In this document: positions 1-64,000 of the stretch, in pieces
Layout of the letters: every line of letters starts with the position of its first letter
How positions within the stretch are numbered: position 1 is the first letter of the stretch
Virus record (IMG/VR): IMGVR_UViG_3300014257_000015
Coordinates: 32,001-96,000 of that record
Reading direction: 5' to 3' (one strand)
DNA length: 64,000 nt
Source of the DNA: a virus
The notes under the pieces: model-generated
The model's input: only the letters and a program-made list of their open reading frames with translations
Databases searched by the model: none
Told to the model about the DNA's origin: nothing
Translations under genes and position numbers: made by a program

Positions 1-19
1 GTTAAAAAACAAGGGATAC

Positions 20-350
20 ATCCAATTGATTGGTGGAGAATCGATAGGCGAACCTACCAAAATACAATTGGAACTGTTGGCAATGATCAGTGGTCGAAAC
101 CATTTCGTGAGGCTTTCCGATGGTTGATTGGAATGATAGAAGATACGCCAATCAACCATTCAATTCCCATAGTCTGTTGTATCAACTCCAATCGCATAAA
201 ATACCAATCTATTGGTTTTCCAATCAAAAATTGGAATTCAAATTACACAAGACTATGGTTATAACGATTGGAGTGCTATTTCAAAACTCCAATCGCCATC
301 AAAATTCACACTTTAACAATCGGTGGAAAATTAACAACAACTCCAATATG
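20..350. repeat. AT-rich region with dense CCAAT/ATTGG pentamers; candidate origin/iteron-like region
   Basis: 13 CCAAT/ATTGG copies counted by hand in ~330 nt, upstream of the initiator-DnaC-DnaB genes; overlapping ORFs look non-coding. Confidence 0.45.
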
Positions 351-749
351 AAGTTACTGTGCAAACTGAACATTGCGTTATGTTATTTGTATGGCTATTT
401 TTCACATCAGCAATTCGGTGGGAAATCATTCCACCATCATTCTGCGCACCTAGTGGCGGAGCGACTCGAATTTGAACAAGTTACATCTGGTGGACAACTC
501 GAATACGATCACACAACTTTGTGTTCATCGAAGGCTGTTTCACAGCACATCTATAAACCCATATCTCATGCAAAAAGTGCAGTGAATTTTGCCACTTTCT
601 CCAATTTTGCAAATTTTGTGTTTCCACCACACCACAACTCAAAATCGTACACAAGATGTTGTGTATTTTTAACAACTCTGGCATGTTCTGTAATTTATTT
701 CTTGTATCACAGAAATATAAACACAAGAACATGGAAAGGATGAACGACT

Positions 750-1931
750 ATGGGTGGACAGTGTGGAAAGTCAAAAACTGGGAGTTTTTCCAGGTTGAAA
801 TCGGTGGCAGCATTGGAATCCAAGATTGGAATGGCAATCTCCAAGCTGACAATTGGTGACGACGGAAAGTCATCAATAGTGTTAGTACGAACAAGGATTC
901 CACCACCACCAACTGATTCTGAACAAGAAGAAGACGATCGAGAAGGCGACAAACCGAACCAACCATCAGTAACCAGCAAGGTTACTGGCACCGATAGCAG
1001 GCAGTCTATAGTTAGTAAAAATACGTCAAATCAACCAGAAAATACACTGGAACGAGAATTCAATCCAATACGTGGCCGGAAAACAGATAATGGGCAAAAA
1101 AAAATACCCCACCCTATTCATAAATATATAGATTCTTTATCTAGTAAAAACAGTTCAGGAAAAAAGAAAGTAAACCAATCAGAGAAAAACCAAAAAGGAA
1201 AGGAAACGGGGCAGGGCAAAAAAATTGGAATCAAGAATCTCGATTGGGACAAGATTGATTTGACTGGAAAGCCTGCGTTCAGATGGGACATGTGCGATGA
1301 AGACCGCGTGAAGGTGAAACACATACTCGCCCGCCCAGCACGTGATTGGGGTGCTCGCCAACTGACCAACAAGCTCACATCTGAGTTCAGGCGCTATTAC
1401 ACCAGGTACAGAATCGAGGTCTTGAAAGCCAAGGGATGTCAACCGCAAGGCTACACATTCATGGATCGTGAAGTGCGCTACGCTCGGCAATGCGCAATCC
1501 TATGCGTTGTGAAAGGCGTAACACCGCGACAGTTGCTTGAATACTGGCACGTCAACATTGGGAATTTTGCCGACAGGAAAATGAAGATCCCGCCCATTGC
1601 GTTCCTTGCTTGCCCAGCGAACATCGACTCAGTAGCCTGCGCCGTCGATGCACAGCAGGAAGAAGCGTGTAAAAAATGGCGTCCTGGAGACTTTACGCGC
1701 CAAGTCACAAATCACGGCTTCAGCGACGAGAGCACGCTTCACAAAGATCTGCGTCGGACCATCGAAGCGGCGGGCATTGACACTCGTGAGTATGACGACA
1801 GGTTCCTGCTTTCGGTGCAACATGCTGCCCGGGCGAAAGCTCGGGGGACAAGCATTTTTATCAGCAACACAATGAAACCAATGGTGAAAGCGGTTTTGAA
1901 GTTGTTTCGCGAGGTTGAGGATGAGGACTGA
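750..1931 (+). CDS. putative replication initiator / origin-binding protein (start uncertain, 750 or 831)
   Basis: 393 aa; low-complexity N-half, globular C-half; overlaps the DnaC-like gene (initiator-loader-helicase order). Function from synteny only. Confidence 0.45.
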   Translation: MGGQCGKSKTGSFSRLKSVAALESKIGMAISKLTIGDDGKSSIVLVRTRIPPPPTDSEQEEDDREGDKPNQPSVTSKVTGTDSRQSIVSKNTSNQPENTLEREFNPIRGRKTDNGQKKIPHPIHKYIDSLSSKNSSGKKKVNQSEKNQKGKETGQGKKIGIKNLDWDKIDLTGKPAFRWDMCDEDRVKVKHILARPARDWGARQLTNKLTSEFRRYYTRYRIEVLKAKGCQPQGYTFMDREVRYARQCAILCVVKGVTPRQLLEYWHVNIGNFADRKMKIPPIAFLACPANIDSVACAVDAQQEEACKKWRPGDFTRQVTNHGFSDESTLHKDLRRTIEAAGIDTREYDDRFLLSVQHAARAKARGTSIFISNTMKPMVKAVLKLFREVEDED

Positions 1932-2646
1932 AACAGAGGTGGAGGAATTCAAGGCACAGGCCCAGGATGCGTACATCCTCAGATGCAAGGTGTGTGGCGG
2001 GGATGATCCGGCTTGTTCTTGTAATGTGAAATTTCGCATTGCTGTCGCGGCGTATGAGGCCGGGATACCAAGGCTATTTTGGAACAAAACGTCCAAAAAT
2101 GTCCGCCGTAACAAGAGCATCTTCAATGGTGTGGTGGCTCCATATGTTGAGCGTTTGAAGAAAGCGCGTCTTCACGGATATGGGTTGTTGTTCGTTGGGG
2201 ACAATGGAACTGGGAAGACAATGTTTGCGACGTATGTGTTGATGGAGGCGATACGCAAGGGATACACGGCATACTACACAACAATGCCACAATTGGATTG
2301 GGATATCAAGGCCGGATTCAAAGAGCACAAGGCCGAAGATCGGCTAAACTGGCTGTTGTCGTCTGACTTTGTGGCTATTGACGAAATGGGGAAAGAACGA
2401 CACGGGAAGAATCCCAACGACACATACTTGAACACCCAGGTGGAAAGGATTCTGAAGCAGCGATGTGATGACGATATGCCGTTACTGTTGGCCACGAACA
2501 TGAATACCAATGACCTGTTCGAGCACTATGGGCCGACTGTTGAGTCAATGGTGGGAGGAAAATTCCAGGTAGCGGCGTTGACACCGGGTGACTATCGAAA
2601 ACGACTTCAGAAGCAGATGCAAAAAGACATGGGATATGGCGAATGA
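1921..2646 (+). CDS. dnaC: DnaC/IstB-like AAA+ helicase loader
   Basis: N-terminal CKVC..CSC Zn motif, Walker A GDNGTGKT, Walker B VAIDEMG, LLATN; adjacent to DnaB. Confidence 0.85.
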   Translation: MRTETEVEEFKAQAQDAYILRCKVCGGDDPACSCNVKFRIAVAAYEAGIPRLFWNKTSKNVRRNKSIFNGVVAPYVERLKKARLHGYGLLFVGDNGTGKTMFATYVLMEAIRKGYTAYYTTMPQLDWDIKAGFKEHKAEDRLNWLLSSDFVAIDEMGKERHGKNPNDTYLNTQVERILKQRCDDDMPLLLATNMNTNDLFEHYGPTVESMVGGKFQVAALTPGDYRKRLQKQMQKDMGYGE

Positions 2647-4028
2647 CAGTGAAGTTTGACAAGGATTTTGAAGAAGACGTGTTGGCCTGTGCGTTGCTTG
2701 ACACGGCGTATTTGAAATCAGCGTCGAGACTTTTGGAAGCTCACCACTTCCACTCAAAGCAGCACGGGTGGATTTGGTCAACGATGAAGAAAATATGGGA
2801 GGTGCACAAGGAACGCGCCACCGGGAAGTTGATTGTTGCGCACGCCCGTAGGGATTGGCCGGATGATGAAGAGCGCGAGACGGTGATCGAGCTGGCTCGC
2901 AAGGTGATCAAACTTCGTCCAGCCGCTGGCAAAGCGACGTTGGAAGAATTGGCGAAGTTTGTGAAATTCGCCTCTGCGCAAATGGCACTAGAGGCGAGCG
3001 CGAAGGCTTTGGAAAAGGGCGACGTTGATGATGCGTACAATGAGTTGCGTCGCTGCGTTCGCAAGAACATTGACCCGAAGGCGTACAGCCACATACCATG
3101 GTACGAGGGGTTGGCTGAACGAATGGCTGACCGCAAGTATCGCAAGGAACACCCAGAGGAATTCCCGCGCGTCCCTACTGGATTTGATAGATTGGATAGG
3201 ATATTGAGTGGCGGGTTGGAAATAGCTGAGATGGGTATGGTGCTCGGAACGACAGGAAAGGGGAAGTCAATCTGTCTCACCAACATGTGTTATTCTGGTG
3301 TTGTGAAAGGAATTCCATCGGCGTATTTTTCAATGGAAATGCCTGCGTCGCAAATTGGAATGAGACACGACGCACGCTGGCTGAAAATACCGTATCGCAA
3401 GCTGAAAGAATTCGATTTCACGAAGGTTGAGATTGATGAGATATCACGAAAGCGTCGCAGATTCAGAAAAAAATTCGAGAACATGCTTCACATCATCGCC
3501 ACCCCGCTGAGACAATGCACCCTCGATACCATCCGATTTGCCCTCGATGATCTGTATTCTGACTACAAGTTTCGCCCCAGGGCTGTTTACCTGGATTCAG
3601 CAGACCACATGAGCCCGATCACAATGGGTGCTCGCGAGGAATATCGCTTGCGCCAAGCCGCCGTGTACTGGGAAGTTGCTGACTGGTGCGGCGAAGAGGG
3701 GATTGCTGTGTGGACATCGACGCACGCCGGGCGTGATTGGGCTGATAAGATCGCTGAAGTTGAATCAGCGGGCGAAAGCTATGACAAGGCGCGAATTGTT
3801 GATGTGGCGTTTTCATTGAATCGACCAAAAAAGAAAACACGCTCGTCTGTTGTGACGGATGATGACGATGATGGCGAGGAAGTAAAATCACGCTGCAAGG
3901 GCGATTACATGGAGTTGCGATTGGGAAAGTATCGCGATGGAAAGAGCTTGATCACCATTCCAATCGATGCTGACTTTGCGATGATGCACATGTCTGAGAT
4001 CGAGGAAGATGAAGAGGAAGAAGCATAA
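2643..4028 (+). CDS. dnaB: DnaB-like replicative helicase
   Basis: PTGFDRLDRILSGG, Walker A GTTGKGKS, YFSMEM, KYRDG. Confidence 0.9.
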   Translation: MTVKFDKDFEEDVLACALLDTAYLKSASRLLEAHHFHSKQHGWIWSTMKKIWEVHKERATGKLIVAHARRDWPDDEERETVIELARKVIKLRPAAGKATLEELAKFVKFASAQMALEASAKALEKGDVDDAYNELRRCVRKNIDPKAYSHIPWYEGLAERMADRKYRKEHPEEFPRVPTGFDRLDRILSGGLEIAEMGMVLGTTGKGKSICLTNMCYSGVVKGIPSAYFSMEMPASQIGMRHDARWLKIPYRKLKEFDFTKVEIDEISRKRRRFRKKFENMLHIIATPLRQCTLDTIRFALDDLYSDYKFRPRAVYLDSADHMSPITMGAREEYRLRQAAVYWEVADWCGEEGIAVWTSTHAGRDWADKIAEVESAGESYDKARIVDVAFSLNRPKKKTRSSVVTDDDDDGEEVKSRCKGDYMELRLGKYRDGKSLITIPIDADFAMMHMSEIEEDEEEEA

Positions 4029-4558
4029 TGAGCACGAAGATTTACTATGCTTGTAGGGTGCGAATTCCACAGTTGAATCGGTTGATTGATTTCATGCGTG
4101 ATCAAATGTTTCGCCTTGCGGCTGATATGTTCTCTCGCAGTTATGGCCTGGAACTTGGTGAAGATCAGAAGACAGCGTTCAATCGTGCATTTGATCAACT
4201 TGCAAGCACCCCAGAAGAGTTTCGGAATATTGATCTGGAGTGCGGGTTGAACGTCTGGATTCATGGGCATTACTCGTACATCATTCCAATAGCAACAAAA
4301 GCAATTCTTCGTGAAATTCATTGGCCTGAATTTGCAGAAGATTACAGTTATTGGAACAACACAGAAGAACCGGATGGTGTGACGCGCTCCCAATGGGCAA
4401 ATCGTGGAAAGACTTGGGGGAGAATAAATTGCGGAGAAGGTATTTCAGATCACAACGCGCGCCGAATGTACCACGCTGTTGTTGAGTTTCAGGGGAATGA
4501 TTGGGGCGTAAGGCGTGAGTTGGCTATGAGAATGAACATTGTTGGATATGGGGAATGA
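4028..4558 (+). CDS. hypothetical protein
   Basis: 176 aa, TAATG coupling to dnaB. Confidence 0.7.
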   Translation: MSTKIYYACRVRIPQLNRLIDFMRDQMFRLAADMFSRSYGLELGEDQKTAFNRAFDQLASTPEEFRNIDLECGLNVWIHGHYSYIIPIATKAILREIHWPEFAEDYSYWNNTEEPDGVTRSQWANRGKTWGRINCGEGISDHNARRMYHAVVEFQGNDWGVRRELAMRMNIVGYGE

Positions 4559-5036
4559 TTTGATGCCGCGTGTCGTGAGTTTCCCTCTGTTGGATGTGTA
4601 TTCAAAGTTGGCACGTGGTTTGATCACTGTGGAAGAGTTTGCGAATGAAACACGAGGCGACGGGTTAAAGCCTGTGGTGAAAGAAGTTGGAGTTTTGGAA
4701 ATGAGCAAAAGAGAAGACACCAGACAAATTGACATTGACGGAATCGTTGTGGAGAGGATCATTGATGTAATAGCCAGGGCGATTTCCACAGATAGAAAGG
4801 CTGTTGAAATACTTTTGTCTGTTCGGGTGCCTTGCTCCGAAGATTTGACGCAAGATCCATCCATTCAGACAGAGCGCGATGCGGACGGCGATCCAATTTT
4901 GACTGTAAAAGGGTTGCTGGCCGGGATAGCCGGTTGCCACGAAGGCGGGGAACCGAAGTTGTCTTTTGTGTACAGGACTGAAGACGAAAAACACAGACCA
5001 TCATTTCTACTCGGGGTGGAGTCGGTGCGACAGTGA
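4539..5036 (+). CDS. hypothetical protein (start uncertain)
   Basis: fills gap in operon, GTGA overlap with MTase. Confidence 0.6.
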   Translation: MLDMGNDLMPRVVSFPLLDVYSKLARGLITVEEFANETRGDGLKPVVKEVGVLEMSKREDTRQIDIDGIVVERIIDVIARAISTDRKAVEILLSVRVPCSEDLTQDPSIQTERDADGDPILTVKGLLAGIAGCHEGGEPKLSFVYRTEDEKHRPSFLLGVESVRQ

Positions 5037-5716
5037 GCAAAGTCAGATTGATTTTGGATGACGCCATCGCGGGCATCCAGCGGCTCGAAGATTCTAGTGT
5101 GGATTTGGTGCTGACAGATCCGCCGTATGAGTCGTTGGAAAAGTGGAGGGCGACGGGAACCACAACACGATTGCGCCATAGCAAGATGAGCTCGAATGAT
5201 TGGTTTGAAATCTTTCCGAACGAAAGATTCAATGGGCTGTTCGCCGAATGTTTTCGTGTGATGAAAACGGGTTCGCATTTATACATGTTCTGTGACGATG
5301 AAACCAGCGATATTGCGAAGGCAGAGATGGTGTCTGCTGGTTTTTGTGTTTGGAAACGGCTGGTGTGGGATAAGAGGGTGATTAGCACGGGCTATCACTA
5401 CCGAAACCAGCATGAGTTCATTTTGTTCGCAGAAAAGGGACACCGCAATCTGAATGACCGATCGATCCCGTCGATTTTGCGGTGCAAACGCATCGCGAAA
5501 GGGTACCCGGCTGAAAAGCCGGTTGAGCTTCAAAACATCCTCGTGTCACAGTCCGCTTCCGAGGGCGATGTGTTGCTGGATCCGTTTTGTGGTTCTGCGT
5601 CCAGCGGCGAAGCGGCGTTGAATTTTGGGCTAGACTATATTGGCGTGGATATCAGCGAGAAGGCATTGAAGATCGCTGTGAAGAGGCTAAAAGGCAAGGG
5701 CGCACGTGTCATTTAA
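5033..5716 (+). CDS. DNA amino-methyltransferase (N6-A/N4-C, beta class)
   Basis: TDPPY catalytic motif before YPAEKP and LDPFCGS SAM-binding motif. Confidence 0.92.
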   Translation: MSKVRLILDDAIAGIQRLEDSSVDLVLTDPPYESLEKWRATGTTTRLRHSKMSSNDWFEIFPNERFNGLFAECFRVMKTGSHLYMFCDDETSDIAKAEMVSAGFCVWKRLVWDKRVISTGYHYRNQHEFILFAEKGHRNLNDRSIPSILRCKRIAKGYPAEKPVELQNILVSQSASEGDVLLDPFCGSASSGEAALNFGLDYIGVDISEKALKIAVKRLKGKGARVI

Positions 5717-6725
5717 TGTGGCAGATTATGCTTCGTCGAAGCTTGAAGGCGTTCGGATAGGCGCAGGTGGCGAAATCAACGCTACGTGCCCGTTCTGTGG
5801 CAAGTCAGGTGGTTTTTACATCAACCCGAAGACTGGCGCGTACATCTGTCACAAGCTTCACTGTGATCAACGCGGTCGCACCATCGTCGGCCTCATCGCA
5901 CACGTTGAAGGGATTTCCAGGGCTGAGGCATACGGGTGGCTTTTCAAGGAGTCGGTGCGATGGTCAAGGCGTGAAGAGACGCCCGAGACGTTGCTAGACA
6001 AGATACGAGAATTGCGAGACATCGAAGGCGACGAAGAAGATGAGTTGGTGGAAGCGCCTTTGCCCGTCGGATTCAAGAGCGTATGGGATGCAAAAAAAGG
6101 ATGTTGGCGATACCCGAGTTATTTGAAGCAGCGTGGAATCAAAAAGAAAACGGCGAAAGAGTGGGGGATTGGATACTGTGACAAGGGCCGTTTCGGCGGT
6201 CGAATCATCATACCAATCGATTGTCCCAATGGACACAGCTTTACCGCAAGGGACGCGACAGGAGAACAACAACCCAAATACCTCAATCCAACTGGTGTTG
6301 ATCACGGGCGCCTTCTCCTCGGTTGGAATCAATGCGAATTGGATGGGGATGTGGTGTTGGTAGAGGGGCCGTTGGATGTGATCACGATGTGGCAGCACGG
6401 TATTTCTAGCATGGCATTGCTCGGGAAAGTGTTGCACCCAGCGCAACTCGCCATGTTGTTCAAAAAGCCTCTTGATTCTGCGATAACTGTCCTGTTAGAC
6501 CCAGATCAGCCAGCTGCCCCCTATGACGTGGCGAAACAATTGACATGTCGATTCGATCACGTGTATGTCGCTCGATTACCTGACGGGGTTGACCCTGGCG
6601 AATCGACGTTGGAGCAGGCGAAAAAAGCTGTGTCAAATGCAAAGAAATACAAGGGTGAGCGGAATCCAGCATTGATGGCTAGATTGGAATCGGTGCAGAA
6701 AAAATTGGAAAACATGTATGGGTGA
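5706..6725 (+). CDS. dnaG: DNA primase (Zn finger + TOPRIM)
   Basis: CPFC..CHKLHC, FGGRIIIPI, PKYLN, LVEGPLD, DPD. Confidence 0.9.
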   Translation: MSFNVADYASSKLEGVRIGAGGEINATCPFCGKSGGFYINPKTGAYICHKLHCDQRGRTIVGLIAHVEGISRAEAYGWLFKESVRWSRREETPETLLDKIRELRDIEGDEEDELVEAPLPVGFKSVWDAKKGCWRYPSYLKQRGIKKKTAKEWGIGYCDKGRFGGRIIIPIDCPNGHSFTARDATGEQQPKYLNPTGVDHGRLLLGWNQCELDGDVVLVEGPLDVITMWQHGISSMALLGKVLHPAQLAMLFKKPLDSAITVLLDPDQPAAPYDVAKQLTCRFDHVYVARLPDGVDPGESTLEQAKKAVSNAKKYKGERNPALMARLESVQKKLENMYG

Positions 6726-6834
6726 AAGGTACTTTCAATCCAAAAAAAAGTACCTCTGTACGTCGATTTTGGTCGACTTCCAATTCAATTGGAGCTAGAA
6801 TCATAATATAACGAAACGAAAGGAACCGGCCATG
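6725..6834 (+). promoter_or_regulatory. repeated promoter cassette copy 1: inverted repeat + sigma70-type promoter with palindromic spacer + conserved RBS
   Basis: AGGTACTTT..AAAGTACCT; TCGACT(6773)-17nt-TAGAAT(6796); TCCAATT-C-AATTGGA in spacer; AGGAACCGGCCATG; near-identical to 44247-44361. Confidence 0.85.
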
Positions 6835-7236
6835 AAGATCACGATCAAAGACGATTTCGCAGGGAACATCGAAGTCGACACGTACAGAAGAGACAAAGTG
6901 GTATACAAAAAGGGCGCAATGATTTGTTTCGTAGCGCCTTGGTCTAATTCGGGGTGCCCGCTTACCCTTTCGATTTCCATATGTCCAGATGGCTCTATTT
7001 TGCATCGAGGTTGGAGTTGGACTGGCGATCGTGCTTGCAATTATCTCCATACGACAGCCAAGGCAGAAGACGTTGAGGTCACTTCGGAGATGGAAGAAAC
7101 TTTGGCAGGGCTTTGGAGCGGTCGCATCAAGGTGGACGGAATCAAGATCGCCGTGGGAGCAACGCCACAACGCATTTGTCCAATCAATCTCGATGATGAA
7201 GAGAAACGAGCAGGCAAAAAATTATTTGTGGCTTAA
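6832..7236 (+). CDS. hypothetical protein
   Basis: starts at conserved GGAACCGGCCATG leader. Confidence 0.75.
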   Translation: MKITIKDDFAGNIEVDTYRRDKVVYKKGAMICFVAPWSNSGCPLTLSISICPDGSILHRGWSWTGDRACNYLHTTAKAEDVEVTSEMEETLAGLWSGRIKVDGIKIAVGATPQRICPINLDDEEKRAGKKLFVA

Positions 7237-7259
7237 CAAATCAGCCAGGAGAATCGGCC

Positions 7260-7595
7260 ATGTCGCAGAAAATCCAAATCAACGAAAAAGTCAGTCTGGT
7301 CATGAACCAATGGACGAAGCATAGCCGAAGCATCATAGTTGTGAGCCTACAAGACGGCTATTGGATTGAAATCAACGTTTCACAACACACTCGTTGGAAA
7401 GACAGCGCTCCAGAAGAAGTGAAGATCAATTGGCCAGCTATTGGCGGAACGACTGTTAAAAATACACAGGAGTTCATGTCATTGTTGTCGATAGCAGCAT
7501 TCGTGGCCACCAAAATTGAATCTATCAGCGAATGGAAAGAAGTTGAAAACATCGAAGAGATCTTTGGTACAAAGATTGGCGGCGAGGTGAAATGA
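7260..7595 (+). CDS. hypothetical protein
   Basis: GGAGAATCGGCCATG leader. Confidence 0.75.
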   Translation: MSQKIQINEKVSLVMNQWTKHSRSIIVVSLQDGYWIEINVSQHTRWKDSAPEEVKINWPAIGGTTVKNTQEFMSLLSIAAFVATKIESISEWKEVENIEEIFGTKIGGEVK

Positions 7596-8755
7596 TGGGA
7601 AGTGTACGAAGTAGACTTGATTCGAAGGGGCGTGAGAAAGTCCAATGCATGGTCTGCAATGAATGGCACCATCGTTTGGATGTGCACCTTAGCAAGAAAC
7701 ATGGCATGAATGCGAAAGAGTACACAGTCAAGTATCGAGGCGCCCCGACAATCTCTGAAGCAGCGAAGGAAACAGCCCGTGCAGCGCAGATCAAGGCTGG
7801 TGAAGAGCGAAAAATCATTGCATCTGCTGACATGGGAACCGGGGAAGACCTGACATCATTCAGGATTGGTGTGGTGGTGTTGAATCGTCGAACAGCGCTT
7901 TCAGAGCAAGACAAAGCTCGAATCCCAAAACACGATGAGCGTTGGATACCTGGGAAGCGTGAGAAGGAACAAATGGAGTGCATTGCACTCGGCATTAGCA
8001 ATCGCGAAAACATCTTTATCTTCGGTCCGACGGGATGTGGAAAAACCACCATCATCGAAGAAATGGCTGCATTACTTGACCAACCATGTATTCGTGTACA
8101 GGCAAATCGCAAGTTGACCATCGAGGATTTCGTTGGCCAGCAATCACTTTCGGTCGTGGACAACCAACACGTCACAGAATGGCAAGACGGCGTTCTGACG
8201 CAAGCCATGAGAAACGGGTGGTGGATCGTGCTGGATGAAATCACCGGGGCCGAGGCAGGGATTTTGCTGCGACTTCAGGCTGTGCTTGAAGGGAAGCCAT
8301 TGGTGCTCACCGAGAACGGCGGCGAGATTGTAGAACCACACCAGCACTTCCGAATCATCGCTAGTGACAACACAAATGGCCGGGGGGATAACAGCGGGTT
8401 GTACGTTGGGACAAACTTGATGAATGAAGCAACGCTAGACAGATTTGGTGTTGTGATCAAGGCCGAATATCCTGACGCCGCGACAGAGAACAACATTTTG
8501 ACATCGAAGGGCGGCGTGCCAAAGGACACTGCGCGGAAGATGGTTGAGGTGGCGGTGCGGGTGCGCGAGGCGATGTCCAACGAGACGTGCTATTGCACAT
8601 TCAGCACTCGTCGATTGATTTCTTGGGCTGCGAAAGCGCAGCAACTGGGAAACGTACGTATGGCTGCGAAGATCTCAATAACAAACAAATTATCCCCCGA
8701 AGACGCCAAGTTTGTCGACGGTTTGATACAAAGATACTTCGGAGGAGACATCTGA
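7592..8755 (+). CDS. MoxR/CobS/CbbQ-type AAA+ ATPase with N-terminal C2H2 (Ros/MucR-like) finger
   Basis: CMVC..HL..KH; GPTGCGKT; IVLDEI; NEATLDRF; FSTRRL. Confidence 0.88.
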   Translation: MMGSVRSRLDSKGREKVQCMVCNEWHHRLDVHLSKKHGMNAKEYTVKYRGAPTISEAAKETARAAQIKAGEERKIIASADMGTGEDLTSFRIGVVVLNRRTALSEQDKARIPKHDERWIPGKREKEQMECIALGISNRENIFIFGPTGCGKTTIIEEMAALLDQPCIRVQANRKLTIEDFVGQQSLSVVDNQHVTEWQDGVLTQAMRNGWWIVLDEITGAEAGILLRLQAVLEGKPLVLTENGGEIVEPHQHFRIIASDNTNGRGDNSGLYVGTNLMNEATLDRFGVVIKAEYPDAATENNILTSKGGVPKDTARKMVEVAVRVREAMSNETCYCTFSTRRLISWAAKAQQLGNVRMAAKISITNKLSPEDAKFVDGLIQRYFGGDI

Positions 8756-8844
8756 TAAACCAATAGGTTTTGCCTTTGTGGCAACTTTTCTATTGACTTA
8801 TGCGGTGTCGCTCGGTTAGAGTCGCCGCATGATGAGGACCGGCC

Positions 8845-10626
8845 ATGATCAGAAAAACAGGACACTTTGAAGCCATCGCCCGCGCCATGGCGAGGAATCA
8901 CCAGATCAAGGTGATCCCCTCTGGCGCCGAGTGTTTGACTGATGGCGAAAACATTCTGATCCCATTCAATTCAGATCACTTTGACGAGGCGAGTGCGAAT
9001 GTGTTACACGGCCTATTGGACCATGAAGTGGGCCATGTGAAAGAAGAACGTCGACACAAAGATGCTGGTCGCAAATCCCCGTTAGAAATATTGAAATCAG
9101 CGAAAAGCGACAAAGAACGATTGGTGTTTAATGCTTTCGAGGACATCAGGATTGAGCGTTCTGAATCACAGCAGTTCATTGGGGTGGCTGAGAATCTCGC
9201 TGCTGCAAGTCGGCACGAAATACAGCGATTCAAAGATAAATATGCCGCCGAAGGCGGATTGGTAAATGCGAATTTTTGGCACACGTTCGTCTGCGCCATT
9301 ATAGCAACAGCGCAAGGCGATGATGTTTCGTGGATCCCGAGCGAATACAACAAATACCTAGCTGTTGTGTCGGATGAAATTGCCGCATCGAATTCAACAT
9401 CATGGGGGCAAGAAACACACCAATTAGCGGTCAGCGTGGTGAAGAAGATCGAAAAATTCGCTGAAGAGCAGAAACAAAAACTCGAAGCAGAAGAAAAAGA
9501 AGACTCTGAAGATCTTTCAGCCTCGAAGCCGAGCGAAGGTGGCGATGAACAAGGGAAATCAAAGGCTGGCGGGTTGGAATCGGAAACACAGAAACAAGAC
9601 GACGGCGAGTTGATAAAAATCGAAGTTGCAGAAGGGGCATTAGGCGAATCGGATACAGCAGACATCAAAGATGAAACAAAAGAGCGAATCAAGGAGATGG
9701 TGCGAAGGGACATCGATCTCAACAACCGTTACATCCCGCACCCTGCAGCCGTAGCGAGAGACAAAGTCATCAAACCATTAGGTGACATAGTTGATTACAA
9801 CCGCTGTCGCGATATCGTTTCTGATCAGATAACAGGCCTTCGCGGAAAACTTCTTTCGCTCATTCGTTCCAGGCAACCATCGGTTGAATTGTCGGGGCGT
9901 CGTCACGGTAAATTGGACACTAGACGTCTGGGAACAATTGCTTCAGGAAACACCAATGTGTTCAAGGTTGAAATTGAAGGTGAGAAGCTGGACACAGCAA
10001 TCACTGTGCTGATTGACATGTCTGGTTCAATGGGCAGCGGGCATTGCCCAGGACACCCAGCACACCAAGCCAAATTGATGGCCATTGCGTTGGCAGAAAC
10101 CTTTGAAGCGCTCCAAATACCTTTTGAAGTGATTGGATTTGAAACTGATACACCAGAACGATGCGTTGGAAAAGAGGAAATAAGTGATGTGTATTCTCGG
10201 TATTCTCCGATGTTATACCATGAGTTCAAATCGTTCGATCAAAAGCACAGAACAGTAAAGCAACGGATGTCTGACATTGCCGGCTCTTTAGACAATGACG
10301 ACGGCGAGGCGCTTCTGTACGCTGCGAAGCGATTGATCCAACGTGAAGAATCGCGCAAAATCATGTTCGTTCTTTCAGACGGTTGCCCGGCCACCAGAGA
10401 TGCATCGCACGAAAGGCTAAATGGACACTTAGTCGAGGCCATCCAGCAGGCAGCATCATGGGGGATTGAGATGTTTGGAATAGGTGCATGCTCTGATCAC
10501 GTCGAACAGTTCTATACCAAGAAGTTCAACAGCAGTTGTATCGTAGTCAAGGACATCAAAACATTGGCAGTCGATGTGTACAAACTGATGCGCGATCGAC
10601 TCCTGTCGACGAATAGGAGTGTGTGA
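8845..10626 (+). CDS. CobT-like vWA protein, partner of the AAA+ ATPase
   Basis: HEVGH and FEDIRIE in N-domain, acidic linker, MIDAS DMSGS, LSDGCP. Confidence 0.85.
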   Translation: MIRKTGHFEAIARAMARNHQIKVIPSGAECLTDGENILIPFNSDHFDEASANVLHGLLDHEVGHVKEERRHKDAGRKSPLEILKSAKSDKERLVFNAFEDIRIERSESQQFIGVAENLAAASRHEIQRFKDKYAAEGGLVNANFWHTFVCAIIATAQGDDVSWIPSEYNKYLAVVSDEIAASNSTSWGQETHQLAVSVVKKIEKFAEEQKQKLEAEEKEDSEDLSASKPSEGGDEQGKSKAGGLESETQKQDDGELIKIEVAEGALGESDTADIKDETKERIKEMVRRDIDLNNRYIPHPAAVARDKVIKPLGDIVDYNRCRDIVSDQITGLRGKLLSLIRSRQPSVELSGRRHGKLDTRRLGTIASGNTNVFKVEIEGEKLDTAITVLIDMSGSMGSGHCPGHPAHQAKLMAIALAETFEALQIPFEVIGFETDTPERCVGKEEISDVYSRYSPMLYHEFKSFDQKHRTVKQRMSDIAGSLDNDDGEALLYAAKRLIQREESRKIMFVLSDGCPATRDASHERLNGHLVEAIQQAASWGIEMFGIGACSDHVEQFYTKKFNSSCIVVKDIKTLAVDVYKLMRDRLLSTNRSV

Positions 10627-11810
10627 TGGCAGTGAACTTCAAAGACGGCTACACAGTGCCATCGCACGTTCGTGAGATGTATCCTGATTTGGAGAAAAAT
10701 TTGCTGCCATTGATTAAACGTCGAGCACAACAAATGCGCCATGCCATACCCGGGATCGACGTGGAAGATGCAATACAAGAGGGGCGTCTTGCTTTGTTGT
10801 CTTGTTTGACTCGGTATGATGCTAACAAGTGTTCGTTTGATTTGAAACGCTACGTGTCCAAGACATTACGCAACACATATGCTATGATGTTGTACGAGGC
10901 GTTGGCTCAACGTCGCACTCCTCGGGCACACATACAAGACGGCGAAGGGAATTGGGGTGTTGCGCCGCGTGTCCCGATTAGTCTTGATGAAATGTTGACG
11001 TACGAACCTGTTGAAGGCGATCTCAGCCCCGAGGCGCGCATCATCGAGATGGAGCGATTGAGCTCATGCATTCGAATCAAAATGAAAATGATGGAGATGT
11101 TGACCGGGCGAGATCTTGATGTGTTCAAGTCGATGCTTGAAACGTCGTGCGAATTTCTGGAACCAGAAGAGATCCGACGCATCATAATCAGAGAGGAGCA
11201 AAGGAAACAGACGGGCGAACCGCTAAAGCACGATGGGTGCTTAGCAGCAGTGGACGCGGCCGGCGGCGACGTAAATTCATTGTCCAATATTTTGGTTGCC
11301 AATTATCTCAACATCAACAAGAATATGATTGATTGGTCCATCAACAAAATTCGCATGCTGTTCTCCAAATTGGTGAAACAAGAAGAAGTTGAAGCGCCCA
11401 ATGTCTTGGAGGCGATGGAAAAGCGTGGCCTTCCAGCAATACAAGTGAATCGAGGAACGCACTTCAGCGCAAGTTTCGTTCGTTCCGTGATGACTGTGCG
11501 GAATTTGCGTGACGAAGAGCCGCACATAGAAATACAGAGCGCATCGCATCGGGGTTGCACAAATTATTGGATGCGGAGGATTGAGCGCCACACGTGGGGG
11601 GCGGTGTTGGTCCTGAAACGCGGCGGTGAATTTGTTACCGCTGTGATTGAAGGTCGTTTGAATTTGTTGACTGGCGACGTATTCAGCCTTGAATTGGGCG
11701 GGGCGAGAGATAAACTGCCGGTTGAATGGTATCAACAGTTGTCCAGAAGATTGTCGGAGGTGTACGGTGGCCAGGAAAATACGGATGCCACATTGCGTCG
11801 GGCAGTATGA
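10623..11810 (+). CDS. phage sigma70-family factor-like protein with long C-terminal extension
   Basis: region-2-like EDAIQEGRLALLSCLTRYD...F..YV, ISLDEM, later HTH-like segment. Confidence 0.7.
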   Translation: MMAVNFKDGYTVPSHVREMYPDLEKNLLPLIKRRAQQMRHAIPGIDVEDAIQEGRLALLSCLTRYDANKCSFDLKRYVSKTLRNTYAMMLYEALAQRRTPRAHIQDGEGNWGVAPRVPISLDEMLTYEPVEGDLSPEARIIEMERLSSCIRIKMKMMEMLTGRDLDVFKSMLETSCEFLEPEEIRRIIIREEQRKQTGEPLKHDGCLAAVDAAGGDVNSLSNILVANYLNINKNMIDWSINKIRMLFSKLVKQEEVEAPNVLEAMEKRGLPAIQVNRGTHFSASFVRSVMTVRNLRDEEPHIEIQSASHRGCTNYWMRRIERHTWGAVLVLKRGGEFVTAVIEGRLNLLTGDVFSLELGGARDKLPVEWYQQLSRRLSEVYGGQENTDATLRRAV

Positions 11811-12654
11811 GCCGAAGAATGATGTGTGCAATGGAGATCCGTCGAAATCGAAGGATACCGAAGATGGTGTGCCGTGTTGGTGTCGCGATAGATGCATAGC
11901 ACTTCGGTTGTGGTGTGGTGAGCGGGGGAAAGAACCGGATCACTTTGTTGCCTTGCAAATTGTGAAAGAAAATGGTGTAGAGATGACAGCAGCCGTGCCA
12001 AAGATGAGCAACGAGATATTCGCAAACACGCTCGATAAAACCATTGCCAATTATGGCGTAATCAACGGACGCATCACCAGACCAAACAAGGGCGGTGCAC
12101 CAAAGAAGAAAATACAAGCACCCGCGCCAACCAGAGGGAAACCTGGCCCGAAGAAGGGGAAGCGGCCTTGTGTTGAGGCAAGAGTGAAATCGCGCCGGGC
12201 AGTAATAGCACGTGCGAAAGCTCGACGAGAAGAGTGCAAGTTGTTGTTCGGCCATTTCAAGAAACATCTGGAGGTGGCCTTGCATGGACAGAAGTGGAGT
12301 GCTAGAAATTCAGCTATTGCTGCTGATAGGCTGTACATTAAAGACAGGTTTGACAATTCCGGCTACGCTACGGTGTATTGCAAAACGAGGATAGGGCGGG
12401 ATACGCCAGTGGTGACAGCAAGGCTGAAAACGGCGACGTTGACCTTGATGATAGGGTTGCCGGTGACTTTAGAACAGCTGGAATCACAGATAGGAAAGGC
12501 CACGTGCAAAAAGCTATCCCCATACAGAATATTGGACGGATATTTCATCACAGCCGTGAACAACGTCGACAAAGAGCGTGCTGCTTTGATCGCAGAGACT
12601 ATCGGCCGACTGGTGAAATCAGGTATTATAAATTTGCCTGCCGCCGCGCAATGA
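11785..12654 (+). CDS. hypothetical basic protein with Cys-rich N-terminus
   Basis: long ORF overlapping end of sigma-like gene; start chosen at MPHCVG. Confidence 0.65.
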   Translation: MPHCVGQYEPKNDVCNGDPSKSKDTEDGVPCWCRDRCIALRLWCGERGKEPDHFVALQIVKENGVEMTAAVPKMSNEIFANTLDKTIANYGVINGRITRPNKGGAPKKKIQAPAPTRGKPGPKKGKRPCVEARVKSRRAVIARAKARREECKLLFGHFKKHLEVALHGQKWSARNSAIAADRLYIKDRFDNSGYATVYCKTRIGRDTPVVTARLKTATLTLMIGLPVTLEQLESQIGKATCKKLSPYRILDGYFITAVNNVDKERAALIAETIGRLVKSGIINLPAAAQ

Positions 12655-12670
12655 CGCTGCAGAGCGGGCA

Positions 12671-12724
12671 GGGGCGAGCGATTGGATTCTTGGGCCTTGG
12701 CCGGTTCTCTCCAACGCTCGCCCC
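12671..12724 (+). promoter_or_regulatory. long GC-rich hairpin ahead of the nucleotide-modification operon
   Basis: GGGGCGAGCG-A-TTGGA pairs with TCCAA-CGCTCGCCCC. Confidence 0.55.
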
Positions 12725-12742
12725 GATCCATCGAGCAAATCC

Positions 12743-13705
12743 ATGAGAAAACGTGTTGTGATAGTTGGGGGTGGAGTCTCAGGGCTCATAGCATCGTATG
12801 TGTTCAGCGGAATCCCCGGTGTAGAAACAAGAGTATTTGAAGAGAAAACAACCGGCGGCGAATTTCTAGCTGGCGGCTTGAAGTACATCCACCACACAGA
12901 AGCAATGGTGGATATGTTTGATGAGCTAGGCCTGTGTCACTCAAATTTCATGGTGAATGGTGGCATATTGTTGAGCGACGTTGTTCAGCCGTACCCAAAG
13001 TGCTTCCAAGACATGGCACCCGAACGAGCCGCCCGCATCCAGGATGACCACTGGAGGAAGACGCGCCGATCAGAGCCGGGTTCTGATTCCAAGAAAGCAA
13101 TGAATGATCCGGCGAGCACGAAGCCAAGGCAAGCCCTTCGCTGTGACTTTGTGGATATGATCAATGAGCTATCAGATTGCGCAGCGATCACCAACGCAGC
13201 CGTAGTTGAGATCAACCAAAATGATTTGCTGACCAGCCAGAAAGAACGGGTGCTGTTTGATTTCGCGGTGGTGACTTTGCCGCTGTGGGTGATTAGGGAA
13301 TTGGTGAAGTGGTATGTGCCGCACGGTATGGCTATGGCCCTCAACGTGGCAAAGGTGAATGTTCGCGGGGATCGCTTTGCGCGCTGGGATTACGTCTACA
13401 CGCCCTACACGCCGTCCAATTGTGTCCATCGATTTTCACCGGTGGCAGGCGGATATTCGGTTGAGACGAATGGTGAATTGAATCTTGGTGAAATCGAGTC
13501 TGACTTGAATTTCCTTTGGCCTGAAGGTTGGGCAATGATGGAACTGAAAGAGGGGCTAAAGGGCCACCTGCTTTCATTGGACACTAAGCCTGATTGGCCG
13601 CGTAACATAGCACCAATCGGAAGGTTTGCAAAATGGGACAGCCGGGCAACCATCGATGTAGCGTTGGAAGACTCGATAGCGTTAGCCAAGAGGTGGCTTG
13701 GATGA
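12743..13705 (+). CDS. FAD-dependent oxidoreductase (Glf/UDP-galactopyranose mutase/HemY-like fold)
   Basis: VVIVGGGVSGL Rossmann motif, FEEKTTGG, C-terminal GRFAKW. Confidence 0.8.
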   Translation: MRKRVVIVGGGVSGLIASYVFSGIPGVETRVFEEKTTGGEFLAGGLKYIHHTEAMVDMFDELGLCHSNFMVNGGILLSDVVQPYPKCFQDMAPERAARIQDDHWRKTRRSEPGSDSKKAMNDPASTKPRQALRCDFVDMINELSDCAAITNAAVVEINQNDLLTSQKERVLFDFAVVTLPLWVIRELVKWYVPHGMAMALNVAKVNVRGDRFARWDYVYTPYTPSNCVHRFSPVAGGYSVETNGELNLGEIESDLNFLWPEGWAMMELKEGLKGHLLSLDTKPDWPRNIAPIGRFAKWDSRATIDVALEDSIALAKRWLG

Positions 13706-14649
13706 ATCTTTGGTCAGAGATGTGGGAAAGGCAGAAGAAGCAACAGGAGCACTTCAACCTCGACCCCAAAGCGATGTCACCAATCGTGAAGGCTGGTGTT
13801 GCGAAGGATTTGACGCTGGGATTGCTTGAAGAGGCGGGGGAGCTTTCGAGGGCTGTGGCTCGATTCAAGGCACACCTTTTGAAAGACAGGCCTGTGGACA
13901 AGATCAATGTCTGCGAAGCTTCGGTTGATGTGCTGAAATATCTGATAGCGATTGCGCAATTATATGGCGTCTCGTCTGAAGAGATGTTCAACACTTTCAT
14001 GCGAAAAAGCGACGTTGTTGATGACAAGGCGCGTTGCGAACGGGTGGAACTGGAGCGCCACACCAAGCTGATTGTGAGTGATCTGGATGGTTGCATTGCA
14101 GACCTATCTTCGTGGCAGGACGAAATGGATCGACAGCGCGGGAACGCTCCGATGAATGATGCCACATTGGCGATGCTCGAAAAATTGAAAGAGGAGTTTT
14201 ACAGATGCGGCGGGTTTTTGAATTTGCCGCCGATACCTGGAGCAATCGAAGCAACCAAGAAGATACGTGAAGCAGGATACAAACTGGCCATCATCACAGC
14301 CAGGCCAGACTGGCAATACAAAAGAGTGTACGCTGATACAATCCAGTGGCTTCAGAAACACGACATACAATATGATTTGATTTTGTTTCAGAAGGACAAG
14401 GCAGAAGCCGTGGTGGATCACATCTTTCCGGCGCGCCCTCTGTGTTTCGTTGAAGATAGGAGTAAACACGCCATCGAGGTCGCTAGCATTGGTGTGCAAG
14501 TGTTGTTTCTGACTTCTGGCAAAAGCGAATTGGCGCCTCACCCTTTGATTCAGCGAGTTCAAGGCTGGGGTGAAATCGTCGAGTACATCAATGCAACACA
14601 AGATGGGAGAAGTGAATATGGGACACCCACATTTGATGGGAACAGTTGA
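13702..14649 (+). CDS. MazG/all-alpha NTP pyrophosphatase fused to HAD 5'(3')-deoxyribonucleotidase
   Basis: N-domain LLEEAGEL...EASVDVL; C-domain SDLDGCIAD, IITAR, K, FVED; ATGA coupling. Confidence 0.82.
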   Translation: MNLWSEMWERQKKQQEHFNLDPKAMSPIVKAGVAKDLTLGLLEEAGELSRAVARFKAHLLKDRPVDKINVCEASVDVLKYLIAIAQLYGVSSEEMFNTFMRKSDVVDDKARCERVELERHTKLIVSDLDGCIADLSSWQDEMDRQRGNAPMNDATLAMLEKLKEEFYRCGGFLNLPPIPGAIEATKKIREAGYKLAIITARPDWQYKRVYADTIQWLQKHDIQYDLILFQKDKAEAVVDHIFPARPLCFVEDRSKHAIEVASIGVQVLFLTSGKSELAPHPLIQRVQGWGEIVEYINATQDGRSEYGTPTFDGNS

Positions 14650-15784
14650 GTACAGGCCGGTAACGTTTAGCAGCGGGAATGGCCCTTGGCTGTATGTTTA
14701 TCATGATGGAGAAACAAAGACAGATTATCTGGACTTTTTCTGTGATGTCGGAACGTCCAGCCTTGGTTACGGCGGGAAAGAACAACAGGATGTCATTTCC
14801 AGGATGTATCATTTGCCTGCTCACGCGCCGAACATATTTGGCTTCGATGAGCGAGACCGAGCGGCACGGCGCCTTTGTGAAATGACGCAAATGGATCGCG
14901 TGTTCTTTTGCAATAGCGGAGCAGAATCAGTTGAGGCGGCAATCAAACTGGCGCGGCTTTGGTCGTACAAGAAAGGCTGTGGCGCTGATCACATCTACAG
15001 TTATGTCGGCGGATTCCATGGGCGGACATACGGGGCGTTGTCCGCCGGTGACGGCGCGCCATATCACTACGAAGGTTTCGGCAAGATGTTGGACGGGGTG
15101 TTTCACTTCAAAGAAGCATGGGAAATCACAGACCCCGAAACTTGCGCCATCATTCTCGCCCCCTGCTTCGGCAACAACGACATTCGAGAGTACCCGGATG
15201 GTTGGTTGAAAGATCTCAGAGAATTCTGTGACAACAACGGGATTCTACTGATCTTTGATGAGGTGCAAACAGGCTCGGGGCGCACCGGCATGATGACGTA
15301 CGCGCAACGATGCGGCGTGAAGCCAGACATTATGACGTTGGCGAAGGGCATTGGGATGGGTGCCCCTGTAGGTGCCATGTTGGCGTCGGCTGACATCGCC
15401 GAAGTGTTCACGCCAGGAACGCATTTCAGCACATTCGGCGGGAATCCGTTGTCTTGTGCCTTCGTGAATGGGATGTTGGACTGGTTGGAACGTCCTGGAA
15501 ATCTGGAGTCTGTGAATCGAAAGGGCGAGTTCATAAAAGAAACATTGCAACGATTCGGATGGGCAAAGAACATTCGCGGCCCAGGAATGCTGATTGGATT
15601 TGATATCGACATTGACACATCTGAATTCGCGGCCCGCTGCTTAGAAAATCAGTTGCTCATCGGGGCCTTTAGAAAGGGGCCTGGGGCTGTAAAAATCAGC
15701 CCGCCGCTGAACATCGAAAAAGAAGACATCATCAAGGGATTGACCATATTGGATGAATCCTACAAGGAGCTGATCAATGGCTGA
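14618..15784 (+). CDS. class-III PLP aminotransferase (ArgD/ornithine aminotransferase-like, altered substrate site)
   Basis: YLDF, FCNSGAESVEAAIKLAR, FHGRT, LIFDEVQTGSGRTG, PDIMTLAKG (PLP Lys), STFGGNP. Confidence 0.93.
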   Translation: MGHPHLMGTVEYRPVTFSSGNGPWLYVYHDGETKTDYLDFFCDVGTSSLGYGGKEQQDVISRMYHLPAHAPNIFGFDERDRAARRLCEMTQMDRVFFCNSGAESVEAAIKLARLWSYKKGCGADHIYSYVGGFHGRTYGALSAGDGAPYHYEGFGKMLDGVFHFKEAWEITDPETCAIILAPCFGNNDIREYPDGWLKDLREFCDNNGILLIFDEVQTGSGRTGMMTYAQRCGVKPDIMTLAKGIGMGAPVGAMLASADIAEVFTPGTHFSTFGGNPLSCAFVNGMLDWLERPGNLESVNRKGEFIKETLQRFGWAKNIRGPGMLIGFDIDIDTSEFAARCLENQLLIGAFRKGPGAVKISPPLNIEKEDIIKGLTILDESYKELING

Positions 15785-16724
15785 GCCGAAAGTCACATTG
15801 CTGACTTGGACGAAAGACCCGTTGGAAACTGTGTACTCTGTATGGTGGCAGTCGAAGAACGAAAAACCGTTGATGACACCGGATGAGGTGAAAGAAAATG
15901 TCCCGCCGTCTGAGGTCGAAGAGCTATTCAAAGCGGTAATAGCACAACGAATCCCTGTTGGAGAACACCTGGATTTCGTGTTTGTTATGGAGAACGTTTC
16001 TGTGTCTTGGCGTGAGCAGGCCGTTCGCCACCGCATCGGGGTGAAAGTAGGCGGCGAACGTTTAGGGGTGGACGTAATACCGAACCTGGCTGATTCAAGC
16101 TGGTGGTCACAATCCATGCGCATCCAGAATATGGGAAGTTTCTTCAGCAACGGCGCATACAGGATGCCAAAATCATTGGATGCTCACCCGGAAGCTAAAG
16201 CTGTTTTTTGCGACATCATGTGTGACATCGAGGCTGCGTACAATAATCTGATTGACATGGGTGTGCCGATGGAAGACGCCAGAGAGGTTATCCCACTCGG
16301 CGCGCAACATCGGATCAGCTGGAAGCTTAACATAGGCGCTCTCCAGCACATCATGGAAAAGAGAGGTTGCTGGATACTGCAACTTGGAACGTGGGGGCCG
16401 ATCATTACCGGGATGGTGGATGAGTTGGCCAACAAGGTTCACCCTGTGTTTCGCGAATTGGTGACGCCGCCTTGCATCCGAGGGGATAAATTCAACTCGT
16501 GTGTGTTCATGGAAGAGTGTCGCCGCCGTTTGACAGGTGATGATGAATTGCCACCGTGCCCACTCCACTACAACTACCACGTTCTGCCTGAATCGCAACG
16601 TGGAATGATTCCGCTGTTGGTCAAGAAATTGGAAATCCCGATGAAGTCGGAGATGATGCGACGGTCGGAAGATTATGCGAATTTTTGGGGCCGAGATCCG
16701 TTCACAGGTGAAAAAATTGTGTGA
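15777..16724 (+). CDS. thyX: divergent flavin-dependent thymidylate synthase (ThyX-like)
   Basis: EHLDFVF..ENVS...EQAVRHR, SQSMR after a ~20 aa insertion, GVPMEDAREVIP, CIRG...C.F.E. Confidence 0.8.
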   Translation: MAEPKVTLLTWTKDPLETVYSVWWQSKNEKPLMTPDEVKENVPPSEVEELFKAVIAQRIPVGEHLDFVFVMENVSVSWREQAVRHRIGVKVGGERLGVDVIPNLADSSWWSQSMRIQNMGSFFSNGAYRMPKSLDAHPEAKAVFCDIMCDIEAAYNNLIDMGVPMEDAREVIPLGAQHRISWKLNIGALQHIMEKRGCWILQLGTWGPIITGMVDELANKVHPVFRELVTPPCIRGDKFNSCVFMEECRRRLTGDDELPPCPLHYNYHVLPESQRGMIPLLVKKLEIPMKSEMMRRSEDYANFWGRDPFTGEKIV

Positions 16725-17301
16725 CAAGATAATCGTGTTGGACGGGGTGAATGGGACAGGGAAATCAACGAGCGCAAAAGTTCTGCGCGAATTGACAGGG
16801 TGGCCCATCATACGGGCGTTTCGTGATGACTCTGATTCACATCTAGGATACAACGCGCCTATGGAGGGAGAACTCAAAAAACTCGGCGTTCCTGTGAACA
16901 CATACGTTGATGACTTGTACGTTGCTGATTTTTTGCGCGCAACACGGCGAGGAGCGATATTGGATAGATCGATGCCATCGGCATTGGCATATCCGATGAT
17001 GCGCGGCGAAGAGATAACACCAAAGACAGCAAAAAAATTGGTTGTTGTTTGGGAGCAGATTCTGCGCGCTGCGAAGATACCTGTGGTTTATGTTTGGATG
17101 CAAGCATCGCACGAAGTGGTGAAAGAGCGTTGTGTTGGACGGTGGCATCCAAACAAAGCACAATACGCCAAATTGGAATCGACTTTCAAGAGAGTTTTCG
17201 TGACGTTGTCGCTGTGCAAAAGAAGAGTGGTGACCACAGAGCTTAGTGAAAACGAAACGATCAAAACCGTTCGCCAGGTGGTGGATGATGCCGACGATTG
17301 A
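16717..17301 (+). CDS. dNMP (thymidylate-like) kinase
   Basis: IIVLDGVNGTGKST P-loop, ILDRSMPSALAY; overlaps thyX end; start approximate. Confidence 0.82.
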   Translation: MCDKIIVLDGVNGTGKSTSAKVLRELTGWPIIRAFRDDSDSHLGYNAPMEGELKKLGVPVNTYVDDLYVADFLRATRRGAILDRSMPSALAYPMMRGEEITPKTAKKLVVVWEQILRAAKIPVVYVWMQASHEVVKERCVGRWHPNKAQYAKLESTFKRVFVTLSLCKRRVVTTELSENETIKTVRQVVDDADD

Positions 17302-17620
17302 TGAAATCAGAGTTTGGTTGAGTGGCCAAGAGATCGAAGGATTGCCCGCTTTGCGTGAGCGTGAGCGTGAGCCAGAAGCGAAACATCCGCCGAAGGCAAT
17401 GAAAACGCCTGCCGATATGCGCAACCAAGGGAGATATCGGCTGCACCGTGATGACTCCGGTCACGTCATCGATGCCACTTTGTATTTTGGAAAGTACAAT
17501 GGGTTCTGCCTAAGTAAACTTTCAACCAATAGAGAAGGGAAGGACTACCTGTCATGGATGTTGAAACAGGACTTCCCTGGTGAATTGGTGGAGTTGATCA
17601 CCAGTATGGGATGGGCGTGA
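17285..17620 (+). CDS. small protein with FGKY..YL.W motif (exonuclease X C-terminal/DUF3820-like)
   Basis: LYFGKYNG....DYLSWMLKQDFP; coupled to dnaE. Confidence 0.6.
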   Translation: MMPTIDEIRVWLSGQEIEGLPALREREREPEAKHPPKAMKTPADMRNQGRYRLHRDDSGHVIDATLYFGKYNGFCLSKLSTNREGKDYLSWMLKQDFPGELVELITSMGWA

Positions 17621-20600
17621 TGGAAGACTTTGTAGGGTTGCACAACCATTCGGATGCTAGCCAACTAGACGGTGCTGGGAAAATATCCGAATACATCAAG
17701 GCCGTAGTCGAACGCAAGGCGCCTTCAATCGCTTTCACCGAACACGGGACAATGCGCGGGTACCAGACGCAATATGATCAATGCAAAGAACACAACATCA
17801 AGCCAATTTATGGGATTGAATTCTATGTGGCCAATGACATGCGTCGAAAGGGCCTAACCGAAGACGAGCGCGCGGACATCACGAAAGGCAAACCTCGAAG
17901 CGAGCACAAAGATGCCATCAAGAAGTATGAAGAGCAACACGGCATCCGAGACAGATGGCATTTGACGTGCTGGGCGAAGAACGCAGAGGGAATGCGGAAT
18001 ATGATGCGCTTGGCGTCGCTTGCATACACCGAGGGGTTCTACTACAAGCCGCGCATTGACTTGAACGAACTGTACAAGTACAAAGAGGGGTTGGTGGTGG
18101 CGACGGGATGTTGTTCCAGCGTCATCTATGACAGGGCCGTGTTGGGGAAAAAGAAGCTTGCATTAGAAATTGCCGATGAGATGCGTGAACAATTTGGGGA
18201 AGATTTGTGGATTGAGATACAACCGCACGCAATCGAAGAGCAGGTGATCTCCAACCAGTTGGCACTGGAATTGAAGGATAGGTGGGGGAAGAAGGCGCGC
18301 CTGCTTGCAACGCAAGACGCACATTATGTCAGGCCGGAAGATTGGGAAACGCATGAAGTGATGCTCTGTATCGGAACCAATGATGTGATGAGCAACCCCG
18401 AGCGTTTTCGTTTCACCGGGAATGATTTTCATTTCAAAACCCGAAAGGAAATGTTTGCGAAGTTCAGATCAACACACGCTTACTTGACCAGAGAGCAAGT
18501 CAAAGAATCTTTGGACAACACGTTGGTGTTCATGGACACAATATCTGATGGCCTGGTTACCATCGATAAAGACAAGTGTCTCATGCCACCAATACCGGTT
18601 CCTGAGAAGTATGACGGCAATGAGTTCGCATACTTGAAGGATTTGTGTTTGCGCGGTTGGGCATGGCGTGACATACCGGCCCGCGCCACTCTGTTGTCAA
18701 AGCGCGAGGGCGGCGACGAAGCAGAATGGCTGAAACGATACGTGGCAAGGTTGAAAAGAGAACTGACAGCAATCAAAAGCCAAAAGTTTGTTTCATATTT
18801 CCTTCTTGTTCACGATTTATACAATTGGGTGCGCCAGCAGGAAATCATGTGTGGGCCTGGACGAGGCTCAGCGGCGGGTTCGCTCGTTGCATACCTGACC
18901 GGCATCACATCGGTTGATCCGATAGAGCACAATCTGTTGTTCGAACGATTCATAAGCCCAACGCGTGTCGACCAGCCCGATATTGATATGGACTTTGAGG
19001 ATCGGCGCCGACAAGAGATCATCGAGTATCTGCGAAACAAATACGGCAATGATAAGGTGTGTCAGATTGCCACCGTAGGCAAGCTTTCGGGGAAGGCTGT
19101 AATCAGAGACATATCGCGTGTTCTTGAAGTGCCGTATGCAGCAGTAAACCAAGTCACCAATTCCATCATCGAAAGAAGCAGCGGCGACGAGCGGGCCAGC
19201 CAGACGGTTGAGGACTCTTTCAAAGAATTCAAGGTGTGTCGCGAATTCAACGCCAAATACCCGGATGTTCTGAGATATGCGAAGAAGCTCGAAGGAATGG
19301 CCAAGACGCTTGGAATACACGCAGCAGGCGTCGTGACTTCTCCTGAACCGTTGATGAATCTTGTCCCATTGGAGACGAGAAAGCATGATGGCCGTGACGT
19401 TGTGGTGAGCGCCATCGATATGTACGGGGTGGCAGCGTGTGGGTTGCTGAAATTGGACGTTCTTGGGCTGCGAACGCTGAGTGTCATTCGTGAATGTCTA
19501 GAAGCAGTTGAACAACACACTGGTGAAAAGATCGACCTCGAACGCATTGATTTGAATTTGAAAGACGTTCTTCAAGGATTCACAGATCACGATTATTGTG
19601 GCGTGTTTCAGTATGATTCCCCGGGTGCCGACAAGATTTGCACAGGCGTTGAGTTCAAACACTTCGAGGACATCGCTGCCATGACAGCGTTGAATCGACC
19701 GGGCACCGCGCGAAGCGGCCTAGCCACGCAATATGTGGCACGAAAGCGCAACCCGAAATTGGTTGAAAAGGCATCGTTTCACCCAGCGGTGAGTGAAATC
19801 ACGAAAGACACATTGGGAATCATCGTGTATCAAGAGCACGTGATGCGTATTTTCACCGACATAGCCGGGTTTGCCCCAGCAACGGCGGACAGCTTGCGCA
19901 AGAAAATAGCCAAAAAATTTGGCGATGAGACGATTGGAAAAGAACGCGAGAATTTCATTAAGGGTGCGATGGAAAATTGGGGTGACCGAGGGATGACCAA
20001 AGAGATCGCAGGAAAGATAATGGATGCGATCACGTTCTTTGGATGTATACCTGGTGAATCGTTGGTTTTAGTGGTCGAGGGAAGTGATGAAGACTTGTGC
20101 GCATTGCGAGAGGAAAGTGTTGGCAAGGGGATTGTGCTCAATACACTACCAGAGGGAATACAGGAAGGAAAGAACGGTGATCGGGAATCCTGTGAGTTCA
20201 GAGCACAACAAGATAGGGGTGCTTGGGCGCGGGTGGAAGTCAGCGCCTGGGGCGAGGGTCATTGCGTCGAACAAGTTGCAATCCAAGAAGATAACAGGGG
20301 CATTAAATCCGTCTTGGAAGGGCGGACACATCAAAAACTTCAAACTAGCAAGGAACAGGTTGTTGAAGGAAGAGAAGGGATGTTGTCGTTGCGGCACTTC
20401 GTTGATCAAGGGATCAGGGCCGAATCAAAAGTCATTTCACATCCACCACAAGAATCGAAACAAAGCGGACAACCGAGAAGAGAACTTGGAAGTGCTGTGT
20501 CAAAGTTGCCACAGCAAAGAACACACGAAAGAAAAAATTGCTGGGCGACTTGGAAAGAAATCGAAACGCTAAAGGTTGGTGATTGGATAGTGTCTTTTGA

Positions 20601-22371
20601 TGACGACATTCGCCCCGAGCTAAATAGAGTGAAAAGAATAGAGTGCACAGGGGTGAAGCCTGTCCGCAGGATGACACTCGAACAAGGCGAAATTTGGGCG
20701 ACCGGATCGCATTGGTGGATGAATAGCACAGGGGAATATATAGAGACAAAGGATTGCACGCCTGGTACAGAATTGCGTGTTGGTGATTCGATTTTCAAGG
20801 TTCTTGGTAATCGAAAAGATGGGCGATTGAAGACTTGGGACTTGGAGTGCGAATTCGAACCTAGCAACTATGCCGTCAGATTATTCAACAGCGATTCGTG
20901 TAATTACTTGATAAGCCATAATAGTTATGGATTCAACAAGTCGCATGCCACCGCATATGGAATCATCGCGTATTGGGAAATGTTCTTGAAAATACGCCAC
21001 CCGATCGAATTCTATTGGGCGCTATTGAAGAACGAACCTGACCGAATACGAATCCAACAGATCGCTAAAGATGCTAAAAAACATGGCATAGAATTGTTGC
21101 CGCCGTCGGTGGTGAATAGCGGTAAGCATTTCACAATAGACAGAGCAAATAATGCCATTCGTGGTTCGCTCGTCGACATCAAGGGCGTAGGTGATGCTGC
21201 GTCTGAATCAATCATGGTCGCCCAACCATACAAGGACTTCGGTGACTTGATTCAACGCGTGGACCGCCGAAAAGTACACAAGGGTGTCATTGTGGCATTG
21301 GCGAAGGCCGGGGCGTTAGATGACGTGGTGCCGAATCCTAAGTGGCTGATAGAAAACATCGAAGATTTTTGGACAGAGTTGGGGAAGAAGGGGTGGACAG
21401 AGAAAACAGAAAGATTGTTGCGAGATTCGGCTGATGCTCCGCAGTTCACCACCGAAGAGAGGCAGGTTGTGGCCTCGAAGGTTAGTCCACTCGCATTCGG
21501 GAAACATCCGCTCGATGCGTATGCGAATTTCATGGAACGTAGTGTGAAGGTTCCCATCGCGGCAATGTCTGATGAAGACTTTTTCAAAGACAATGACAAT
21601 CAAGGCGTATTCATCGCTGGCGTCGTTGTTGAGGTGAAGTACAATCAAATTGGAGATTTCAACACAGGTGAGCTTCCCAGTGAGTTGGAAAGGAAACAGA
21701 TGTTCTGGGGCCGCCGTTACGCCAATGTTAATGTCGAAGATCTTGGCGGGAAACAAAATAGGATCAAAGTGGATTTTGACATCTTTGATGATTATCGAGA
21801 TGTGGTTGATTCTGGAATAGGAACGCCTGTTGTTCTTCATGCTTTTGTGAACGCGAGGTTTGAGAATTTACGTTGTCATTTCATGATCAATCTGGAAGAG
21901 TACAGGCTAGCAGTCGAAGCAGGACAAGAGTTGACAGTGTGGCAAAGCATAGTCGCTGGTCGCCATCCAGCCAAAGAATATGAATGGAAAGATCCGTCAA
22001 AGTTGATCAAATACAAGACCCCAGAGGGCGAAGAGCGCGAGGTGAAAAGGCGTTCCAATGCAATCAGGAACAAAGCATTTTGGGATCGCGTATCACCTTC
22101 GTTTGTTGGCGTTGTCACGCACGTTCGGCCAAAATATGACAAGAATGGAAACCGGATGGCATTCTTGGGATTGCTGGACGGTGGTTCGCGATTCATCAGC
22201 GTGATAGCATTCGCATCCAGTTGGACAAAAGAAGTGCGACGTGTTTTGAAACCCGGGGCGTTGGTGAAAATAGAATTGGACTCCAAAAGAGACAAACGCA
22301 GTTGGTCATATTTCTACAACGGCGGAAAACTCAGGGTTCTGAGGTCAGCGCCATCAACCACATCACCATAG
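17620..22371 (+). CDS. dnaE: DNA polymerase III alpha subunit, intein-containing
   Basis: PHP LHNHSDAS.LDG, GRGSAAGS, PDIDMDF, HAAGVV, KLDVLGL, YQE, GFNKSH, OB folds. Confidence 0.97.
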   Translation: MEDFVGLHNHSDASQLDGAGKISEYIKAVVERKAPSIAFTEHGTMRGYQTQYDQCKEHNIKPIYGIEFYVANDMRRKGLTEDERADITKGKPRSEHKDAIKKYEEQHGIRDRWHLTCWAKNAEGMRNMMRLASLAYTEGFYYKPRIDLNELYKYKEGLVVATGCCSSVIYDRAVLGKKKLALEIADEMREQFGEDLWIEIQPHAIEEQVISNQLALELKDRWGKKARLLATQDAHYVRPEDWETHEVMLCIGTNDVMSNPERFRFTGNDFHFKTRKEMFAKFRSTHAYLTREQVKESLDNTLVFMDTISDGLVTIDKDKCLMPPIPVPEKYDGNEFAYLKDLCLRGWAWRDIPARATLLSKREGGDEAEWLKRYVARLKRELTAIKSQKFVSYFLLVHDLYNWVRQQEIMCGPGRGSAAGSLVAYLTGITSVDPIEHNLLFERFISPTRVDQPDIDMDFEDRRRQEIIEYLRNKYGNDKVCQIATVGKLSGKAVIRDISRVLEVPYAAVNQVTNSIIERSSGDERASQTVEDSFKEFKVCREFNAKYPDVLRYAKKLEGMAKTLGIHAAGVVTSPEPLMNLVPLETRKHDGRDVVVSAIDMYGVAACGLLKLDVLGLRTLSVIRECLEAVEQHTGEKIDLERIDLNLKDVLQGFTDHDYCGVFQYDSPGADKICTGVEFKHFEDIAAMTALNRPGTARSGLATQYVARKRNPKLVEKASFHPAVSEITKDTLGIIVYQEHVMRIFTDIAGFAPATADSLRKKIAKKFGDETIGKERENFIKGAMENWGDRGMTKEIAGKIMDAITFFGCIPGESLVLVVEGSDEDLCALREESVGKGIVLNTLPEGIQEGKNGDRESCEFRAQQDRGAWARVEVSAWGEGHCVEQVAIQEDNRGIKSVLEGRTHQKLQTSKEQVVEGREGMLSLRHFVDQGIRAESKVISHPPQESKQSGQPRRELGSAVSKLPQQRTHERKNCWATWKEIETLKVGDWIVSFDDDIRPELNRVKRIECTGVKPVRRMTLEQGEIWATGSHWWMNSTGEYIETKDCTPGTELRVGDSIFKVLGNRKDGRLKTWDLECEFEPSNYAVRLFNSDSCNYLISHNSYGFNKSHATAYGIIAYWEMFLKIRHPIEFYWALLKNEPDRIRIQQIAKDAKKHGIELLPPSVVNSGKHFTIDRANNAIRGSLVDIKGVGDAASESIMVAQPYKDFGDLIQRVDRRKVHKGVIVALAKAGALDDVVPNPKWLIENIEDFWTELGKKGWTEKTERLLRDSADAPQFTTEERQVVASKVSPLAFGKHPLDAYANFMERSVKVPIAAMSDEDFFKDNDNQGVFIAGVVVEVKYNQIGDFNTGELPSELERKQMFWGRRYANVNVEDLGGKQNRIKVDFDIFDDYRDVVDSGIGTPVVLHAFVNARFENLRCHFMINLEEYRLAVEAGQELTVWQSIVAGRHPAKEYEWKDPSKLIKYKTPEGEEREVKRRSNAIRNKAFWDRVSPSFVGVVTHVRPKYDKNGNRMAFLGLLDGGSRFISVIAFASSWTKEVRRVLKPGALVKIELDSKRDKRSWSYFYNGGKLRVLRSAPSTTSP
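20044..20922 (+). mobile_element. class-1 intein in DnaE (293 aa; ~137 aa HINT core + ~156 aa insert)
   Basis: exteins ITFFG|...|SYGFNKSH; starts CIPGESLV, WKEIETLKVGD, block B ATGSH, block F TWDLE..PSNY, ends SHN/S. Confidence 0.93.
20087..20572 (+). CDS. HNH homing endonuclease encoded in the +1 frame inside the intein
   Basis: CAHC..VLARGLCSIHY, NPSWKGG, CCRCG..HIHHKNRNKADNREENLEVLCQSCHSKEH; GAGGGA SD just upstream of ATG. Confidence 0.9.
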   Translation: MKTCAHCERKVLARGLCSIHYQREYRKERTVIGNPVSSEHNKIGVLGRGWKSAPGARVIASNKLQSKKITGALNPSWKGGHIKNFKLARNRLLKEEKGCCRCGTSLIKGSGPNQKSFHIHHKNRNKADNREENLEVLCQSCHSKEHTKEKIAGRLGKKSKR

Positions 22372-22392
22372 GCTAAAAGCAACGAGGGTATC

Positions 22393-22734
22393 ATGTCAAG
22401 TCTATTGACGGCGGCGAAACGGGCAGGGCTTCACCCGGCGCGATGCGAAAACTGCCACCGAAAAATAAACACAAAAGCAGCAGTCAAAGAACTGTTCAAC
22501 ACAATCATACAGATGTGTGCCGATGGCGAGGTGGTACGCATCGACAATTTTGGCGTTTTCAGACTTCGCCTCCACCAGGGACGCACCATTGAATCTTCAG
22601 TCCTGCCTGGTGGAAGGGCAGAATTTGAAGACAGGATGGTGTTGAGTTTTAGACAGAGTGTTGGCGTGAAGAATAGGCTGTCGAAGATCATCAAGGCCAA
22701 CAACAACAAGAAGGAAAGAAAGGGCAAAAAATGA
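22393..22734 (+). CDS. HU/IHF-like DNA-binding protein
   Basis: GEVVRIDNFGVF...GR......FRQS; N-terminal CENC. Confidence 0.8.
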   Translation: MSSLLTAAKRAGLHPARCENCHRKINTKAAVKELFNTIIQMCADGEVVRIDNFGVFRLRLHQGRTIESSVLPGGRAEFEDRMVLSFRQSVGVKNRLSKIIKANNNKKERKGKK

Positions 22735-23258
22735 GTTTTAGCCAAGTAGAGTTGGTGGTCAACGGCGACAAGGTTCAGGTGGACCTCGAAGAAATTCTGT
22801 CCATACAAGACATCAGCCGTGACATGGACCAAGTAGCCTCTCAGATGAGCTACTGGGGAGCGGTATGGGCGGCAGCCGACGAAGAAAGCCAGAGGGCTGA
22901 CGCGCACTATCGAAAGTGGCGAGCAGAGACTGGACAACGAATCCTATCAGCCAACGAGAAGACTGCTGAGTGGAAAGTGAAACAAGACATCGAGTCTGAT
23001 GAAACGTTCCTGAAGCTCAAATCTAGTCTTGCGCAAGCAGCACACAATGTCACACTAGCCAAAGCCATCTTCGAAGCATTCAAGATCAAGGCCAACATGC
23101 TTCAGTCCAAGGGTGCCATGGCACGAGCAGAGTTGGATTCAACTGGAATGGCCACGAAAGTCGAGGCGCCGAAGCGCAGCAGCGGCGAAGACGAAGAAAG
23201 GAAGCTGCGCGAGAAAGAAGAGATCGTGAAGCGCGCCTTGAAAAACAAGAAGAAATAA
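22731..23258 (+). CDS. helical protein, possibly UvsY-like recombination mediator
   Basis: coiled-coil character; sits beside SSB and RecA; function from context. Confidence 0.45.
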   Translation: MSFSQVELVVNGDKVQVDLEEILSIQDISRDMDQVASQMSYWGAVWAAADEESQRADAHYRKWRAETGQRILSANEKTAEWKVKQDIESDETFLKLKSSLAQAAHNVTLAKAIFEAFKIKANMLQSKGAMARAELDSTGMATKVEAPKRSSGEDEERKLREKEEIVKRALKNKKK

Positions 23259-23289
23259 CAGACAAATCCAACGCCAAAGGAGAAAATCA

Positions 23290-24546
23290 ATGGCTATCGA
23301 CATGAAGAAGATGAAGAAACACAAAGAAGAACTGGCCACTGGCGGCGAGTTCCTCACATACCCATCGGGCGAGACGCGAATATACATCCACGGGCAATGT
23401 CGCCCTGATGATGAGACGCCACCCACCGCTGGATTCCCTTGGGTTCCTATCACTGTTCATTTCAATGTTGGCAAGAACAATGCGATGTGTGTTTGCCTTG
23501 ACAAGAACAGAAACGAGATTTTGAAACACCCGTATTTGAAGGGAATGTTGAAGGCGCGAAAGAATGCGCCGAAGCTCGATGGGACGTGCCCTGTTTGTGA
23601 AGAGATTGAAAACGGCGGGATGGATTCCGAGGAAGCCACAGAAGCTCGCCCACAGACGAAGTGGTTGTGGGGAACAACCAAAATCGCGTCGCGTGGCAAA
23701 GGTGATGATGATTGGAATGCGCAATCATTCAAGCCGGGCGTGACGATGGCTAACAAGACCATACACACCGGATTCATCGACATTTTCGACCAGGCTGGCG
23801 ATGTTACGGATGTGCAAGAAGCCACGTTGGCCATTGTTGGACGAGAGGGGAAAGGGAAAAATGACACCAAGTACAAGGTGTCTGTTGATGTTCCAACGAT
23901 AAAGAGTCCATTGAAATTGGACAAGAAATGTCGTGGCGCTTTGAAAGTCGCTATGAGCGAGGGCGGCGATTGTGATTTGTTCAAGATCGCGGCAAATATG
24001 ATCAAATCACCGGCCGAAATCAGAGCAATGCTGACTGGTGTAAAAATGGAAGACCCTGATGATGACGATGACGACGAGGCTGAGTTGGAAGAGTCGTTGA
24101 AGAAGGGGAAAAAATCGCGCATCATCGACGATGACGACGATGATGAAGACGAGCCGCCTAAGAAGTCAAAGAAAAAGGTCGTTGTCGATGAAGATGACGA
24201 CGATGACGAAGACGAAGACGAGCCGCCTAAGAAGTCAAAGAAAAAAGCCGTTGTCGACGATGAAGATGACGACGAAGACGAAGACGAACCGCCGAAAAAG
24301 TCAAAGAAAAAAGCCGTTGTCGATGATGACGATAATGATGATGAAGACGATGAAGACGATGAAGACGATGAAGACGATGATGAACCGCCGAAGAAGTCAA
24401 AGAAAAAAGCCGTTGTCGAAGACGACGATGACGATGACGAACCACCTAAGAAGTCCAAAAAGTCAAAGAAAAAGGATGAAAGCGACGAGCTAGACGATTT
24501 GGACGACGAGCTGGAAAGAATCACGAAATCAAAGAAGGGGAAGTGA
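23290..24546 (+). CDS. probable ssDNA-binding protein (gp32-like) with very long D/E-K repeat tail
   Basis: H..C..CPVC Zn ligands, GKGKNDTKY, ~165 aa acidic tail; precedes recA. Confidence 0.7.
   Translation: MAIDMKKMKKHKEELATGGEFLTYPSGETRIYIHGQCRPDDETPPTAGFPWVPITVHFNVGKNNAMCVCLDKNRNEILKHPYLKGMLKARKNAPKLDGTCPVCEEIENGGMDSEEATEARPQTKWLWGTTKIASRGKGDDDWNAQSFKPGVTMANKTIHTGFIDIFDQAGDVTDVQEATLAIVGREGKGKNDTKYKVSVDVPTIKSPLKLDKKCRGALKVAMSEGGDCDLFKIAANMIKSPAEIRAMLTGVKMEDPDDDDDDEAELEESLKKGKKSRIIDDDDDDEDEPPKKSKKKVVVDEDDDDDEDEDEPPKKSKKKAVVDDEDDDEDEDEPPKKSKKKAVVDDDDNDDEDDEDDEDDEDDDEPPKKSKKKAVVEDDDDDDEPPKKSKKSKKKDESDELDDLDDELERITKSKKGK
24058..24510 (+). repeat. coding repeat (D/E)n-EPPKKSKKK(A/V)VV x5
   Basis: GARCCRCCNAARAAGTC-type units repeated five times with GAY/GAA tracts between. 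Confidence 0.9.
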
Positions 24547-24547
24547 A

Positions 24548-25612
24548 GTGAAAGATTCCAAGAAAAAAGCTGGCGATAGGCCTGGCGGCGCAGATATCGC
24601 CAGCGAAGTGTTGGAATCAATCAACGATAAACTTGGTGGCAAGGACGTTGCACAGATGTTAGGTAGCGAGGGCCTTGCCATCAAGATCAGGGGTGTGATA
24701 TCGACAGGCTGCGCCACCATCGACGCCGCATCAGGACGTGGTGGCGTGCCTCTCGGTAGGTTGATAATATTGCATGGGGCTGAAGCGAGCGGAAAAACAA
24801 CATTGGCACTCCAGATAGTTGCACAAGCGCAACTTCAAGGCGGTGTCGCTGTATACATGGACACAGAATATAAGTTGGATCCAGATTATGCGGCAGCCCT
24901 TGGTGTGAATACCAAGAGGATGATCAATGTCCAGCCGAGCTATCTGGAGCAGGCTTTTGCTGTCTGTGAAGGGGCGATCGAGCGCGCGGCCAAGCACAGA
25001 GAAAGCACAGGGCTATCGACGCCAATCTTGATCGTTCTCGATAGCATGAACAGCACCATTTCAAAATCACAATTCGAAGGCGAGTGGGATGATCAACATT
25101 ACGCTCCTCAAGCGCGCGTATTCTCCGCGCTCCTTCCCAAGCTGATGCCTAAAGTTTCACGTGAAAATGTCTGTCTGCTGTGGGTAAGCCAAGTCAGAAA
25201 GAAAATGGGGGTGATGTATGGTGATGACGAAGAGATAGCGGGCGGAAACGCACCACGATTTTACGCCAGCCAGGTGCTGAAAGTGCGACGAATCGGAACG
25301 GTGAAAAAGGGCGAAGAAAAAGTCAAGGTGGCTAACAAAATCACAGTTGAATTCGTGAAAAATCAGGTTGCGCCACCATTCAAAAAAGCCGAGTGTGAAC
25401 TTGAATACGGGAAGGGATTCAACCAGCCGCTGGCCATACTCACACAGGCTGAAAAATGGGGGATTGTTGAAAGGGATGGGAACACATACCGCTATGAAGG
25501 GAAAAAGATCGGCGGTTCCATAGCATATGCTGTAGCAAAATTGGATGATGATGATGAATTGCGTGAGAAGATCTTGTGCGCCATTCGCGACGAGGGCAAA
25601 TGGAAATGGTAA
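24548..25612 (+). CDS. recA: RecA recombinase
   Basis: GAEASGKTT, IVLDS, GGNAPRFYAS, KNQVAPPFK. Confidence 0.95.
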   Translation: MKDSKKKAGDRPGGADIASEVLESINDKLGGKDVAQMLGSEGLAIKIRGVISTGCATIDAASGRGGVPLGRLIILHGAEASGKTTLALQIVAQAQLQGGVAVYMDTEYKLDPDYAAALGVNTKRMINVQPSYLEQAFAVCEGAIERAAKHRESTGLSTPILIVLDSMNSTISKSQFEGEWDDQHYAPQARVFSALLPKLMPKVSRENVCLLWVSQVRKKMGVMYGDDEEIAGGNAPRFYASQVLKVRRIGTVKKGEEKVKVANKITVEFVKNQVAPPFKKAECELEYGKGFNQPLAILTQAEKWGIVERDGNTYRYEGKKIGGSIAYAVAKLDDDDELREKILCAIRDEGKWKW

Positions 25613-25911
25613 TGAAAGCTGAAGATGTAGCAAAACTATGGCGCGAGATGCTTGAACACGAGATGAGCATCAAACCAGAAGACGAAAAGCTGGTTGCTTT
25701 TTTGTCTGCTGAATTCCTTTCAAGATGGAAGAGCACAGCGATCAAAGAGTCAGAGAATGGCGGTGATGAACTGCTCAGGTTTCATTCGTTGTACATCGAA
25801 AACAAGGGCAATGCGTTGGTTGCCATTATTGCTTTGCTAAAGGCGATGCGCATGATTAGTGTTGGTATCGGTTGCAACTTGATGGTTGCGGAGCATCCCT
25901 GTGGAACGTAG
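25612..25911 (+). CDS. hypothetical protein
   Basis: TAATG coupling to recA. Confidence 0.6.
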   Translation: MKAEDVAKLWREMLEHEMSIKPEDEKLVAFLSAEFLSRWKSTAIKESENGGDELLRFHSLYIENKGNALVAIIALLKAMRMISVGIGCNLMVAEHPCGT

Positions 25912-27013
25912 GTATAGAGCTGCGTTCATCGCAGACATACACGGTAGCAACAAGCTTCCATATTCCAAGCCCACAAAACAAGATCGCACCGACAGACTAG
26001 ACGACCAAATAGCGCTGCTACGTCGCTTCAGAGCTTCGGCCGAAGAGTATGATGTCGATGCCATCTATGTTCTAGGCGACCTCTATGACAAGTCGCTGGT
26101 GGACCCGGTAACACTAACGCACATAGTTGAAGAGGTCGTGTCTTGGCCATTCAACACATACATCCTCCCAGGCAATCACGAAGCAAATAGTCTTCGAGGT
26201 GGACGTTTTGCTGTTGAGGCCTTTGGTGTGATGGGTCGGGATCATCTGTTTGTGATTGGCAATGATGTTGAGCCTGTGATCATTGATGATTGGTTGAATT
26301 TCTGGCCAATAGCGTTCATGCCAGTCGGGGCAACAAAGCGGCGAATCGAAGCGATACGCGGGAAAATCAACAAGAAATGCACTAATGTTCTTCTTATGCA
26401 CAACAGCGTTCTGGGAGCGAATCACCAGGGCTGGACGTGTGATGACGGTCTGTTGGTAGAGGAAGTGTGCAACGGTTTCAATTGGACGTTATCAGGCCAT
26501 TTCCATACACCACAGAAATTTGGTGGGACAGGCTTGTATCTCGGCGCACCAATGCACCACCATTACGGTGATGTGGGACGAAAGGCCGGTTGGTGGATTA
26601 TGGATTTCTGTGGTGGCGATCTCAAAAGGAAGTTCATCGACGGCGCTGCGCCACGATTTCACATATTGGATGGGATAGACAAAAAAACAGCATCGAAAAT
26701 CAGCAAAGGTGATTATGCGCGAATTGAAATCAACGCAACAAGCGAAGATTGGGTGAAGATGAAGCCCGAAGTCAAGGCGTATTGTGCTGCACTTGATGAA
26801 AAAGGCATCAATTCATCTTTTCGACACATCCCGATTGCTCGTCATGGAATGCGTATGGCATCGTCGAAAACGGCGGCGATGACGCTTGACGAGGCGGTGG
26901 CCAAATACCCAGAAACAGCTAGCGTTGAAATTGGTTCGTTGGACAAGAAAAAGTTGAAATCAATTGGGCTTGAAGCGCTTCAAGCGGCGAGAGGTGAATA
27001 TGGAGTTGCTTGA
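25886..27013 (+). CDS. sbcD: SbcD/Mre11-like nuclease
   Basis: DIH, GDLYD, GNHE, LMH, GHFH metallophosphoesterase motifs; next to SbcC. Confidence 0.9.
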   Translation: MRSIPVERRYRAAFIADIHGSNKLPYSKPTKQDRTDRLDDQIALLRRFRASAEEYDVDAIYVLGDLYDKSLVDPVTLTHIVEEVVSWPFNTYILPGNHEANSLRGGRFAVEAFGVMGRDHLFVIGNDVEPVIIDDWLNFWPIAFMPVGATKRRIEAIRGKINKKCTNVLLMHNSVLGANHQGWTCDDGLLVEEVCNGFNWTLSGHFHTPQKFGGTGLYLGAPMHHHYGDVGRKAGWWIMDFCGGDLKRKFIDGAAPRFHILDGIDKKTASKISKGDYARIEINATSEDWVKMKPEVKAYCAALDEKGINSSFRHIPIARHGMRMASSKTAAMTLDEAVAKYPETASVEIGSLDKKKLKSIGLEALQAARGEYGVA

Positions 27014-28892
27014 GGTGGGTGGAAAGGATTTTGGGCCATTCAGCGAATTCTCTCTTCAATTGCACAACCAGGGGTTGGTTTGGATTGGAGGGGTGAACAA
27101 TGACTCCAAGGCTGCTAAATCAAACGGCTCGGGGAAATCACACATATTCAAAGCAATCACGTGGTGTTTGTGGGGAGAAGCGATTGACAAAGAAGTAGGC
27201 GACAAGGTCATTCGCAATGGGACCAAAGAGGCGACAGTGTATGTCAAGTTGGGTGGCGGGTGGAAGGTGTGTCGTGTGCGGCGAAAAGGTTCGCCACGCC
27301 TTTCACTCATCACACCAGAAGGGGAATCTTGGAAGGCCATAGGCAAGGATGTACAAGAGAAGATCAATGAATTGGTTGGTTTAGATTTCAAGGCTTTCAA
27401 AAATACAGTCCTGTATGGTCAAAACGATTCTCTTCGTTTTGCCAATCCTTCGACACGCGACGGCGATCGCAAGGACATGCTCCATAAGATTTTGCGCACC
27501 GAGTTGTTGAAGCATTGTCACAATTGGGTTAAGGAACAATCCAAACAATTGAATGCCAAACTATCGGATGTACAATCACAATCATCGTCCGTGAAGGCGC
27601 GCCTTGAAGAGCAGGACGTTTCAGGGCTCCAGGAAGAGCACGACGAATGGGAAGAGGAACGGCAAGAAGCAATTGAAGAGCACAAAGAGTCAGCGAGACT
27701 CAAAAAGTCATTGGCTGAAGCTGAGCTGAAAAAAACGGTTGATGTCTCGAAGTTGAAATTGGAAATCAAAAAGCTTAATGCCGTCGTTGAAGAAGGTGTA
27801 GTTGCTGAAAGGGACATTGCTGCGCTGGACAAAAAATTGGATGTTCTTAGATTCACTAGGGAAAATTGTTCCAACGAGTTGGCTAGGATGGAGACAAAGA
27901 TCGAAGGAACGATTGAAAGGTTGGAACAGATGGATGAGGATGAGTGTCCCATCTGTAGGTCTCCAATGGGCAAAGGCGTAGCTCTTCGCACAAAAAAGAA
28001 CCTGGAAAAAATCAAATCCATAATCGAGAGCGAAGCAGAGGAGAAAAAGGCCAACATCGTAGGGTTGGCTGAAGACATAAGTCGTGTTGCCGAAGAGAGG
28101 AAAGCGAAGTCCAAAATTGTTTCAGCTGCCACGGATGCCTCAGGGGAGATATCTGACTTGAACGCAAAGATAATGGCAGCGACAGCAGTCAACGATCGTG
28201 TCGATGCGTACATCGCCGCCGCTCGCGAATCTCTCAAACAAGCGAAGGCGAAAGCAGCAGAAAAAAACCCGTACGCTGCGCGCCTAGCCACAGCAGAATC
28301 CAAGGCAAAAGCATTCCAACAACGCCTACATGAGCTTCAGGAAAAAGAGTCAGAAATCAGCAATGAGCTCGCACACGTGAAGTTCTGGGTGAAGGGGTTT
28401 AGCGGCGCTGGGTTGCCGTCGTTCATCCTCGACAGCGTGATGCCGTACATCACCGAGCGCGCCAATCACTATCTGGGCACATTGGCGGACGGCGACATCA
28501 AACTGAATTTTGATACGCAACGTGAATTGAAGAGCAGCCGGGGCGAATACAAAGACGAGATTGAGATCAGTTGGGAAATTGAGGGGGCAAGCGACACATA
28601 CCCGGCCAGCGGTGGTCAACTGAAGAAAATCGAAATTGCCACAGATTTGGCGCTGATGGATTTGGTGGCAACTCGGGAAGGCGGCCATGTTGATCTACTG
28701 ATGCTCGATGAAGTTCTGGATGGTTTGGATGAAGAAGGCCGACAGCGTGTGCTCATGCTCCTTCAAGAATTGAGAGCCAAAAGAGGTTCGATATTTGTAA
28801 TCAGCCATGAAGTTGACATGGCCGAGATATTCGAGAAGTCTGTGATGGTGAAGAAAGATGGTGGGGCGGCCATATTGGAGTTGGCAGCATGA
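27000..28892 (+). CDS. sbcC: SbcC/Rad50-like ATPase
   Basis: NGSGKS, coiled coil, CPIC zinc hook, SGGQ, LDEVLDGLD, ISH. Confidence 0.93.
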   Translation: MELLEVGGKDFGPFSEFSLQLHNQGLVWIGGVNNDSKAAKSNGSGKSHIFKAITWCLWGEAIDKEVGDKVIRNGTKEATVYVKLGGGWKVCRVRRKGSPRLSLITPEGESWKAIGKDVQEKINELVGLDFKAFKNTVLYGQNDSLRFANPSTRDGDRKDMLHKILRTELLKHCHNWVKEQSKQLNAKLSDVQSQSSSVKARLEEQDVSGLQEEHDEWEEERQEAIEEHKESARLKKSLAEAELKKTVDVSKLKLEIKKLNAVVEEGVVAERDIAALDKKLDVLRFTRENCSNELARMETKIEGTIERLEQMDEDECPICRSPMGKGVALRTKKNLEKIKSIIESEAEEKKANIVGLAEDISRVAEERKAKSKIVSAATDASGEISDLNAKIMAATAVNDRVDAYIAAARESLKQAKAKAAEKNPYAARLATAESKAKAFQQRLHELQEKESEISNELAHVKFWVKGFSGAGLPSFILDSVMPYITERANHYLGTLADGDIKLNFDTQRELKSSRGEYKDEIEISWEIEGASDTYPASGGQLKKIEIATDLALMDLVATREGGHVDLLMLDEVLDGLDEEGRQRVLMLLQELRAKRGSIFVISHEVDMAEIFEKSVMVKKDGGAAILELAA

Positions 28893-29062
28893 ATTGTCCC
28901 AATTGTGGAGCTACAATGGTGGCCATCAGATCGACAAAAGTTGAAGCGGACGTCATCGATTCAACTTCCACAGAGACCACCGACGTTTTGTTACCAATTT
29001 CGAAGAGCGAAGAAGTAAATGGTCTGACGTGTGAAAACTGTGGCTATCTGGAGGAATGGTGA
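28889..29062 (+). CDS. 57-aa zinc-ribbon protein (below ORF-track cutoff)
   Basis: hand translation MNCPNCG...TCENCGYLEEW; ATGA and TGATG coupling at both ends. Confidence 0.7.
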   Translation: MNCPNCGATMVAIRSTKVEADVIDSTSTETTDVLLPISKSEEVNGLTCENCGYLEEW

Positions 29063-29622
29063 TGGTTTCCACGAAGCTGAAGGGAAAGAACGTGTGGCTC
29101 CACGTCGAATTGGACGATGAGGAAAGAGCTGCTATGGTGTCTATCCAACGCAAAATGCGTCCATTGATGGATATCGGCGTCATATGCCCTTGTTGTCGAC
29201 GCAAGTGCAAGGTGTACAAGCAGCGGATATCGTCAACGATGGCAGCAACGTTGTATTGGATGCATAGAAGGTCAAAGAAAAACGGCGGCAAATACATTCG
29301 AATGTCTAGGGTTGCTCCAAAATGGGCAGTGGCAGCACCTGAGCGTGCGCGTCTTGCTAAGTGGGGGTTGATAAAAGCGAAGCCGCTGGGCGGGGAAAAG
29401 GGAAGACTGAAGAACAGCGGAAAGTGGAAGATAACGCAAAAGGGGATCGATTTTTGTAAGGGCAAAATAGCAGTCGAGAAATACGTTTGGCTTTTGAATA
29501 ACGTTGTGATTGAAAGATCAGAAGAAACAACAGATCTACAAAGTTGTCTTTCGAACAAATTCGATTACTCTGCGTTGATGCGTGGCGAATATGACGATCT
29601 AGAGTCGATACCAAGGAGATGA
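29062..29622 (+). CDS. hypothetical basic protein (CPCC + winged-helix-like)
   Basis: CPCCRR, LAKWGLI...WKITQKG. Confidence 0.65.
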   Translation: MVSTKLKGKNVWLHVELDDEERAAMVSIQRKMRPLMDIGVICPCCRRKCKVYKQRISSTMAATLYWMHRRSKKNGGKYIRMSRVAPKWAVAAPERARLAKWGLIKAKPLGGEKGRLKNSGKWKITQKGIDFCKGKIAVEKYVWLLNNVVIERSEETTDLQSCLSNKFDYSALMRGEYDDLESIPRR

Positions 29623-29623
29623 T

Positions 29624-30325
29624 ATGGGTTTGAAAGTCATAGGCGCCGACATTTCGCTGAATCACGGCGCCCTTGTCGAGATTACGGATGGAGAGTTGTC
29701 CAATTTTTGGTATTGGACTGACGTTGCATCATCAGCATCCAGGAGCAAGCGTGGATATAGGATGGTTGTTCTGAACACGAAAGATCGTGGGTTGAAATCA
29801 ATACACCGATTGGCCAATATCGAGAGGTATCTGTACGGCATATTGGAGGGGGCCGAGCCGGACTACATTGGCATCGAAGACTATGCCATCAGAGAAGAAC
29901 AAGGAGCGCACTACCTCGGAGAAGTGGGTGGCATTTCGAGGATGTTATGTTGGAAATTGAACATTCCGCTTCGCCTTCACGACCCGACCAGTGTGAAGAT
30001 GTTCGTTGCGCATGACGGAACGTGCCAAAAGGATTCAGTCGAACGTGCTGTGTTGGATAGGTGGGGTGTCGACTTTTCAAGGTTCAACCAACCAATAGCG
30101 AAACCAAACAAAAAAGTGAAACAACCGAAACAATCCCGCCGCACCAGCGAGGATCTGTGTGATGCATTTGGAATAGCACACATGGTTTGGACTGAAGTAC
30201 AGCTGCGTCGGGGAGAAATCGCCATGTCATCGCTTCATGAAAAGGAAATCAGAGTCTTCAATAGAGTCACCAAGACTTACCCAGTTAACTTGTTGGATAG
30301 GGAATGGATCAAAAGATGCGACTGA
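29624..30325 (+). CDS. ruvC: RuvC-like Holliday junction resolvase
   Basis: IGADISL, IGIED, PTSVK...G..QK, DLCDAFGIA. Confidence 0.8.
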   Translation: MGLKVIGADISLNHGALVEITDGELSNFWYWTDVASSASRSKRGYRMVVLNTKDRGLKSIHRLANIERYLYGILEGAEPDYIGIEDYAIREEQGAHYLGEVGGISRMLCWKLNIPLRLHDPTSVKMFVAHDGTCQKDSVERAVLDRWGVDFSRFNQPIAKPNKKVKQPKQSRRTSEDLCDAFGIAHMVWTEVQLRRGEIAMSSLHEKEIRVFNRVTKTYPVNLLDREWIKRCD

Positions 30326-30579
30326 TGGAAGCGATCGGGTGGATTGGGACGTTTTTGTATGCTGTGGCTGGGTGGCCGCAAGCTATCAATTCAATTCGTC
30401 GTGGGAATTCGGACGGCGTTCGCATTGGATTTTTATCGATGGTGATCGTTGGAGGTTTCTTGCATGTTGCCTACAGTTTGCATTTAGACTCTTCACCCCT
30501 CGTGGTTTGTAACACATCAACCATTTTGGCGATGGGCGTGGTTATGAAATATCGATTGGCACCGAGGAGAATTTCATGA
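30325..30579 (+). CDS. PQ-loop / SemiSWEET-like small membrane protein
   Basis: IGWIG......WPQ......NSDG, three hydrophobic helices, P...N. Confidence 0.75.
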   Translation: MEAIGWIGTFLYAVAGWPQAINSIRRGNSDGVRIGFLSMVIVGGFLHVAYSLHLDSSPLVVCNTSTILAMGVVMKYRLAPRRIS

Positions 30580-30803
30580 GCGAAGAATGGTCAACAGACG
30601 ACATCATCGGGGCGTCTGATTACGATGGTGAGACGGTCGGTGTCAGCTACGAAGGAATCGAGTATGTAACTAATCTTGCCGCTAAAATAATCATCGATGG
30701 AGAAAAGTTTTGGGTGCCGAAGTCAGTCATTGTGGACGCGGACGACGAAACTGTGATCGTGAAATCATGGTGGGCAGAAAAAGAAGGTTTGGAAAGCTTT
30801 TGA
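30576..30803 (+). CDS. hypothetical protein
   Basis: ATGA overlap; WVPKS...W.AEKEGL phage-type motif. Confidence 0.7.
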   Translation: MSEEWSTDDIIGASDYDGETVGVSYEGIEYVTNLAAKIIIDGEKFWVPKSVIVDADDETVIVKSWWAEKEGLESF

Positions 30804-31042
30804 CTTGTCCGTCTTGTGGATTGGATTACAATGATTTCAAGACTGGTTACAAGTATGCAGATGTTTGGTTGTTGCTGTGGAGCGGCAGTGAAGATCCTGC
30901 GACTTGGAAGTACAAAAGGCGCAGTACGGTGCTGGGACTTTGGCACCAATTGAAGATGGAGATGTGGAATTATCACACAGAAATGTGTTCGTTGCAGGCA
31001 GAATGTGAAAGCACGCAACAGAACGACGAGGTGCCATTTTGA
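30800..31042 (+). CDS. hypothetical protein (CPSC)
   Basis: TTGA overlaps at both ends. Confidence 0.6.
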   Translation: MTCPSCGLDYNDFKTGYKYADVWLLLWSGSEDPATWKYKRRSTVLGLWHQLKMEMWNYHTEMCSLQAECESTQQNDEVPF

Positions 31043-31959
31043 AGGCAGACACACTTATATTCGATGGGAAACACCTGCTTTGGCGTTGTGCCGATGCATT
31101 CAATACGCTGTCGTACGAGGTTGAAGGCGAAGAAATTGGGACAGGTGCGATATACGGTTGGCTGTCGTGCGCGATGCGCGTACGGATGCGATACGGGGGC
31201 CGTGCAATCGTGGCGTGGGAAGGTTCGAACAACTTCAGATACAAATTGTATCCCGAGTACAAAGCAAAGGATGAGCCTGACGAAGAAAAACGGCTGTTTC
31301 TCGAAGATATGAAGAAACAGGAGAAGCGTTTGAAGGCTGTTCTTCGTGCCATTGGAATGCCTCAATTTCTCGCCAACGGCGGTGAAGCGGATGACGTCAT
31401 CGGGACATTAGCAGCCAGACACGAAATGGCACACCGTCGCGTTGTCATATACAGCGGTGATTCTGACTTGCGCCAACTCGTCACTAGCAAAATCTCAGTT
31501 GTTTCCCCGGGGTTCAAGGGTAAAGAAACGATGTATGGGGATTCAGCAGCAGTCAAAGAGAAGCACGGCGTTGATCCGATGCTCATACCCGACCTGAAGG
31601 CGTTGGCTGGTGACAATTCTGACAACATTCCGGGGATGCCTGGCATAGGAGACAAACGAGCGGTCCAGGCCATACAAGAGTGTGGTGACATTGACGAGAT
31701 CATCACGGCGGCAAAGAGCGGCAAACCCATTGGCATCCCCGAACGATTCAGGGCTGTGTTGATAGACAACGAGGAATCTCTTAGGCTGTACAAGAGGCTC
31801 ACAACGATCAATCTTGGCGTTGGAATGGATGCGATTAAACCAAAACGCAGCAGAAAAAGGGTGGCGCAGTATTTCATGGCATACGGCTTTCGGTCGTTGA
31901 TGGAAGCTCCTGAAATGGAAGCTGTGATGGCGCTCGGGGATGAAGACGACGAAGATTGA
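31039..31959 (+). CDS. 5'-3' exonuclease / flap endonuclease (PolI N-terminal type)
   Basis: FRYKLYPEYKA, EADDVIGTL, SGDSDLRQL, GDNSDNIPGMPGIG.K.A. Confidence 0.93.
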   Translation: MKADTLIFDGKHLLWRCADAFNTLSYEVEGEEIGTGAIYGWLSCAMRVRMRYGGRAIVAWEGSNNFRYKLYPEYKAKDEPDEEKRLFLEDMKKQEKRLKAVLRAIGMPQFLANGGEADDVIGTLAARHEMAHRRVVIYSGDSDLRQLVTSKISVVSPGFKGKETMYGDSAAVKEKHGVDPMLIPDLKALAGDNSDNIPGMPGIGDKRAVQAIQECGDIDEIITAAKSGKPIGIPERFRAVLIDNEESLRLYKRLTTINLGVGMDAIKPKRSRKRVAQYFMAYGFRSLMEAPEMEAVMALGDEDDED

Positions 31960-31962
31960 TCA

Positions 31963-32559
31963 ATGTTGAATCGAAAGCTCAAGGCATTGGATAGGATTGA
32001 AGGTGTTTGGGCTGATTGCGAAGAGTGCCCGCTGTCTATGGGTCGCAACAGAATAGTGTATTGGAGGGGTTCGCCTGAGGCAAGGTTGGTGGCAATCGGC
32101 GAAGGCCCGGGGCGAGATGAAGATGAACGCGGGATTCCGTTTGTTGGCGATGCTGGAAAGACATTGGATGGGTTGCTGTCTGAGGCTGGCCTATCGGTGG
32201 TGGACGATATCTTCATCACAAACGTTGTAGGGTGTCGCCCGCCGAACAACAGACAGCCGACGTTCGATGAAATGAAATCATGCCAAGAACGTTTGGAATC
32301 TATGCTTTGGGTGGTATCGCCACGTTGTTTATTGCTCATGGGCGGAACGGCTGCCAGGTTGACTGGTGTTCAGAAGGTTGGACAATGGCGTGGAAGCGAA
32401 ACGACCACCGAGATGATTCTTTTGGGGAAGAAACTTGTGAGGTACAAGACGGTGGTGACTTGGCATCCGTCGTATCTGAATCGCAAGGGTGGGGATGCGC
32501 AAATACGCGAGCAGATGATACACGACATCAAGCTCGCGTTCAATTTGGCGATGGAGTGA
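31963..32559 (+). CDS. uracil-DNA glycosylase family 4
   Basis: CEECPL, GEGPG..ED..G.PFVG.AG, CRPPNNR, HPSY. Confidence 0.92.
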   Translation: MLNRKLKALDRIEGVWADCEECPLSMGRNRIVYWRGSPEARLVAIGEGPGRDEDERGIPFVGDAGKTLDGLLSEAGLSVVDDIFITNVVGCRPPNNRQPTFDEMKSCQERLESMLWVVSPRCLLLMGGTAARLTGVQKVGQWRGSETTTEMILLGKKLVRYKTVVTWHPSYLNRKGGDAQIREQMIHDIKLAFNLAME

Positions 32560-33045
32560 ATGATGGCTGGTGCTTTGAAGAAGTATGTGTTGGGGTTCTA
32601 CTTCCGTCACCAAGGCTCTGCAAAAACAGAAGTGCTGTTGGTGTTGAAGAATAGGCCGCCTTGGCAAAACGGTAGGGTGAATGGAATTGGCGGACACATC
32701 GAGCCAGGGGAAACCCCTGAAGGCGCGATGGAACGCGAGTTCAGAGAAGAAACCGGATTGGACTTCACCGCTATCAAGGAGTGGAGGCTGTTTGCAATTC
32801 TTCGATCGAAGGGTGATACTGAAGATGAGGATGGATTGGTGTATGCATTCAGAATAGACATCGATTACGGGCCCGCACCTGAAGGATTGGTGAATGACGT
32901 TGGGGAAAGCATTGGGTTCTATGATTTGGAGTATTTACCGCCGAACGTCTTGTCCAACATCAGGTGGCTGTTGGAGATGTCTGACATCAGATGTTCGAAT
33001 GACCACCCATTCTATGTTGAAGAGAAGGCGCGAGGCGACGGATGA
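32560..33045 (+). CDS. Nudix hydrolase
   Basis: GGHIEPGETPEGAMEREFREETGL Nudix box. Confidence 0.92.
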   Translation: MMAGALKKYVLGFYFRHQGSAKTEVLLVLKNRPPWQNGRVNGIGGHIEPGETPEGAMEREFREETGLDFTAIKEWRLFAILRSKGDTEDEDGLVYAFRIDIDYGPAPEGLVNDVGESIGFYDLEYLPPNVLSNIRWLLEMSDIRCSNDHPFYVEEKARGDG

Positions 33046-33476
33046 ATAGGAAACAAGCCAAAAAACGACGCAAGAAGCCCGATGTGTCTGTGAAACAAGC
33101 CGCAGCAGCGGAAAGACAGCGGCTATTGTCCCAGCACCTTCCGACTACAAACGCAAAGATCATCAGAGAGTTGATGGTGGAATCGAAGGTGAAGGGGCAC
33201 TGGAAGGATTTTGTTGTCATTGCCGGGAAAAGGTTGATGGATTGGCGTGGGTCATACGACATGACGGCGGAAGACGGCAAATCAATTGGTGTTGATGGAA
33301 TGGTAATCATCCACAAATCCAAATTGGCCAAAGTAGTTGGAGAAGAGACGGCGTTGAATTTTTGGCGCCCTGGAATTGGGCGAATTGGGTTGAATGACGC
33401 TCGAAGTTTTGAAGTGCGTCGTGACGCAGCGCAAGACAAAGAGGCGCATTGCGTCGGGCAAGAAGATTGCCCCTGA
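33042..33476 (+). CDS. hypothetical protein
   Basis: ATGA overlap. Confidence 0.6.
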   Translation: MNRKQAKKRRKKPDVSVKQAAAAERQRLLSQHLPTTNAKIIRELMVESKVKGHWKDFVVIAGKRLMDWRGSYDMTAEDGKSIGVDGMVIIHKSKLAKVVGEETALNFWRPGIGRIGLNDARSFEVRRDAAQDKEAHCVGQEDCP

Positions 33477-33517
33477 TTCATCGATTCGACACTAGAAACG
33501 GGTGAAAGGCAGAAAAG

Positions 33518-33964
33518 ATGCGGCCATCCAAGGATGAATATTTCATGGGAATAGCCAAAGCTGTAGCGGCGAGATCAACTTGCACTCGGCGGAAGGTCGG
33601 TGCGGTTCTTGTTCGCGATGGGCTAATTGTGTCTTCAGGGTACAATGGATCCCCAGAGGGATTGGAACATTGCGTTGACGTTGGGTGCGACGTAGTGAAT
33701 GGACACTGCGTAAGAACGGTTCACGCAGAAGCCAACGCGTTGATCCAGGCCGGTCAAGTTGGTGCTCGTACGAGTGGTGCGACGCTATACACTACCGCAT
33801 CACCTTGTCGAGCGTGTATGTCATTGATCATCAATGCTCGGATAGCTCGGGTGGTGTATGCTGAACCGTACCAAGATCCAACGCATGATGGAGATGAAAG
33901 CCGTTGGGCGTTGGATACAGCAGAACGCCTGGGAATCGAAATGAAATTGGTCTGTGTGGATTAA
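33518..33964 (+). CDS. dCMP deaminase (ComEB-like)
   Basis: RSTC.RR.VGA, GYNG, HAEANA, PCRAC. Confidence 0.93.
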   Translation: MRPSKDEYFMGIAKAVAARSTCTRRKVGAVLVRDGLIVSSGYNGSPEGLEHCVDVGCDVVNGHCVRTVHAEANALIQAGQVGARTSGATLYTTASPCRACMSLIINARIARVVYAEPYQDPTHDGDESRWALDTAERLGIEMKLVCVD

Positions 33965-34178
33965 AGTCTGAGAAATTGGGTGTGATCTGTGGGACTGAAG
34001 CAGACATATGGATGTAGATTTGACTGCGAGAAGCCATACATGACTGCCGCCGAGATGAGCGTGTTCAAGGACATCCGTGACAACATGTCGTTTTATCGTA
34101 CGGCCATATGTGTTGTGTGCGGAGTCGAAATCATAAAGGGCAAGCAGTTCTGTTCATTGAACTGCATGGAGAAGAAAC

Positions 34179-34415
34179 ATGGCGAAGAAGAAAATCAGCG
34201 GTAATTGGATTGATGCGTTGACCACACAAGTCGACAAATTCATCACATTGGAAACAACAGACGGCGTAGTGCGCCAGGGCCGTATGACTGGTTTTGGTAC
34301 GCAGCGAATCATTCTCGATGGTTCCGTCATCGAAGTTCTCGTTGGAATTCAATTGAATGGAGATCTTTCAGATGAGGTTCCAATCAATAGATTAGCAAAA
34401 ATCACCATAGAATAA
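34179..34415 (+). CDS. hypothetical small beta protein
   Basis: GGAG RBS, 78 aa. Confidence 0.65.
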   Translation: MAKKKISGNWIDALTTQVDKFITLETTDGVVRQGRMTGFGTQRIILDGSVIEVLVGIQLNGDLSDEVPINRLAKITIE

Positions 34416-34446
34416 CATCTGTTACAATTGAATGGCTAGTGCCATA

Positions 34447-34505
34447 CGATTTTGGTCGACTTCCAACGGCAAATAGTTTATGATCAACGCAAAGGAGAAC
34501 CGGCC
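34447..34505 (+). promoter_or_regulatory. promoter cassette variant (half palindrome only)
   Basis: CGATTTTGG-TCGACT(34456)-17nt-TATGAT(34479), then GGAGAACCGGCC without ATG. Confidence 0.75.
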
Positions 34506-34578
34506 AAAATCCAATCAGCCGAAAAACCAATCCACCAAAATACAGAAGAGCCAATTAAAGATCCAAGGAGAACCGACA

Positions 34579-35286
34579 ATGGCAAAGAAGACCAAATTGA
34601 AGACGAAAGAAGAACCGAAGAAAGCCACCAAGGCCAAGGCCGTTGAGCATAACGCGCGCGTCGAAGGCCACGTTGATCACCCTGCCCATCCGAAATGCCC
34701 AGAGTGTGGGCGTGCCATGTTCAAATGGATGGGTGTGAATTCAGAATACGCCAACAAAACACCCAAAAAAGAAGACCCTTGGGCATATTGTCGAAACAAG
34801 GCGTGCTCGCTATTTGGTGAAGATCAGTCAGAATCGACCCCAAAAAAGGCCAAAAAAGAAGACAAAGGCGAGGAAGTTACAAAGAAAAGCAAACCCAAAG
34901 AGAAGGGCCTGGATGAAGAGCTGGAGGGCTTTGGCGCGGATGATGAAATAGACGCCATCGACGAAGACGACGAAGACGACGAGGGCGACGAAGACGATGA
35001 TGAAATAGACGCCATCGACGACAACGACGAAGACGACGAGGGCGAAGAAGTCGTGCAAGACGAAGATGGCGATGAAGAAGATGAGGTTGACGATGATGCC
35101 GCGCAAATAGCGTTGGCCAATTGTCGAAAACGCATCGTCAAAGCCATTCGAAAAGGCGGGAATAAAGCCAAGGACGCCATCCAACTCGCGCTATCTGTCC
35201 TTCATGGTGAAACGTCCATCAAACAAGTCAACGAAATGATCGATGAATTCGACCTCGAAGATGAATACGGCTTGAAGAAAAAATGA
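34579..35286 (+). CDS. Zn-ribbon protein with Lys-rich and highly acidic tracts
   Basis: GGAGAACCGACAATG start; CPECG..CRNKAC; 19-aa acidic repeat x2 (57-nt period, 34939/34996). Confidence 0.75.
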   Translation: MAKKTKLKTKEEPKKATKAKAVEHNARVEGHVDHPAHPKCPECGRAMFKWMGVNSEYANKTPKKEDPWAYCRNKACSLFGEDQSESTPKKAKKEDKGEEVTKKSKPKEKGLDEELEGFGADDEIDAIDEDDEDDEGDEDDDEIDAIDDNDEDDEGEEVVQDEDGDEEDEVDDDAAQIALANCRKRIVKAIRKGGNKAKDAIQLALSVLHGETSIKQVNEMIDEFDLEDEYGLKKK

Positions 35287-35375
35287 AAACGCGCGCCCTT
35301 GGCGCCTTGTTGTATCTGGCAATGCTGGCAATTTCATTCGGAATTGCTGTCTTGGTGAATCGCCACCCAATCTAA
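35283..35375 (+). CDS. 30-aa single-TM peptide
   Basis: hand translation MKTRALGALLYLAMLAISFGIAVLVNRHPI; ATGA overlap. Confidence 0.45.
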   Translation: MKTRALGALLYLAMLAISFGIAVLVNRHPI

Positions 35376-35516
35376 AAAAGTACCTTTTCTAAAAAGTACC
35401 TTTTCTAAAAAGGTACTTCCAATCCAAAAAAAAGTACCTCTGCACGTCGATTTTGTTTGACTTCCAATTCAATTGGAGTTACAATCTATTTATACGTTGA
35501 AGGAGAACCGGCCATG
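35374..35516 (+). promoter_or_regulatory. promoter cassette copy with tandemly amplified AAAAAGTACCTTTTCT upstream element
   Basis: TTGACT(35457)-17nt-TACAAT(35480), palindrome TCCAATTCAATTGGA, GGAGAACCGGCCATG. Confidence 0.88.
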
Positions 35517-35684
35517 ACATCAACGCAAGCAAATTTCGGGTTGAACGGCGTGATCACATCCAGGCACGTAGTAACCAACATGCGCGACATCGTTTCTGGG
35601 TTTGGTTGGGGTGCTTGGTTTCGGTGTTTGAAAGTAGCTGCCACAGGGAAAAGAACAACCTTCCTAGCCACAATCTGGAAGTAG
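35514..35684 (+). CDS. hypothetical 56-aa protein
   Basis: starts at conserved leader. Confidence 0.7.
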   Translation: MTSTQANFGLNGVITSRHVVTNMRDIVSGFGWGAWFRCLKVAATGKRTTFLATIWK

Positions 35685-35695
35685 GAGAACCGGCC

Positions 35696-35857
35696 ATGTC
35701 ACAGCTAACGAAAGAATACATCGAACACCAACTTCAAGAACAGGGTTTGCGTCTCGCGACGTTGAACGACAGCGGTTGGTATCTGAAGGTGTATGACATC
35801 AACGAAGAGATTGTCACAGTTTGGGTGACCGACATCACCAAGAACGAAAACAACTAG
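35696..35857 (+). CDS. hypothetical 53-aa protein
   Basis: starts at conserved leader. Confidence 0.7.
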   Translation: MSQLTKEYIEHQLQEQGLRLATLNDSGWYLKVYDINEEIVTVWVTDITKNENN

Positions 35858-35866
35858 GAACCGGCC

Positions 35867-36823
35867 ATGACAACAGAAATCAAAAACACCTATCTGATGT
35901 GGATTGGAAAAGAACATTACGCCGATATCGCAGAGTGGACAGACGAAGCGATCAAACAAGGCATATCCAAGCGACTCCCAAACATGGAGATGGGTGCTGC
36001 GCTGATGGAACCTGGTGTGGTGATTTTTGTCGCGCACGACGAAGGCGAGAGCAAGCCGTGTCCGAGCTGCGCTGGAACAATACAATGTCCAGATTGCCGA
36101 AAGCGTTGGGTAGAGGGGGATCGCCTCGAAGAGCAAGGCGAGAACGTTGTCGTTGAAAATCCACAGATGGCTTCTCGCTTGTTTCAACGCAAGACGCAAT
36201 TGTACAAAGATTGCGAAAATTGTTCGACTTGTGGCGGAACAGGAAAGATTGAAGATGGGACGGGCGGCAGCGTGACTTTGATGTATGACGGGATTGTCAC
36301 AGAACGGTGGGATTACCGCAGGTACAACTACTGGCTCCATCAGCCGAAGCAATGGACGCCGAAGGATGTTGTGTCGAAAGATATGTGTTCCCATTGCGGT
36401 GGCACTGGTCGACTCCCAGAGGGGAAGGTTTTTGGGTTGTTTCTTCCCGACACAATCGAGTACATCCTGCCCGAAGGGGCTGATCCAGAACTTCAACAAG
36501 CCATCGAGGAACGAAAGATCAAGACAGTGACGATGGAAGAGGTGCGTCACGAAGAGCGGCGACGCTGCGGCATCAGAAAATCCGGGGGCGTGTACGTCGT
36601 GGCCTCGACGAAAACGAACGAACGAGATGCAAAAGAAATCGTTGTTGAGTTGGTGAAAGAGGGGAAGATCAACGCTGATGGAGTTGAAATCAACGGCGGT
36701 CTAATTCGATTCATCGAACCAATTGGTATTGATGTAAAGCGCTTTCGTGGGTTGAAGAAATGGAATCTAGACCCGAGGGCGGAACGTGAAGCTGAAATGA
36801 TCCTGGATGCCTTGGCCGGTTGA
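35867..36823 (+). CDS. protein with DnaJ-type CxxCxGxG zinc-finger repeats
   Basis: CPSCAG, CPDC, CSTCGGTG, CSHCGGTG. Confidence 0.75.
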   Translation: MTTEIKNTYLMWIGKEHYADIAEWTDEAIKQGISKRLPNMEMGAALMEPGVVIFVAHDEGESKPCPSCAGTIQCPDCRKRWVEGDRLEEQGENVVVENPQMASRLFQRKTQLYKDCENCSTCGGTGKIEDGTGGSVTLMYDGIVTERWDYRRYNYWLHQPKQWTPKDVVSKDMCSHCGGTGRLPEGKVFGLFLPDTIEYILPEGADPELQQAIEERKIKTVTMEEVRHEERRRCGIRKSGGVYVVASTKTNERDAKEIVVELVKEGKINADGVEINGGLIRFIEPIGIDVKRFRGLKKWNLDPRAEREAEMILDALAG

Positions 36824-36829
36824 AAGGAG

Positions 36830-36861
36830 GTGGCGAGGCGTCTTGATTGGCGCCTCGCCAC
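36830..36861 (+). terminator. strong hairpin, probable terminator or processing site
   Basis: GTGGCGAGGCG / CGCCTCGCCAC 11-bp perfect stem just after a stop; U-tract weak. Confidence 0.6.
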
Positions 36862-36886
36862 TTACACCACAGGCCAAAATTGGAAA

Positions 36887-36939
36887 CTAAACGGCGCGTG
36901 TAAACGAGCCGTATTGGAAGAAAAGGAGAACCGGCTATG
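36887..36939 (+). promoter_or_regulatory. second promoter class, TAAA-N16-GCCGTAT (sigma28/alternative-sigma-like), copy 1
   Basis: CTAAACG..GAGCCGTATTGGAAGAAAAGGAGAACCGGC, repeated with identical spacing at 38804. Confidence 0.6.
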
Positions 36940-37296
36940 AAAGAAAAACCAACCATATTGATTGTTGACGATGATCCAACACTCGCGCGCACTTACGCTC
37001 GGATGTTCAGGAAACAGTTCACAGTAATCACATCCAGCGATGTGAACGAGGCAGTGGCGTTGTTACGAGGCGGTGACATCGACATCTGCACTTCGGATTG
37101 GCGGATGCCAAACGGCGGTGGCCGAGCAATCATTGATGTGGCATCAGTGCCCGTTGTTTTGGTCACGGGAAGCTCCGAAGACCTCACATTGGAAGATAAA
37201 TTGAAGGTGTCGGCAATTGTCGATAAACCGTGCAACGCAGACGAATTGATGGGTGCGGTGTTTGCGTCCTTGTTGCTTCCTCGGGATGTGGGATGA
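36937..37296 (+). CDS. stand-alone response-regulator receiver domain
   Basis: ILIVDDD, SDWRMP (phospho-Asp), VLVTG, DKP. Confidence 0.9.
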   Translation: MKEKPTILIVDDDPTLARTYARMFRKQFTVITSSDVNEAVALLRGGDIDICTSDWRMPNGGGRAIIDVASVPVVLVTGSSEDLTLEDKLKVSAIVDKPCNADELMGAVFASLLLPRDVG

Positions 37297-37685
37297 CAAG
37301 GAAGACTTGGGGCCAGTCGCTTGTTCTCCTTGTGGTTGATGATCACGAGGAGATCTTGCGAACGCAAAAGGCGTTGTTGTCCCAAGAATTCGGCCTTGTG
37401 CTGACAGCGGCGACTGTGAAAGATGCTTTGGGATTACTCGCCCGAGCGCACATCGATATCGTGTTATGTGATTGGAATTTACCGGATGGCGTTGGGGCCG
37501 AAGTTGCTGGTGCTACTGAACGCCCCGTCGTCATCCACACAGGCGGATTCGAGGCCCTCCAGCCGTCCGAGATGGATCAGATTAGGCGAGCGGCTGGAGT
37601 GGTGGAGAAACCGACATCAAGGCGCGCTATGATTAAAGCGCTGCGTGAAGCCTACGAGCTTCGCAAAAGGAGCACAGAATGTTGA
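37293..37685 (+). CDS. stand-alone response-regulator receiver domain
   Basis: LLVVDDH, CDWNLPDG.G, VIHTG, EKP; ATGA overlap. Confidence 0.9.
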   Translation: MTRKTWGQSLVLLVVDDHEEILRTQKALLSQEFGLVLTAATVKDALGLLARAHIDIVLCDWNLPDGVGAEVAGATERPVVIHTGGFEALQPSEMDQIRRAAGVVEKPTSRRAMIKALREAYELRKRSTEC

Positions 37686-38185
37686 CACGCTTGATCACAA
37701 TTTTGATGCTAGTGGCATCCGGTTGTTCTGCTCCAGAGGGTTGGACCATCGACCCCGGCCCGTACACGGTCGACCAGTTTCTGGCAACAGCGGACATCGT
37801 CCTGTCGCGTGCTGAGGAGGAATTCCCCGGCGTGCGTGAAAAGGTTGAAGCCGAATCTCTCGACATTCGCGTTTTGCCGATGGACGAAACATTCATGCTT
37901 TGTCGCCAAGCCGCGAACACCGTAGGTTGTCGTATTCCAACACAACCCACTCCGATGTTGGTTATAGGCGTGCAACAAGATCCGTGTGGCGCCTTCACCA
38001 ATTTTGCGCACGAATTGGAACACCAAATACTCCGCACGCTCGGGAAAAACAGCGAGAGCAGCGAACACAAATACCCATATTTTGCATATTATTATTCCGA
38101 TTCAATTCCATCGACAGCACCGGCTTCGATCGATGAGTTGAATGCCGCTGATGTTACGGAACAAATCTGCGACTTCAGCGAATAA
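37679..38185 (+). CDS. putative lipoprotein with HExxH zinc-peptidase motif
   Basis: signal peptide ending VASG|C, FAHELEH. Confidence 0.65.
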   Translation: MLTRLITILMLVASGCSAPEGWTIDPGPYTVDQFLATADIVLSRAEEEFPGVREKVEAESLDIRVLPMDETFMLCRQAANTVGCRIPTQPTPMLVIGVQQDPCGAFTNFAHELEHQILRTLGKNSESSEHKYPYFAYYYSDSIPSTAPASIDELNAADVTEQICDFSE

Positions 38186-38226
38186 GGGTGAATTCACAAA
38201 GTACACGAAAGCAGGAGAACCGGCCC

Positions 38227-38793
38227 ATGTTTAAAGCAAACGATCACTTCCGAAGCGCAGCAACAACTGTGAGAAACGCTCCCAGCCCGAGTGCAGGGAA
38301 GTTTACGTTTGATTCAAAAAACGTGACAGGGTTGTTTGACGCCGCGCGTGCACAAGCGGGCGTTGAAAATGTTCGACCGTCCACCAGACAAGAGTTCAAG
38401 CACTCCACAGACGCATCATCTGTTTGCGAGGATAACCGCGAAACTCATTCCAAAGCAATGGCCCAACAAACCAGGATGCAAAAGCTTTTGGAATCAATTG
38501 CTGCCTCTCAAAAGCGCAAAGAAGAGGAGCAGCGACGGCGGATTGTATCGTCCACCACTCCGACTGAAGTGGCTGGAATAAAAATGGCCATCGAGCCATT
38601 GAAGAGCAAAGATCGATGCGATTTAGATGCGGACACAGAAAACGCTATTGCCTTGCTGTGTGAACTTTCTAGTGCACACTCCCAAGCATCTGAATCCATC
38701 CAGAACATCGTTGATTTGAAAAATCATCTCAATGAGGTTCTGATTGCGTTGAAAGAGATCGATGGATTGTTCAGCCTGAATCTCAAATGGTGA
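38227..38793 (+). CDS. hypothetical protein
   Basis: GGAGAACCGGCCCATG leader. Confidence 0.7.
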   Translation: MFKANDHFRSAATTVRNAPSPSAGKFTFDSKNVTGLFDAARAQAGVENVRPSTRQEFKHSTDASSVCEDNRETHSKAMAQQTRMQKLLESIAASQKRKEEEQRRRIVSSTTPTEVAGIKMAIEPLKSKDRCDLDADTENAIALLCELSSAHSQASESIQNIVDLKNHLNEVLIALKEIDGLFSLNLKW

Positions 38794-38803
38794 ATGTGAA
38801 GGG

Positions 38804-38856
38804 CTAAACGATTCGAGAGAAAGAGCCGTATTGGAAGAAAAGGAGAACCGGCCATG
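38804..38856 (+). promoter_or_regulatory. second promoter class, copy 2
   Basis: 30-nt identity with 36906-36935 plus CTAAACG 19 nt upstream. Confidence 0.6.
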
Positions 38857-39201
38857 TTAACAGAGCACCAATTCATTCTTGACACCGTCCACCAAGACCC
38901 AGAAACCAAACAATCATACAAGATTGTGTGGGAAGAGAAGATTCAAGGCGGAAAAGATGTTGAACGCCGTGTGGCAGTCGAAGAGATGGTTGTAGATGAA
39001 AGCAAGGGAACTGCTAAGTATCGCGTGATCACCGCTACGTGCTCATTGGATTGTGCAGCACCAAAATGGGCGCCAAGAACAAATTGGAAGGACACCTACG
39101 AGGCGGCGTTGGAACGCGCACAAGCTGTGTATTCTTGGAATTGTGATTACGCCCACGAACATGGATACAAGACGCCTTGCGAAATCATCGCAGGCAAATA
39201 G
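38854..39201 (+). CDS. hypothetical protein
   Basis: conserved leader. Confidence 0.75.
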   Translation: MLTEHQFILDTVHQDPETKQSYKIVWEEKIQGGKDVERRVAVEEMVVDESKGTAKYRVITATCSLDCAAPKWAPRTNWKDTYEAALERAQAVYSWNCDYAHEHGYKTPCEIIAGK

Positions 39202-39251
39202 CCAACGCCAACAGCAATAGGATATGATCAAAATAGAAAGGGGCATCAATC

Positions 39252-39455
39252 ATGAAGGGTAAATACCACACAGCGCACATTGAACACAATGGGACGACAT
39301 ACGAAGGGCACGGGAAGAGCGAAAAGGCTGCTTTGAAAAGTGCTTACGACAGGATGGCGAAGGCTTTAGGGGCCGATGTACCAAAGATGGAAGATTTGAC
39401 TGAACATGTTGTGGAGGAGAAATTTGGCCAATTGCCTCGAACCTTGAAGCGGTAG
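39252..39455 (+). CDS. small protein, dsRBD-like pattern
   Basis: YEGHGKSEKAALKSA resembles G.G.SKK.A...A. Confidence 0.45.
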   Translation: MKGKYHTAHIEHNGTTYEGHGKSEKAALKSAYDRMAKALGADVPKMEDLTEHVVEEKFGQLPRTLKR

Positions 39456-39503
39456 GCGGTTGGAAGATGGATCCAAGCATCAAGATTGGAACAAGTAGTA
39501 ACA

Positions 39504-40148
39504 ATGCGGTCGAACGAGTTCCGGGGTGTGAAAATTCACGAAGTGAAGAGGTTGTTGAAGGGCGGATTGCTTTTGCTCCTTGGGATTTCGTTTTCGTTGA
39601 TGCTTCAAATTTGGTTGCACCCAATCTTAGTTTCATTGGGAATAGTGGCACAGATTTCGATGTATGTCGTGGCAGCATCGAAGCAATGGAGGCTGTGGTT
39701 TTTGCGCCCAACTTTTTTCACACGTCGAGGGGTTGCTGTTTGGACAAACGGGCTGCCGGTGACGAAAGGTGCGATGGAGATGGCCGAAGAACGTTTCATC
39801 TCAGTACTTACTCGCGAGGCATCGCAATTCGTGACCGAGGGCGAGCTTTGGATGATGTTGCGCCACACTGGAATCGAGTGGACGAAAAAAGCAGTCCATG
39901 TGGACACTGGCTGTCACGATGTTTGGGATCAATATGGGATTCAGCACGGGTATCGTTTGGAAATTCGTTGGTCAGGGACGGTGTTGGAATCCCCGTTGTA
40001 TCATGAGCTTCTTCACGAGGTGAACGAAACGATCAGGCTACCAAAAATACAGCAAGCATTCGAACGTGCCTGCTTTCGAGAGCAGGATTGCCGCCACAGC
40101 GAAACAGATTGGTGGAAATTGGAGAAGACGCTGATGGGCGTCTTTTGA
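39504..40148 (+). CDS. membrane-anchored protein with HExxH motif
   Basis: two N-terminal hydrophobic helices; LYHELLHE. Confidence 0.6.
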   Translation: MRSNEFRGVKIHEVKRLLKGGLLLLLGISFSLMLQIWLHPILVSLGIVAQISMYVVAASKQWRLWFLRPTFFTRRGVAVWTNGLPVTKGAMEMAEERFISVLTREASQFVTEGELWMMLRHTGIEWTKKAVHVDTGCHDVWDQYGIQHGYRLEIRWSGTVLESPLYHELLHEVNETIRLPKIQQAFERACFREQDCRHSETDWWKLEKTLMGVF

Positions 40149-40160
40149 GAGGAATCGGCC

Positions 40161-40844
40161 ATGAAATCTAGAAACAAAGACACACATCCAGCCTACGGGG
40201 CAGCAGTATTCAGCCGAGCACAAGGGCACCCTGGGAAGCTATTTGGCAGTAATTTGAAAACACACAACAGCTTTGTGATACTCACGATCAAAGAGGCTGA
40301 GCAATACCACGACGAAGGCCGGGATTGGATACACCCTAGAAAAGAGTTGGCGCGTGTGTATTTCAGCGCCGCCCAATTTGCGCAACTAATCACCACGATG
40401 AACGTGGGTGACGGAACCCCTTGTACAATCAAGTACATGAACGGCGAGATTCCCGAGGCGCCAGACAACGAGACAGAGCACGAACGTTGTTATGATGGGT
40501 TCGAAGAGAAGGTGCACGAAATACACGCTGATGTTGAAGCGAATGTGAAAGAGCTTCAAGAGATGTTGGACACGAAACCAACGATTACAAAAACCGATAG
40601 GGCTAAGATCTCAGAGTTGCTTAGAACCATCCAAAGGGAAATGAAGCTCAACATACCATACCACATCGAAGCCTTCCAGGAAGCGGTTGAGAAAACGACG
40701 CAGCAAGCCAAGGCTGAGATTGATGCCACATTCACAACAGCCATACAGAAGGCTGGGGTGAAGGCAATTCGCGATAGTAGCGAGGCGATAGACGCGAAGT
40801 CTGCTCGGATTTGGAAGGCATTGGATGACGGAAAAGACGAATGA
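40161..40844 (+). CDS. hypothetical phage protein
   Basis: AGGAATCGGCCATG leader; 227 aa. Confidence 0.75.
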   Translation: MKSRNKDTHPAYGAAVFSRAQGHPGKLFGSNLKTHNSFVILTIKEAEQYHDEGRDWIHPRKELARVYFSAAQFAQLITTMNVGDGTPCTIKYMNGEIPEAPDNETEHERCYDGFEEKVHEIHADVEANVKELQEMLDTKPTITKTDRAKISELLRTIQREMKLNIPYHIEAFQEAVEKTTQQAKAEIDATFTTAIQKAGVKAIRDSSEAIDAKSARIWKALDDGKDE

Positions 40845-41446
40845 TCAAGGGGAAGATCAAAGGCCGTAGCGCTACATCTGTCATCATCGATGATCCAATA
40901 GAACAACGCGGTGATGGTTTGAATTTGGCTACGTTGTCGAAGAATGGAAGACTTGTAGTTAAGGCGTGTCGAAAAATAGCCGTATCGGCGCCGGATTACT
41001 ATGCGGCCTGGGCGTCAAGGGAGAAGAAATTCATTGTTTATAGAGACCCATTCACGGAAATTCCTTCAGAAGAATACGACAAACTCAAAGACGACACTAT
41101 TGATTTTGATATTTTAGAAGGTGGAAAGAGCGTTGGAAGGGATTCGGCTGGACCGACATCGGCTGACATCGTAAATCACGCGCACCTACACCTATCTGGT
41201 CAGCCGTTGCGTGGCCTAGGGTTGATAGGGAAGGTGACGAAGATTCATTCTTTAGATGCGTACAAGGCTGAATGCTTCGAAGGCATTATTAGTTGTACAA
41301 TTGGTTATTTTGATCGCGATGGTGATTTTATAGACGAGGTGTTACCATCCCACCCAATCGAAGAAGCGCCAATAACAATGACGATCGATGAATTCAGGGA
41401 TTGGGTTTTCAACGGTTCATTGGCGAAAAATGATAGAACAACATGA
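40841..41446 (+). CDS. hypothetical protein, tandem paralog A
   Basis: aligns by eye along most of its length with 41430-42062. Confidence 0.75.
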   Translation: MIKGKIKGRSATSVIIDDPIEQRGDGLNLATLSKNGRLVVKACRKIAVSAPDYYAAWASREKKFIVYRDPFTEIPSEEYDKLKDDTIDFDILEGGKSVGRDSAGPTSADIVNHAHLHLSGQPLRGLGLIGKVTKIHSLDAYKAECFEGIISCTIGYFDRDGDFIDEVLPSHPIEEAPITMTIDEFRDWVFNGSLAKNDRTT

Positions 41447-42062
41447 CGATGGATTGAATATGGCGACGTTATCCAAGAACGAAAGGCTTGTAGTCGATGC
41501 GTGTAGAAAGATAGCAACGACCGCACCTGATTACTACGCAACAAAGGACAACCTAGAATTCGTTTTGTTCAGAGATCCATTCACAGAAATACCTTCAGGA
41601 GAATACACAACGCTCAAGGATGGCGTCGTTGAGTTTGATGTATTGGAGGACGGGAAAAGCATTGGGAGACAGCGCGAGTTGCAACAGTGTGATATCGTGA
41701 ACCACATCCCGAAACATCTTTCTGGTCGAAGCCTACGCGTATTGTCCATGATAATAGGGAAGGTGACTAAGATGCACCCATTTGGTGTATACAAAGCAGA
41801 ATGCTATGAACGAGATATCCCTTGTACGATTGGTTTTTTCGATTCCAATGGTGATTTCATGCACGAGACGCAACCGCCGGAAGTGAATGGTGAAGCGCCG
41901 TTAACGATGACAATTGAAGCGCCGTTAACGATGACAATTGATGAGTTGAGGAATTGGGTTTCCAAAGGCGCCCTAACTACGGGTGGGGCGTCCAGGATGC
42001 TTGCTGATTCTGTGTTGGCAACTGCTGGCTGGGCAGCCAAGAAGAAAAGGATGCCAAAATGA
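41430..42062 (+). CDS. hypothetical protein, tandem paralog B
   Basis: GLNMATLSKNERLVVDACRKIA..RDPFTEIPS; internal 24-nt duplication 41891-41938. Confidence 0.75.
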   Translation: MIEQHDDGLNMATLSKNERLVVDACRKIATTAPDYYATKDNLEFVLFRDPFTEIPSGEYTTLKDGVVEFDVLEDGKSIGRQRELQQCDIVNHIPKHLSGRSLRVLSMIIGKVTKMHPFGVYKAECYERDIPCTIGFFDSNGDFMHETQPPEVNGEAPLTMTIEAPLTMTIDELRNWVSKGALTTGGASRMLADSVLATAGWAAKKKRMPK

Positions 42063-42352
42063 ATAATCACAGACGACCTCGGAACAGAGAAGAAGCGTTG
42101 AAGAGATTCGATGGCCAATTTGGAATGAATACGACATCGAAAGACAACGTTGATTCAAAGTTTTTGGTCTGGTTTGAAGCCCAATTTGGGCCAGAACCTT
42201 TGCCTGGCGTAACAATTTTTGATTTGTTTGAACGGATAGCGTCTATGGCTGCCGAAGAGTTGCGTGTGAAACAGCAATTGGAGCGAAAGGAACTTTGGGA
42301 AGCGCATCGCGATGCTGCATTAAAGGCCTGGTGCGCAAAGCGCTCAGCTTGA
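42059..42352 (+). CDS. hypothetical protein
   Basis: ATGA overlap. Confidence 0.6.
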   Translation: MNNHRRPRNREEALKRFDGQFGMNTTSKDNVDSKFLVWFEAQFGPEPLPGVTIFDLFERIASMAAEELRVKQQLERKELWEAHRDAALKAWCAKRSA

Positions 42353-42566
42353 ATTGGTGAATTACCAATAGAGTTATCATGGTGCTAGTAGGCACAAGAA
42401 CATGGAGGGTTGGGATGAAAAAGCACGTGTTGTACTATGCGCAGCAAGACGAGGAGTTGGAGCAGCGCAAGCTCGAAGCTATGACGGTGGCCGAGGCTAA
42501 GATTGTGATGTTGATTTTGGTGGTGATGGTTGCCGTCGTTGTATGGATTGGATTAGCAGTTTGATG

Positions 42567-42659
42567 TTGCCCGCAATTCGGCGGGTAAGTCGGTGATCCG
42601 TGGAAACTTTGATGTTTATAAGGTCTCACGCCAGCACGTTGGATAAGCGGATCGCCGAC
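42567..42659 (+). ncRNA. candidate structured RNA / leader
   Basis: TTGCCCGC/GCGGGTAA hairpin then 12-bp GTCGGTGATCCG/CGGATCGCCGAC closing stem with G-U pair; intergenic. Confidence 0.4.
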
Positions 42660-42679
42660 ACAAACGAGGAGAACCGGCC

Positions 42680-42883
42680 ATGATAGAACCAAAGCAGAAG
42701 AAAGACAGGGTGGAAAATCTCCATTATAAGGTGGTTTTGAGCGAGGAAGATCTTTTCACGCTGAGCCAATCAAAGCTTGAACCGAATGCACAATTGGTCG
42801 TGCAAAAAATACTTCAAACCGCGATTGAGACCAAACGCATCACGCTGAAGCCGTTCAAAGAATCGGTGCTAGGCGAGAAGTGA
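42680..42883 (+). CDS. hypothetical protein
   Basis: conserved leader. Confidence 0.7.
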   Translation: MIEPKQKKDRVENLHYKVVLSEEDLFTLSQSKLEPNAQLVVQKILQTAIETKRITLKPFKESVLGEK

Positions 42884-43275
42884 TGGCGCGGCGCAATTGT
42901 TGTAATGGTGATTGTTGTCGACGTTTTACAATTCCGTATTCTCCTGATGAAATTGCTGAGAACTATCGCGCTTGGCAGGCGTGTGAATTGAATGGGGATC
43001 AAGGAGAAGACCGCCTTGGACACCGTATCGTTGAAGAGATTTGGCTGATTGCTCCGATGCTTCGATACATCGGGGAAAGAAACACAACACCGGCCGGGAA
43101 GAAACTAGATTCCCCGTGCCATTGGTACACGTGTGTACACTTTGATGGGAAAGATTGCGGCATTTACAAGATTAGACCAAAGATGTGTCGTGATTACCCA
43201 TATGGTCGAAAGTGCCAATATCCTGGATGTCGACACACGAACAGGAAACGCCGCGAAGCTCGATGCGTTGGATGA
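42880..43275 (+). CDS. YkgJ-family cysteine-cluster (Zn/Fe-chelating) protein
   Basis: CCNGDCC, CVHFDGKDCGIYKIRPKMCRDYP. Confidence 0.75.
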   Translation: MMARRNCCNGDCCRRFTIPYSPDEIAENYRAWQACELNGDQGEDRLGHRIVEEIWLIAPMLRYIGERNTTPAGKKLDSPCHWYTCVHFDGKDCGIYKIRPKMCRDYPYGRKCQYPGCRHTNRKRREARCVG

Positions 43276-43286
43276 AAGGAACGAAA

Positions 43287-44036
43287 ATGGCCTGGATCGA
43301 TATTCTGGAAAAACACATCAAAGCGCTGGAGCAGGCTGATTTCCCGCCTAATTCCATCTGCCAGCACACTGGTGTAACGATAGAGGGCATGAGGCTGGAA
43401 GCGTGGGTTGGAATTGTGATTTGCGGTGCTAGTCTGACCATCACTATGTATGGTAAAAAACCACGAGCAAAAATGGTGTTTGATGATTGGAGAGAAAAGA
43501 TTGAATCTAGAATAGGGAAAGTGATGCATTCGTGGAATGGGGAAGAGGGCTGCGCTGGCGTCACTTTTGTTCTGGATAGAATAGCGCCAATTGATTTCTT
43601 CTTGGCAATAGAACGATATAGGTCGATAAAGGATGTTTTCAACCTAACACCAAAAGAGAAAGAAGGCTTCGAGGAGTTCAATAGAGCTTGGTTGGCATCG
43701 ATAAAAAGGCAGGGGATTGGAATCAAATCGCCGAAGAAATCTTGCAAAATCAAATTTAAGATGAAGGTTGATGCGTTGATTGGCGAAATTTGGGATGCTG
43801 AGATGATGATAGCCGGGGACACGTGGAAGGTGTTGACGGATTCGAGGATTGCCAGGTTGGAATTCAGAGCGGGTGGTGAAAACCGTTCCGCCAAGTCATC
43901 CCTCTACAAAGCAGGCGATATGGTCCAATTGTTGAATTTGATTGAACGTACGTTGGCAAAAATGAAGCCTAACTCGTTGACTACCGAACAATCCAAACGT
44001 CATCGCCAAGCCAAATCCAAATGGACACGTCCATGA
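43287..44036 (+). CDS. hypothetical protein
   Basis: AAGGA RBS; 249 aa. Confidence 0.6.
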   Translation: MAWIDILEKHIKALEQADFPPNSICQHTGVTIEGMRLEAWVGIVICGASLTITMYGKKPRAKMVFDDWREKIESRIGKVMHSWNGEEGCAGVTFVLDRIAPIDFFLAIERYRSIKDVFNLTPKEKEGFEEFNRAWLASIKRQGIGIKSPKKSCKIKFKMKVDALIGEIWDAEMMIAGDTWKVLTDSRIARLEFRAGGENRSAKSSLYKAGDMVQLLNLIERTLAKMKPNSLTTEQSKRHRQAKSKWTRP

Positions 44037-44248
44037 AGGGGAAGTCGATGAACAAAGCAGAAATTCGCAGATTCGCTTGGCATCTATGTGCCGCTGATTT
44101 AGAGGCGCATTATGACAACGCCGAGGGGTTTGAAGTGATTGACCAAGACGTTGAGCACACTGAAGAAGAGGAGAAAGAGTTCAGAGCAACGCTGAGGAGA
44201 ATAATCAATTTGTTGTATCGTTACGCAGGCGTAAAGAGGGCGCTTTGA
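44033..44248 (+). CDS. hypothetical protein
   Basis: ATGA overlap. Confidence 0.6.
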   Translation: MKGKSMNKAEIRRFAWHLCAADLEAHYDNAEGFEVIDQDVEHTEEEEKEFRATLRRIINLLYRYAGVKRAL

Positions 44249-44361
44249 AAAGGTACTTTCAATCCAAAAAAAAGCACCTCTGTACGTCGATTTTGGTCGA
44301 CTTCCAATTCAATTGGAGCTAGAATCATAATATAACGAAACGAACGAAGGAACCGGCCATG
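44247..44361 (+). promoter_or_regulatory. promoter cassette, near-identical to 6725-6834
   Basis: TCGACT(44297)-17nt-TAGAAT(44320), palindrome, leader. Confidence 0.88.
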
Positions 44362-44973
44362 ACAGTACGAATCGAAAAATCCAACGGTAAGTTGATTGTC
44401 AATTCCCCGTACAACCCAAATTTCGTGAAACACGCGCGCACTCGCGGGAAATGGAACTCATCGAAGAAGGCTTGGGTGTTCGACGAGCGTGACGAAGATT
44501 GGGTGCGCGATATGTGCAAAAACGTCTATGGCACCGACGGCTCGGACGCGAATGAACCTGGTGTAAGCGTACGCATCGAGCTTCGCGGTGAAGGCGTCGA
44601 GGCAACCGGAAACGCTGGATGGGAGTCGTTGTGCATCGACGGCATCACGCTCGTCACCAGGTCGCACCGCGATCGGCCTGTGATCTTCTCTGACAACGTC
44701 GTGTTGGTAAAGGGCGGTTTCCCGGACAGCGGCGGCTCTGTTAAGTGGCCAGCCGTCCAGCCAGATGACGGCACTGTAGTTGAGCTTCGGGACATCCCAG
44801 CTCGCAAGGCCGAGGAACTGATGGCTGCTTATCCAGAAACTGTTCGGCGTGTTGGGTCGTACCCTGGCGACGAACAGCGCGAGAAGCTGTTGGCCGAGGG
44901 GAAGCGTTGTTTGTCTCGGCTGCGCGAAATTGAGGCGCTGTTGGGCGAGTGCATCGTGGTCGATCACGAATAG
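44359..44973 (+). CDS. hypothetical phage protein
   Basis: conserved leader; SPYNPNFV..AR..GKW; visibly GC-richer than neighbours. Confidence 0.8.
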   Translation: MTVRIEKSNGKLIVNSPYNPNFVKHARTRGKWNSSKKAWVFDERDEDWVRDMCKNVYGTDGSDANEPGVSVRIELRGEGVEATGNAGWESLCIDGITLVTRSHRDRPVIFSDNVVLVKGGFPDSGGSVKWPAVQPDDGTVVELRDIPARKAEELMAAYPETVRRVGSYPGDEQREKLLAEGKRCLSRLREIEALLGECIVVDHE

Positions 44974-45023
44974 CAGATATACAATCGCTGCCACTTAGGA
45001 ACCAAACTCGCACGAGGTGAAGC

Positions 45024-45383
45024 GTGAAAACAGACGATCAACGAGCTTCCAAAAAATTCGAGGTAGGCGATGTTGTTGTGAAGTTCCACCGCCGTGATTT
45101 CGTAATCAGAAAAGTAGCCAAGTCGCTGAAGAGGTACGTTGTTCTATCCGACGGTTCGAAATACTCGCACATCGGGGAAGAATACCCTGCCGAACGCGGC
45201 ACTGTATTTTCCACCTATATTATCCCTGCAACGCCCGATCACATCGCAGTTTACAAAAAGAGAATGAGATGGAGTGGCATTGAGAAGAAATTCAACGAGT
45301 TGAAAGAGCGAAGCAGCGAGTTGAAGATGGATGTCTTGAATTCACTATTTCGAGCATTGGAAAGTGCTTCAAACAAGAGGTGA
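45024..45383 (+). CDS. hypothetical protein
   Basis: GAGGTG RBS. Confidence 0.65.
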   Translation: MKTDDQRASKKFEVGDVVVKFHRRDFVIRKVAKSLKRYVVLSDGSKYSHIGEEYPAERGTVFSTYIIPATPDHIAVYKKRMRWSGIEKKFNELKERSSELKMDVLNSLFRALESASNKR

Positions 45384-45386
45384 CGT

Positions 45387-45575
45387 ATGTCTGAAATGGC
45401 TCATACAAACGTGGCGTTAGATCGATGGGCGGTGACGACGGACAACGACCAATTGCGCATTGTGATTCGTCCAAACAACAAACCCGACTACACCATCACC
45501 AGCCGCTACACGCCTGGCGACTTGGATGCGTTGATATCATTTTTGGTGCGCGTAAAGGAACGATTAACCAAATAG
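45387..45575 (+). CDS. hypothetical protein
   Basis: GAGGTG RBS. Confidence 0.55.
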   Translation: MSEMAHTNVALDRWAVTTDNDQLRIVIRPNNKPDYTITSRYTPGDLDALISFLVRVKERLTK

Positions 45576-45597
45576 AAACACGATTCGGAGAAATCAC

Positions 45598-46422
45598 ATG
45601 AGAGATCTTGCTGTGTTGTCTGGGGGATTTGTGTTTGCTTTTCCGAGGGCGATTTTGTCAACGTTGAATGAAAAGGTCGTTAATGGCCAATCGTTGACTA
45701 CGCATTACACCCGGGGGAAACACGAGATTGAATGCAATCGATTTCGCGCATTGCTGAATTCTCGACGGAAGATCGGGGTGATTTGCATCTCGATGAAGCC
45801 TGATGAAGAAGTCCTTGCTGAGCTTCGCGCCGAGGGGATATCTGTTATACTCGTGGATGAACTGATGGAAGGGGCGTCTTCAGTTGCCGTCGACAACTAT
45901 CGGGGCGGGTTCATGGTCGGTGAACACTTCGCAAAGACAGGCAGAAAACGTTTTGCTGTCGTTTGTGGTGACCGAAAGAGGAATGGGGGATTCAACGCAA
46001 TTCAACGCGTACAAGGCTTCGAGGATGCGTTGAAGCGCAACGGGCTGAGTCTCGAACCCAGCCACATCATCGAGGTCATTGACTACTCGTATGGCGATGG
46101 ACAGCGGGCATTGTCACAAATTTTGTCAGAAAGAATGGGCGTGGATGCCATATTCTCGGCCGCTGGAGATGATTGCGCAACGGGGATGTTGAGAACGGCA
46201 CAAGACAACGGCATTAAAATACCGGATGAAATTGCGCTCGTAGGGTTCGACGATTTGGCTACGTCGCCATTTGCCACACCGGCCTTGACTACCGTTCGCC
46301 AACCTCTCGTTGAATTGGCAGAGGTGGCATATCATCTGGCCTCTGACCCGAGCGAAAAGTTGATAAGCGCTCCTGTACGGCGCACTTTGGAACCCGTTCT
46401 GATTGTGAGAGATTCGGCATGA
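45598..46422 (+). CDS. LacI/GalR-family effector-binding domain lacking the HTH
   Basis: SVAVDNYRGG, RVQGF, DAIF...DD.A.G, IPDEIALVGFDD, PALTTVRQP, LIVRDSA; 274 aa with own GGAG RBS. Confidence 0.9.
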   Translation: MRDLAVLSGGFVFAFPRAILSTLNEKVVNGQSLTTHYTRGKHEIECNRFRALLNSRRKIGVICISMKPDEEVLAELRAEGISVILVDELMEGASSVAVDNYRGGFMVGEHFAKTGRKRFAVVCGDRKRNGGFNAIQRVQGFEDALKRNGLSLEPSHIIEVIDYSYGDGQRALSQILSERMGVDAIFSAAGDDCATGMLRTAQDNGIKIPDEIALVGFDDLATSPFATPALTTVRQPLVELAEVAYHLASDPSEKLISAPVRRTLEPVLIVRDSA

Positions 46423-47036
46423 CAAAATTGGAATTCAAAGATGCCGGCCGAGGGCTAAAAAGGGCTGAATTCAGAGATGCCAACGGGGAATTGTGTTCAA
46501 TACAGATGTCTTCATCCGCAGGCGCCCCGCACATTTGGCTTGGGTGTAACGAAGGCACGCACCTCAGAGGCGAGTGCATGGCCCGTATGCATCTCAACCA
46601 GGAACAAGTCAAATCACTTCTCCCAGCAATGGAGAATTTTGTTGCTTCTGGTGTTTTGCAACCGAATGATCAGAAGGCGTTGCTGTCCAATGCTATTTTT
46701 GTTCTTCAGCAGATTCACGAAGATTGGAACAAGTCATTTGATTGCAAAATAGGCGCTGATGTGATCATAAAAGCAGCGGATGTGATTGAAGAGATATTGG
46801 ATTTGGGGACGCCTTTGCCGTCAATTGTTCCGTCGAATGATGGAATACAATTCGAGTGGCACTGCTGTCAAGTGGACTTTGAGATCACAATCTCTTCGAC
46901 ACTTACCATTTCGGCAAGCTACGAAGATCTCACGACAGGGGAAGAGTGGGATGGGTGCGGGATACTGAGTTGTGTATCGCTGCGACCTTTCATCAGCGTC
47001 ATCACAAAAAGACACAAGGCGAAAGGAGAGGGGTGA
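46419..47036 (+). CDS. hypothetical protein (two apparent domains)
   Basis: ATGA overlap; CSIQMSS....IWLG....RMHL phage-type motif. Confidence 0.7.
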   Translation: MTKLEFKDAGRGLKRAEFRDANGELCSIQMSSSAGAPHIWLGCNEGTHLRGECMARMHLNQEQVKSLLPAMENFVASGVLQPNDQKALLSNAIFVLQQIHEDWNKSFDCKIGADVIIKAADVIEEILDLGTPLPSIVPSNDGIQFEWHCCQVDFEITISSTLTISASYEDLTTGEEWDGCGILSCVSLRPFISVITKRHKAKGEG

Positions 47037-48010
47037 TGGAAATAGTGTCGTTGTTCAGCGGGGGTGGCGGGTTGGATCTAGGTTTTGAACAGGCCGGATT
47101 CAAGACGTTGAAATGCGTGGATAACGACCCCGAGGCTTGTAAAACGCTTCGATTGAATAGGCCGAATTGGGATGTTTTCGAGGGAAGCGTTGAAGCTTGG
47201 TTGGATTCCGATGACATTCGCAAATACATTGGCGTTGACGGCGTAATCGGCGGGCCGCCGTGCCAGGGATTCAGCGTGGCGGGGAAGAGCGACCCGAACG
47301 ACGCGCGCAACAAGTTGTGGAAACAGTATTTTCGTGTTGTGAATTTACTTCTGCCAACGTTCATCGTGGTCGAGAATGTTCCAGGGATGGCAAGCAAAAG
47401 AAACGTGCACCAACTCGAAGAAATGGTTGAAGCATTCCAGTCCATCGGGTATTGTCTTGAATACGGAATATTGGATGCCGCTGATTTTGGCGTTCCACAA
47501 CGAAGAAAACGCATAATCATGTTGGGTTGCCGAGGGGCGCGACTTTCGTTGCCGCTGCCTATGTCGTCTCAATTGGTTACCGTGGAAGAGGCCATAGGGG
47601 ATATCGCTGGCTTGTATGATTTGCCCAATCATTGTCCACCTAAGCACGCTGACAGAGTGGTCGAGAGGTGGAGGAAACTGAAACCAGGTGAATTGGATTA
47701 TGAATACCGGCGCCAACGCTTGGACAAGGATGATGTCAGCCCGACAATCCGAGCGGGCGGGAGTCTCGGCCCGAGCGGAAAGCACCTAGCTGGGTTCCAT
47801 CCACCAATCCACTATTCGCTACCTCGGCAATTGACGGTTCGAGAGGCAGCCAGGATACAAGGATTTCCAGATGATTGGGTTTTCGGAGGCTCGAAGACCG
47901 CCGCCGGCCGCCAGGTAGGAAATGCCGTTCCGCCACCATTAGCCAAAGCAATCGCTGAGTCAATATCCAACAAATTGCAATTTCGGAGAAACAACGATGA
48001 TCATCGTTAA
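47036..48010 (+). CDS. DNA (cytosine-5) methyltransferase
   Basis: LFSGGGG, GGPPCQGFS, ENVPG, PQRRKR, REAARIQGFP, GNAVPP. Confidence 0.96.
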   Translation: MEIVSLFSGGGGLDLGFEQAGFKTLKCVDNDPEACKTLRLNRPNWDVFEGSVEAWLDSDDIRKYIGVDGVIGGPPCQGFSVAGKSDPNDARNKLWKQYFRVVNLLLPTFIVVENVPGMASKRNVHQLEEMVEAFQSIGYCLEYGILDAADFGVPQRRKRIIMLGCRGARLSLPLPMSSQLVTVEEAIGDIAGLYDLPNHCPPKHADRVVERWRKLKPGELDYEYRRQRLDKDDVSPTIRAGGSLGPSGKHLAGFHPPIHYSLPRQLTVREAARIQGFPDDWVFGGSKTAAGRQVGNAVPPPLAKAIAESISNKLQFRRNNDDHR

Positions 48011-48248
48011 GCGACAAGGATTTATGCTTTGGACGCAAGGCATATTGATGGACCGAGACCGCGAAGGGAACGTGGTCATTGGGGATGACACGAAGAATGA
48101 AGAGGCAGAAAAGGCTCTCGAACGAGGCGAAGAGATTGGGCTAACTATCAATGGCCGATTGGTATCAACGATGAAGCTCGAAGACGGCGCGTTTGTGGAG
48201 AAATTGTACAGCGCCCCGAAGGTGAAGACGAAGAAAGGGAAGAAATGA
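47997..48248 (+). CDS. hypothetical protein
   Basis: GGAG RBS, overlaps neighbours. Confidence 0.6.
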   Translation: MIIVKRQGFMLWTQGILMDRDREGNVVIGDDTKNEEAEKALERGEEIGLTINGRLVSTMKLEDGAFVEKLYSAPKVKTKKGKK

Positions 48249-48805
48249 CTACAACCAAAAAACACATATGGGAACCAATAGAACACGAATTCAGACGTAC
48301 TGTTTCCATATGCAAAAGATGCGGAATTCGGCGCCAGACAATATCGTATGGTGGACGGTGGCCGAATGTTAGTTGGAAAACCACATACATCGTGAATGGC
48401 AGAGAAAGTCGCACAGCAGGGCGCTGCATGGCTTTCATGGATTTTCACAAATGGAAACATCGAGAAGGCGAACCTTGGATGCATTGCGTGGTGTGTAAGG
48501 CGCAGATGATGACAACATTGGTGGCCGCTGGAAAGGAATCCAAGTCAACACTCTATTTTCGAAAGTCACCTGACGACAAGTGGTCCAAAGGGTATTTGGG
48601 CTGTGAATCAGAACGAGTCTCAGCGTTGAAAAAGATGGCACCGGGGACAACGGTTGAAGTCAGAATGGACGACGACACCACAATCAAAACAACGACCAAA
48701 TCCGAGCCATGGGAAGCCTACGCAGGGCAGTGGTTGGTTCTGCTCGAAGGGTTCTCAGCCGGGTATGATCTATCAAGGGTGACACCTGTAGTTGATCAAG
48801 GGTGA
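48245..48805 (+). CDS. hypothetical protein with two H-W..CxxC repeats
   Basis: HIW..CKRCG and HKW..CVVCK. Confidence 0.65.
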   Translation: MTTTKKHIWEPIEHEFRRTVSICKRCGIRRQTISYGGRWPNVSWKTTYIVNGRESRTAGRCMAFMDFHKWKHREGEPWMHCVVCKAQMMTTLVAAGKESKSTLYFRKSPDDKWSKGYLGCESERVSALKKMAPGTTVEVRMDDDTTIKTTTKSEPWEAYAGQWLVLLEGFSAGYDLSRVTPVVDQG

Positions 48806-48844
48806 GGTGATCAAGATGAGATTGGTGAAACGAGGGAAGAAGCA

Positions 48845-49048
48845 TTGAAACTTCAAGTGATGATGGTTGACAAGATTGGCACCGATATTGCTCTGTTCCA
48901 CCAGAACGAATGCGTTCCATTTCGTCGAAGGCAAATCACCATAGAACTCACTCCAGAACAAATTGATGAATTGAAACCTAGGCACACAGGAAATATCAAC
49001 GGGGATGATTATTTCGAGGAAATAGGGAACGTGTGGATCGAGGACTGA
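48845..49048 (+). CDS. hypothetical protein
   Basis: GAGGG RBS, TTG start. Confidence 0.5.
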   Translation: MKLQVMMVDKIGTDIALFHQNECVPFRRRQITIELTPEQIDELKPRHTGNINGDDYFEEIGNVWIED

Positions 49049-49070
49049 TAAACGAGTTGAAAGAGAGGGA

Positions 49071-49919
49071 GTGGTGATCAAATTCATAGGGATCGATTCG
49101 TCCACAGACACCAAGTCTGGATTCCAAATAGGGCACGCTCTGATGTGGGTAGGCGACGGTTCCAAGCCAGGCGTGTTGTTTAGGTGCAAAACCGAAAGAG
49201 CGGTGTCAGAAAAAGATGCCGATGAAATGGTGTCTTCGGGAAAATTCAAAGCATTCTCGGACTTGCTCGAATTGGACGAAAACAAGATCCAAAACATCCC
49301 GAGACGAGAGTTGTATCTAGCGCAGATTACCAGAGAGTCATTGGAGGCGTACGGCGAAGATTTCCTGTTACGTAGTGCGCTGAAAGAGATGGAACTGGAA
49401 GTGACAGCAATTCACAGTTGGTTGGATACGTTCGGTTGGAAAACAATACTGTTGCGTGGTGTGAAAAAAGGTTCTGTCGACATCCAACCCTATGACCGAA
49501 CGCCAAAGGACATGAAGATGAGATTGGTGAAACAGAAAAAGGTTGGGCAATGTGGTCCGGCGTGCCTCGCTATGGTTACGGGGATGACGTTGGAAGAGGT
49601 GATGGAAGAGGTTGGGGATGTTTCCTACGGTCTCAACGACGCACAAATGGTGGATTTCTTGATGAAGCATAACATTCCAGCCATTTCCTCTACCATATGG
49701 CCTTCGGCGGCCATTCCAGCCATCCTCACAGTACCATCGTTGAACCATATTGGCTTGCTCCATTACGTTGTTTGGGACGGGGAGCGGTTTCTAGATCCTA
49801 CGATGGGCCAAAAAGAGTACCCGGGCGATGCTCATGTATTGGAGAATGGTCGGGAAATCATCGCTTGGGCAACGGCCATCCTGATTTGGCCCTATCCTGT
49901 AGTTGATTTCCCGAAATGA
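49071..49919 (+). CDS. protein with C-terminal C39-like cysteine peptidase domain
   Basis: KQ....CGPACLAM, HYVVWD, FLDP; possible internal start near 49512-49518. Confidence 0.7.
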   Translation: MVIKFIGIDSSTDTKSGFQIGHALMWVGDGSKPGVLFRCKTERAVSEKDADEMVSSGKFKAFSDLLELDENKIQNIPRRELYLAQITRESLEAYGEDFLLRSALKEMELEVTAIHSWLDTFGWKTILLRGVKKGSVDIQPYDRTPKDMKMRLVKQKKVGQCGPACLAMVTGMTLEEVMEEVGDVSYGLNDAQMVDFLMKHNIPAISSTIWPSAAIPAILTVPSLNHIGLLHYVVWDGERFLDPTMGQKEYPGDAHVLENGREIIAWATAILIWPYPVVDFPK

Positions 49920-49928
49920 AAGGGTGTT

Positions 49929-50246
49929 TTGATGTCCGGTCACATGGAGACAATTGAAGGCTTTCCGATATTCATTCCAAATGATGTCGAGGAGGGAGAT
50001 GGCTTTTATGTCAGTTACAACTCCCGTGACGTTGCTGAATATGGCAGCGATACGACGGCGCTGGTGGTCGGACAGATGGAACACTTTTACATCTTGAACG
50101 GGGACCACAGAAAAGCATACGCAAAGCTCATCCCAGAAGGGTTCGAGGCTTGTAAACGGTATTTTGATGAAAACGTGGCTTTGAAGAACAAATACAGCGA
50201 ATGTGGCACCCATATTTGGGGGAAAGTAGACCAAAAGAAGCGATGA
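49929..50246 (+). CDS. hypothetical protein
   Basis: FYVSYN..YGSDTTAL..FYILNGDH. Confidence 0.7.
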   Translation: MMSGHMETIEGFPIFIPNDVEEGDGFYVSYNSRDVAEYGSDTTALVVGQMEHFYILNGDHRKAYAKLIPEGFEACKRYFDENVALKNKYSECGTHIWGKVDQKKR

Positions 50247-50419
50247 CTTTCACAAAAGAGGTCGTGATTTGGTGCGATAATTGCTGTCATTGGGAAAGAG
50301 TAAACACCAAAAATGTGCGAAAAGCCAGAAAGGTGCTGAAAAATAGCGGTTGGAGTAAGGATTCGCACGGCCACGATTATTGTCCAAATTGTACAGACAG
50401 AGAAGGGACAGCGCGATGA
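50243..50419 (+). CDS. small Zn-finger protein
   Basis: CDNC...GW......DYCPNC; ATGA overlaps. Confidence 0.65.
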   Translation: MTFTKEVVIWCDNCCHWERVNTKNVRKARKVLKNSGWSKDSHGHDYCPNCTDREGTAR

Positions 50420-50829
50420 AGATGACGTTTATTGGATTGGAGGGCGGATGCCCCGATGATGTCCCTGTGGTGTTTGGAGCAGCGGCCGCAAAAATCGAAG
50501 ACAGCGACCGCGTGACCAATTGCGTCACGTGGATGGAATTGTCGGAGAAGCGCTTTGATGAATTGGTGGAAGAGGGACACGCTACGCGAATCACTCCAGC
50601 AACCCTCGAAGTTCCAGAAACAGTCAAATTGGAAAAACTCCAAGTTTTCATCGCTCGAAGATTGAAGAACGCGAAGAACTATGGGACAATCCGTTGGGAA
50701 ACGCAGATGAGGTTAAACCCCACCATCAACCGCCACATCCTCGGAGAATGGGTAGACGACCGAGGGGACAGGTTCATGGTTGTTGATTCGATTATTGCTG
50801 TTCCGCCTGACGAGAGCATGGTTAGGTAG
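50416..50829 (+). CDS. hypothetical protein
   Basis: ATGA overlap. Confidence 0.6.
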   Translation: MKMTFIGLEGGCPDDVPVVFGAAAAKIEDSDRVTNCVTWMELSEKRFDELVEEGHATRITPATLEVPETVKLEKLQVFIARRLKNAKNYGTIRWETQMRLNPTINRHILGEWVDDRGDRFMVVDSIIAVPPDESMVR

Positions 50830-50914
50830 GGGAGAAGATAAGGGAGTAGAGCGCCATCGATTCTTAGGTGGAAATATTGCGAAAGAAACGTGTGAAAGAA
50901 AGAGAGAACGAACG

Positions 50915-51292
50915 ATGGAAGAGGTGAAGATTGAATTCGGGGCGATCGCGAGAGAAATCCAACACGCAATCGACACCGGGGCGGCCTATGGGCTGGGGAA
51001 ACAAATTGGAAAGGGAATCGTCGAAGAAGTGAAACCGAAGACACAGAAATTGCTCCTCAATGCTCCGAATGAAGAAGGTTGGCAAATCGACTACAGCCAA
51101 TTGCAAGAGATCACAGAAAACTCCAATAGGAAGAATTGGGCGAAATTCGTATCATTGGAAGAGGTGGAAGACGTTGCGCTGGCGCTGATGGAAATGGGAT
51201 TCATCGAAGGGGTTCAACTCTCGGAATCGAGCGGTGGCCCGTCTAAGCTCAAGCCAAAGAAATCCAAGAAGGGGAAGCACTCCAAACCATGA
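50915..51292 (+). CDS. hypothetical protein
   Basis: purine-rich leader, ATGA overlap downstream. Confidence 0.6.
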   Translation: MEEVKIEFGAIAREIQHAIDTGAAYGLGKQIGKGIVEEVKPKTQKLLLNAPNEEGWQIDYSQLQEITENSNRKNWAKFVSLEEVEDVALALMEMGFIEGVQLSESSGGPSKLKPKKSKKGKHSKP

Positions 51293-51501
51293 CCACTAAG
51301 ACAAGGTCAGAATTGGAGCGTGAGACGGGCATCCCATGCCTCGAATACGAAGAGGGCGAAGGATATGGAGGAGGGTTGAACTGCGAGTATTGCGACGCTA
51401 GCGTTGAAGGGGATTGCGACGAGTGTGTATTGAACGGCGGAACGAAAGACCCCAGAACGTGGCAAGAATACACTCCAACCAATCCCGAGAACGCCAAATA
51501 A
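51289..51501 (+). CDS. small Cys-rich protein
   Basis: CEYC..CDEC. Confidence 0.6.
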   Translation: MTTKTRSELERETGIPCLEYEEGEGYGGGLNCEYCDASVEGDCDECVLNGGTKDPRTWQEYTPTNPENAK

Positions 51502-52369
51502 CATAGCCGCATTACCACCCACGTAACCACCCACATAATACACCAATTAGTACAACCTACCATTATTACAATCCACCTAGACACAACCTTATGGTATATC
51601 GGCCATATCCAATATCCATCCAATCGACACCAATCCCAACCACCCCACACCGCGAAGAGACGAAACCACCTAACGTGTGAAAAGAAGCATAGATGATTGG
51701 AAGGACGCCATACCAATCGAAACCAATCACCAATACCAAAACACCCACCCATCCCCGTTAAGACCATCCCGAGGCCTAAAGGATGACGTGTGAATAGAAG
51801 AGGAATTGAATGGGCTTCCGACCCCTCCAGACCTATAGGGGCAGAGGGAAGAAAGGAACGAGAGAAGGAGGGAGAAAGCCCCGTAAGGAGAAGAACGAAT
51901 AACCCATATAATACAATACGAAGTAGAACGACGATAGGAGTAGAACGTATACGTAGGAGTAGAGGAGAAGTAGGGACAGGAGAAAAGGGAATTGGAAGTT
52001 GAGGAAGAGAACGTGTGTTGTAGGGAGCGTGTGAGCGTTGTGGCGTCCCGCACACATGTGCCACACCACATCACCAATCGAAAAACCAATACAAGTAACG
52101 CGCCAACCACACATCCAGCCAATCGGCGTATGCTCCAATCACCAATCCATAGTGCTCCAATGCTCCAATCGTTCGTACGGCGTATTGGGGCGTGTATTGG
52201 TTTACAACGAACGTTGTAACGTCGAAGTGATGCGCCAGCGCATACGGCCGGATCGAATCTAGATCTAGATTCTTATTGCTGAGCCAACTCCAATTGGAGA
52301 GCCATCGTGACCGCTAGGCCACCGGCTCTACTACGTAGTAGAGTACATCCCCGTACAAGTGGCTGATGG
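51502..52369. other. long non-coding, strand-skewed region with CCAAT boxes and clustered palindromes (candidate origin, packaging or terminus region)
   Basis: A/C-rich, A/G-rich, then A/C-rich blocks; palindromes at 52202-52219, 52230-52243, 52255-52272, 52288-52299, 52326-52343. Confidence 0.6.
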
Positions 52370-52622
52370 TTGGAGGGCTTGGTGATGGGAAAGGTTGTTG
52401 TGGTGAAGAGAATGGCGCATGTAGCATCCGCGTTTCTGCGTTGGTTGATAGCATTGGGGCGTCGATTGGCCGCTAGGCCTGTGGATGAGCGTTGGAACGT
52501 GTGTGGCCCCACCCCCACTGGCAGCGAAACCGAGGGGTGTGGTGGTCGCACTGCCATGGCTGGCACGCCCACACCGCACAACAATTTCGCCAAAAACACC
52601 AATAACCAATCAGCCAATAGTG

Positions 52623-52694
52623 CAAGCGTTGGAACGTCAACCAATCCAAGCGTTGGAACGTCAACCAATCCAAGCGTTGGAGCACCAACCAACC
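52623..52694 (+). repeat. 24-bp tandem repeat x3 (third degenerate)
   Basis: CAAGCGTTGGAACGTCAACCAATC at 52623, 52647, variant at 52671. Confidence 0.9.
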
Positions 52695-52942
52695 CTGCCA
52701 CCGAAGAACCAACCAACCCCGCCACCTCCACACCCCCGAACCCCATCACCCTCACATTCTCAGACCCCGAGGCCGCCACCGCTACCATCAGAGCCGCAAT
52801 CACATCCATCGAAGCACTCACGAAATGGTTCAACGCCCATGACCCGAGACCGTTTACCAATGGACCGACATCCCCGCCATTTACACCATTCACACCCACA
52901 CCAGAAATCGAGAAAAAGATTTGCGTGAAAGGAGAAAAACCA

Positions 52943-53728
52943 ATGAACAAGAAACCAATACCGAAACAGTGGTCCAGTAAAGTGGACAAGACGAAGGTCC
53001 ATCCAGCCCTCGTCGAGGTGGTCACACTTGCTCTCGATGAACTCGCAGCCGAAGATGTGTACTTTAAGGTGTACAGCGGACTGCGAACATTTTCGGAGCA
53101 AGACGCCCTATATGCCCAGGGGCGTACGACTTCGGGAAATGTTGTGACGAAGGCGAAGGGCGGGCAGTCGATGCACAATTATGGATTGGCGTTGGACCTG
53201 GCGCCGTATAAGCCCGGGAGTGATTCTGAGGTTTATTGGCCTGAGCCTGATAAGAAGAACCCGGCGGGGTGTCCTTGGTATCGATTGGAGGCGGCATTGG
53301 AGAAGGCTTCGAGATACCTGGACGAGAAGGCCCGGGGTGATGGGGTGGATGGTGATGGATTGGAGTTTGAGTGGGGTGGGCGTTGGAGATTCCGTGACGT
53401 TCCCCATTGTCAGGTCCGAACGACCATTGCTGAGCTCCAATCGGGCTACTATCCTCGGTGTGCGGACATGGATTGGAGTGTACGGGCACACCTCGATTGG
53501 CTGTGGGGTGGGGATTGGATGAGCCGTCGTGTCCAATGCCTGTTAGGCCGTCTCGGGTATTATCCCGGGGCTGTCGACGGGGACATTGGCCCACGCTCCA
53601 ACGCCGCAATGGCGCAGTTCCGTGAGCGCGAGAAGTTGCCGCGCGAGGGCGAGTTGTTCACGAGGGTGGCGGTGGAGGAGTTGGTGCGCGCGGAGCACCA
53701 ACTAGCTGATGGCGTTGGAGGGTTGTGA
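52943..53728 (+). CDS. endolysin: M15 (L-Ala-D-Glu-type) peptidase + C-terminal peptidoglycan-binding domain
   Basis: GLRT..EQ.ALYAQGRT, SMHNYGLALD, WGG.W..RDVPH, VDGDIGPRS; AAGGAG RBS at 52929 (frame open from 52370). Confidence 0.9.
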   Translation: MNKKPIPKQWSSKVDKTKVHPALVEVVTLALDELAAEDVYFKVYSGLRTFSEQDALYAQGRTTSGNVVTKAKGGQSMHNYGLALDLAPYKPGSDSEVYWPEPDKKNPAGCPWYRLEAALEKASRYLDEKARGDGVDGDGLEFEWGGRWRFRDVPHCQVRTTIAELQSGYYPRCADMDWSVRAHLDWLWGGDWMSRRVQCLLGRLGYYPGAVDGDIGPRSNAAMAQFREREKLPREGELFTRVAVEELVRAEHQLADGVGGL

Positions 53729-53978
53729 CGACGAGGTGGTTGTGCTGGAGCCGGAACAGAGGGCTGCGCTGATCGAGGCGGGCTTGATGGACGTGAGGCT
53801 CCAGCGCTCGGCCACCGGCGCCACAATCCATCGCATCAACAACACACGCCAGGTGCTTCGGTCATACTCTGAGATGTTGCGTTCTTCGGCCGACAGCGAA
53901 GAGGCGCGCCTGAACCATCGGGAATTGCTCGCTGCCATCGCCCGCGCATGGGTGTTGGTCGATTCTTCGCGTAAGTGA
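53709..53978 (+). CDS. hypothetical protein
   Basis: overlaps endolysin end. Confidence 0.55.
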   Translation: MALEGCDDEVVVLEPEQRAALIEAGLMDVRLQRSATGATIHRINNTRQVLRSYSEMLRSSADSEEARLNHRELLAAIARAWVLVDSSRK

Positions 53979-54246
53979 GTCAGCGTCGCTTCGCGCCGCG
54001 CGAAAGAACGAGGCGGCGAGCGGGCTGGTGCGAATCAAAGCCAATCCCGCTGGTCGCCAGTTCGTGCCATGGTTGACCGCTCGCCAATTTCGAAGGGACA
54101 GGCGAAAGATGGTTGTTTTGATGCTCATCGGTGCCGTGTTGGTTGTTTTAGCGATCGTCGTCATCACCTCCTTGATCTGCACCCCGTTCGCGTACTATGG
54201 TTTTTGTCAAAACTACTTGACCAATTGAGTCACCAAGGAGAAAGCA

Positions 54247-54423
54247 ATGGCAAATACAGTCTATCACATATGTGCGGAGTGCGCTGACACCATTGACAAT
54301 GAAACGGAAGTCGTGTGTGAGCAGTGTCACTATGGATTCTGCGCTTCGTGCTGTGAGACCAACGGCATCTGCGGCGAATGCGTAGACCTCGAACAGCAAC
54401 AGAACGAACAACAGAGCGATTGA
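54247..54423 (+). CDS. 58-aa Cys-rich zinc-finger peptide (below ORF-track cutoff)
   Basis: hand translation ..CAEC..CEQC..FCASC..CGEC; AAGGAG RBS. Confidence 0.65.
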   Translation: MANTVYHICAECADTIDNETEVVCEQCHYGFCASCCETNGICGECVDLEQQQNEQQSD

Positions 54424-54470
54424 TCAATTCGAAGAGCTCATAAATTCAATACACAAAGGAGAAAAAGACC

Positions 54471-54761
54471 ATGGTTGATCTCGGAGACAAAGAGTCAGAG
54501 AGGATTGCGTTGAAATATGGGGTGAAATTCGGGTTGTTCTTCGCGGCAGCCATTGTCTCGAATGCCCCGGGCGTAGCGCCGAAGGATATGGTCATTGCTG
54601 AGTTGCTGTTGGAGCTATCGAACGACAAAGAGAAGATAGAGCCAATAATGGCCGTAGTGTTGGACGACTTGAAGAACGGGAAGTCAGACGGCAAGAAATT
54701 CATCCAGCTTGTGTTGGATATCCTGGGAATTAAGCAAGCGCTTCCACCAGAATCCGAGTGA
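54471..54761 (+). CDS. hypothetical protein
   Basis: AAGGAG RBS. Confidence 0.7.
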   Translation: MVDLGDKESERIALKYGVKFGLFFAAAIVSNAPGVAPKDMVIAELLLELSNDKEKIEPIMAVVLDDLKNGKSDGKKFIQLVLDILGIKQALPPESE

Positions 54762-55058
54762 TTCAACTGAAACATCCAATTGGAGATTTGACGTGGGAAA
54801 CAAAAAGAAACAACACAAACCAAGCGGCCTTACAACGGGAAAGGTGGATTTCAAAATCGACCAAATCGAATGCACATTGTACTGTGAAGAAGGCGCGTTT
54901 TTCGTACACTTTTGCGATGAAGATAGTGGAAGCGCAGTTTCTTTCGAAAATTGTACGGAAGATATGCTGGATTTGTTGGAAGAATTCATAAAATTAGCAA
55001 AAATCATGTTTAACAAGAGGCGAGTGTGAATTGTTCGGTAAAATATTTTGGTTGTTGG

Positions 55059-55129
55059 GTCGATTTTGCTTGACTTCCAATTCAATTGGAGTTACAATCT
55101 ATTTATACGTTGAAGGAGAACCGGCCATG
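55059..55129 (+). promoter_or_regulatory. promoter cassette copy, near-identical to 35446-35516
   Basis: TTGACT(55070)-17nt-TACAAT(55093), palindrome, GGAGAACCGGCCATG. Confidence 0.88.
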
Positions 55130-55345
55130 AAAAACATCGACGTCAAAGAAGAAGACATCGGCAAAAAAGTCATTCTTCCTGCTGGAACGAGATATGTTTC
55201 AAGAATAACCGCAGAAGGCACGAGTTATTCTCACACCACAAGCGAAGTTGCTGCTTTGGTGGTGGCGCCTGCCGACGCTGATGTTGAAGGTGATCTCCCG
55301 ACGTTCCAATTTGGTGGCGAATTCAGACTGGTGGATTTGGGATGA
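55127..55345 (+). CDS. hypothetical protein
   Basis: conserved leader. Confidence 0.7.
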   Translation: MKNIDVKEEDIGKKVILPAGTRYVSRITAEGTSYSHTTSEVAALVVAPADADVEGDLPTFQFGGEFRLVDLG

Positions 55346-55704
55346 AAGTCAGACACCATACAGAAAACGTCAAGGCTGATCCGTATGGATGCCCGTACGA
55401 GGGCTATTATGTAGGCGCCATTGACCCGTGTGGTGATTTGTATCTGATGTCTGGGCCGTACTACAGCCATGAAGACGCCGCGACACGATATTGGTCAACG
55501 CACAACCAGGTTTGCAACGCAGAGCCATCGGCGCAGGTGTGGGACTGGGGCGTGACAGAATGGTACGGCGTGGATGATGAACGAGTGGCATCTATCACAG
55601 AACAAAGAAGAAAAGAAGAGGGTGTTCAAAAAGCGATAGAGCAAATTCGTGAGAAAGTTAGGTGGTTTGTTCTTGAATCAAATGGAGTCACCGTTGTTCA
55701 TTAA
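55342..55704 (+). CDS. hypothetical protein
   Basis: ATGA overlap. Confidence 0.65.
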   Translation: MKVRHHTENVKADPYGCPYEGYYVGAIDPCGDLYLMSGPYYSHEDAATRYWSTHNQVCNAEPSAQVWDWGVTEWYGVDDERVASITEQRRKEEGVQKAIEQIREKVRWFVLESNGVTVVH

Positions 55705-55731
55705 CACCTAAACACAGAAGGAGAACCGGCC

Positions 55732-55953
55732 ATGACAGTAGGCGAATTGAAAGCAATCCTAGAAGACCTCGAAGACGACGTTGAAGTTGTGATGCAGTAC
55801 CAACCCAATTATCCGTTGAAGTCTGAAATCGCGGGCGCCACTTTGAAATCAGAAGTGGAAGGTGAGAAACCGGAATTCGATGAGGTTGACGTGCTGTATC
55901 TCGTCGAAGGCGAGCAAATAGGGTACGGGAACAAAGCGGCTTGGAATTTCTAG
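55732..55953 (+). CDS. hypothetical acidic protein
   Basis: conserved leader; MTVGELKAILE..QPNYPL. Confidence 0.75.
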   Translation: MTVGELKAILEDLEDDVEVVMQYQPNYPLKSEIAGATLKSEVEGEKPEFDEVDVLYLVEGEQIGYGNKAAWNF

Positions 55954-55984
55954 GCCGCTGTCAAACGTCGAAGGAGAACTAGTC

Positions 55985-56170
55985 ATGAAACCATACGGCG
56001 TCAAAAGAAAAGACAGCTGGTGTTGCCCTGGGCACGACAAATTCCCTCGGGAAACCTACAGAAACAATCGAAGCAAAAGGGCGCAAACCCGTGACACCAA
56101 ACTTGCGCACGGGATCGCCCGTTCTCGTGCTCGACTTGAGTTGAATCGACTTGTTTCTGAGGAAGCTTGA
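55985..56170 (+). CDS. small basic protein
   Basis: GGAGAACTAGTCATG leader. Confidence 0.65.
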   Translation: MKPYGVKRKDSWCCPGHDKFPRETYRNNRSKRAQTRDTKLAHGIARSRARLELNRLVSEEA

Positions 56171-56196
56171 AACCAACGCAGAAAGGAGAACCGGCC

Positions 56197-56799
56197 GTGA
56201 ACATACCGATTACAAACATAACGCACTTGGTGGATGTCGCGAAGACCTATTTGAAAGCACAAGGCGTCGAAGAGCCGAGTGAAGATCAACTCGCGGCTGC
56301 TATACATACGATCAGAACGCTCAACCCAATGCAGTTGAAAGGCGACTACACGCGCCCCGGTCACCACATCATTCGCATCCCAGACGGAACGCTTGCAGAG
56401 CGGATTTCGGACAGCTCTAATGAGTTGGCAGTGATGGGTCTGGCGTCCCAGTACACCCTTGGAAAGATCATTAGGGTGACTGTGAAGAATTCAGTGGTCA
56501 CCGTGCACTATGACCTCGGATGCATCATGCTTTTTCATTCGACGGTGATGGAGATAGATGTTCTTTGGGGTGCCACCCATTGTATCCCTGGTGACATCGT
56601 GGATATGGCGCGCAGCCACGGGAAGTTTCGAGGAATCCACCACCCTTTCACGCATGCCAACGTTGATGTGTATAGCTATCAGCACGGGCACATCGACATC
56701 AAAGACCCAGACGTTGTGCGACCGAATGTTCCAGCATATCGCGAGGTGGCGATTTTGTTGAATGACAAGATGACCGTCGAGAAACAGTTGGTCCAATGA
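56197..56799 (+). CDS. hypothetical protein
   Basis: GGAGAACCGGCCGTG leader. Confidence 0.7.
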   Translation: MNIPITNITHLVDVAKTYLKAQGVEEPSEDQLAAAIHTIRTLNPMQLKGDYTRPGHHIIRIPDGTLAERISDSSNELAVMGLASQYTLGKIIRVTVKNSVVTVHYDLGCIMLFHSTVMEIDVLWGATHCIPGDIVDMARSHGKFRGIHHPFTHANVDVYSYQHGHIDIKDPDVVRPNVPAYREVAILLNDKMTVEKQLVQ

Positions 56800-57581
56800 G
56801 TCGCCACATCGTACGGGTTGAACCAATTGTGTCGCGCAAATTCCAGGGCGCTTGTCGGATGCCGTACCCCGGGCGCCCTGGAGGCTGTCCCAACTTCGAT
56901 CACAAACGCGGTTGCCCATCGGGGGTGCCTCTGTTCAACGAGGTATTCAGAGGGCCAGTTCACGCTGTATTCTATCGTTTCAACCTCGAAGCGTTCGGCG
57001 AACGAATGTTGGCGCGAAACCCGAAGATGACACGGAAGCAATCGCGTTGTCTCTTGTATTGGCAACCCCGGGCGCGTAAGCATCTTCGGGAATTGGTCGC
57101 ATATACGCTGGAATGGTTCAGAGAACGAAACAAACGGCGAATGGCCTCGGTTTGCCCAGAAGCTCTTGGTGTCGATGTATTCACAACGATGCGAAACGCT
57201 GGTGTTGAGTTGGAATGGCCTGTAGAAAAGTGGGTGACACTCGTCGCCTTCGTCGCTCGCCCTAGAGATGGATACGCGGACACAGATTGGTGGCATATGA
57301 TCGGGGGCGCCGAGTATCAAACAGAACCAAAGCACAATGAAAGTTCGGGTTTGATGACTTTTAGGAAGATCGGCGAAGCTCTGGATATGCACCCGGCCTA
57401 TGCGCATGCGATTTACGAAAAGGCGTTGCGTAAATTGCGCCATCCTCGTAACCGTCGGGTGCTTCGTGATTTCATCGATCCTTCGCCCAACGACATCGGC
57501 CCTTCAGGCGCCGTTAAACGTCATCCGACTTTGGAAGAGATTGAAGAGTATGTGCAGAAATTTTGGCCAAGGTTGATTTGA
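56796..57581 (+). CDS. DUF2284-like metal-binding domain fused to sigma70 region-4-like domain
   Basis: C....GCPNF....CP, [18 protein letters not shown]...[10 protein letters not shown]....LRDFID. Confidence 0.7.
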   Translation: [261 protein letters not shown]

Positions 57582-59001
57582 TGGAAGTCAAATACGACAA
57601 CATCGAGATTTCATTGCCCACTGCGAAGTACATGTTGCGCAAATTGGGCGTGAAGCTCGAAGACGCGAAGCGCCTTGGGGCATTGATGCACCGCGTTGTC
57701 CAAGAGGCCATCGAGCGCGAACGAGATGCAGAAAAGACATTCGAGGCATTCAGGGAAACGAGGCGAAAAACATGAAGTGCAATATTTGTGGCCGCCGCGC
57801 TCGTTCGATGGTTGACATGCACGATATCGGCGGGCCTGTTCTGGGTCTTTGTTCCGATTGCAAAGGTGCGTTGATGAAGAAAATGAATAGGCTAAGAGGG
57901 AAGAGGGGTGTTGAATTGGAAACAGAGGTTACGAGGTGGGCGCTGTCTCGCTGCCGCAAGATTCACAACGAGAGGATACGGAAAACCAGATGGTTGTTGT
58001 GGCGCTAATGGAAAGGGCCTGTAGAAATATCTCGGCGATTGAACGCCGTATGCTCGCCTTCATCACAGAGCTTCGTGGCGTTTGGCTCCCGAGGTTGAAG
58101 GGGCGCCGCGCGAAGCGAATCAAAGACAAATTGGACGCTGTTGAAAAAGGGCTACGCGACTCACAATCCATGAGTCACGAGGATGACGTTACTGGCACGT
58201 AGTGCGGAACCCCTGTGCAAGTACACCTACACAATATTGACACTCGTTGCTTTTGGATAGATATTGGCAACGATTGGAAGTATTATTGGAGGATGGCCTT
58301 GGATATCAAAAGAATGTCATCAACCGTCACCACACAGGCGTCGAAGGATTGGGACGGCCACCAGCGTGATATGGATTTGTTGAAGGGACGCCTAGCCAAG
58401 GCTGTAAAGCGAAATGGTGTGCTCGTTGAATGTTGGAGTGAGACGTTGGATGCATTGATGCGCCATGGACGTCATCGCGCTGGATGCCCTCGAAAGACGA
58501 AGTCAGGAAAATGCAATTGCATCATTGGCACCGTTGTTGAAGAGTTGCGCACCAGAGGTGTAAAGAGAATATCGAAATTGCCTTGAGTCATCGTCCACCA
58601 CCGCTTTTCAAAATAAAGCGCAGAGCAGACCGGAGGTGGCAATGCGGCGGATCAATACTGATATCACAAATTTCTTGAAAGACAAGACCAATGATGTTGT
58701 GGATGGTGATTTGGAAGCGCTGGCAACGATCGTCAACGAACTCATCGACGAGAAATGGGAAAGAGACGAGCAAGGCGATAGGAAAATTGAATTTCACGTG
58801 GTAGATCGCACAACAACAGAACCCTTACCATTCATTCCACTTCCTCGGCTTCAAGCTTCGATGAATAGCGAGGAGAAACTGAACGAATACGTAGGTTTGG
58901 CCGCCGCCAATGTTCGCCTTGCTCTCGAAAATCTCACCAACGCGTTGAAAATACGTGATGCTATGGTGAAAAATGAGTTGGAGAAGGCGGCCAACGGCTA
59001 A
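57581..59001 (+). other. run of about five small hypothetical genes (57581-57775, 57772-58008, ~58008-58202, 58215-58586, 58636-59001)
   Basis: mostly overlapping stop/start codons; no recognisable motifs. Confidence 0.55.
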
Positions 59002-59033
59002 CCCCTCGTGCGTCGTTCGGGTACGATACAATC

Positions 59034-59720
59034 ATGTTGAAATTGACCAAATCAGAAATGATGGAAGCCATCACCCGAATCTATGGGCGGCTGGCTGAAG
59101 GGGCGAAAGACGCAGAGATCATCGAGGAGATGGGAATCAGCGCCGATGATTACGTGGCGCTGAAGACATCGATGTTTGACACGAAGGCCGACGAGATACG
59201 CACGCGGCCTATCGAACACGTGTACATCGACTATCTTTTGAAACAGTCGGAGAACGTCAAAGATCTCACCGACATGATCAAGGAATTCAAGACTACGAAG
59301 CAATACACGGCCCTCGTAGGAGCGGTTCGAGCGCGCAGTGACATCTATGACAAGTTGATCTCAGTCGGCCAGGATTGCGGCTTGATCCATCGCCAGCCGA
59401 AACGCAAAGAGATTATGGCAGGAGTGGTTGTTGCGGACCTCACCAACCTACAGCTCAAGAAAATGATCACGAAAGAGTTGGGCGATCTGAATGCGCTGAT
59501 GTCGAGGTATGGAGAGCGCAGCATCATGGAAATTGACGCTGGCGAAATCTATCACGGGAAGGCCGAAAGCTCAGTAGTTCTGGATGATGAAGACGACGAG
59601 AGAGATTTGGATGTGCCCGCGATTTTAAGCTCAGCTCTTCCGTCACACAAACCAAAGTTCAAGAGTGAACGGGATCGCAGGGGTGCCCGCCGCGCGGGCA
59701 GGAAGGTGATGAAAGAATGA
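59034..59720 (+). CDS. HTH + helical protein, possibly small terminase subunit
   Basis: LAEG..DAEIIEEMGIS HTH-like start, helical core, charged tail; function speculative. Confidence 0.4.
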   Translation: MLKLTKSEMMEAITRIYGRLAEGAKDAEIIEEMGISADDYVALKTSMFDTKADEIRTRPIEHVYIDYLLKQSENVKDLTDMIKEFKTTKQYTALVGAVRARSDIYDKLISVGQDCGLIHRQPKRKEIMAGVVVADLTNLQLKKMITKELGDLNALMSRYGERSIMEIDAGEIYHGKAESSVVLDDEDDERDLDVPAILSSALPSHKPKFKSERDRRGARRAGRKVMKE

Positions 59721-59977
59721 GCGGCGAAAAGTCGTTCGACGGGGCTGAAGCCTTGTCGAAGATCAGCGGCATTCCGAAATCAGAAGTGATGAAGATTTGG
59801 GAAGAGGTGAAAGCCAATCAACTAACATTGGACAGCTGCGAAGGTCCGCACGAATTCTTGAAAGACACTTCCATTCGCGCAAACAGATACAAGTGTACAA
59901 AGTGCGGCGGATGGGCTTCGGCTGAGGGTGCCGGTTGGTACAACAAAGGGCTTCAGCACGGGCGCGACGGCAAATGA
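59717..59977 (+). CDS. hypothetical protein (C..H..CTKC)
   Basis: ATGA overlaps. Confidence 0.65.
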   Translation: MSGEKSFDGAEALSKISGIPKSEVMKIWEEVKANQLTLDSCEGPHEFLKDTSIRANRYKCTKCGGWASAEGAGWYNKGLQHGRDGK

Positions 59978-60567
59978 AACTCGAAGAGTTGCGCGAGATG
60001 TTCTCGGGCAAATCACCCGAAGTAGCGCAACATCCCAAAGTGATCCCTGCGAAGAGGATCAAAATCACATTCGACGACATCGCAAGAGCTTCTGTCGATT
60101 TCGCGAACATCCCGGATACTAGGGCTGAAATAATCAATATGGAGGCGAGGAAGCGGTTGGATGAGAGTGTTATCGGCTCTCACTTCACAACAAGCCCGTC
60201 CAGGTTGTGGCTGCTCTCGACGCATTGCGACGGCGTTCTTTCGCCTTGTGGCGAGATTCCCACGAATGTTGTCAAAGCATTACCGATGCACACGCCATCA
60301 GGCGAGGCAGAAAATTGGTATCTGTGCGAACGTTGTGAAAAAGAATACAAAGAGAATTGGCTGGAAAGTTGTTCTGATTGGGACCTTCTTTCTTGCGAGA
60401 ATTGCAGGACAAAACCGGCAAGGACCATCCCAGCGCTGACGCGTTATCCTTGGGATGGAACGGGTGAAGATCCCAATAGGCCGCTTGACCTCTGTTTTCG
60501 CTGTTCCCGTGATTACGTTGAACATTGGAAAAATATGTGGGGCGAGTATGCTTCAACCAGATTTTAA
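59974..60567 (+). CDS. hypothetical Cys-rich protein
   Basis: CERC, CENC, CFRC. Confidence 0.6.
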   Translation: MKLEELREMFSGKSPEVAQHPKVIPAKRIKITFDDIARASVDFANIPDTRAEIINMEARKRLDESVIGSHFTTSPSRLWLLSTHCDGVLSPCGEIPTNVVKALPMHTPSGEAENWYLCERCEKEYKENWLESCSDWDLLSCENCRTKPARTIPALTRYPWDGTGEDPNRPLDLCFRCSRDYVEHWKNMWGEYASTRF

Positions 60568-60575
60568 CGATTGGA

Positions 60576-60648
60576 GTCGATTTTGGTTGACTTCCAATTA
60601 CAAATAGACTATGATCCCCGTATAACTGAAAAAGGAGAACCGGCCATG
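60576..60648 (+). promoter_or_regulatory. promoter cassette variant (half palindrome)
   Basis: GTCGATTTTGG-TTGACT(60587)-17nt-TATGAT(60610), GGAGAACCGGCCATG. Confidence 0.8.
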
Positions 60649-60951
60649 ACATGTTCACGCAAACACACAGTTCCACAAATACCAGACGAATATTGGAAGT
60701 GTTCGAAATGTGGCGAGGTGGATAACTTTGTCCTTGAACCGCCTGAAGGGATGGAAGACAAGGATGAAGATTGTCCATTGCTACATGATGACGATGATTG
60801 TGTCTGCTATTCGTGTGGAAATGCGACGACAGCCAAGCGCTTCGCCGCTTCGTTCGCGAAGAAAAATGACTTAGTCGCTTGTCCTTGTTGCGCGGGCAAG
60901 GGCCTATTGCCGTCGAAGAAAGCCGCCTCGATCAAGGAGAAGTTGAAATGA
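60646..60951 (+). CDS. Cys-rich zinc-binding protein
   Basis: CSKC, CYSC, CPCCAGKG; conserved leader. Confidence 0.7.
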   Translation: MTCSRKHTVPQIPDEYWKCSKCGEVDNFVLEPPEGMEDKDEDCPLLHDDDDCVCYSCGNATTAKRFAASFAKKNDLVACPCCAGKGLLPSKKAASIKEKLK

Positions 60952-61838
60952 CAGAATCTATCATTCGCCCTATGTTGGCTGGACAAATCAAGGATGAAGA
61001 AAAACTCAAGTATCCGTTGATTGCTTCGCCGAAGCTTGACGGAATACGGTGCTTGAAGATCGAAGGGCGAGTGCTCGCGCGCTCTCTCAAACCGATCAAA
61101 AACAACTACATCAGAACTGTGTTGGAGGAGTTGCTACCCGACGGTGTGGACGGGGAGTTGATGGCTGGAGACACATTCCAGGCATGCACGTCGGCTGTGA
61201 TGTCTGAAGATGGTGAACCAGAATTCAAGCTGTGGTGTTTTGACATGGTTGGCGGAGATTTGAAACAACCGTACATCGACAGACTTCGAGCGTTGAAGAA
61301 AGCCATAGTCAAAATCAATGACCCACGCGTTGAATTCGTTCCAATCAAATCCATCAACTCAAAAGAGGAATTGGACGAGTGCGAGAAGAAGTGCTTGGCC
61401 GAGGGGTTCGAGGGCGTAATGGTGCGAGATCCGTGTGGCCCTTACAAATGTGGTCGCAGCACCGAACGGGAAGGCTGGTTGTTGAAGCTAAAGCGCTTCG
61501 TGGACTCTGAAGCTGAAATCATCGGTTTCGAAGAATTGATGCACAACAACAACGAAAAGAAAACCAACGAGCTTGGTCTGACACAGCGTTCCACGGCAAA
61601 GGCCGGGAAGGTGCCGGGCGGAACGCTCGGGAAATTTCTTGTGCGTGATCTGAAAAGTGGCGTCGAAGGAAGGATTGGTACAGGGGTTGGTCTGACGCAA
61701 AAGCTCAGGCAGGCGATTTGGGACAATCGAGACGCATATTTGGGCGCTGTTGTCAAATACAGATACCAAGAAATTGGTGTGAAAGACAAAGCACGCATCC
61801 CAGTCTTCATCGGCTTCCGCGACAAAACAGATCTGTAA
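60948..61838 (+). CDS. lig: ATP-dependent DNA ligase (minimal type)
   Basis: SPKLDGIR, DGEL, FD, EGVMVR, LLKLK, R.PVF.GFR. Confidence 0.95.
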   Translation: MTESIIRPMLAGQIKDEEKLKYPLIASPKLDGIRCLKIEGRVLARSLKPIKNNYIRTVLEELLPDGVDGELMAGDTFQACTSAVMSEDGEPEFKLWCFDMVGGDLKQPYIDRLRALKKAIVKINDPRVEFVPIKSINSKEELDECEKKCLAEGFEGVMVRDPCGPYKCGRSTEREGWLLKLKRFVDSEAEIIGFEELMHNNNEKKTNELGLTQRSTAKAGKVPGGTLGKFLVRDLKSGVEGRIGTGVGLTQKLRQAIWDNRDAYLGAVVKYRYQEIGVKDKARIPVFIGFRDKTDL

Positions 61839-61888
61839 TCATCCTGTAGCAATCCAAACACATAGGTAACAGCGAGAGGAACGCCGCA

Positions 61889-62242
61889 ATGTCGGAAAGA
61901 TATGCCAACATCCAAGAGTCATTGCAAATGATGGCAAAATGGGCGGCGTCTGTTCGTCCGCTGTTGATGGAGTTCATACCTGGTGTGGTTGATGATGAGA
62001 ATAGACAGAATCTGCTTGACTTCGTTGGTGCGATGGATAAAATATCGGCGTTACTTTCGACATTCAAAGAAATTGAACAGACGTTTTTTGACTCGATGAT
62101 GGTCATTCAGCGTTGCGGCGCGCACCTTGAATCGAAGCTCAAGAGAGACTTCACAGAGAAGGCCCCTTGCCCACCGGTGCGCGTCGAACTAAACCACCCG
62201 GTACACAATCCATTTTTCCACAGGCCGGAAGACTTGAACTAA
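61889..62242 (+). CDS. hypothetical protein
   Basis: GAGG RBS. Confidence 0.6.
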   Translation: MSERYANIQESLQMMAKWAASVRPLLMEFIPGVVDDENRQNLLDFVGAMDKISALLSTFKEIEQTFFDSMMVIQRCGAHLESKLKRDFTEKAPCPPVRVELNHPVHNPFFHRPEDLN

Positions 62243-62607
62243 TGGATGCAGATCAACTGATCATAGACCGTCTGCGAGAAGTGATCAGAGATCTTGAAGT
62301 GCGAGTCAAAACACAACGCGCCGAACACGAAGCGGACGCTGTCCGCCGCCTCATCGCAGCACTAAACAAACCCATCCAGAATAGCATCGCACACGGAAAC
62401 ACCGTTGTTCAAATTGGGCTTCTGCGTGCCATAAATGAAGAGTTCAACGACTCGATAGGTACAAAGAAACAATGCGATGGAACCGTGGTTGAGTTCGTCG
62501 TTCGAGGCGATGATGGCGGAACAACACAGCATACCAAAGGCCAAGGCGAGGATATCAGCACTTCAATTCAACGTGCGTATTCTGAAACGCAAAATGAAGG
62601 AAGCTGA
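62242..62607 (+). CDS. hypothetical protein
   Basis: TAATG coupling. Confidence 0.55.
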   Translation: MDADQLIIDRLREVIRDLEVRVKTQRAEHEADAVRRLIAALNKPIQNSIAHGNTVVQIGLLRAINEEFNDSIGTKKQCDGTVVEFVVRGDDGGTTQHTKGQGEDISTSIQRAYSETQNEGS

Positions 62608-62805
62608 AAAGAAATATGAGGTTGCATTTCGCGCATGGAGACGAGTCGACGACAAGTTGATCGACGCCAAGCATGATCTAGAAGACACCCTAAGAAAGCA
62701 ACGGATCGAAAAAGAAAAACCAGCGCGACCTTGCCGCTGAACCTCCATACGGTTTATGCTTTGGCCTACTGTTGAAGTCGTAAACACCCATTGGAGGAAG
62801 AAACA

Positions 62806-63108
62806 ATGTCATCCGGCGTAACAAGAACAAAGACGGGTTGTGTGGTTGGTACAGGTGCTTCACTTGACGTGAAAACCGTAGGCTTCCAACCGAAGTATGT
62901 GAAGGTGGTCAGCGTTGCAGGGTTGGTCCAAGAAGAGTGGTATGAAGGGATGACCGAAGGTGATGCTGTAAAGCAGGTCACCGACGGAACGCTCAGCCAC
63001 ATCACAGGCGATACAGGGATCACTCCTCTCGTCAACGGCTTTACGATCGGTCTCGACGTAAACATCAACGTTGCAGGAGTGCCAGTATACTGGCTAGCTG
63101 TAGAGTAA
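62806..63108 (+). CDS. probable virion structural/decoration protein
   Basis: GGAGG RBS; G/T/V-rich beta protein, VGFQPKYV...NGFTIG..YWLA. Confidence 0.55.
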   Translation: MSSGVTRTKTGCVVGTGASLDVKTVGFQPKYVKVVSVAGLVQEEWYEGMTEGDAVKQVTDGTLSHITGDTGITPLVNGFTIGLDVNINVAGVPVYWLAVE

Positions 63109-63167
63109 GGCGACTCGGGCGTGGGCAACCGCGCCCAAACCTTTCCCGTACAACAGAGGGTTGAGTC

Positions 63168-63542
63168 ATGGCAGATACGTCCACAGCACCGAAGACGGCG
63201 CCGCAATACACACACTACAGGACGGTCACCGGCGCCGTGGATACGCTTCCCGAGACGACCAAAGCACACGGAATGAACGCGGCCATATTCGAGCGAGCGA
63301 ACATCCAGGTAGTTCCATCAGACGGGGCCAATCCAACGGTTGACGTGCTTTGGTGGAGCGATGAGGCGGATGCCTTCATCCAAGAGCACACCAATATCCA
63401 AAAGGCGGGCATTGGCGCTGACACACCGTATGAATTCACAATCGAAAGCCTTGGCAGGATATTTTTTGTTGCAGTGACGAGCGGCGTGGCAGCGGGACAG
63501 ACAGCAAAAATTTTCGTGTCTGGCTACGGGTTGGACGAGTAG
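63168..63542 (+). CDS. probable virion-associated beta protein
   Basis: T/A/G-rich, follows previous gene. Confidence 0.45.
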   Translation: MADTSTAPKTAPQYTHYRTVTGAVDTLPETTKAHGMNAAIFERANIQVVPSDGANPTVDVLWWSDEADAFIQEHTNIQKAGIGADTPYEFTIESLGRIFFVAVTSGVAAGQTAKIFVSGYGLDE

Positions 63543-63551
63543 GAGTTTGCG

Positions 63552-63842
63552 ATGGAAGGCCATTCGCTGGTGCGCACACGGCTGAAAAGAATGCCCGATG
63601 TTGTGACCATTTTGAACAAGAATGGCTCAAATGTCACGCTGGTTTCGGAAGGAATGCTGAAGTGTCGATGTAAATCCTGCGACACCACATTCTACATGTC
63701 CAGTGATATGGCACAAGTTTGTCCCTGCTGCATTGGCAGAGAGATTGAAAAAGTGTGGACAAGGCCGCAGACACTTCTCGTGCCTGAGAATGAATTGCCG
63801 ATAGCGAAGGCTGCCGCTAAAAACAGCGCACGAGGACGTTGA
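63552..63842 (+). CDS. small Zn-ribbon protein
   Basis: AGGAG RBS; CKSC..CPCC. Confidence 0.65.
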   Translation: MEGHSLVRTRLKRMPDVVTILNKNGSNVTLVSEGMLKCRCKSCDTTFYMSSDMAQVCPCCIGREIEKVWTRPQTLLVPENELPIAKAAAKNSARGR

Positions 63843-64000
63843 TGTTTACGCCTTCGGCCGCTGCGAAGCTCGTGCCACTGATTGGCGAGGGGTCAAAGTC
63901 AATCGAACACGCAGAGCGCTCCCAGCTCATACAATACTATCAGCATTGCAAAGCGATGGGATCCGAATGGATCAAGCGCCAAATCATTGACAACAATCGA
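63842..64000 (+). CDS. 5' part of a gene running off the window
   Basis: TGATG coupling; MFTPSAAAKLVPLIG... open to the end. Confidence 0.5.
   Translation, partial: MFTPSAAAKLVPLIGEGSKSIEHAERSQLIQYYQHCKAMGSEWIKRQIIDNNR

Follow-up and report, generated by a model that had tools for sequence, protein, structure and literature searches.

Five enzyme genes adjoin the DNA polymerase gene of an uncultured phage, whose complete 105-kb genome was examined, and their arrangement raises the question of whether they provide a modified nucleotide for the phage DNA, as a preliminary description proposed, or an ordinary supply of dTTP. We tentatively favour the former: with a likelihood only slightly short of even, the five genes would form a single nucleotide-pool pathway leading to an amine-bearing 5-substituted dUMP for the phage's own DnaE. 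Positions are those of the window, i.e., the whole stretch of 64,000 nucleotides that was analysed.

The genes (12743-17301) are co-directional and overlapping, and encode, in order, a flavoprotein, a fusion of MazG with an NT5C-type HAD module, a class-III aminotransferase, a divergent ThyX and a Tmk-like kinase, followed by a small ORF and DnaE (Table 1). The first junction is an ATGA overlap (13702-13705) and the others are overlaps of 8 to ~50 nt; the small ORF overlaps both the end of the kinase gene and the start of dnaE. The longest ORF of the MazG-HAD gene extends from 13633, and its start is likely the ATG at 13702, within the ATGA that contains the flavoprotein stop codon. The aminotransferase probably starts between 14603 and 14636, and the kinase may start with GTG at 16708 or TTG at 16717. 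All five gene calls are supported by sequence evidence, and the run of overlapping genes through the small ORF into dnaE, as originally described, was confirmed by gene calls, overlaps and a check of start codons; the genes are predicted to be translationally coupled, running into dnaE.

Table 1. Module genes and other features discussed in the text (window coordinates)
Feature	Position	Strand	Evidence
Flavoprotein (FLAVO), 320 aa, FAD-type	12743..13705	+	Pfam, AF2 model, homologues
MazG + NT5C-type HAD 5'-deoxynucleotidase fusion	13702..14649	+	Pfam, PHROG, motifs, start codons
Class-III (omega-type) PLP aminotransferase	14570..15784	+	Aminotran_3, NCBIfam, PDB match, motifs
ThyX-like flavin-dependent pyrimidine C5 one-carbon transferase	15777..16724	+	Thy1, TIGR02170, alignments, model
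Thymidylate-kinase-like dNMP kinase	16675..17301	+	dNK, PHROG, alignment
Small conserved ORF	17288..17620	+	Family c0 before DnaE; start codons
DnaE-type replicative polymerase, 1586 aa	17611..22371	+	tblastn
dCMP deaminase	33518..33964	+	dCMP_cyt_deam_1, 95 bits
UDG	about 32068-32496		
C5 DNA methyltransferase	46946-48010		
N6/N4 methyltransferase	5033-5716		

The small ORF belongs to a conserved family that precedes DnaE in most loci and whose longer members carry ExoX-like_C, and it is probably a polymerase accessory rather than a pathway enzyme. DnaE itself shares 61-68% identity with its relatives over residues 5-812 and 1043/1105-1577 (tblastn), carries an insertion of ~230-290 aa relative to 1280-aa relatives, in which no Pfam match was found, and has a best cultured-phage match of 35%. 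The supporting genes listed earlier (dCMP deaminase, UDG and two methyltransferases) are all real.

The proposed check, i.e., co-occurrence of the five families beside a polymerase, gave a positive result in every related contig of sufficient length. The five genes lay side by side, in varying order, in some 25 or more different contigs of uncultured phages, spanning DnaE identities of 45-68% and flavoprotein identities down to 24-30%. The gene set is real and tightly conserved, and no paper describing it was found. The contigs with the full module all fall within one broad lineage of DnaE phages with a syntenic replication region, so that part of the co-conservation reflects shared descent. 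Among the relatives, small-molecule-type SAM-methyltransferase-like genes were inserted at three different positions of the module and, in one case, an SDR gene; such insertions are typical of tailoring steps.

The layout matches the pre-replicative base replacement originally claimed, in that a synthase comes with its own kinase, a dNTP/dNMP hydrolase and a phage polymerase. In the complete genome neither ThyA nor dUTPase was found, nor were the 5-hmdU DNA kinase (HMUDK) and amino-acid:DNA transferase (ADDT, aGPT-Pplase) families, and the claim that aGPT-Pplase-type post-replicative genes are lacking therefore holds genome-wide. Given these absences, a thymidine modification, if any, would have to occur at the level of the pool. 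Among known systems, the Bacillus phages SPO1/SP8/phi-e replace thymidine with 5-hmdU before replication. These phages, T4 (hmdC) and the dZ phages (PurZ/MazZ/DatZ) share with the present locus a nucleotide-level synthase, a dedicated dNMP kinase, a hydrolase of canonical dNTP/dNMP, a dUMP-feeding dCMP deaminase, a phage polymerase and a location in or near the replication module. In contrast, the present synthase is of the ThyX rather than the ThyA family, the hydrolase is a MazG-NT5C fusion, the omega-aminotransferase and the flavoprotein of the UDP-galactopyranose mutase (UGM)/amine-oxidase fold have no counterpart there, and the modified base is a predicted one.

The ThyX-like protein is the sole Thy1 gene product of the genome. 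It scored 69 bits with Thy1 and 48.7 bits with TIGR02170, below the equivalog cut-off of 87.9 in NCBIfam; the profile match corresponds to residues 127-187 of T. maritima ThyX. Its model matched only ThyX-family chains (Z 11.8-13.7), including 5chp (Z 13.7) and the PolB UMP methylase (Z 12.2). The fold (Z 12-14) and the equivalents of RHR, SxR, R169 and R196, including the dUMP- and FAD-binding arginines, are common to the phage protein, canonical ThyX (T. maritima TM0449, M. tuberculosis ThyX) and the PolB UMP/dUMP methylase. The phage protein differs from canonical ThyX in an insertion of ~25 aa that splits the RHR...SxR motif, in changes at the equivalents of T. maritima R165, H178 and E182, and in a Cys-rich C-terminal extension of ~115 aa with four invariant cysteines (C198, C233, C242 and C261).

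Members of this ThyX subfamily, with split motif and all four cysteines, also occur in PolA phages that lack the flavoprotein, aminotransferase and kinase, where the solitary gene adjoins a dCMP deaminase gene. The ThyX-like enzyme may, therefore, simply make dTMP, which weakens its earlier assignment as a hydroxymethylase. The entire module could likewise be read as ordinary dTTP supply, a view we consider unlikely, though a real contender. The kinase would then be a dTMP kinase, the MazG-HAD fusion would sanitise or recycle the pool (dUTP to dUMP), and virion DNA would be canonical except for methylation; the flavoprotein and aminotransferase would be supporting enzymes, e.g., in ThyX flavin redox or in one-carbon or amino-acid supply, where a dehydrogenase, an aminotransferase and a phosphatase would follow a logic like that of serine synthesis. 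The retained RHR, SxR, R169 and R196 of a sole thymidylate synthase and the solitary occurrence of its subfamily beside dCMP deaminase and PolA are consistent with this reading, as is the frequent pairing of ThyX with an adjoining dNMP kinase in phages (PMC5648845), and much of the conservation could have come by inheritance with the replication module. The methyltransferase-like and SDR genes inside the module of relatives argue against it.

The MazG-HAD fusion also bears on this point. It scored 32.4 bits with NT5C (cut-off 24.8) and 21 bits with MazG (cut-off 22), and its PHROG matches were 5'-3' deoxyribonucleotidase and PNK-phosphatase families. The motifs EExxE...D..K and DxDxxxxD, (T/S)ARP, K and ED were conserved in 16 homologues, and both halves appear catalytically intact from these motifs. 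NT5C is a family of 5'(3')-deoxyribonucleotidases that prefer dUMP and dTMP. If the two acted on thymidylate alike, a nucleotidase of this type, fused to MazG, would merely undo the work of a neighbouring dTMP synthase; moreover, the HAD half is nucleotidase-like rather than SerB-like (Pfam), which argues against the serine-synthesis logic.

The aminotransferase scored 252 bits with Aminotran_3, its best PDB match was ArgD (2eh6, E 5e-70), and K259, D230, Q233 and R152 are invariant. However, it falls below every NCBIfam cut-off, carries APxxGNNxV in place of EPxQGEGG, and has Lys for the C-terminal Arg in 'xRxxPPL'; these features, including altered substrate-site motifs, indicate that it is not a housekeeping ArgD, the ordinary alternative raised at the outset. 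In the 28 viral loci with an aminotransferase of at least 377 bits to the module profile, a ThyX-like gene and the kinase were adjacent in all 28, while none of 22 other viral class-III aminotransferases (99-263 bits) had any module partner. In one further locus, where the sequence ends inside the aminotransferase gene, FLAVO, MazG-HAD and the ThyX-like gene were still present. In viral contigs, this clade thus appears only beside a ThyX-like gene and kinase, which stands against mere dTTP supply. The kinase (dNK, 29 bits; PHROG thymidylate kinase, 6e-14; P-loop GxNGxGKS and DRSxPSxxAY) was always present with the module aminotransferase and absent without it; neither occurs in Pbunavirus or in the PolA-lineage loci, whose ThyX-like gene stands by itself. 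The two genes are gained and lost as a pair, which again argues against dTTP supply and accords with an aminotransferase that yields a dNMP in need of its own kinase. We know of no aminotransferase that acts on a nucleotide base.

Pfam matches of the flavoprotein were restricted to its N-terminal Rossmann region. Its AF2 model (pLDDT 92) best matched UDP-galactopyranose mutase (4dsg; Z 27.4, 317 residues aligned, rmsd 3.0), which bears out the earlier remark on a Glf-like fold, followed by protoporphyrinogen oxidase (PPOX; Z 24) and amine oxidases (Z ~19-20); the modelled fold is that of the UGM/PPOX/amine-oxidase family. All 173 homologues were metagenomic, and apart from one 1.2-kb MAG contig none was found in 185,579 species genomes; the family appears confined to phages. 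Members of this fold family perform C-N and C-C oxidation and covalent flavin chemistry; we know of no alcohol oxidation among them. One lineage (L111) has the ThyX-aminotransferase-kinase set but not the rest of the module; no flavoprotein was detectable in it, so that a flavoprotein step between ThyX and aminotransferase may be dispensable. The fold and this lineage weaken the assignment of the flavoprotein as a hydroxymethyl-to-formyl oxidase, and the original route from a ThyX hydroxymethylase through a formyl to an aminomethyl group found no direct support.

A similar core, 'polyamine oxidase'-ThyX-HAD-exonuclease-DnaE, is found in Pbunavirus and Wifcevirus: the order of flavoprotein, Cys-containing divergent ThyX, HAD phosphatase and DnaE is the same, with an exonuclease between the last two. 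Pbunavirus ThyX is clearly homologous to that of the module (98.6% probability), although it lacks the RHR histidine. In the Pbunavirus flavoprotein, the GxGxxG motif and, collinearly, a C-terminal LGRFAxW motif recur at weak overall homology (hhalign 81%, E 1e-5); the flavoprotein-ThyX-HAD-DnaE core of Pbunavirus is probably related to the module. In the virion DNA of Pbunavirus, roughly one thymidine in four is hypermodified, specifically at TG, by genes as yet unknown; in F8 and 14-1 the thymidine derivative at TG sites amounts to ~25% of T (PMC12191111). A mixed pre- and post-replicative scheme has been proposed for Pbunavirus. On that model, the flavoprotein, ThyX and HAD proteins would together supply DNA synthesis with a reactive precursor, e.g., 5-hmdU or a C5 adduct formed through flavin; the amine would be completed on the DNA, or the aminotransferase would make only an amine donor, and a fraction of thymidines would be modified in a sequence-dependent manner. 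The Pbunavirus parallels count in favour of this scheme, as they do for the favoured pathway, and the UGM fold, suggestive of covalent flavin-sugar or iminium chemistry, would accord with it. We nevertheless regard it as improbable here: no recognisable DNA-level transferase was found in the complete genome, the flavoprotein homology is weak, and the strict pairing of aminotransferase and dNMP-type kinase argues for an amine placed on the nucleotide before polymerisation.

Post-replicative hypermodification of thymidine occurs in PhiW-14, SP10, ViI, M6, PaMx11 and SH-Ab 15599, with a 5-aminomethyl-dU intermediate made by a flavin-dependent lyase in PaMx11 (PMC5889632, PMC8989533, PMC13458397). 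The proposed pathway would share with these systems an amine-bearing group on the thymine C5 methyl, and PLP and flavin enzymes as tailoring steps in combinatorially varying gene sets. Their ThyA-type dUMP hydroxymethylase, 5-hmdU DNA kinase and amino-acid/diamine:DNA transferase are, however, absent here, and their PLP enzymes are decarboxylases rather than class-III transaminases. Another chemical parallel to the ThyX-like enzyme and flavoprotein (with the methyltransferase-like gene of relatives) is the tRNA xm5U pathway of MnmE/MnmG and MnmC (cmnm5U to nm5U to mnm5U; PMC10723064), comprising flavin/methylene-THF C5 methylene transfer, amine capture, FAD-dependent trimming to aminomethyl and SAM-dependent N-methylation. 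Here, ThyX stands in place of MnmG and a UGM/amine-oxidase fold in place of the DAO-type MnmC domain, the proposed substrate is a free deoxynucleotide rather than tRNA, and a transaminase and kinase are added.

A product that is not a DNA building block seems very improbable. By puromycin-type logic, an aminonucleoside or nucleotide analogue would serve as an inhibitor or signal, on the model of 3'-amino-3'-deoxyadenosine synthesis (oxidoreductase, aminotransferase, NTP pyrophosphatase and monophosphatase). Pur10, Pur4, Pur7 and Pur3 represent these enzyme classes, paralleled in the module by the flavoprotein or SDR, aminotransferase, MazG and HAD phosphatase. Nevertheless, the module enzymes come from families other than those of Pur, a Tmk-like kinase and a base-modifying enzyme of ThyX type are constant members of the module, the kinase opposes a dephosphorylated end product, and the module always adjoins a replicative polymerase.

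For the favoured nucleotide-pool pathway, we infer substrates, products and incorporation into DNA from sequence. The dCMP deaminase is the likely source of dUMP, to whose C5 the ThyX-like enzyme would transfer a one-carbon unit from methylene-tetrahydrofolate, giving dTMP, 5-hydroxymethyl-dUMP or a trapped exocyclic-methylene adduct. The flavoprotein would turn the side chain at C5 into a carbonyl, by oxidation of a hydroxymethyl or methyl group or by cleavage of an N-alkyl adduct, like MnmC in tRNA, and the omega-type aminotransferase would install or exchange the amine, the simplest product being 5-aminomethyl-dUMP. The new dNMP would be phosphorylated by the Tmk-like kinase, while the MazG-NT5C fusion would destroy its canonical competitor (dTTP via dTMP to thymidine, dUTP, or both). 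In relatives that carry the extra methyltransferase-like or SDR gene, the product may be tailored further, e.g., by N-methylation.

The genome to which the window belongs, that of a metagenomic virus, is complete and terminally repeated (105,429 bp), and the large genes flanking the module, all on the plus strand, together form its replication region. The assignment of the five genes to a flavoprotein, a MazG-HAD fusion, a class-III aminotransferase, a ThyX-like protein and a nucleotide kinase, as proposed in the preliminary description, was borne out by Pfam, PHROG and NCBIfam scans, and inspection of the start codons indicated that the genes overlap or abut (the flavoprotein stop codon shares ATGA with the probable start of MazG-HAD at 13702). 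The original observation was thus confirmed. The five genes occupy only about 4.6 kb. The small ORF described as leading into dnaE is present, but it belongs to a conserved polymerase-side family, some members of which have an ExoX-like C-terminus. In nearly all relatives, the trio of CobS-like, CobT/VWA and sigma-70 genes forms, with the gene for the 280-320-aa protein, a conserved set directly upstream of the module.

Positions of the module, its neighbours and selected features of the window and of related loci (L numbers) on other viral or metagenome contigs
Sequence	Feature	Position	Strand	Remark
Window	DnaB-type helicase, primase, N6/N4 DNA methyltransferase		+	same replication region as module
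Window	CobS-like AAA+ protein	7592-8755	+	weak N-terminal Ros/MucR-type zinc-finger match
Window	CobT/VWA protein	8845-10626	+	
Window	Sigma-70-like (region 2) protein	10623-11810	+	
Window	Conserved protein without assigned function, 280-320 aa	about 11785-12654	+	between sigma-70-like gene and module
Window	Five-gene module	12743-17301		
Window	DnaE	17611-22371	+	after module and small ORF; RecA and SbcCD also in region
Window	Insertion in DnaE	20044-20925		residues about 812-1105
Window	Protein with LacI-type domain	45598-46422		274 aa
Window	C5 cytosine DNA methyltransferase	46946-48010		
Window	Protein with weak DUF2284 match	56796-57581		261 aa
L014	Two module-type aminotransferases	11928-14753		kinase gene between
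L021	MT-A70 (N6-adenine) methyltransferase	12839-13423		inside or at edge of module
L053	MT-A70 (N6-adenine) methyltransferase	651-1280		inside or at edge of module
L081	PolA-lineage locus	5297-8912		

Compared with relatives of 1280 aa, the DnaE protein of the window (1586 aa) contains an extra stretch of about 230-290 aa, and insertions of other sizes occur at about the same site in several relatives. No intein or other domain was detected by Pfam in the insertion of the window, which is not recognisable as an intein. Elsewhere in the window, a protein with a LacI-type periplasmic-binding (sugar-binding) domain, in which no DNA-binding domain was detected, is encoded just upstream of the C5 cytosine DNA methyltransferase, and another protein weakly matches DUF2284 (predicted metal-binding). 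Most of the ∼30 ORFs between 34 and 64 kb are without a family match.

Profiles of the flavoprotein, ThyX and the aminotransferase were used to scan viral and metagenome contigs, and more than 100 loci were recovered. The expected co-occurrence of the five families beside a polymerase was upheld: all five were found in every DnaE-lineage locus long enough to show them, positioned between the sigma/conserved-protein pair and DnaE, down to 45% identity in DnaE and 24-30% in the flavoprotein. The order of the aminotransferase, ThyX and kinase genes was permuted among the loci. On viral contigs, aminotransferases scoring at least 377 bits with the module profile were adjacent to both a ThyX-like gene and a kinase gene in 28 of 28 loci, whereas none of the 22 other viral class-III aminotransferases had module partners beside it. 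In addition, the aminotransferase and the kinase co-vary, both being missing wherever the ThyX-like gene stands without an aminotransferase. Such clade specificity and co-variation go beyond shared synteny, and the module is real and well conserved. One locus (L165), whose contig ends inside the aminotransferase gene, still contains the flavoprotein, MazG-HAD and ThyX-like genes, while another of a separate lineage (L111) carries the ThyX-aminotransferase-kinase set, with no detectable flavoprotein or MazG-HAD. The collection of cultured phages yielded no DNA match and no near relative (best DnaE match, 35%).

Additional genes occur within the modules of the relatives. A Rossmann, methyltransferase-like protein is inserted inside the block at three different positions; other insertions include one clear class-I SAM methyltransferase, one protein of the SDR epimerase/dehydratase family, one second aminotransferase and, in some loci, an MT-A70 DNA methylase. 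The assignment of the recurring accessory family (c1, 250-276 aa) as methyltransferases is based on a motif-I-like FGGSGW...D and sub-threshold Pfam matches; hhalign gave no significant tie between this family and the clear Methyltransf_11 protein of locus L053 (probability 0.2%). The two module-type aminotransferases of L014 are 51% and 40% identical to that of the window.

The ThyX-like protein matched Thy1 (PF02511) with 69.1 bits (cut-off 24.8), and its structural model exceeded Z 5 with ThyX-family chains only. The best matches ranged from Z 11.8 to 13.7, the PolB UMP methylase being included, and the highest was with 5chp (Z 13.7; 200 residues aligned, rmsd 2.7). On this basis, the protein carries a Thy1 domain and a predicted ThyX fold. 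Arginines corresponding to those that bind dUMP and FAD are retained, and a C-terminal extension contains four invariant cysteines. The contiguous ThyX signature, RHRx7-8S(xRY), is interrupted: ∼25 residues, in a low-confidence part of the model, separate RHR (84-86) from SQSMR (111-115), and the Tyr is replaced by Ile. The protein also scored below the TIGR02170 equivalog cut-off (48.7 vs. 87.9 bits). A single-sequence search of the PDB gave no match, T. maritima ThyX being reached by profile only, and the best ThyX match among cultured phages showed 25-28% identity.

The subfamily defined by this protein is large (at least 223 representatives at E up to 1e-30), and in a lineage of PolA phages it occurs (split motif, four cysteines, 43-52% identity) without the other four module genes. 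There, genes for an NDT-like protein and a YfbR-type HD 5'-nucleotidase precede the ThyX-like gene, joined in one locus by a dCMP deaminase gene. The ThyX-like product must consequently be usable alone, so that both dTMP and hmdUMP are possible products; the enzyme may make either, and its neofunctionalisation is only putative. If the product were dTMP, the module could represent an ordinary dTTP supply with accessory enzymes, a reading that we consider rather unlikely. A Thy1-family hydroxymethyluridylate synthase has been put forward as a hypothesis for phage SP-15 (PMC5977210). The PolA-lineage loci (L081, L094, L102, L103 and L113) share a context of SNF2 helicase, UDG, PD-(D/E)XK nuclease, AAA_24, nucleoside 2-deoxyribosyltransferase-like protein, YfbR-type HD 5'-nucleotidase, ThyX-like protein and PolA; L081 also encodes a radical SAM/SPASM protein and L102 the dCMP deaminase. 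Some members of the subfamily (P0121, P0122, P0180, P0202, P0209 and P0249) are 630-870 aa long and align with the profile as two or three separate blocks, an indication of large insertions (perhaps inteins) or of fusions.

The flavoprotein belongs to a family of more than 170 homologues of ∼320 aa, all metagenomic and unnamed, many of them from ∼100-kb contigs. A search of 185,579 species genomes located the family on a single 1.2-kb MAG contig, and a tblastn search of the cultured phages gave no match. The family shows many invariant motifs of charged and aromatic residues (GGLKYIH, DHYRKTRR, MNDP, WDYVYTPYTP and GRFAxW). Pfam (E up to 0.01) recorded only N-terminal Thi4/NAD_binding_8-type matches and no GLF family, the profile match to the PDB was confined to the Rossmann start, and matches in the ESM Atlas indicated, in general terms, small proteins of the Amino_oxidase family. 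The model (pLDDT 92) aligns along its full length with UDP-galactopyranose mutase (4dsg: Z 27.4, 317 residues, rmsd 3.0, 16% identity), followed by protoporphyrinogen oxidases (Z 22-24, at best ∼3 Z units lower) and amine oxidases (Z about 19-20). As modelled, the flavoprotein thus shares the fold of UDP-galactopyranose mutase (Glf). Members of this fold family are known to oxidise C-N or C-C bonds or to perform covalent flavin chemistry, and alcohol oxidation would be unusual among them. Complex prediction for the ThyX-like protein and the flavoprotein (score 0.00) returned no verdict and is informative neither for nor against their pairing.

The aminotransferase (Aminotran_3, 252 bits) has the class-III fold, with an invariant PLP lysine (K259) and pyridine-N-binding aspartate (D230, of DEVQ). 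Comparison with 69 NCBIfam families left all of them below their cut-offs (best 309 bits vs. 372). The EPxQGEGG motif of the family is replaced by APxxGNNxV (APCFGNND in the window), and the Glu/Arg switch pair is lost, Glu being changed to Asn and the C-terminal carboxylate-binding Arg of xRxxPPL to Lys in the window's subtype. The protein therefore resembles ArgD/ornithine aminotransferase in fold and PLP residues, but not in the equivalog and subfamily scores or motifs. The MazG-HAD protein scored above the cut-off for NT5C (32.4 vs. 24.8 bits) and just below that for MazG (21 vs. 22 bits). In 16 sequences the acidic, metal-binding MazG motifs EExxE and D..K were kept, together with DxDxxxxD, (T/S)ARP, K and ED (HAD I-IV in the NT5C arrangement). 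A serine-pathway-like one-carbon supply, comprising dehydrogenase, aminotransferase and HAD phosphatase, was ranked low, since the HAD half here is a nucleotidase-type domain joined to MazG. The kinase is Tmk-like by its sequence: it has the P-loop GxNGxGKS and DRSxPSxxAY and matched the PHROG thymidylate kinase (6e-14), with 20 bits against TIGR00041 (cut-off 83).

To our knowledge, all characterised thymidine hypermodifications have a ThyA-type hydroxymethylase as their first enzyme, and a kinase-transferase pair completes them on DNA. In the complete 105,429-bp genome, PF00303, PF18723 and PF18724 were unmatched, in agreement with the earlier remark that no post-replicative hypermodification genes of the aGPT-Pplase type were seen. 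Since the ThyA, 5-hmdU DNA kinase and amino-acid:DNA transferase families are missing and the genome also contains no dUTPase, the known post-replicative route is excluded. The layout instead matches that of pre-replicative base replacement, with putative functions assigned from family membership. As in the SPO1, T4 and dZ pathways, a synthase, a dedicated dNMP kinase, a hydrolase of the canonical nucleotide and the phage's own polymerase are combined in one module; in contrast to those pathways, the enzyme families are new. An aminonucleoside product not destined for DNA appears very improbable. Full-text literature searches retrieved no paper on this five-gene combination.

The replication module of Pbunavirus phage 109 encodes a "polyamine oxidase" (333 aa), small ORFs, ThyX, a HAD_PNKP-C-like protein, an exonuclease and DnaE. 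Its ThyX is homologous to that of the window (98.6% probability) and shares two of the Cys positions, and its flavoprotein gave a weak but collinear match at GxGxxG and the C-terminal LGRFAxW. In the DNA of Pbunavirus F8 and 14-1, ∼1/4 of the thymidines, at TG sites, are a sugar-alcohol-type derivative, for which the responsible genes are not known (PMC12191111). By analogy with these phages, it is plausible that the flavoprotein-ThyX core takes part in the chemistry of the thymidine side chain. A mixed pre- and post-replicative scheme of the Pbunavirus kind seems quite improbable for the window.

We tentatively favour a putative pathway in which a 5-substituted dUMP carrying an amine would be made at the nucleotide level, with a prospect somewhat short of even. 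Its fuller version, in which the ThyX-like protein, the UGM-fold flavoprotein and the omega-transaminase would provide a wholly pre-replicative route to 5-aminomethyl-deoxyuridine replacing thymidine in the DNA of uncultured DnaE phages of a widespread lineage, must be considered unlikely. In relatives, the 5-aminomethyl-deoxyuridine could be N-methylated or otherwise tailored. The route originally envisaged, from hydroxymethyl-dUMP (ThyX-like protein) through formyl-dUMP (flavoprotein) to aminomethyl-dUMP (aminotransferase), is weakened to one of several, because the ThyX subfamily stands alone in PolA phages and alcohol oxidation would depart from the usual chemistry of the flavoprotein fold. 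Alternatively, the thymine methyl group might undergo flavin-dependent oxidation via an exocyclic methylene, or an amine might be captured in an MnmEG/MnmC-like manner, followed by oxidative trimming (PMC8989533, PMC10723064).

Were the module to act as its anatomy suggests, it would constitute a second, purely nucleotide-pool route to thymidine hypermodification. The proposed pathway, if true, would include the first transaminase to use a nucleobase side chain as its substrate, and would be the first ThyX-based DNA hypermodification pathway, with new enzymology in which ThyX-family one-carbon chemistry is diverted from methylation and a PLP transaminase and a UGM-fold flavoenzyme act on nucleotides. 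The module could also help to pinpoint the thymidine-modification genes of therapeutic Pbunavirus phages, whose flavoprotein-ThyX-HAD core is probably related. The outcome would be a DNA base with a positive charge, which would probably protect against restriction enzymes and perhaps also against CRISPR nucleases.

Follow-up and report, generated by a model that had tools for sequence, protein, structure and literature searches.

The DnaE gene of an uncultured phage harbors an intein whose coding sequence also contains, one base out of step, a complete HNH endonuclease gene, and this arrangement is most probably (about 0.85 by our estimate) a composite selfish element, composed of a mini-intein in the sole DnaE gene of the phage and a separately translated HNH homing gene. 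The window analyzed here is a stretch of 64,000 nucleotides (positions 32,001 to 96,000 of IMG/VR record IMGVR_UViG_3300014257_000015) from a phage genome (G000) that is complete at 105,429 bp and in which the DnaE-like DNA polymerase III alpha gene is single-copy. The features of the locus are as follows, in window coordinates.

17611..22371, + strand: DnaE-like DNA polymerase III alpha gene from the open reading frame list, 1586 codons (1586 aa), with Pfam PHP, DNA_pol3_alpha, finger and HHH_6 domains
20035..20043, + strand: N-extein junction codons F-F-G; intein-less homologs read FFGSYGFNKSH
20044..20922, + strand: whole class-1 intein, 293 codons; C1, TxxH (T220, H223), block-F D266 and H292-N293, then the +1 Ser
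20044..20082, + strand: Hint N-segment (block A, strands beta-1 and beta-2, CIPGESLVLVVEG), 13 aa in alignment A2; DSSP strands at residues 2-3 and 7-12, pLDDT >90
20077..20082, + strand: Shine-Dalgarno (SD)-like GAGGGA of the HNH gene, four bases before its ATG, within intein codons E12-G13
20083..20550, + strand: 156-codon insert as read in the DnaE frame, a polar unconserved filler; predicted disordered loop, residues 45-156 at pLDDT <50
20087..20572, + strand: HNH homing-endonuclease gene in frame +1, ATG at 20087, 161 codons plus TAA (20570-72)
20381..20527, + strand: putative HNH beta-beta-alpha-metal core, HNH residues 99-147; Pfam match, pLDDT 82-91
20551..20922, + strand: Hint C-segment with blocks B, F and G, 124 codons in alignment A2; pLDDT 92-98
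20923..20946, + strand: C-extein junction codons SYGFNKSH, with Ser as the +1 nucleophile

Organization of the DnaE intein

The 293-aa intein extends from a Cys codon (20044-46) to an Asn codon (20920-22) and occupies the site FFG|SYGFNKSH, which is unbroken in the intein-less relatives L002 and L003. An initial reading made from the letters alone (the sequence-only reading) had described a mini-intein of about 137 aa split by 156 motif-less codons, and this description was borne out: the Hint parts on either side of the insert at 20083..20550 amount to 13 + 124 = 137 aa, the gap from CIPGESLVLVVEG to WKEIETLKVGD is exactly 156 codons in the window, and the same pieces adjoin in other homologs (alignment A2). 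In this alignment, the block A nucleophile C1 (20044-46), the His of the block B TxxH motif (T220-G-S-H223), D266 of block F, and H292 and N293 of block G are invariant, and the block G residues are followed by the Ser of SYGFNKSH. The AlphaFold model of the intein adopts a Hint fold, with pLDDT 90-98 for the Hint parts on both sides of the insert and <50 for the insert. The Pfam intein models gave no match to the window's intein; a Foldseek search with the model identified the NpuDnaE intein (4kl5) as the best match (E 2e-6, target TM 0.77), with 44 PDB matches at E ≤1e-3, and intein, BIL and Hedgehog Hint-domain structures are among the matches listed.

The complete genome was searched in six frames with the HNH protein of the window and with PF01844 and PF13392, and every query matched this locus only. 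With a single DnaE gene in a complete genome, and HNH matches nowhere else in it, the polymerase would depend on splicing. We infer protein splicing of the intein because its motifs are intact and the genome has no second copy of DnaE.

The HNH gene in the +1 frame

The sequence-only reading had also placed a complete HNH gene, with its own GAGGGA, ATG and TAA, in the +1 frame, and the gene stands as described, with scores above the Pfam cut-offs for both PF01844 (HNH; 26.9 bits, cut-off 21.4) and PF13392 (HNH_3; 26.1 bits, cut-off 24.8). The open reading frame additionally contains a GTG at 20084, upstream of the ATG. Homologs have P-x-G at the intein codons E12-G13 that carry GAGGGA, and at the other end the last 22 nt of the HNH gene overlap Hint codons W170-K177, where the conserved Leu-Lys codons form the TAA. 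PF01844 is matched by all ten HNH family members (E ≤0.01), and the residues C99, C102, H118, H120, H121, N133, C138, C141 and H142 (CxxC, HH, N, CxxCH) are invariant in the family, including the catalytic H120/H121, N133 and H142 and the Cys4 zinc site formed by C99, C102, C138 and C141. The structural model of the HNH protein contains two strands and a helix at residues 118-160 (pLDDT 82-91); Foldseek gave no significant match to this model (best E 0.4), the top rows being HNH/EndoVII proteins (T4 EndoVII, GVE2 HNH). A promoter scan detected two sigma-70-like sites, no more than expected by chance, and no internal promoter is claimed.

The element would comprise two genes, a class-1 mini-intein in the only DnaE gene of the phage and an HNH homing-endonuclease gene of free-standing type lodged within it in the +1 frame. 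Ribosomes translating DnaE would read the HNH DNA as 156 polar filler codons that form a loop directly after strand beta-2 of the Hint fold, and the intein would excise itself together with this filler and restore the polymerase. The HNH protein would arise independently of DnaE, with ribosomes initiating internally at the SD and ATG of the HNH gene, and would presumably cut intein-less DnaE alleles in co-infecting phages, such that repair copies the intein and the nuclease gene together.

Homologous inteins at the same DnaE site

Homolog DNA was retrieved with a degenerate DNA pattern for HN|SYGFN(K/R)SH, which does not select for open frames. A +1-frame HNH open reading frame was present in 11 of 11 distinct loci with the odd insert, namely the window and ten further metagenomic inteins inserted at this position of DnaE, nine of which carry homologs of the window's HNH and one of which (L028) carries a different HNH_3 type. 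In all of these 11 independent assemblies the offset is +1, a stop closely precedes the HNH start, and the HNH gene ends in a stop of its own. An SD and start comparable to those of the window were identified at the head of the conserved region in eight of the ten other loci (e.g., TAGGAGGCAAAAATG in L015 and L025); the SD motifs of L021 and L016 are weak or oddly spaced. The HNH gene lies after beta-2 of block A in the window and L028; nine relatives have it between blocks B and F, which is the canonical site.

Homologs with and without the insert, which the sequence-only reading had proposed to seek, are thus both available: intein-less L002 and L003, mini-inteins that occupy this DnaE site without an insert, and the ten further inteins with an HNH gene in the +1 frame. 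There is also a deletion derivative (P0011), which retains the SD and start codons of P0008/L015. The patchy distribution of empty, mini and full alleles, together with the deletion derivative, fits a homing cycle. Inserts of other types and at other positions are present in P0016, P0017 and P0021. In another DnaE clade, inteins at the same site carry an in-frame HNH (L005, L007, L010, L011 and L018).

The carrier exteins are only 39-65% identical, and near-identical inteins in divergent exteins were not seen among the carriers. A close relative of the window's own element was not found among the homologs retrieved, the nearest HNH being 52% identical. The Hint-domain tree is poorly resolved and pairs the window with L028 at an SH-aLRT of only 86, and in the HNH tree the window's copy falls in a polytomy with canonical-site copies. 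As the same HNH lineage occupies the canonical site in nine related inteins, the window's copy would have reached a second permissive place, either by moving there or by invading a mini-intein anew; the polytomy is compatible with either direction of the move. This second place coincides with S1, the position at which engineered inteins and natural atypically split ones are divided.

Selection in two reading frames

The reading frames were compared over the ten homologous HNH loci (the window and nine others, L028 being of the other HNH type), giving 45 pairs. The HNH frame retains 47% amino-acid identity, as against 24.5% for the DnaE frame and 25% for the unused one, and its identity is the higher in all 45 pairs. 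The p-distances at HNH codon positions 1, 2 and 3 are 0.43, 0.38 and 0.62, and in the DnaE frame the first codon position is the most variable. The DnaE frame contains no stop in any of the 11 loci (4-14 expected). When HNH codons were shuffled synonymously, the probability of an open DnaE frame ranged per locus from ≤1e-4 to 6e-3 (at most 0.6%); for the window, 0.01% of 20,000 shuffles left this frame stop-free, with a mean of 7.4 stops. The frame is thus open beyond chance. For uniform codons the sequence-only reading had put the probability of an open frame at (61/64)^156, or about 5e-4, an estimate of the correct order. Of 580 HNH third positions that precede AA, AG or GA, none (0) is T, versus 14-43% elsewhere.

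At the level of the family, these patterns show selection on the HNH protein sequence and, in the DnaE frame, selection only on staying stop-free, which is the per-frame constraint that the sequence-only reading had predicted; its picture of an HNH gene nested in a mini-intein, with the host frame under stop avoidance alone, is thereby supported. The family-level comparison confirms that the two-frame layout is real and kept by selection.

Alternative explanations

Among the alternatives to the composite element, the most durable, though unlikely, is that the HNH gene is an intact-looking but immobile passenger, that the element is inherited only vertically, and that the open frame reflects recent rather than current function. 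The divergence of the HNH proteins is of a similar order to that of the carrier exteins, the divergent hosts lack near-identical copies, and the mini-inteins and the deletion derivative indicate that loss does happen, all of which would suit a passenger. However, divergence biased to third positions and catalytic residues invariant over deeply diverged lineages indicate long-term purifying selection on the HNH protein, which is hard to explain without activity.

It is very improbable that ribosomes leaving the DnaE frame through a programmed +1 frameshift produce the HNH, which would then be part of a DnaE(N)-intein(N)-HNH fusion and not a free protein. One mRNA does carry both frames, and the translation of ShiLan-type elements, which have no visible RBS, is debated (PMC11855218); in most loci, however, an HNH-frame stop lies a few codons upstream of the SD and the ATG or TTG, leaving almost no room for a shift site, and the SD is conserved as host-frame Gly-Gly or Gly-Asp codons.

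There is slightly less still to be said for the 156 in-frame residues being a real, novel intein domain and the +1 open reading frame being incidental. The DnaE-frame stretch is recognizably similar between homologs (e.g., LPEGIQEGKNG vs LPTKIQKRKNG), but this similarity equals that of the unused third frame and is a by-product of HNH conservation; moreover, the greatest variability falls on the first codon position of the DnaE frame, the stretch is modeled as disordered, and mini-inteins do without it.

Finally, an assembly or sequencing artefact (two compensating indels hiding an in-frame HNH intein) or a group I intron with its own open reading frame is scarcely credible: indels can occur in metagenome assemblies and in-frame HNH inteins are known at this site in the other clade, but compensating frameshift errors, which the sequence-only reading had named as its own possible undoing, do not account for an offset and flanking stops shared by all 11 assemblies, the systematic avoidance of T at third positions is a signature of real dual coding that an intron would not need, and an Rfam scan of 19800..21200 returned no family at E ≤1.

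Searches beyond the family

Among deposited phages, blastn with the region gave no match and tblastn with the HNH gave one distant match, to an HNH of Xanthomonas phage DES1 (39% identity over half the query); the nearest DnaE of a cultured phage is about 35% identical. A word-indexed protein search with the HNH alone gave no match, nor did the junction pattern in 185,579 prokaryote genomes, and an HNH profile searched against prokaryote genomes detected only partial, distant relatives, mostly in Patescibacteria MAGs. With the family profile, 1.84 billion representatives yielded only three protein clusters at E <1e-30. The HNH genes of the family are missed by annotation pipelines because gene callers keep the long DnaE open reading frame. 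A search for DnaE pieces split at S1 was negative; a single C-piece split at S0 (P0176) was observed. C5-methylase genes (L040, L041, L047 and L057) contain overprinted relatives of the HNH core of the window.

Comparison with known systems

The general kind of arrangement is already described, as the sequence-only reading had allowed for: out-of-frame or antisense nuclease genes in inteins were published in 1998 and in 2025-26 preprints (bioRxiv 10.1101/2025.01.02.630785; bioRxiv 10.64898/2026.09.14.751524), and further out-of-frame cases are described in PMC11855218. The non-canonical inteins of actinobacteriophages (Gosselin, Arsenault and Gogarten, bioRxiv 10.1101/2025.01.02.630785) likewise combine a contiguous intein with an overlapping, separate nuclease open reading frame (in another frame or on the other strand) and an open host frame, and for them too it is proposed that a free-standing nuclease gene invaded an intein. 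In the actinophages, however, the out-of-frame case on the same strand is endonuclease VII-like and in frame 3, the HNH inteins being in frame, whereas the window has an HNH in frame +1; the actinophage inteins reside in polymerase, capsid, terminase and ThyX genes, whereas that of the window is a DnaE intein of uncultured phages; and their secondary open reading frames lie in the usual nuclease region, whereas the window's HNH follows beta-2.

A cyanobacterial dnaX intein with an out-of-frame LAGLIDADG gene is attributed to Gorbalenya (1998), as cited in bioRxiv 10.1101/2025.01.02.630785. The dnaX intein (Phillips et al., bioRxiv 10.64898/2026.09.14.751524) resembles the window's in residing in a replication gene, in its overlapping nuclease open reading frame and in having mini-intein relatives, and, as in the window's family, selection on it depends on the frame, with a low dN/dS for the nuclease and relaxation in the host frame; it differs in encoding a LAGLIDADG rather than an HNH nuclease, in its cellular host and in the relation of the reading frames.

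The hidden HNH genes of ShiLan type in phage DNA methylase genes (Arsenault et al., Genes 2025, PMC11855218) are also out of frame in a stop-free host frame, and there, as in the window, the HNH starts a few bases into the insert and stops at its end, and the in-frame product is a loop. The ShiLan element has no splicing domain, so its filler stays in the methylase, whereas the filler in the window lies inside an intein and should be removed; ShiLan also lacks an RBS, whereas the window's family has SD-like motifs.

Fractured genes, in which a free-standing nuclease gene lies between the halves of a split intein (Dassa et al., 2009, PMC2677866), share with the window a nuclease gene within the intein coding sequence. 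The S1 split position is defined in PMC13014065 and PMC3620165, and the insertion point in the window, after residue 13 and directly after beta-2, coincides with the S1 position of the naturally atypically split inteins VidaL and PolB16 (PMC13014065). Split inteins consist of two polypeptides, whereas the window's intein is unsplit with a continuous DnaE frame, and only its position matches S1.

Evolutionary implications

The window represents one member of a DnaE intein family whose HNH lineage normally lies between blocks B and F, and its near-N-terminal position is unusual. What is new is the location of the HNH right after beta-2, at the S1 split position, and not at the canonical nuclease site; PMC6801210 places all intein nuclease domains at one conserved site. 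How inteins came to be paired with nucleases, and how split inteins arose, are evolutionary questions that the literature regards as open. It is possible, though we regard it as doubtful, that the S1-position loop after beta-2 is a second natural landing site for nucleases, and that the window and L028 are unsplit precursors of split inteins like VidaL and PolB16. Two unrelated HNH genes occupy this position in the sister inteins of the window and L028. On this view, the S1 site would become usable once the nuclease is translated separately, since a disordered loop is then all that the intein must accommodate, and a single stop in the filler would yield an N-intein with a 13-residue core, a nuclease gene and a C-intein.

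One DnaE site with mini, in-frame-HNH and out-of-frame-HNH inteins, together with one HNH lineage at two places in the fold, therefore provides a natural series for testing whether a free-standing nuclease gene invaded a splicing domain that already existed. The copy at the S1 site hints at a possible route to ultra-short N-inteins, which are useful in protein semisynthesis.

Organization of the DnaE Intein

The window is part of a virus record of 105,429 bp that is complete and carries direct terminal repeats; this genome contains one copy of a DnaE-like polymerase gene. In two intein-less homologs (L002 and L003), the sequence ...AITFFG-SYGFNKSH... is unbroken, and the window gene carries 293 extra codons at this site.

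Features of the window DnaE locus
17611..22371, + strand: DnaE-like polymerase ORF, 1586 aa, with PHP, Pol III alpha, finger and HHH domains
20044..20922, + strand: intein, 293 extra codons relative to L002/L003, between FFG and SYGFNKSH
20083..20550, + strand: 156-codon insert between the 13-residue and 124-residue parts of the intein
20087 (ATG) to 20570–72 (TAA), + strand: HNH ORF, 161 codons, frame +1 relative to DnaE, with a GTG at 20084

Intein residues 1–13 (CIPGESLVLVVEG) and the last 124 residues (WKEIETLKVGD to LISHN) align with same-site mini-inteins of 138–147 aa, in which the 156-codon insert has no counterpart. The alignment shows a complete set of splicing residues (C1, T220-x-x-H223, D266, H292-N293 and the +1 Ser), and the intein is accordingly predicted to be splicing-competent. 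The HNH ORF exceeds the Pfam gathering scores for both HNH and HNH_3, and its TAA is built from conserved Leu-Lys codons of the next Hint strand; the final 22 nt of the gene are therefore constrained in both frames. The coordinates and counts proposed for the intein, insert and HNH ORF in a sequence-only reading were reproduced when the sequence was rechecked.

The 293-aa intein was modelled with AlphaFold from an alignment of 15 sequences, with pLDDT values of 90–98 at residues 1–20 and 171–293 and below 50 at residues 45–156. Strand beta-2 spans residues 7–12, the insert begins at residue 14, and the following strand spans residues 166–172. The best Foldseek matches of this model are intein structures, the first being NpuDnaE 4kl5 (target TM 0.77, E 2e-6), and the VidaL intein, naturally split at S1, is also among the matches. 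The core of the HNH model is confident, and a Foldseek search with it returned no significant match. Elsewhere in the window, a 418-aa ORF (23290..24546, + strand) has an extremely acidic C-terminal half, comprising repeated Asp/Glu runs followed by PPKKSKKK(A/V)VV.

Related Inteins at the Same Site

Searching protein sequences with the intein region yielded 24 homologs of DnaE that carry an intein at the same position. Some of these inteins are mini-inteins of 138–147 aa, and many measure 281–306 aa and contain an insert rich in Arg, Gly, Ser, Glu and Gln, similar to what the window insert encodes in the DnaE frame. Viral and metagenome contigs were scanned for homologous DNA with a degenerate pattern matching the C-terminal junction; the pattern imposes no requirement for open frames. 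Three classes were distinguished: mini-inteins; inteins from a distant DnaE clade, whose short HNH is in frame; and inteins with an odd insert, found at 11 distinct loci including the window. All 11 loci contain a stop-to-stop ORF of 157–213 codons, offset by +1 from the DnaE frame. In ten cases the ORFs are homologous to one another (41–52% identity to the window HNH), match Pfam HNH, and share invariant zinc-finger, GWK, NP, CxxCG, HVHH, NLE and CxxCH motifs; the eleventh, at L028, is a distinct gene that contains a pair of HNH_3 repeats (E 2e-19).

The distant-clade inteins at L005, L007, L010, L011, L018 and L026 are approximately 243–253 aa long at the FG|SYGFNKSH site, and L030 resembles this type with a frameshift. 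Two DnaE proteins, P0008 (locus L015) and P0011, are near-identical except for a clean 146-codon deletion within the HNH region; mini-intein P0011 retains the SD and start codons plus the 3′ tail and is therefore a fresh nuclease-loss derivative. A called protein of 158 aa (P0034) begins in the DnaE-frame reading of the insert and finishes in the HNH frame, pointing to a copy whose overlap region contains a frameshift, caused by either decay or an assembly error. Three same-site inteins of 306–359 aa (P0016, P0017 and P0021) have other odd polar inserts, that of P0017 at a third position (about residue 31), and these may hide further out-of-frame genes.

Selection on the Two Frames

In a codon alignment of the ten homologous HNH ORFs, sequence pairs differ on average by 0.43, 0.38 and 0.62 at the first, second and third HNH codon positions, and in each of the 45 pairs the HNH frame is the most conserved. 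Translations in the HNH frame share 47% of their amino acids, compared with 24.5% for the DnaE frame and 25% for the third frame, which is unused; thus, the DnaE-frame reading of the insert is no better conserved than a non-coding frame, yet it contains no stop at any of the 11 loci, the pattern anticipated from the sequence alone. The third frame contains 3–18 stops. When synonymous codons were shuffled within each HNH gene, 4–14 DnaE-frame stops were expected per locus, and no more than 0.01% to 0.64% of shuffles left the frame without a stop. The sole route to such a stop is a T-ending HNH codon before AA, AG or GA, and T-ending codons occur in 0 of 580 risky contexts and at 14–43% elsewhere. 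This is direct evidence that the host frame is selected against stops. Since replacing T by C, a synonymous change for the nuclease, can erase any potential host-frame stop, +1 is the least costly arrangement.

Sequencing frameshifts, named in the sequence-only reading as a possible refutation, are ruled out, as 11 independent assemblies all show the +1 offset, a stop just ahead of the HNH start and a stop at its end. An RNA-level intron is likewise ruled out by the selected open host frame, which would not matter to an intron; an Rfam scan matched no family at the intein locus. The feature is genuine: an HNH gene is nested in another frame of a DnaE intein, as originally interpreted, and the arrangement is under selection at the family level.

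Expression Signals of the HNH Genes

At most loci, the conserved HNH region begins a few codons past an own-frame stop, downstream of an SD-like motif.

SD-like motifs and starts of the HNH genes
Window: GAGGGA, 4 nt, ATG
L015, L025: TAGGAGGCAAAAATG
L031: TAGGAGACGAAGATG
L008: GGAGG, 7 nt, ATG
L024: GGAGG, 5 nt, TTG

The start-site motifs of L021 and L016 are weak. Translated in the host frame, the motifs give conserved Gly-Gly or Gly-Asp; that of the window occupies intein codons 12–13, where relatives have Pro-x-Gly. Together with the nearby own-frame stops, these motifs suggest internal initiation as the most likely route of HNH translation.

Position of the Nuclease Gene

At nine of the 11 loci, the HNH occupies the canonical nuclease site, past block B and ahead of block F (approximately 283–808 nt into the intein). 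The window HNH lies 43–529 nt into the intein, directly after beta-2, which corresponds to the S1 split position. S1 is where engineered inteins with N-inteins of 10–12 residues are split (PMC3620165), as are VidaL and PolB16, which are atypically split natural inteins (PMC13014065). In the HNH tree, the window copy falls inside an unresolved group of canonical-site copies, and thus one nuclease lineage occurs at two fold positions; the branch parting the window copy from free-standing phage relatives is weakly supported (50/84). The DnaE extein closest to that of the window (65% identity) belongs to L028, whose unrelated HNH_3 gene occupies the same post-beta-2 loop, in frame +1 and with perfect stop avoidance.

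Sister DnaE intein at L028
10402–11388, − strand, contig Ga0210374_1000001 (105,469 bp): intein carrying the +1-frame gene with its two HNH_3 repeats

This gene also bears a C-terminal CxxC...MCSMHYSRSYR motif, and its host frame is open. A search for S1-split DnaE relatives found none. The DnaE C-terminal piece P0176 opens with a 36-residue C-intein, which indicates a canonical-site split. Another such piece, P0180 (474 aa, on a 70,669-bp contig), starts with approximately 24 intein-like residues ending in ISHN and continues as SHATAYG, without YGFNK, and may represent a junction that is split or has shifted.

Comparison with Known Systems

Out-of-frame or antisense nuclease genes within contiguous inteins are already described: an antisense LAGLIDADG gene (Gorbalenya, 1998, as cited in bioRxiv 10.1101/2025.01.02.630785), antisense Vsr-like and frame-3 endonuclease VII-like genes in actinophage inteins (bioRxiv 10.1101/2025.01.02.630785), and an out-of-frame LAGLIDADG gene in cyanobacterial dnaX inteins, which share frame-dependent selection with the present family (bioRxiv 10.64898/2026.09.14.751524). 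The arrangement called ShiLan is an out-of-frame HNH in a phage methylase without any intein (PMC11855218), whereas the window HNH lies inside a DnaE intein. The ShiLan-type arrangement also occurs in uncultured viral contigs, where relatives of the window HNH core lie out of frame within C-5 cytosine DNA methylase ORFs that are open throughout (L040:1255–2967, L041:1252–2958, L047:1372–2916 and L057:1432–2763). At L061:1378–4143, an ORF of 921 aa that includes a Pfam intein splicing domain stays open over a 304-codon ORF that holds an HNH relative in another + frame, and is a candidate further out-of-frame HNH intein. Partial HNH-core relatives (L070–L149) are common in Patescibacteria/CPR MAGs (Saccharibacteria, Paceibacterota and others), none with the full-length architecture.

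Full-text literature searches on out-of-frame or overlapping intein nucleases yielded no paper on a DnaE intein with an out-of-frame HNH or on a nuclease gene at S1 of a contiguous intein; deposited phage genomes contained no close relative of the window element, and its DnaE-intein junction was absent from the prokaryote genomes searched. The window element differs from the described cases in three respects, namely an HNH nuclease, a phage DnaE host, and S1 instead of the canonical position; from its sequence, the HNH would be translated, the intein spliced and the element capable of homing.
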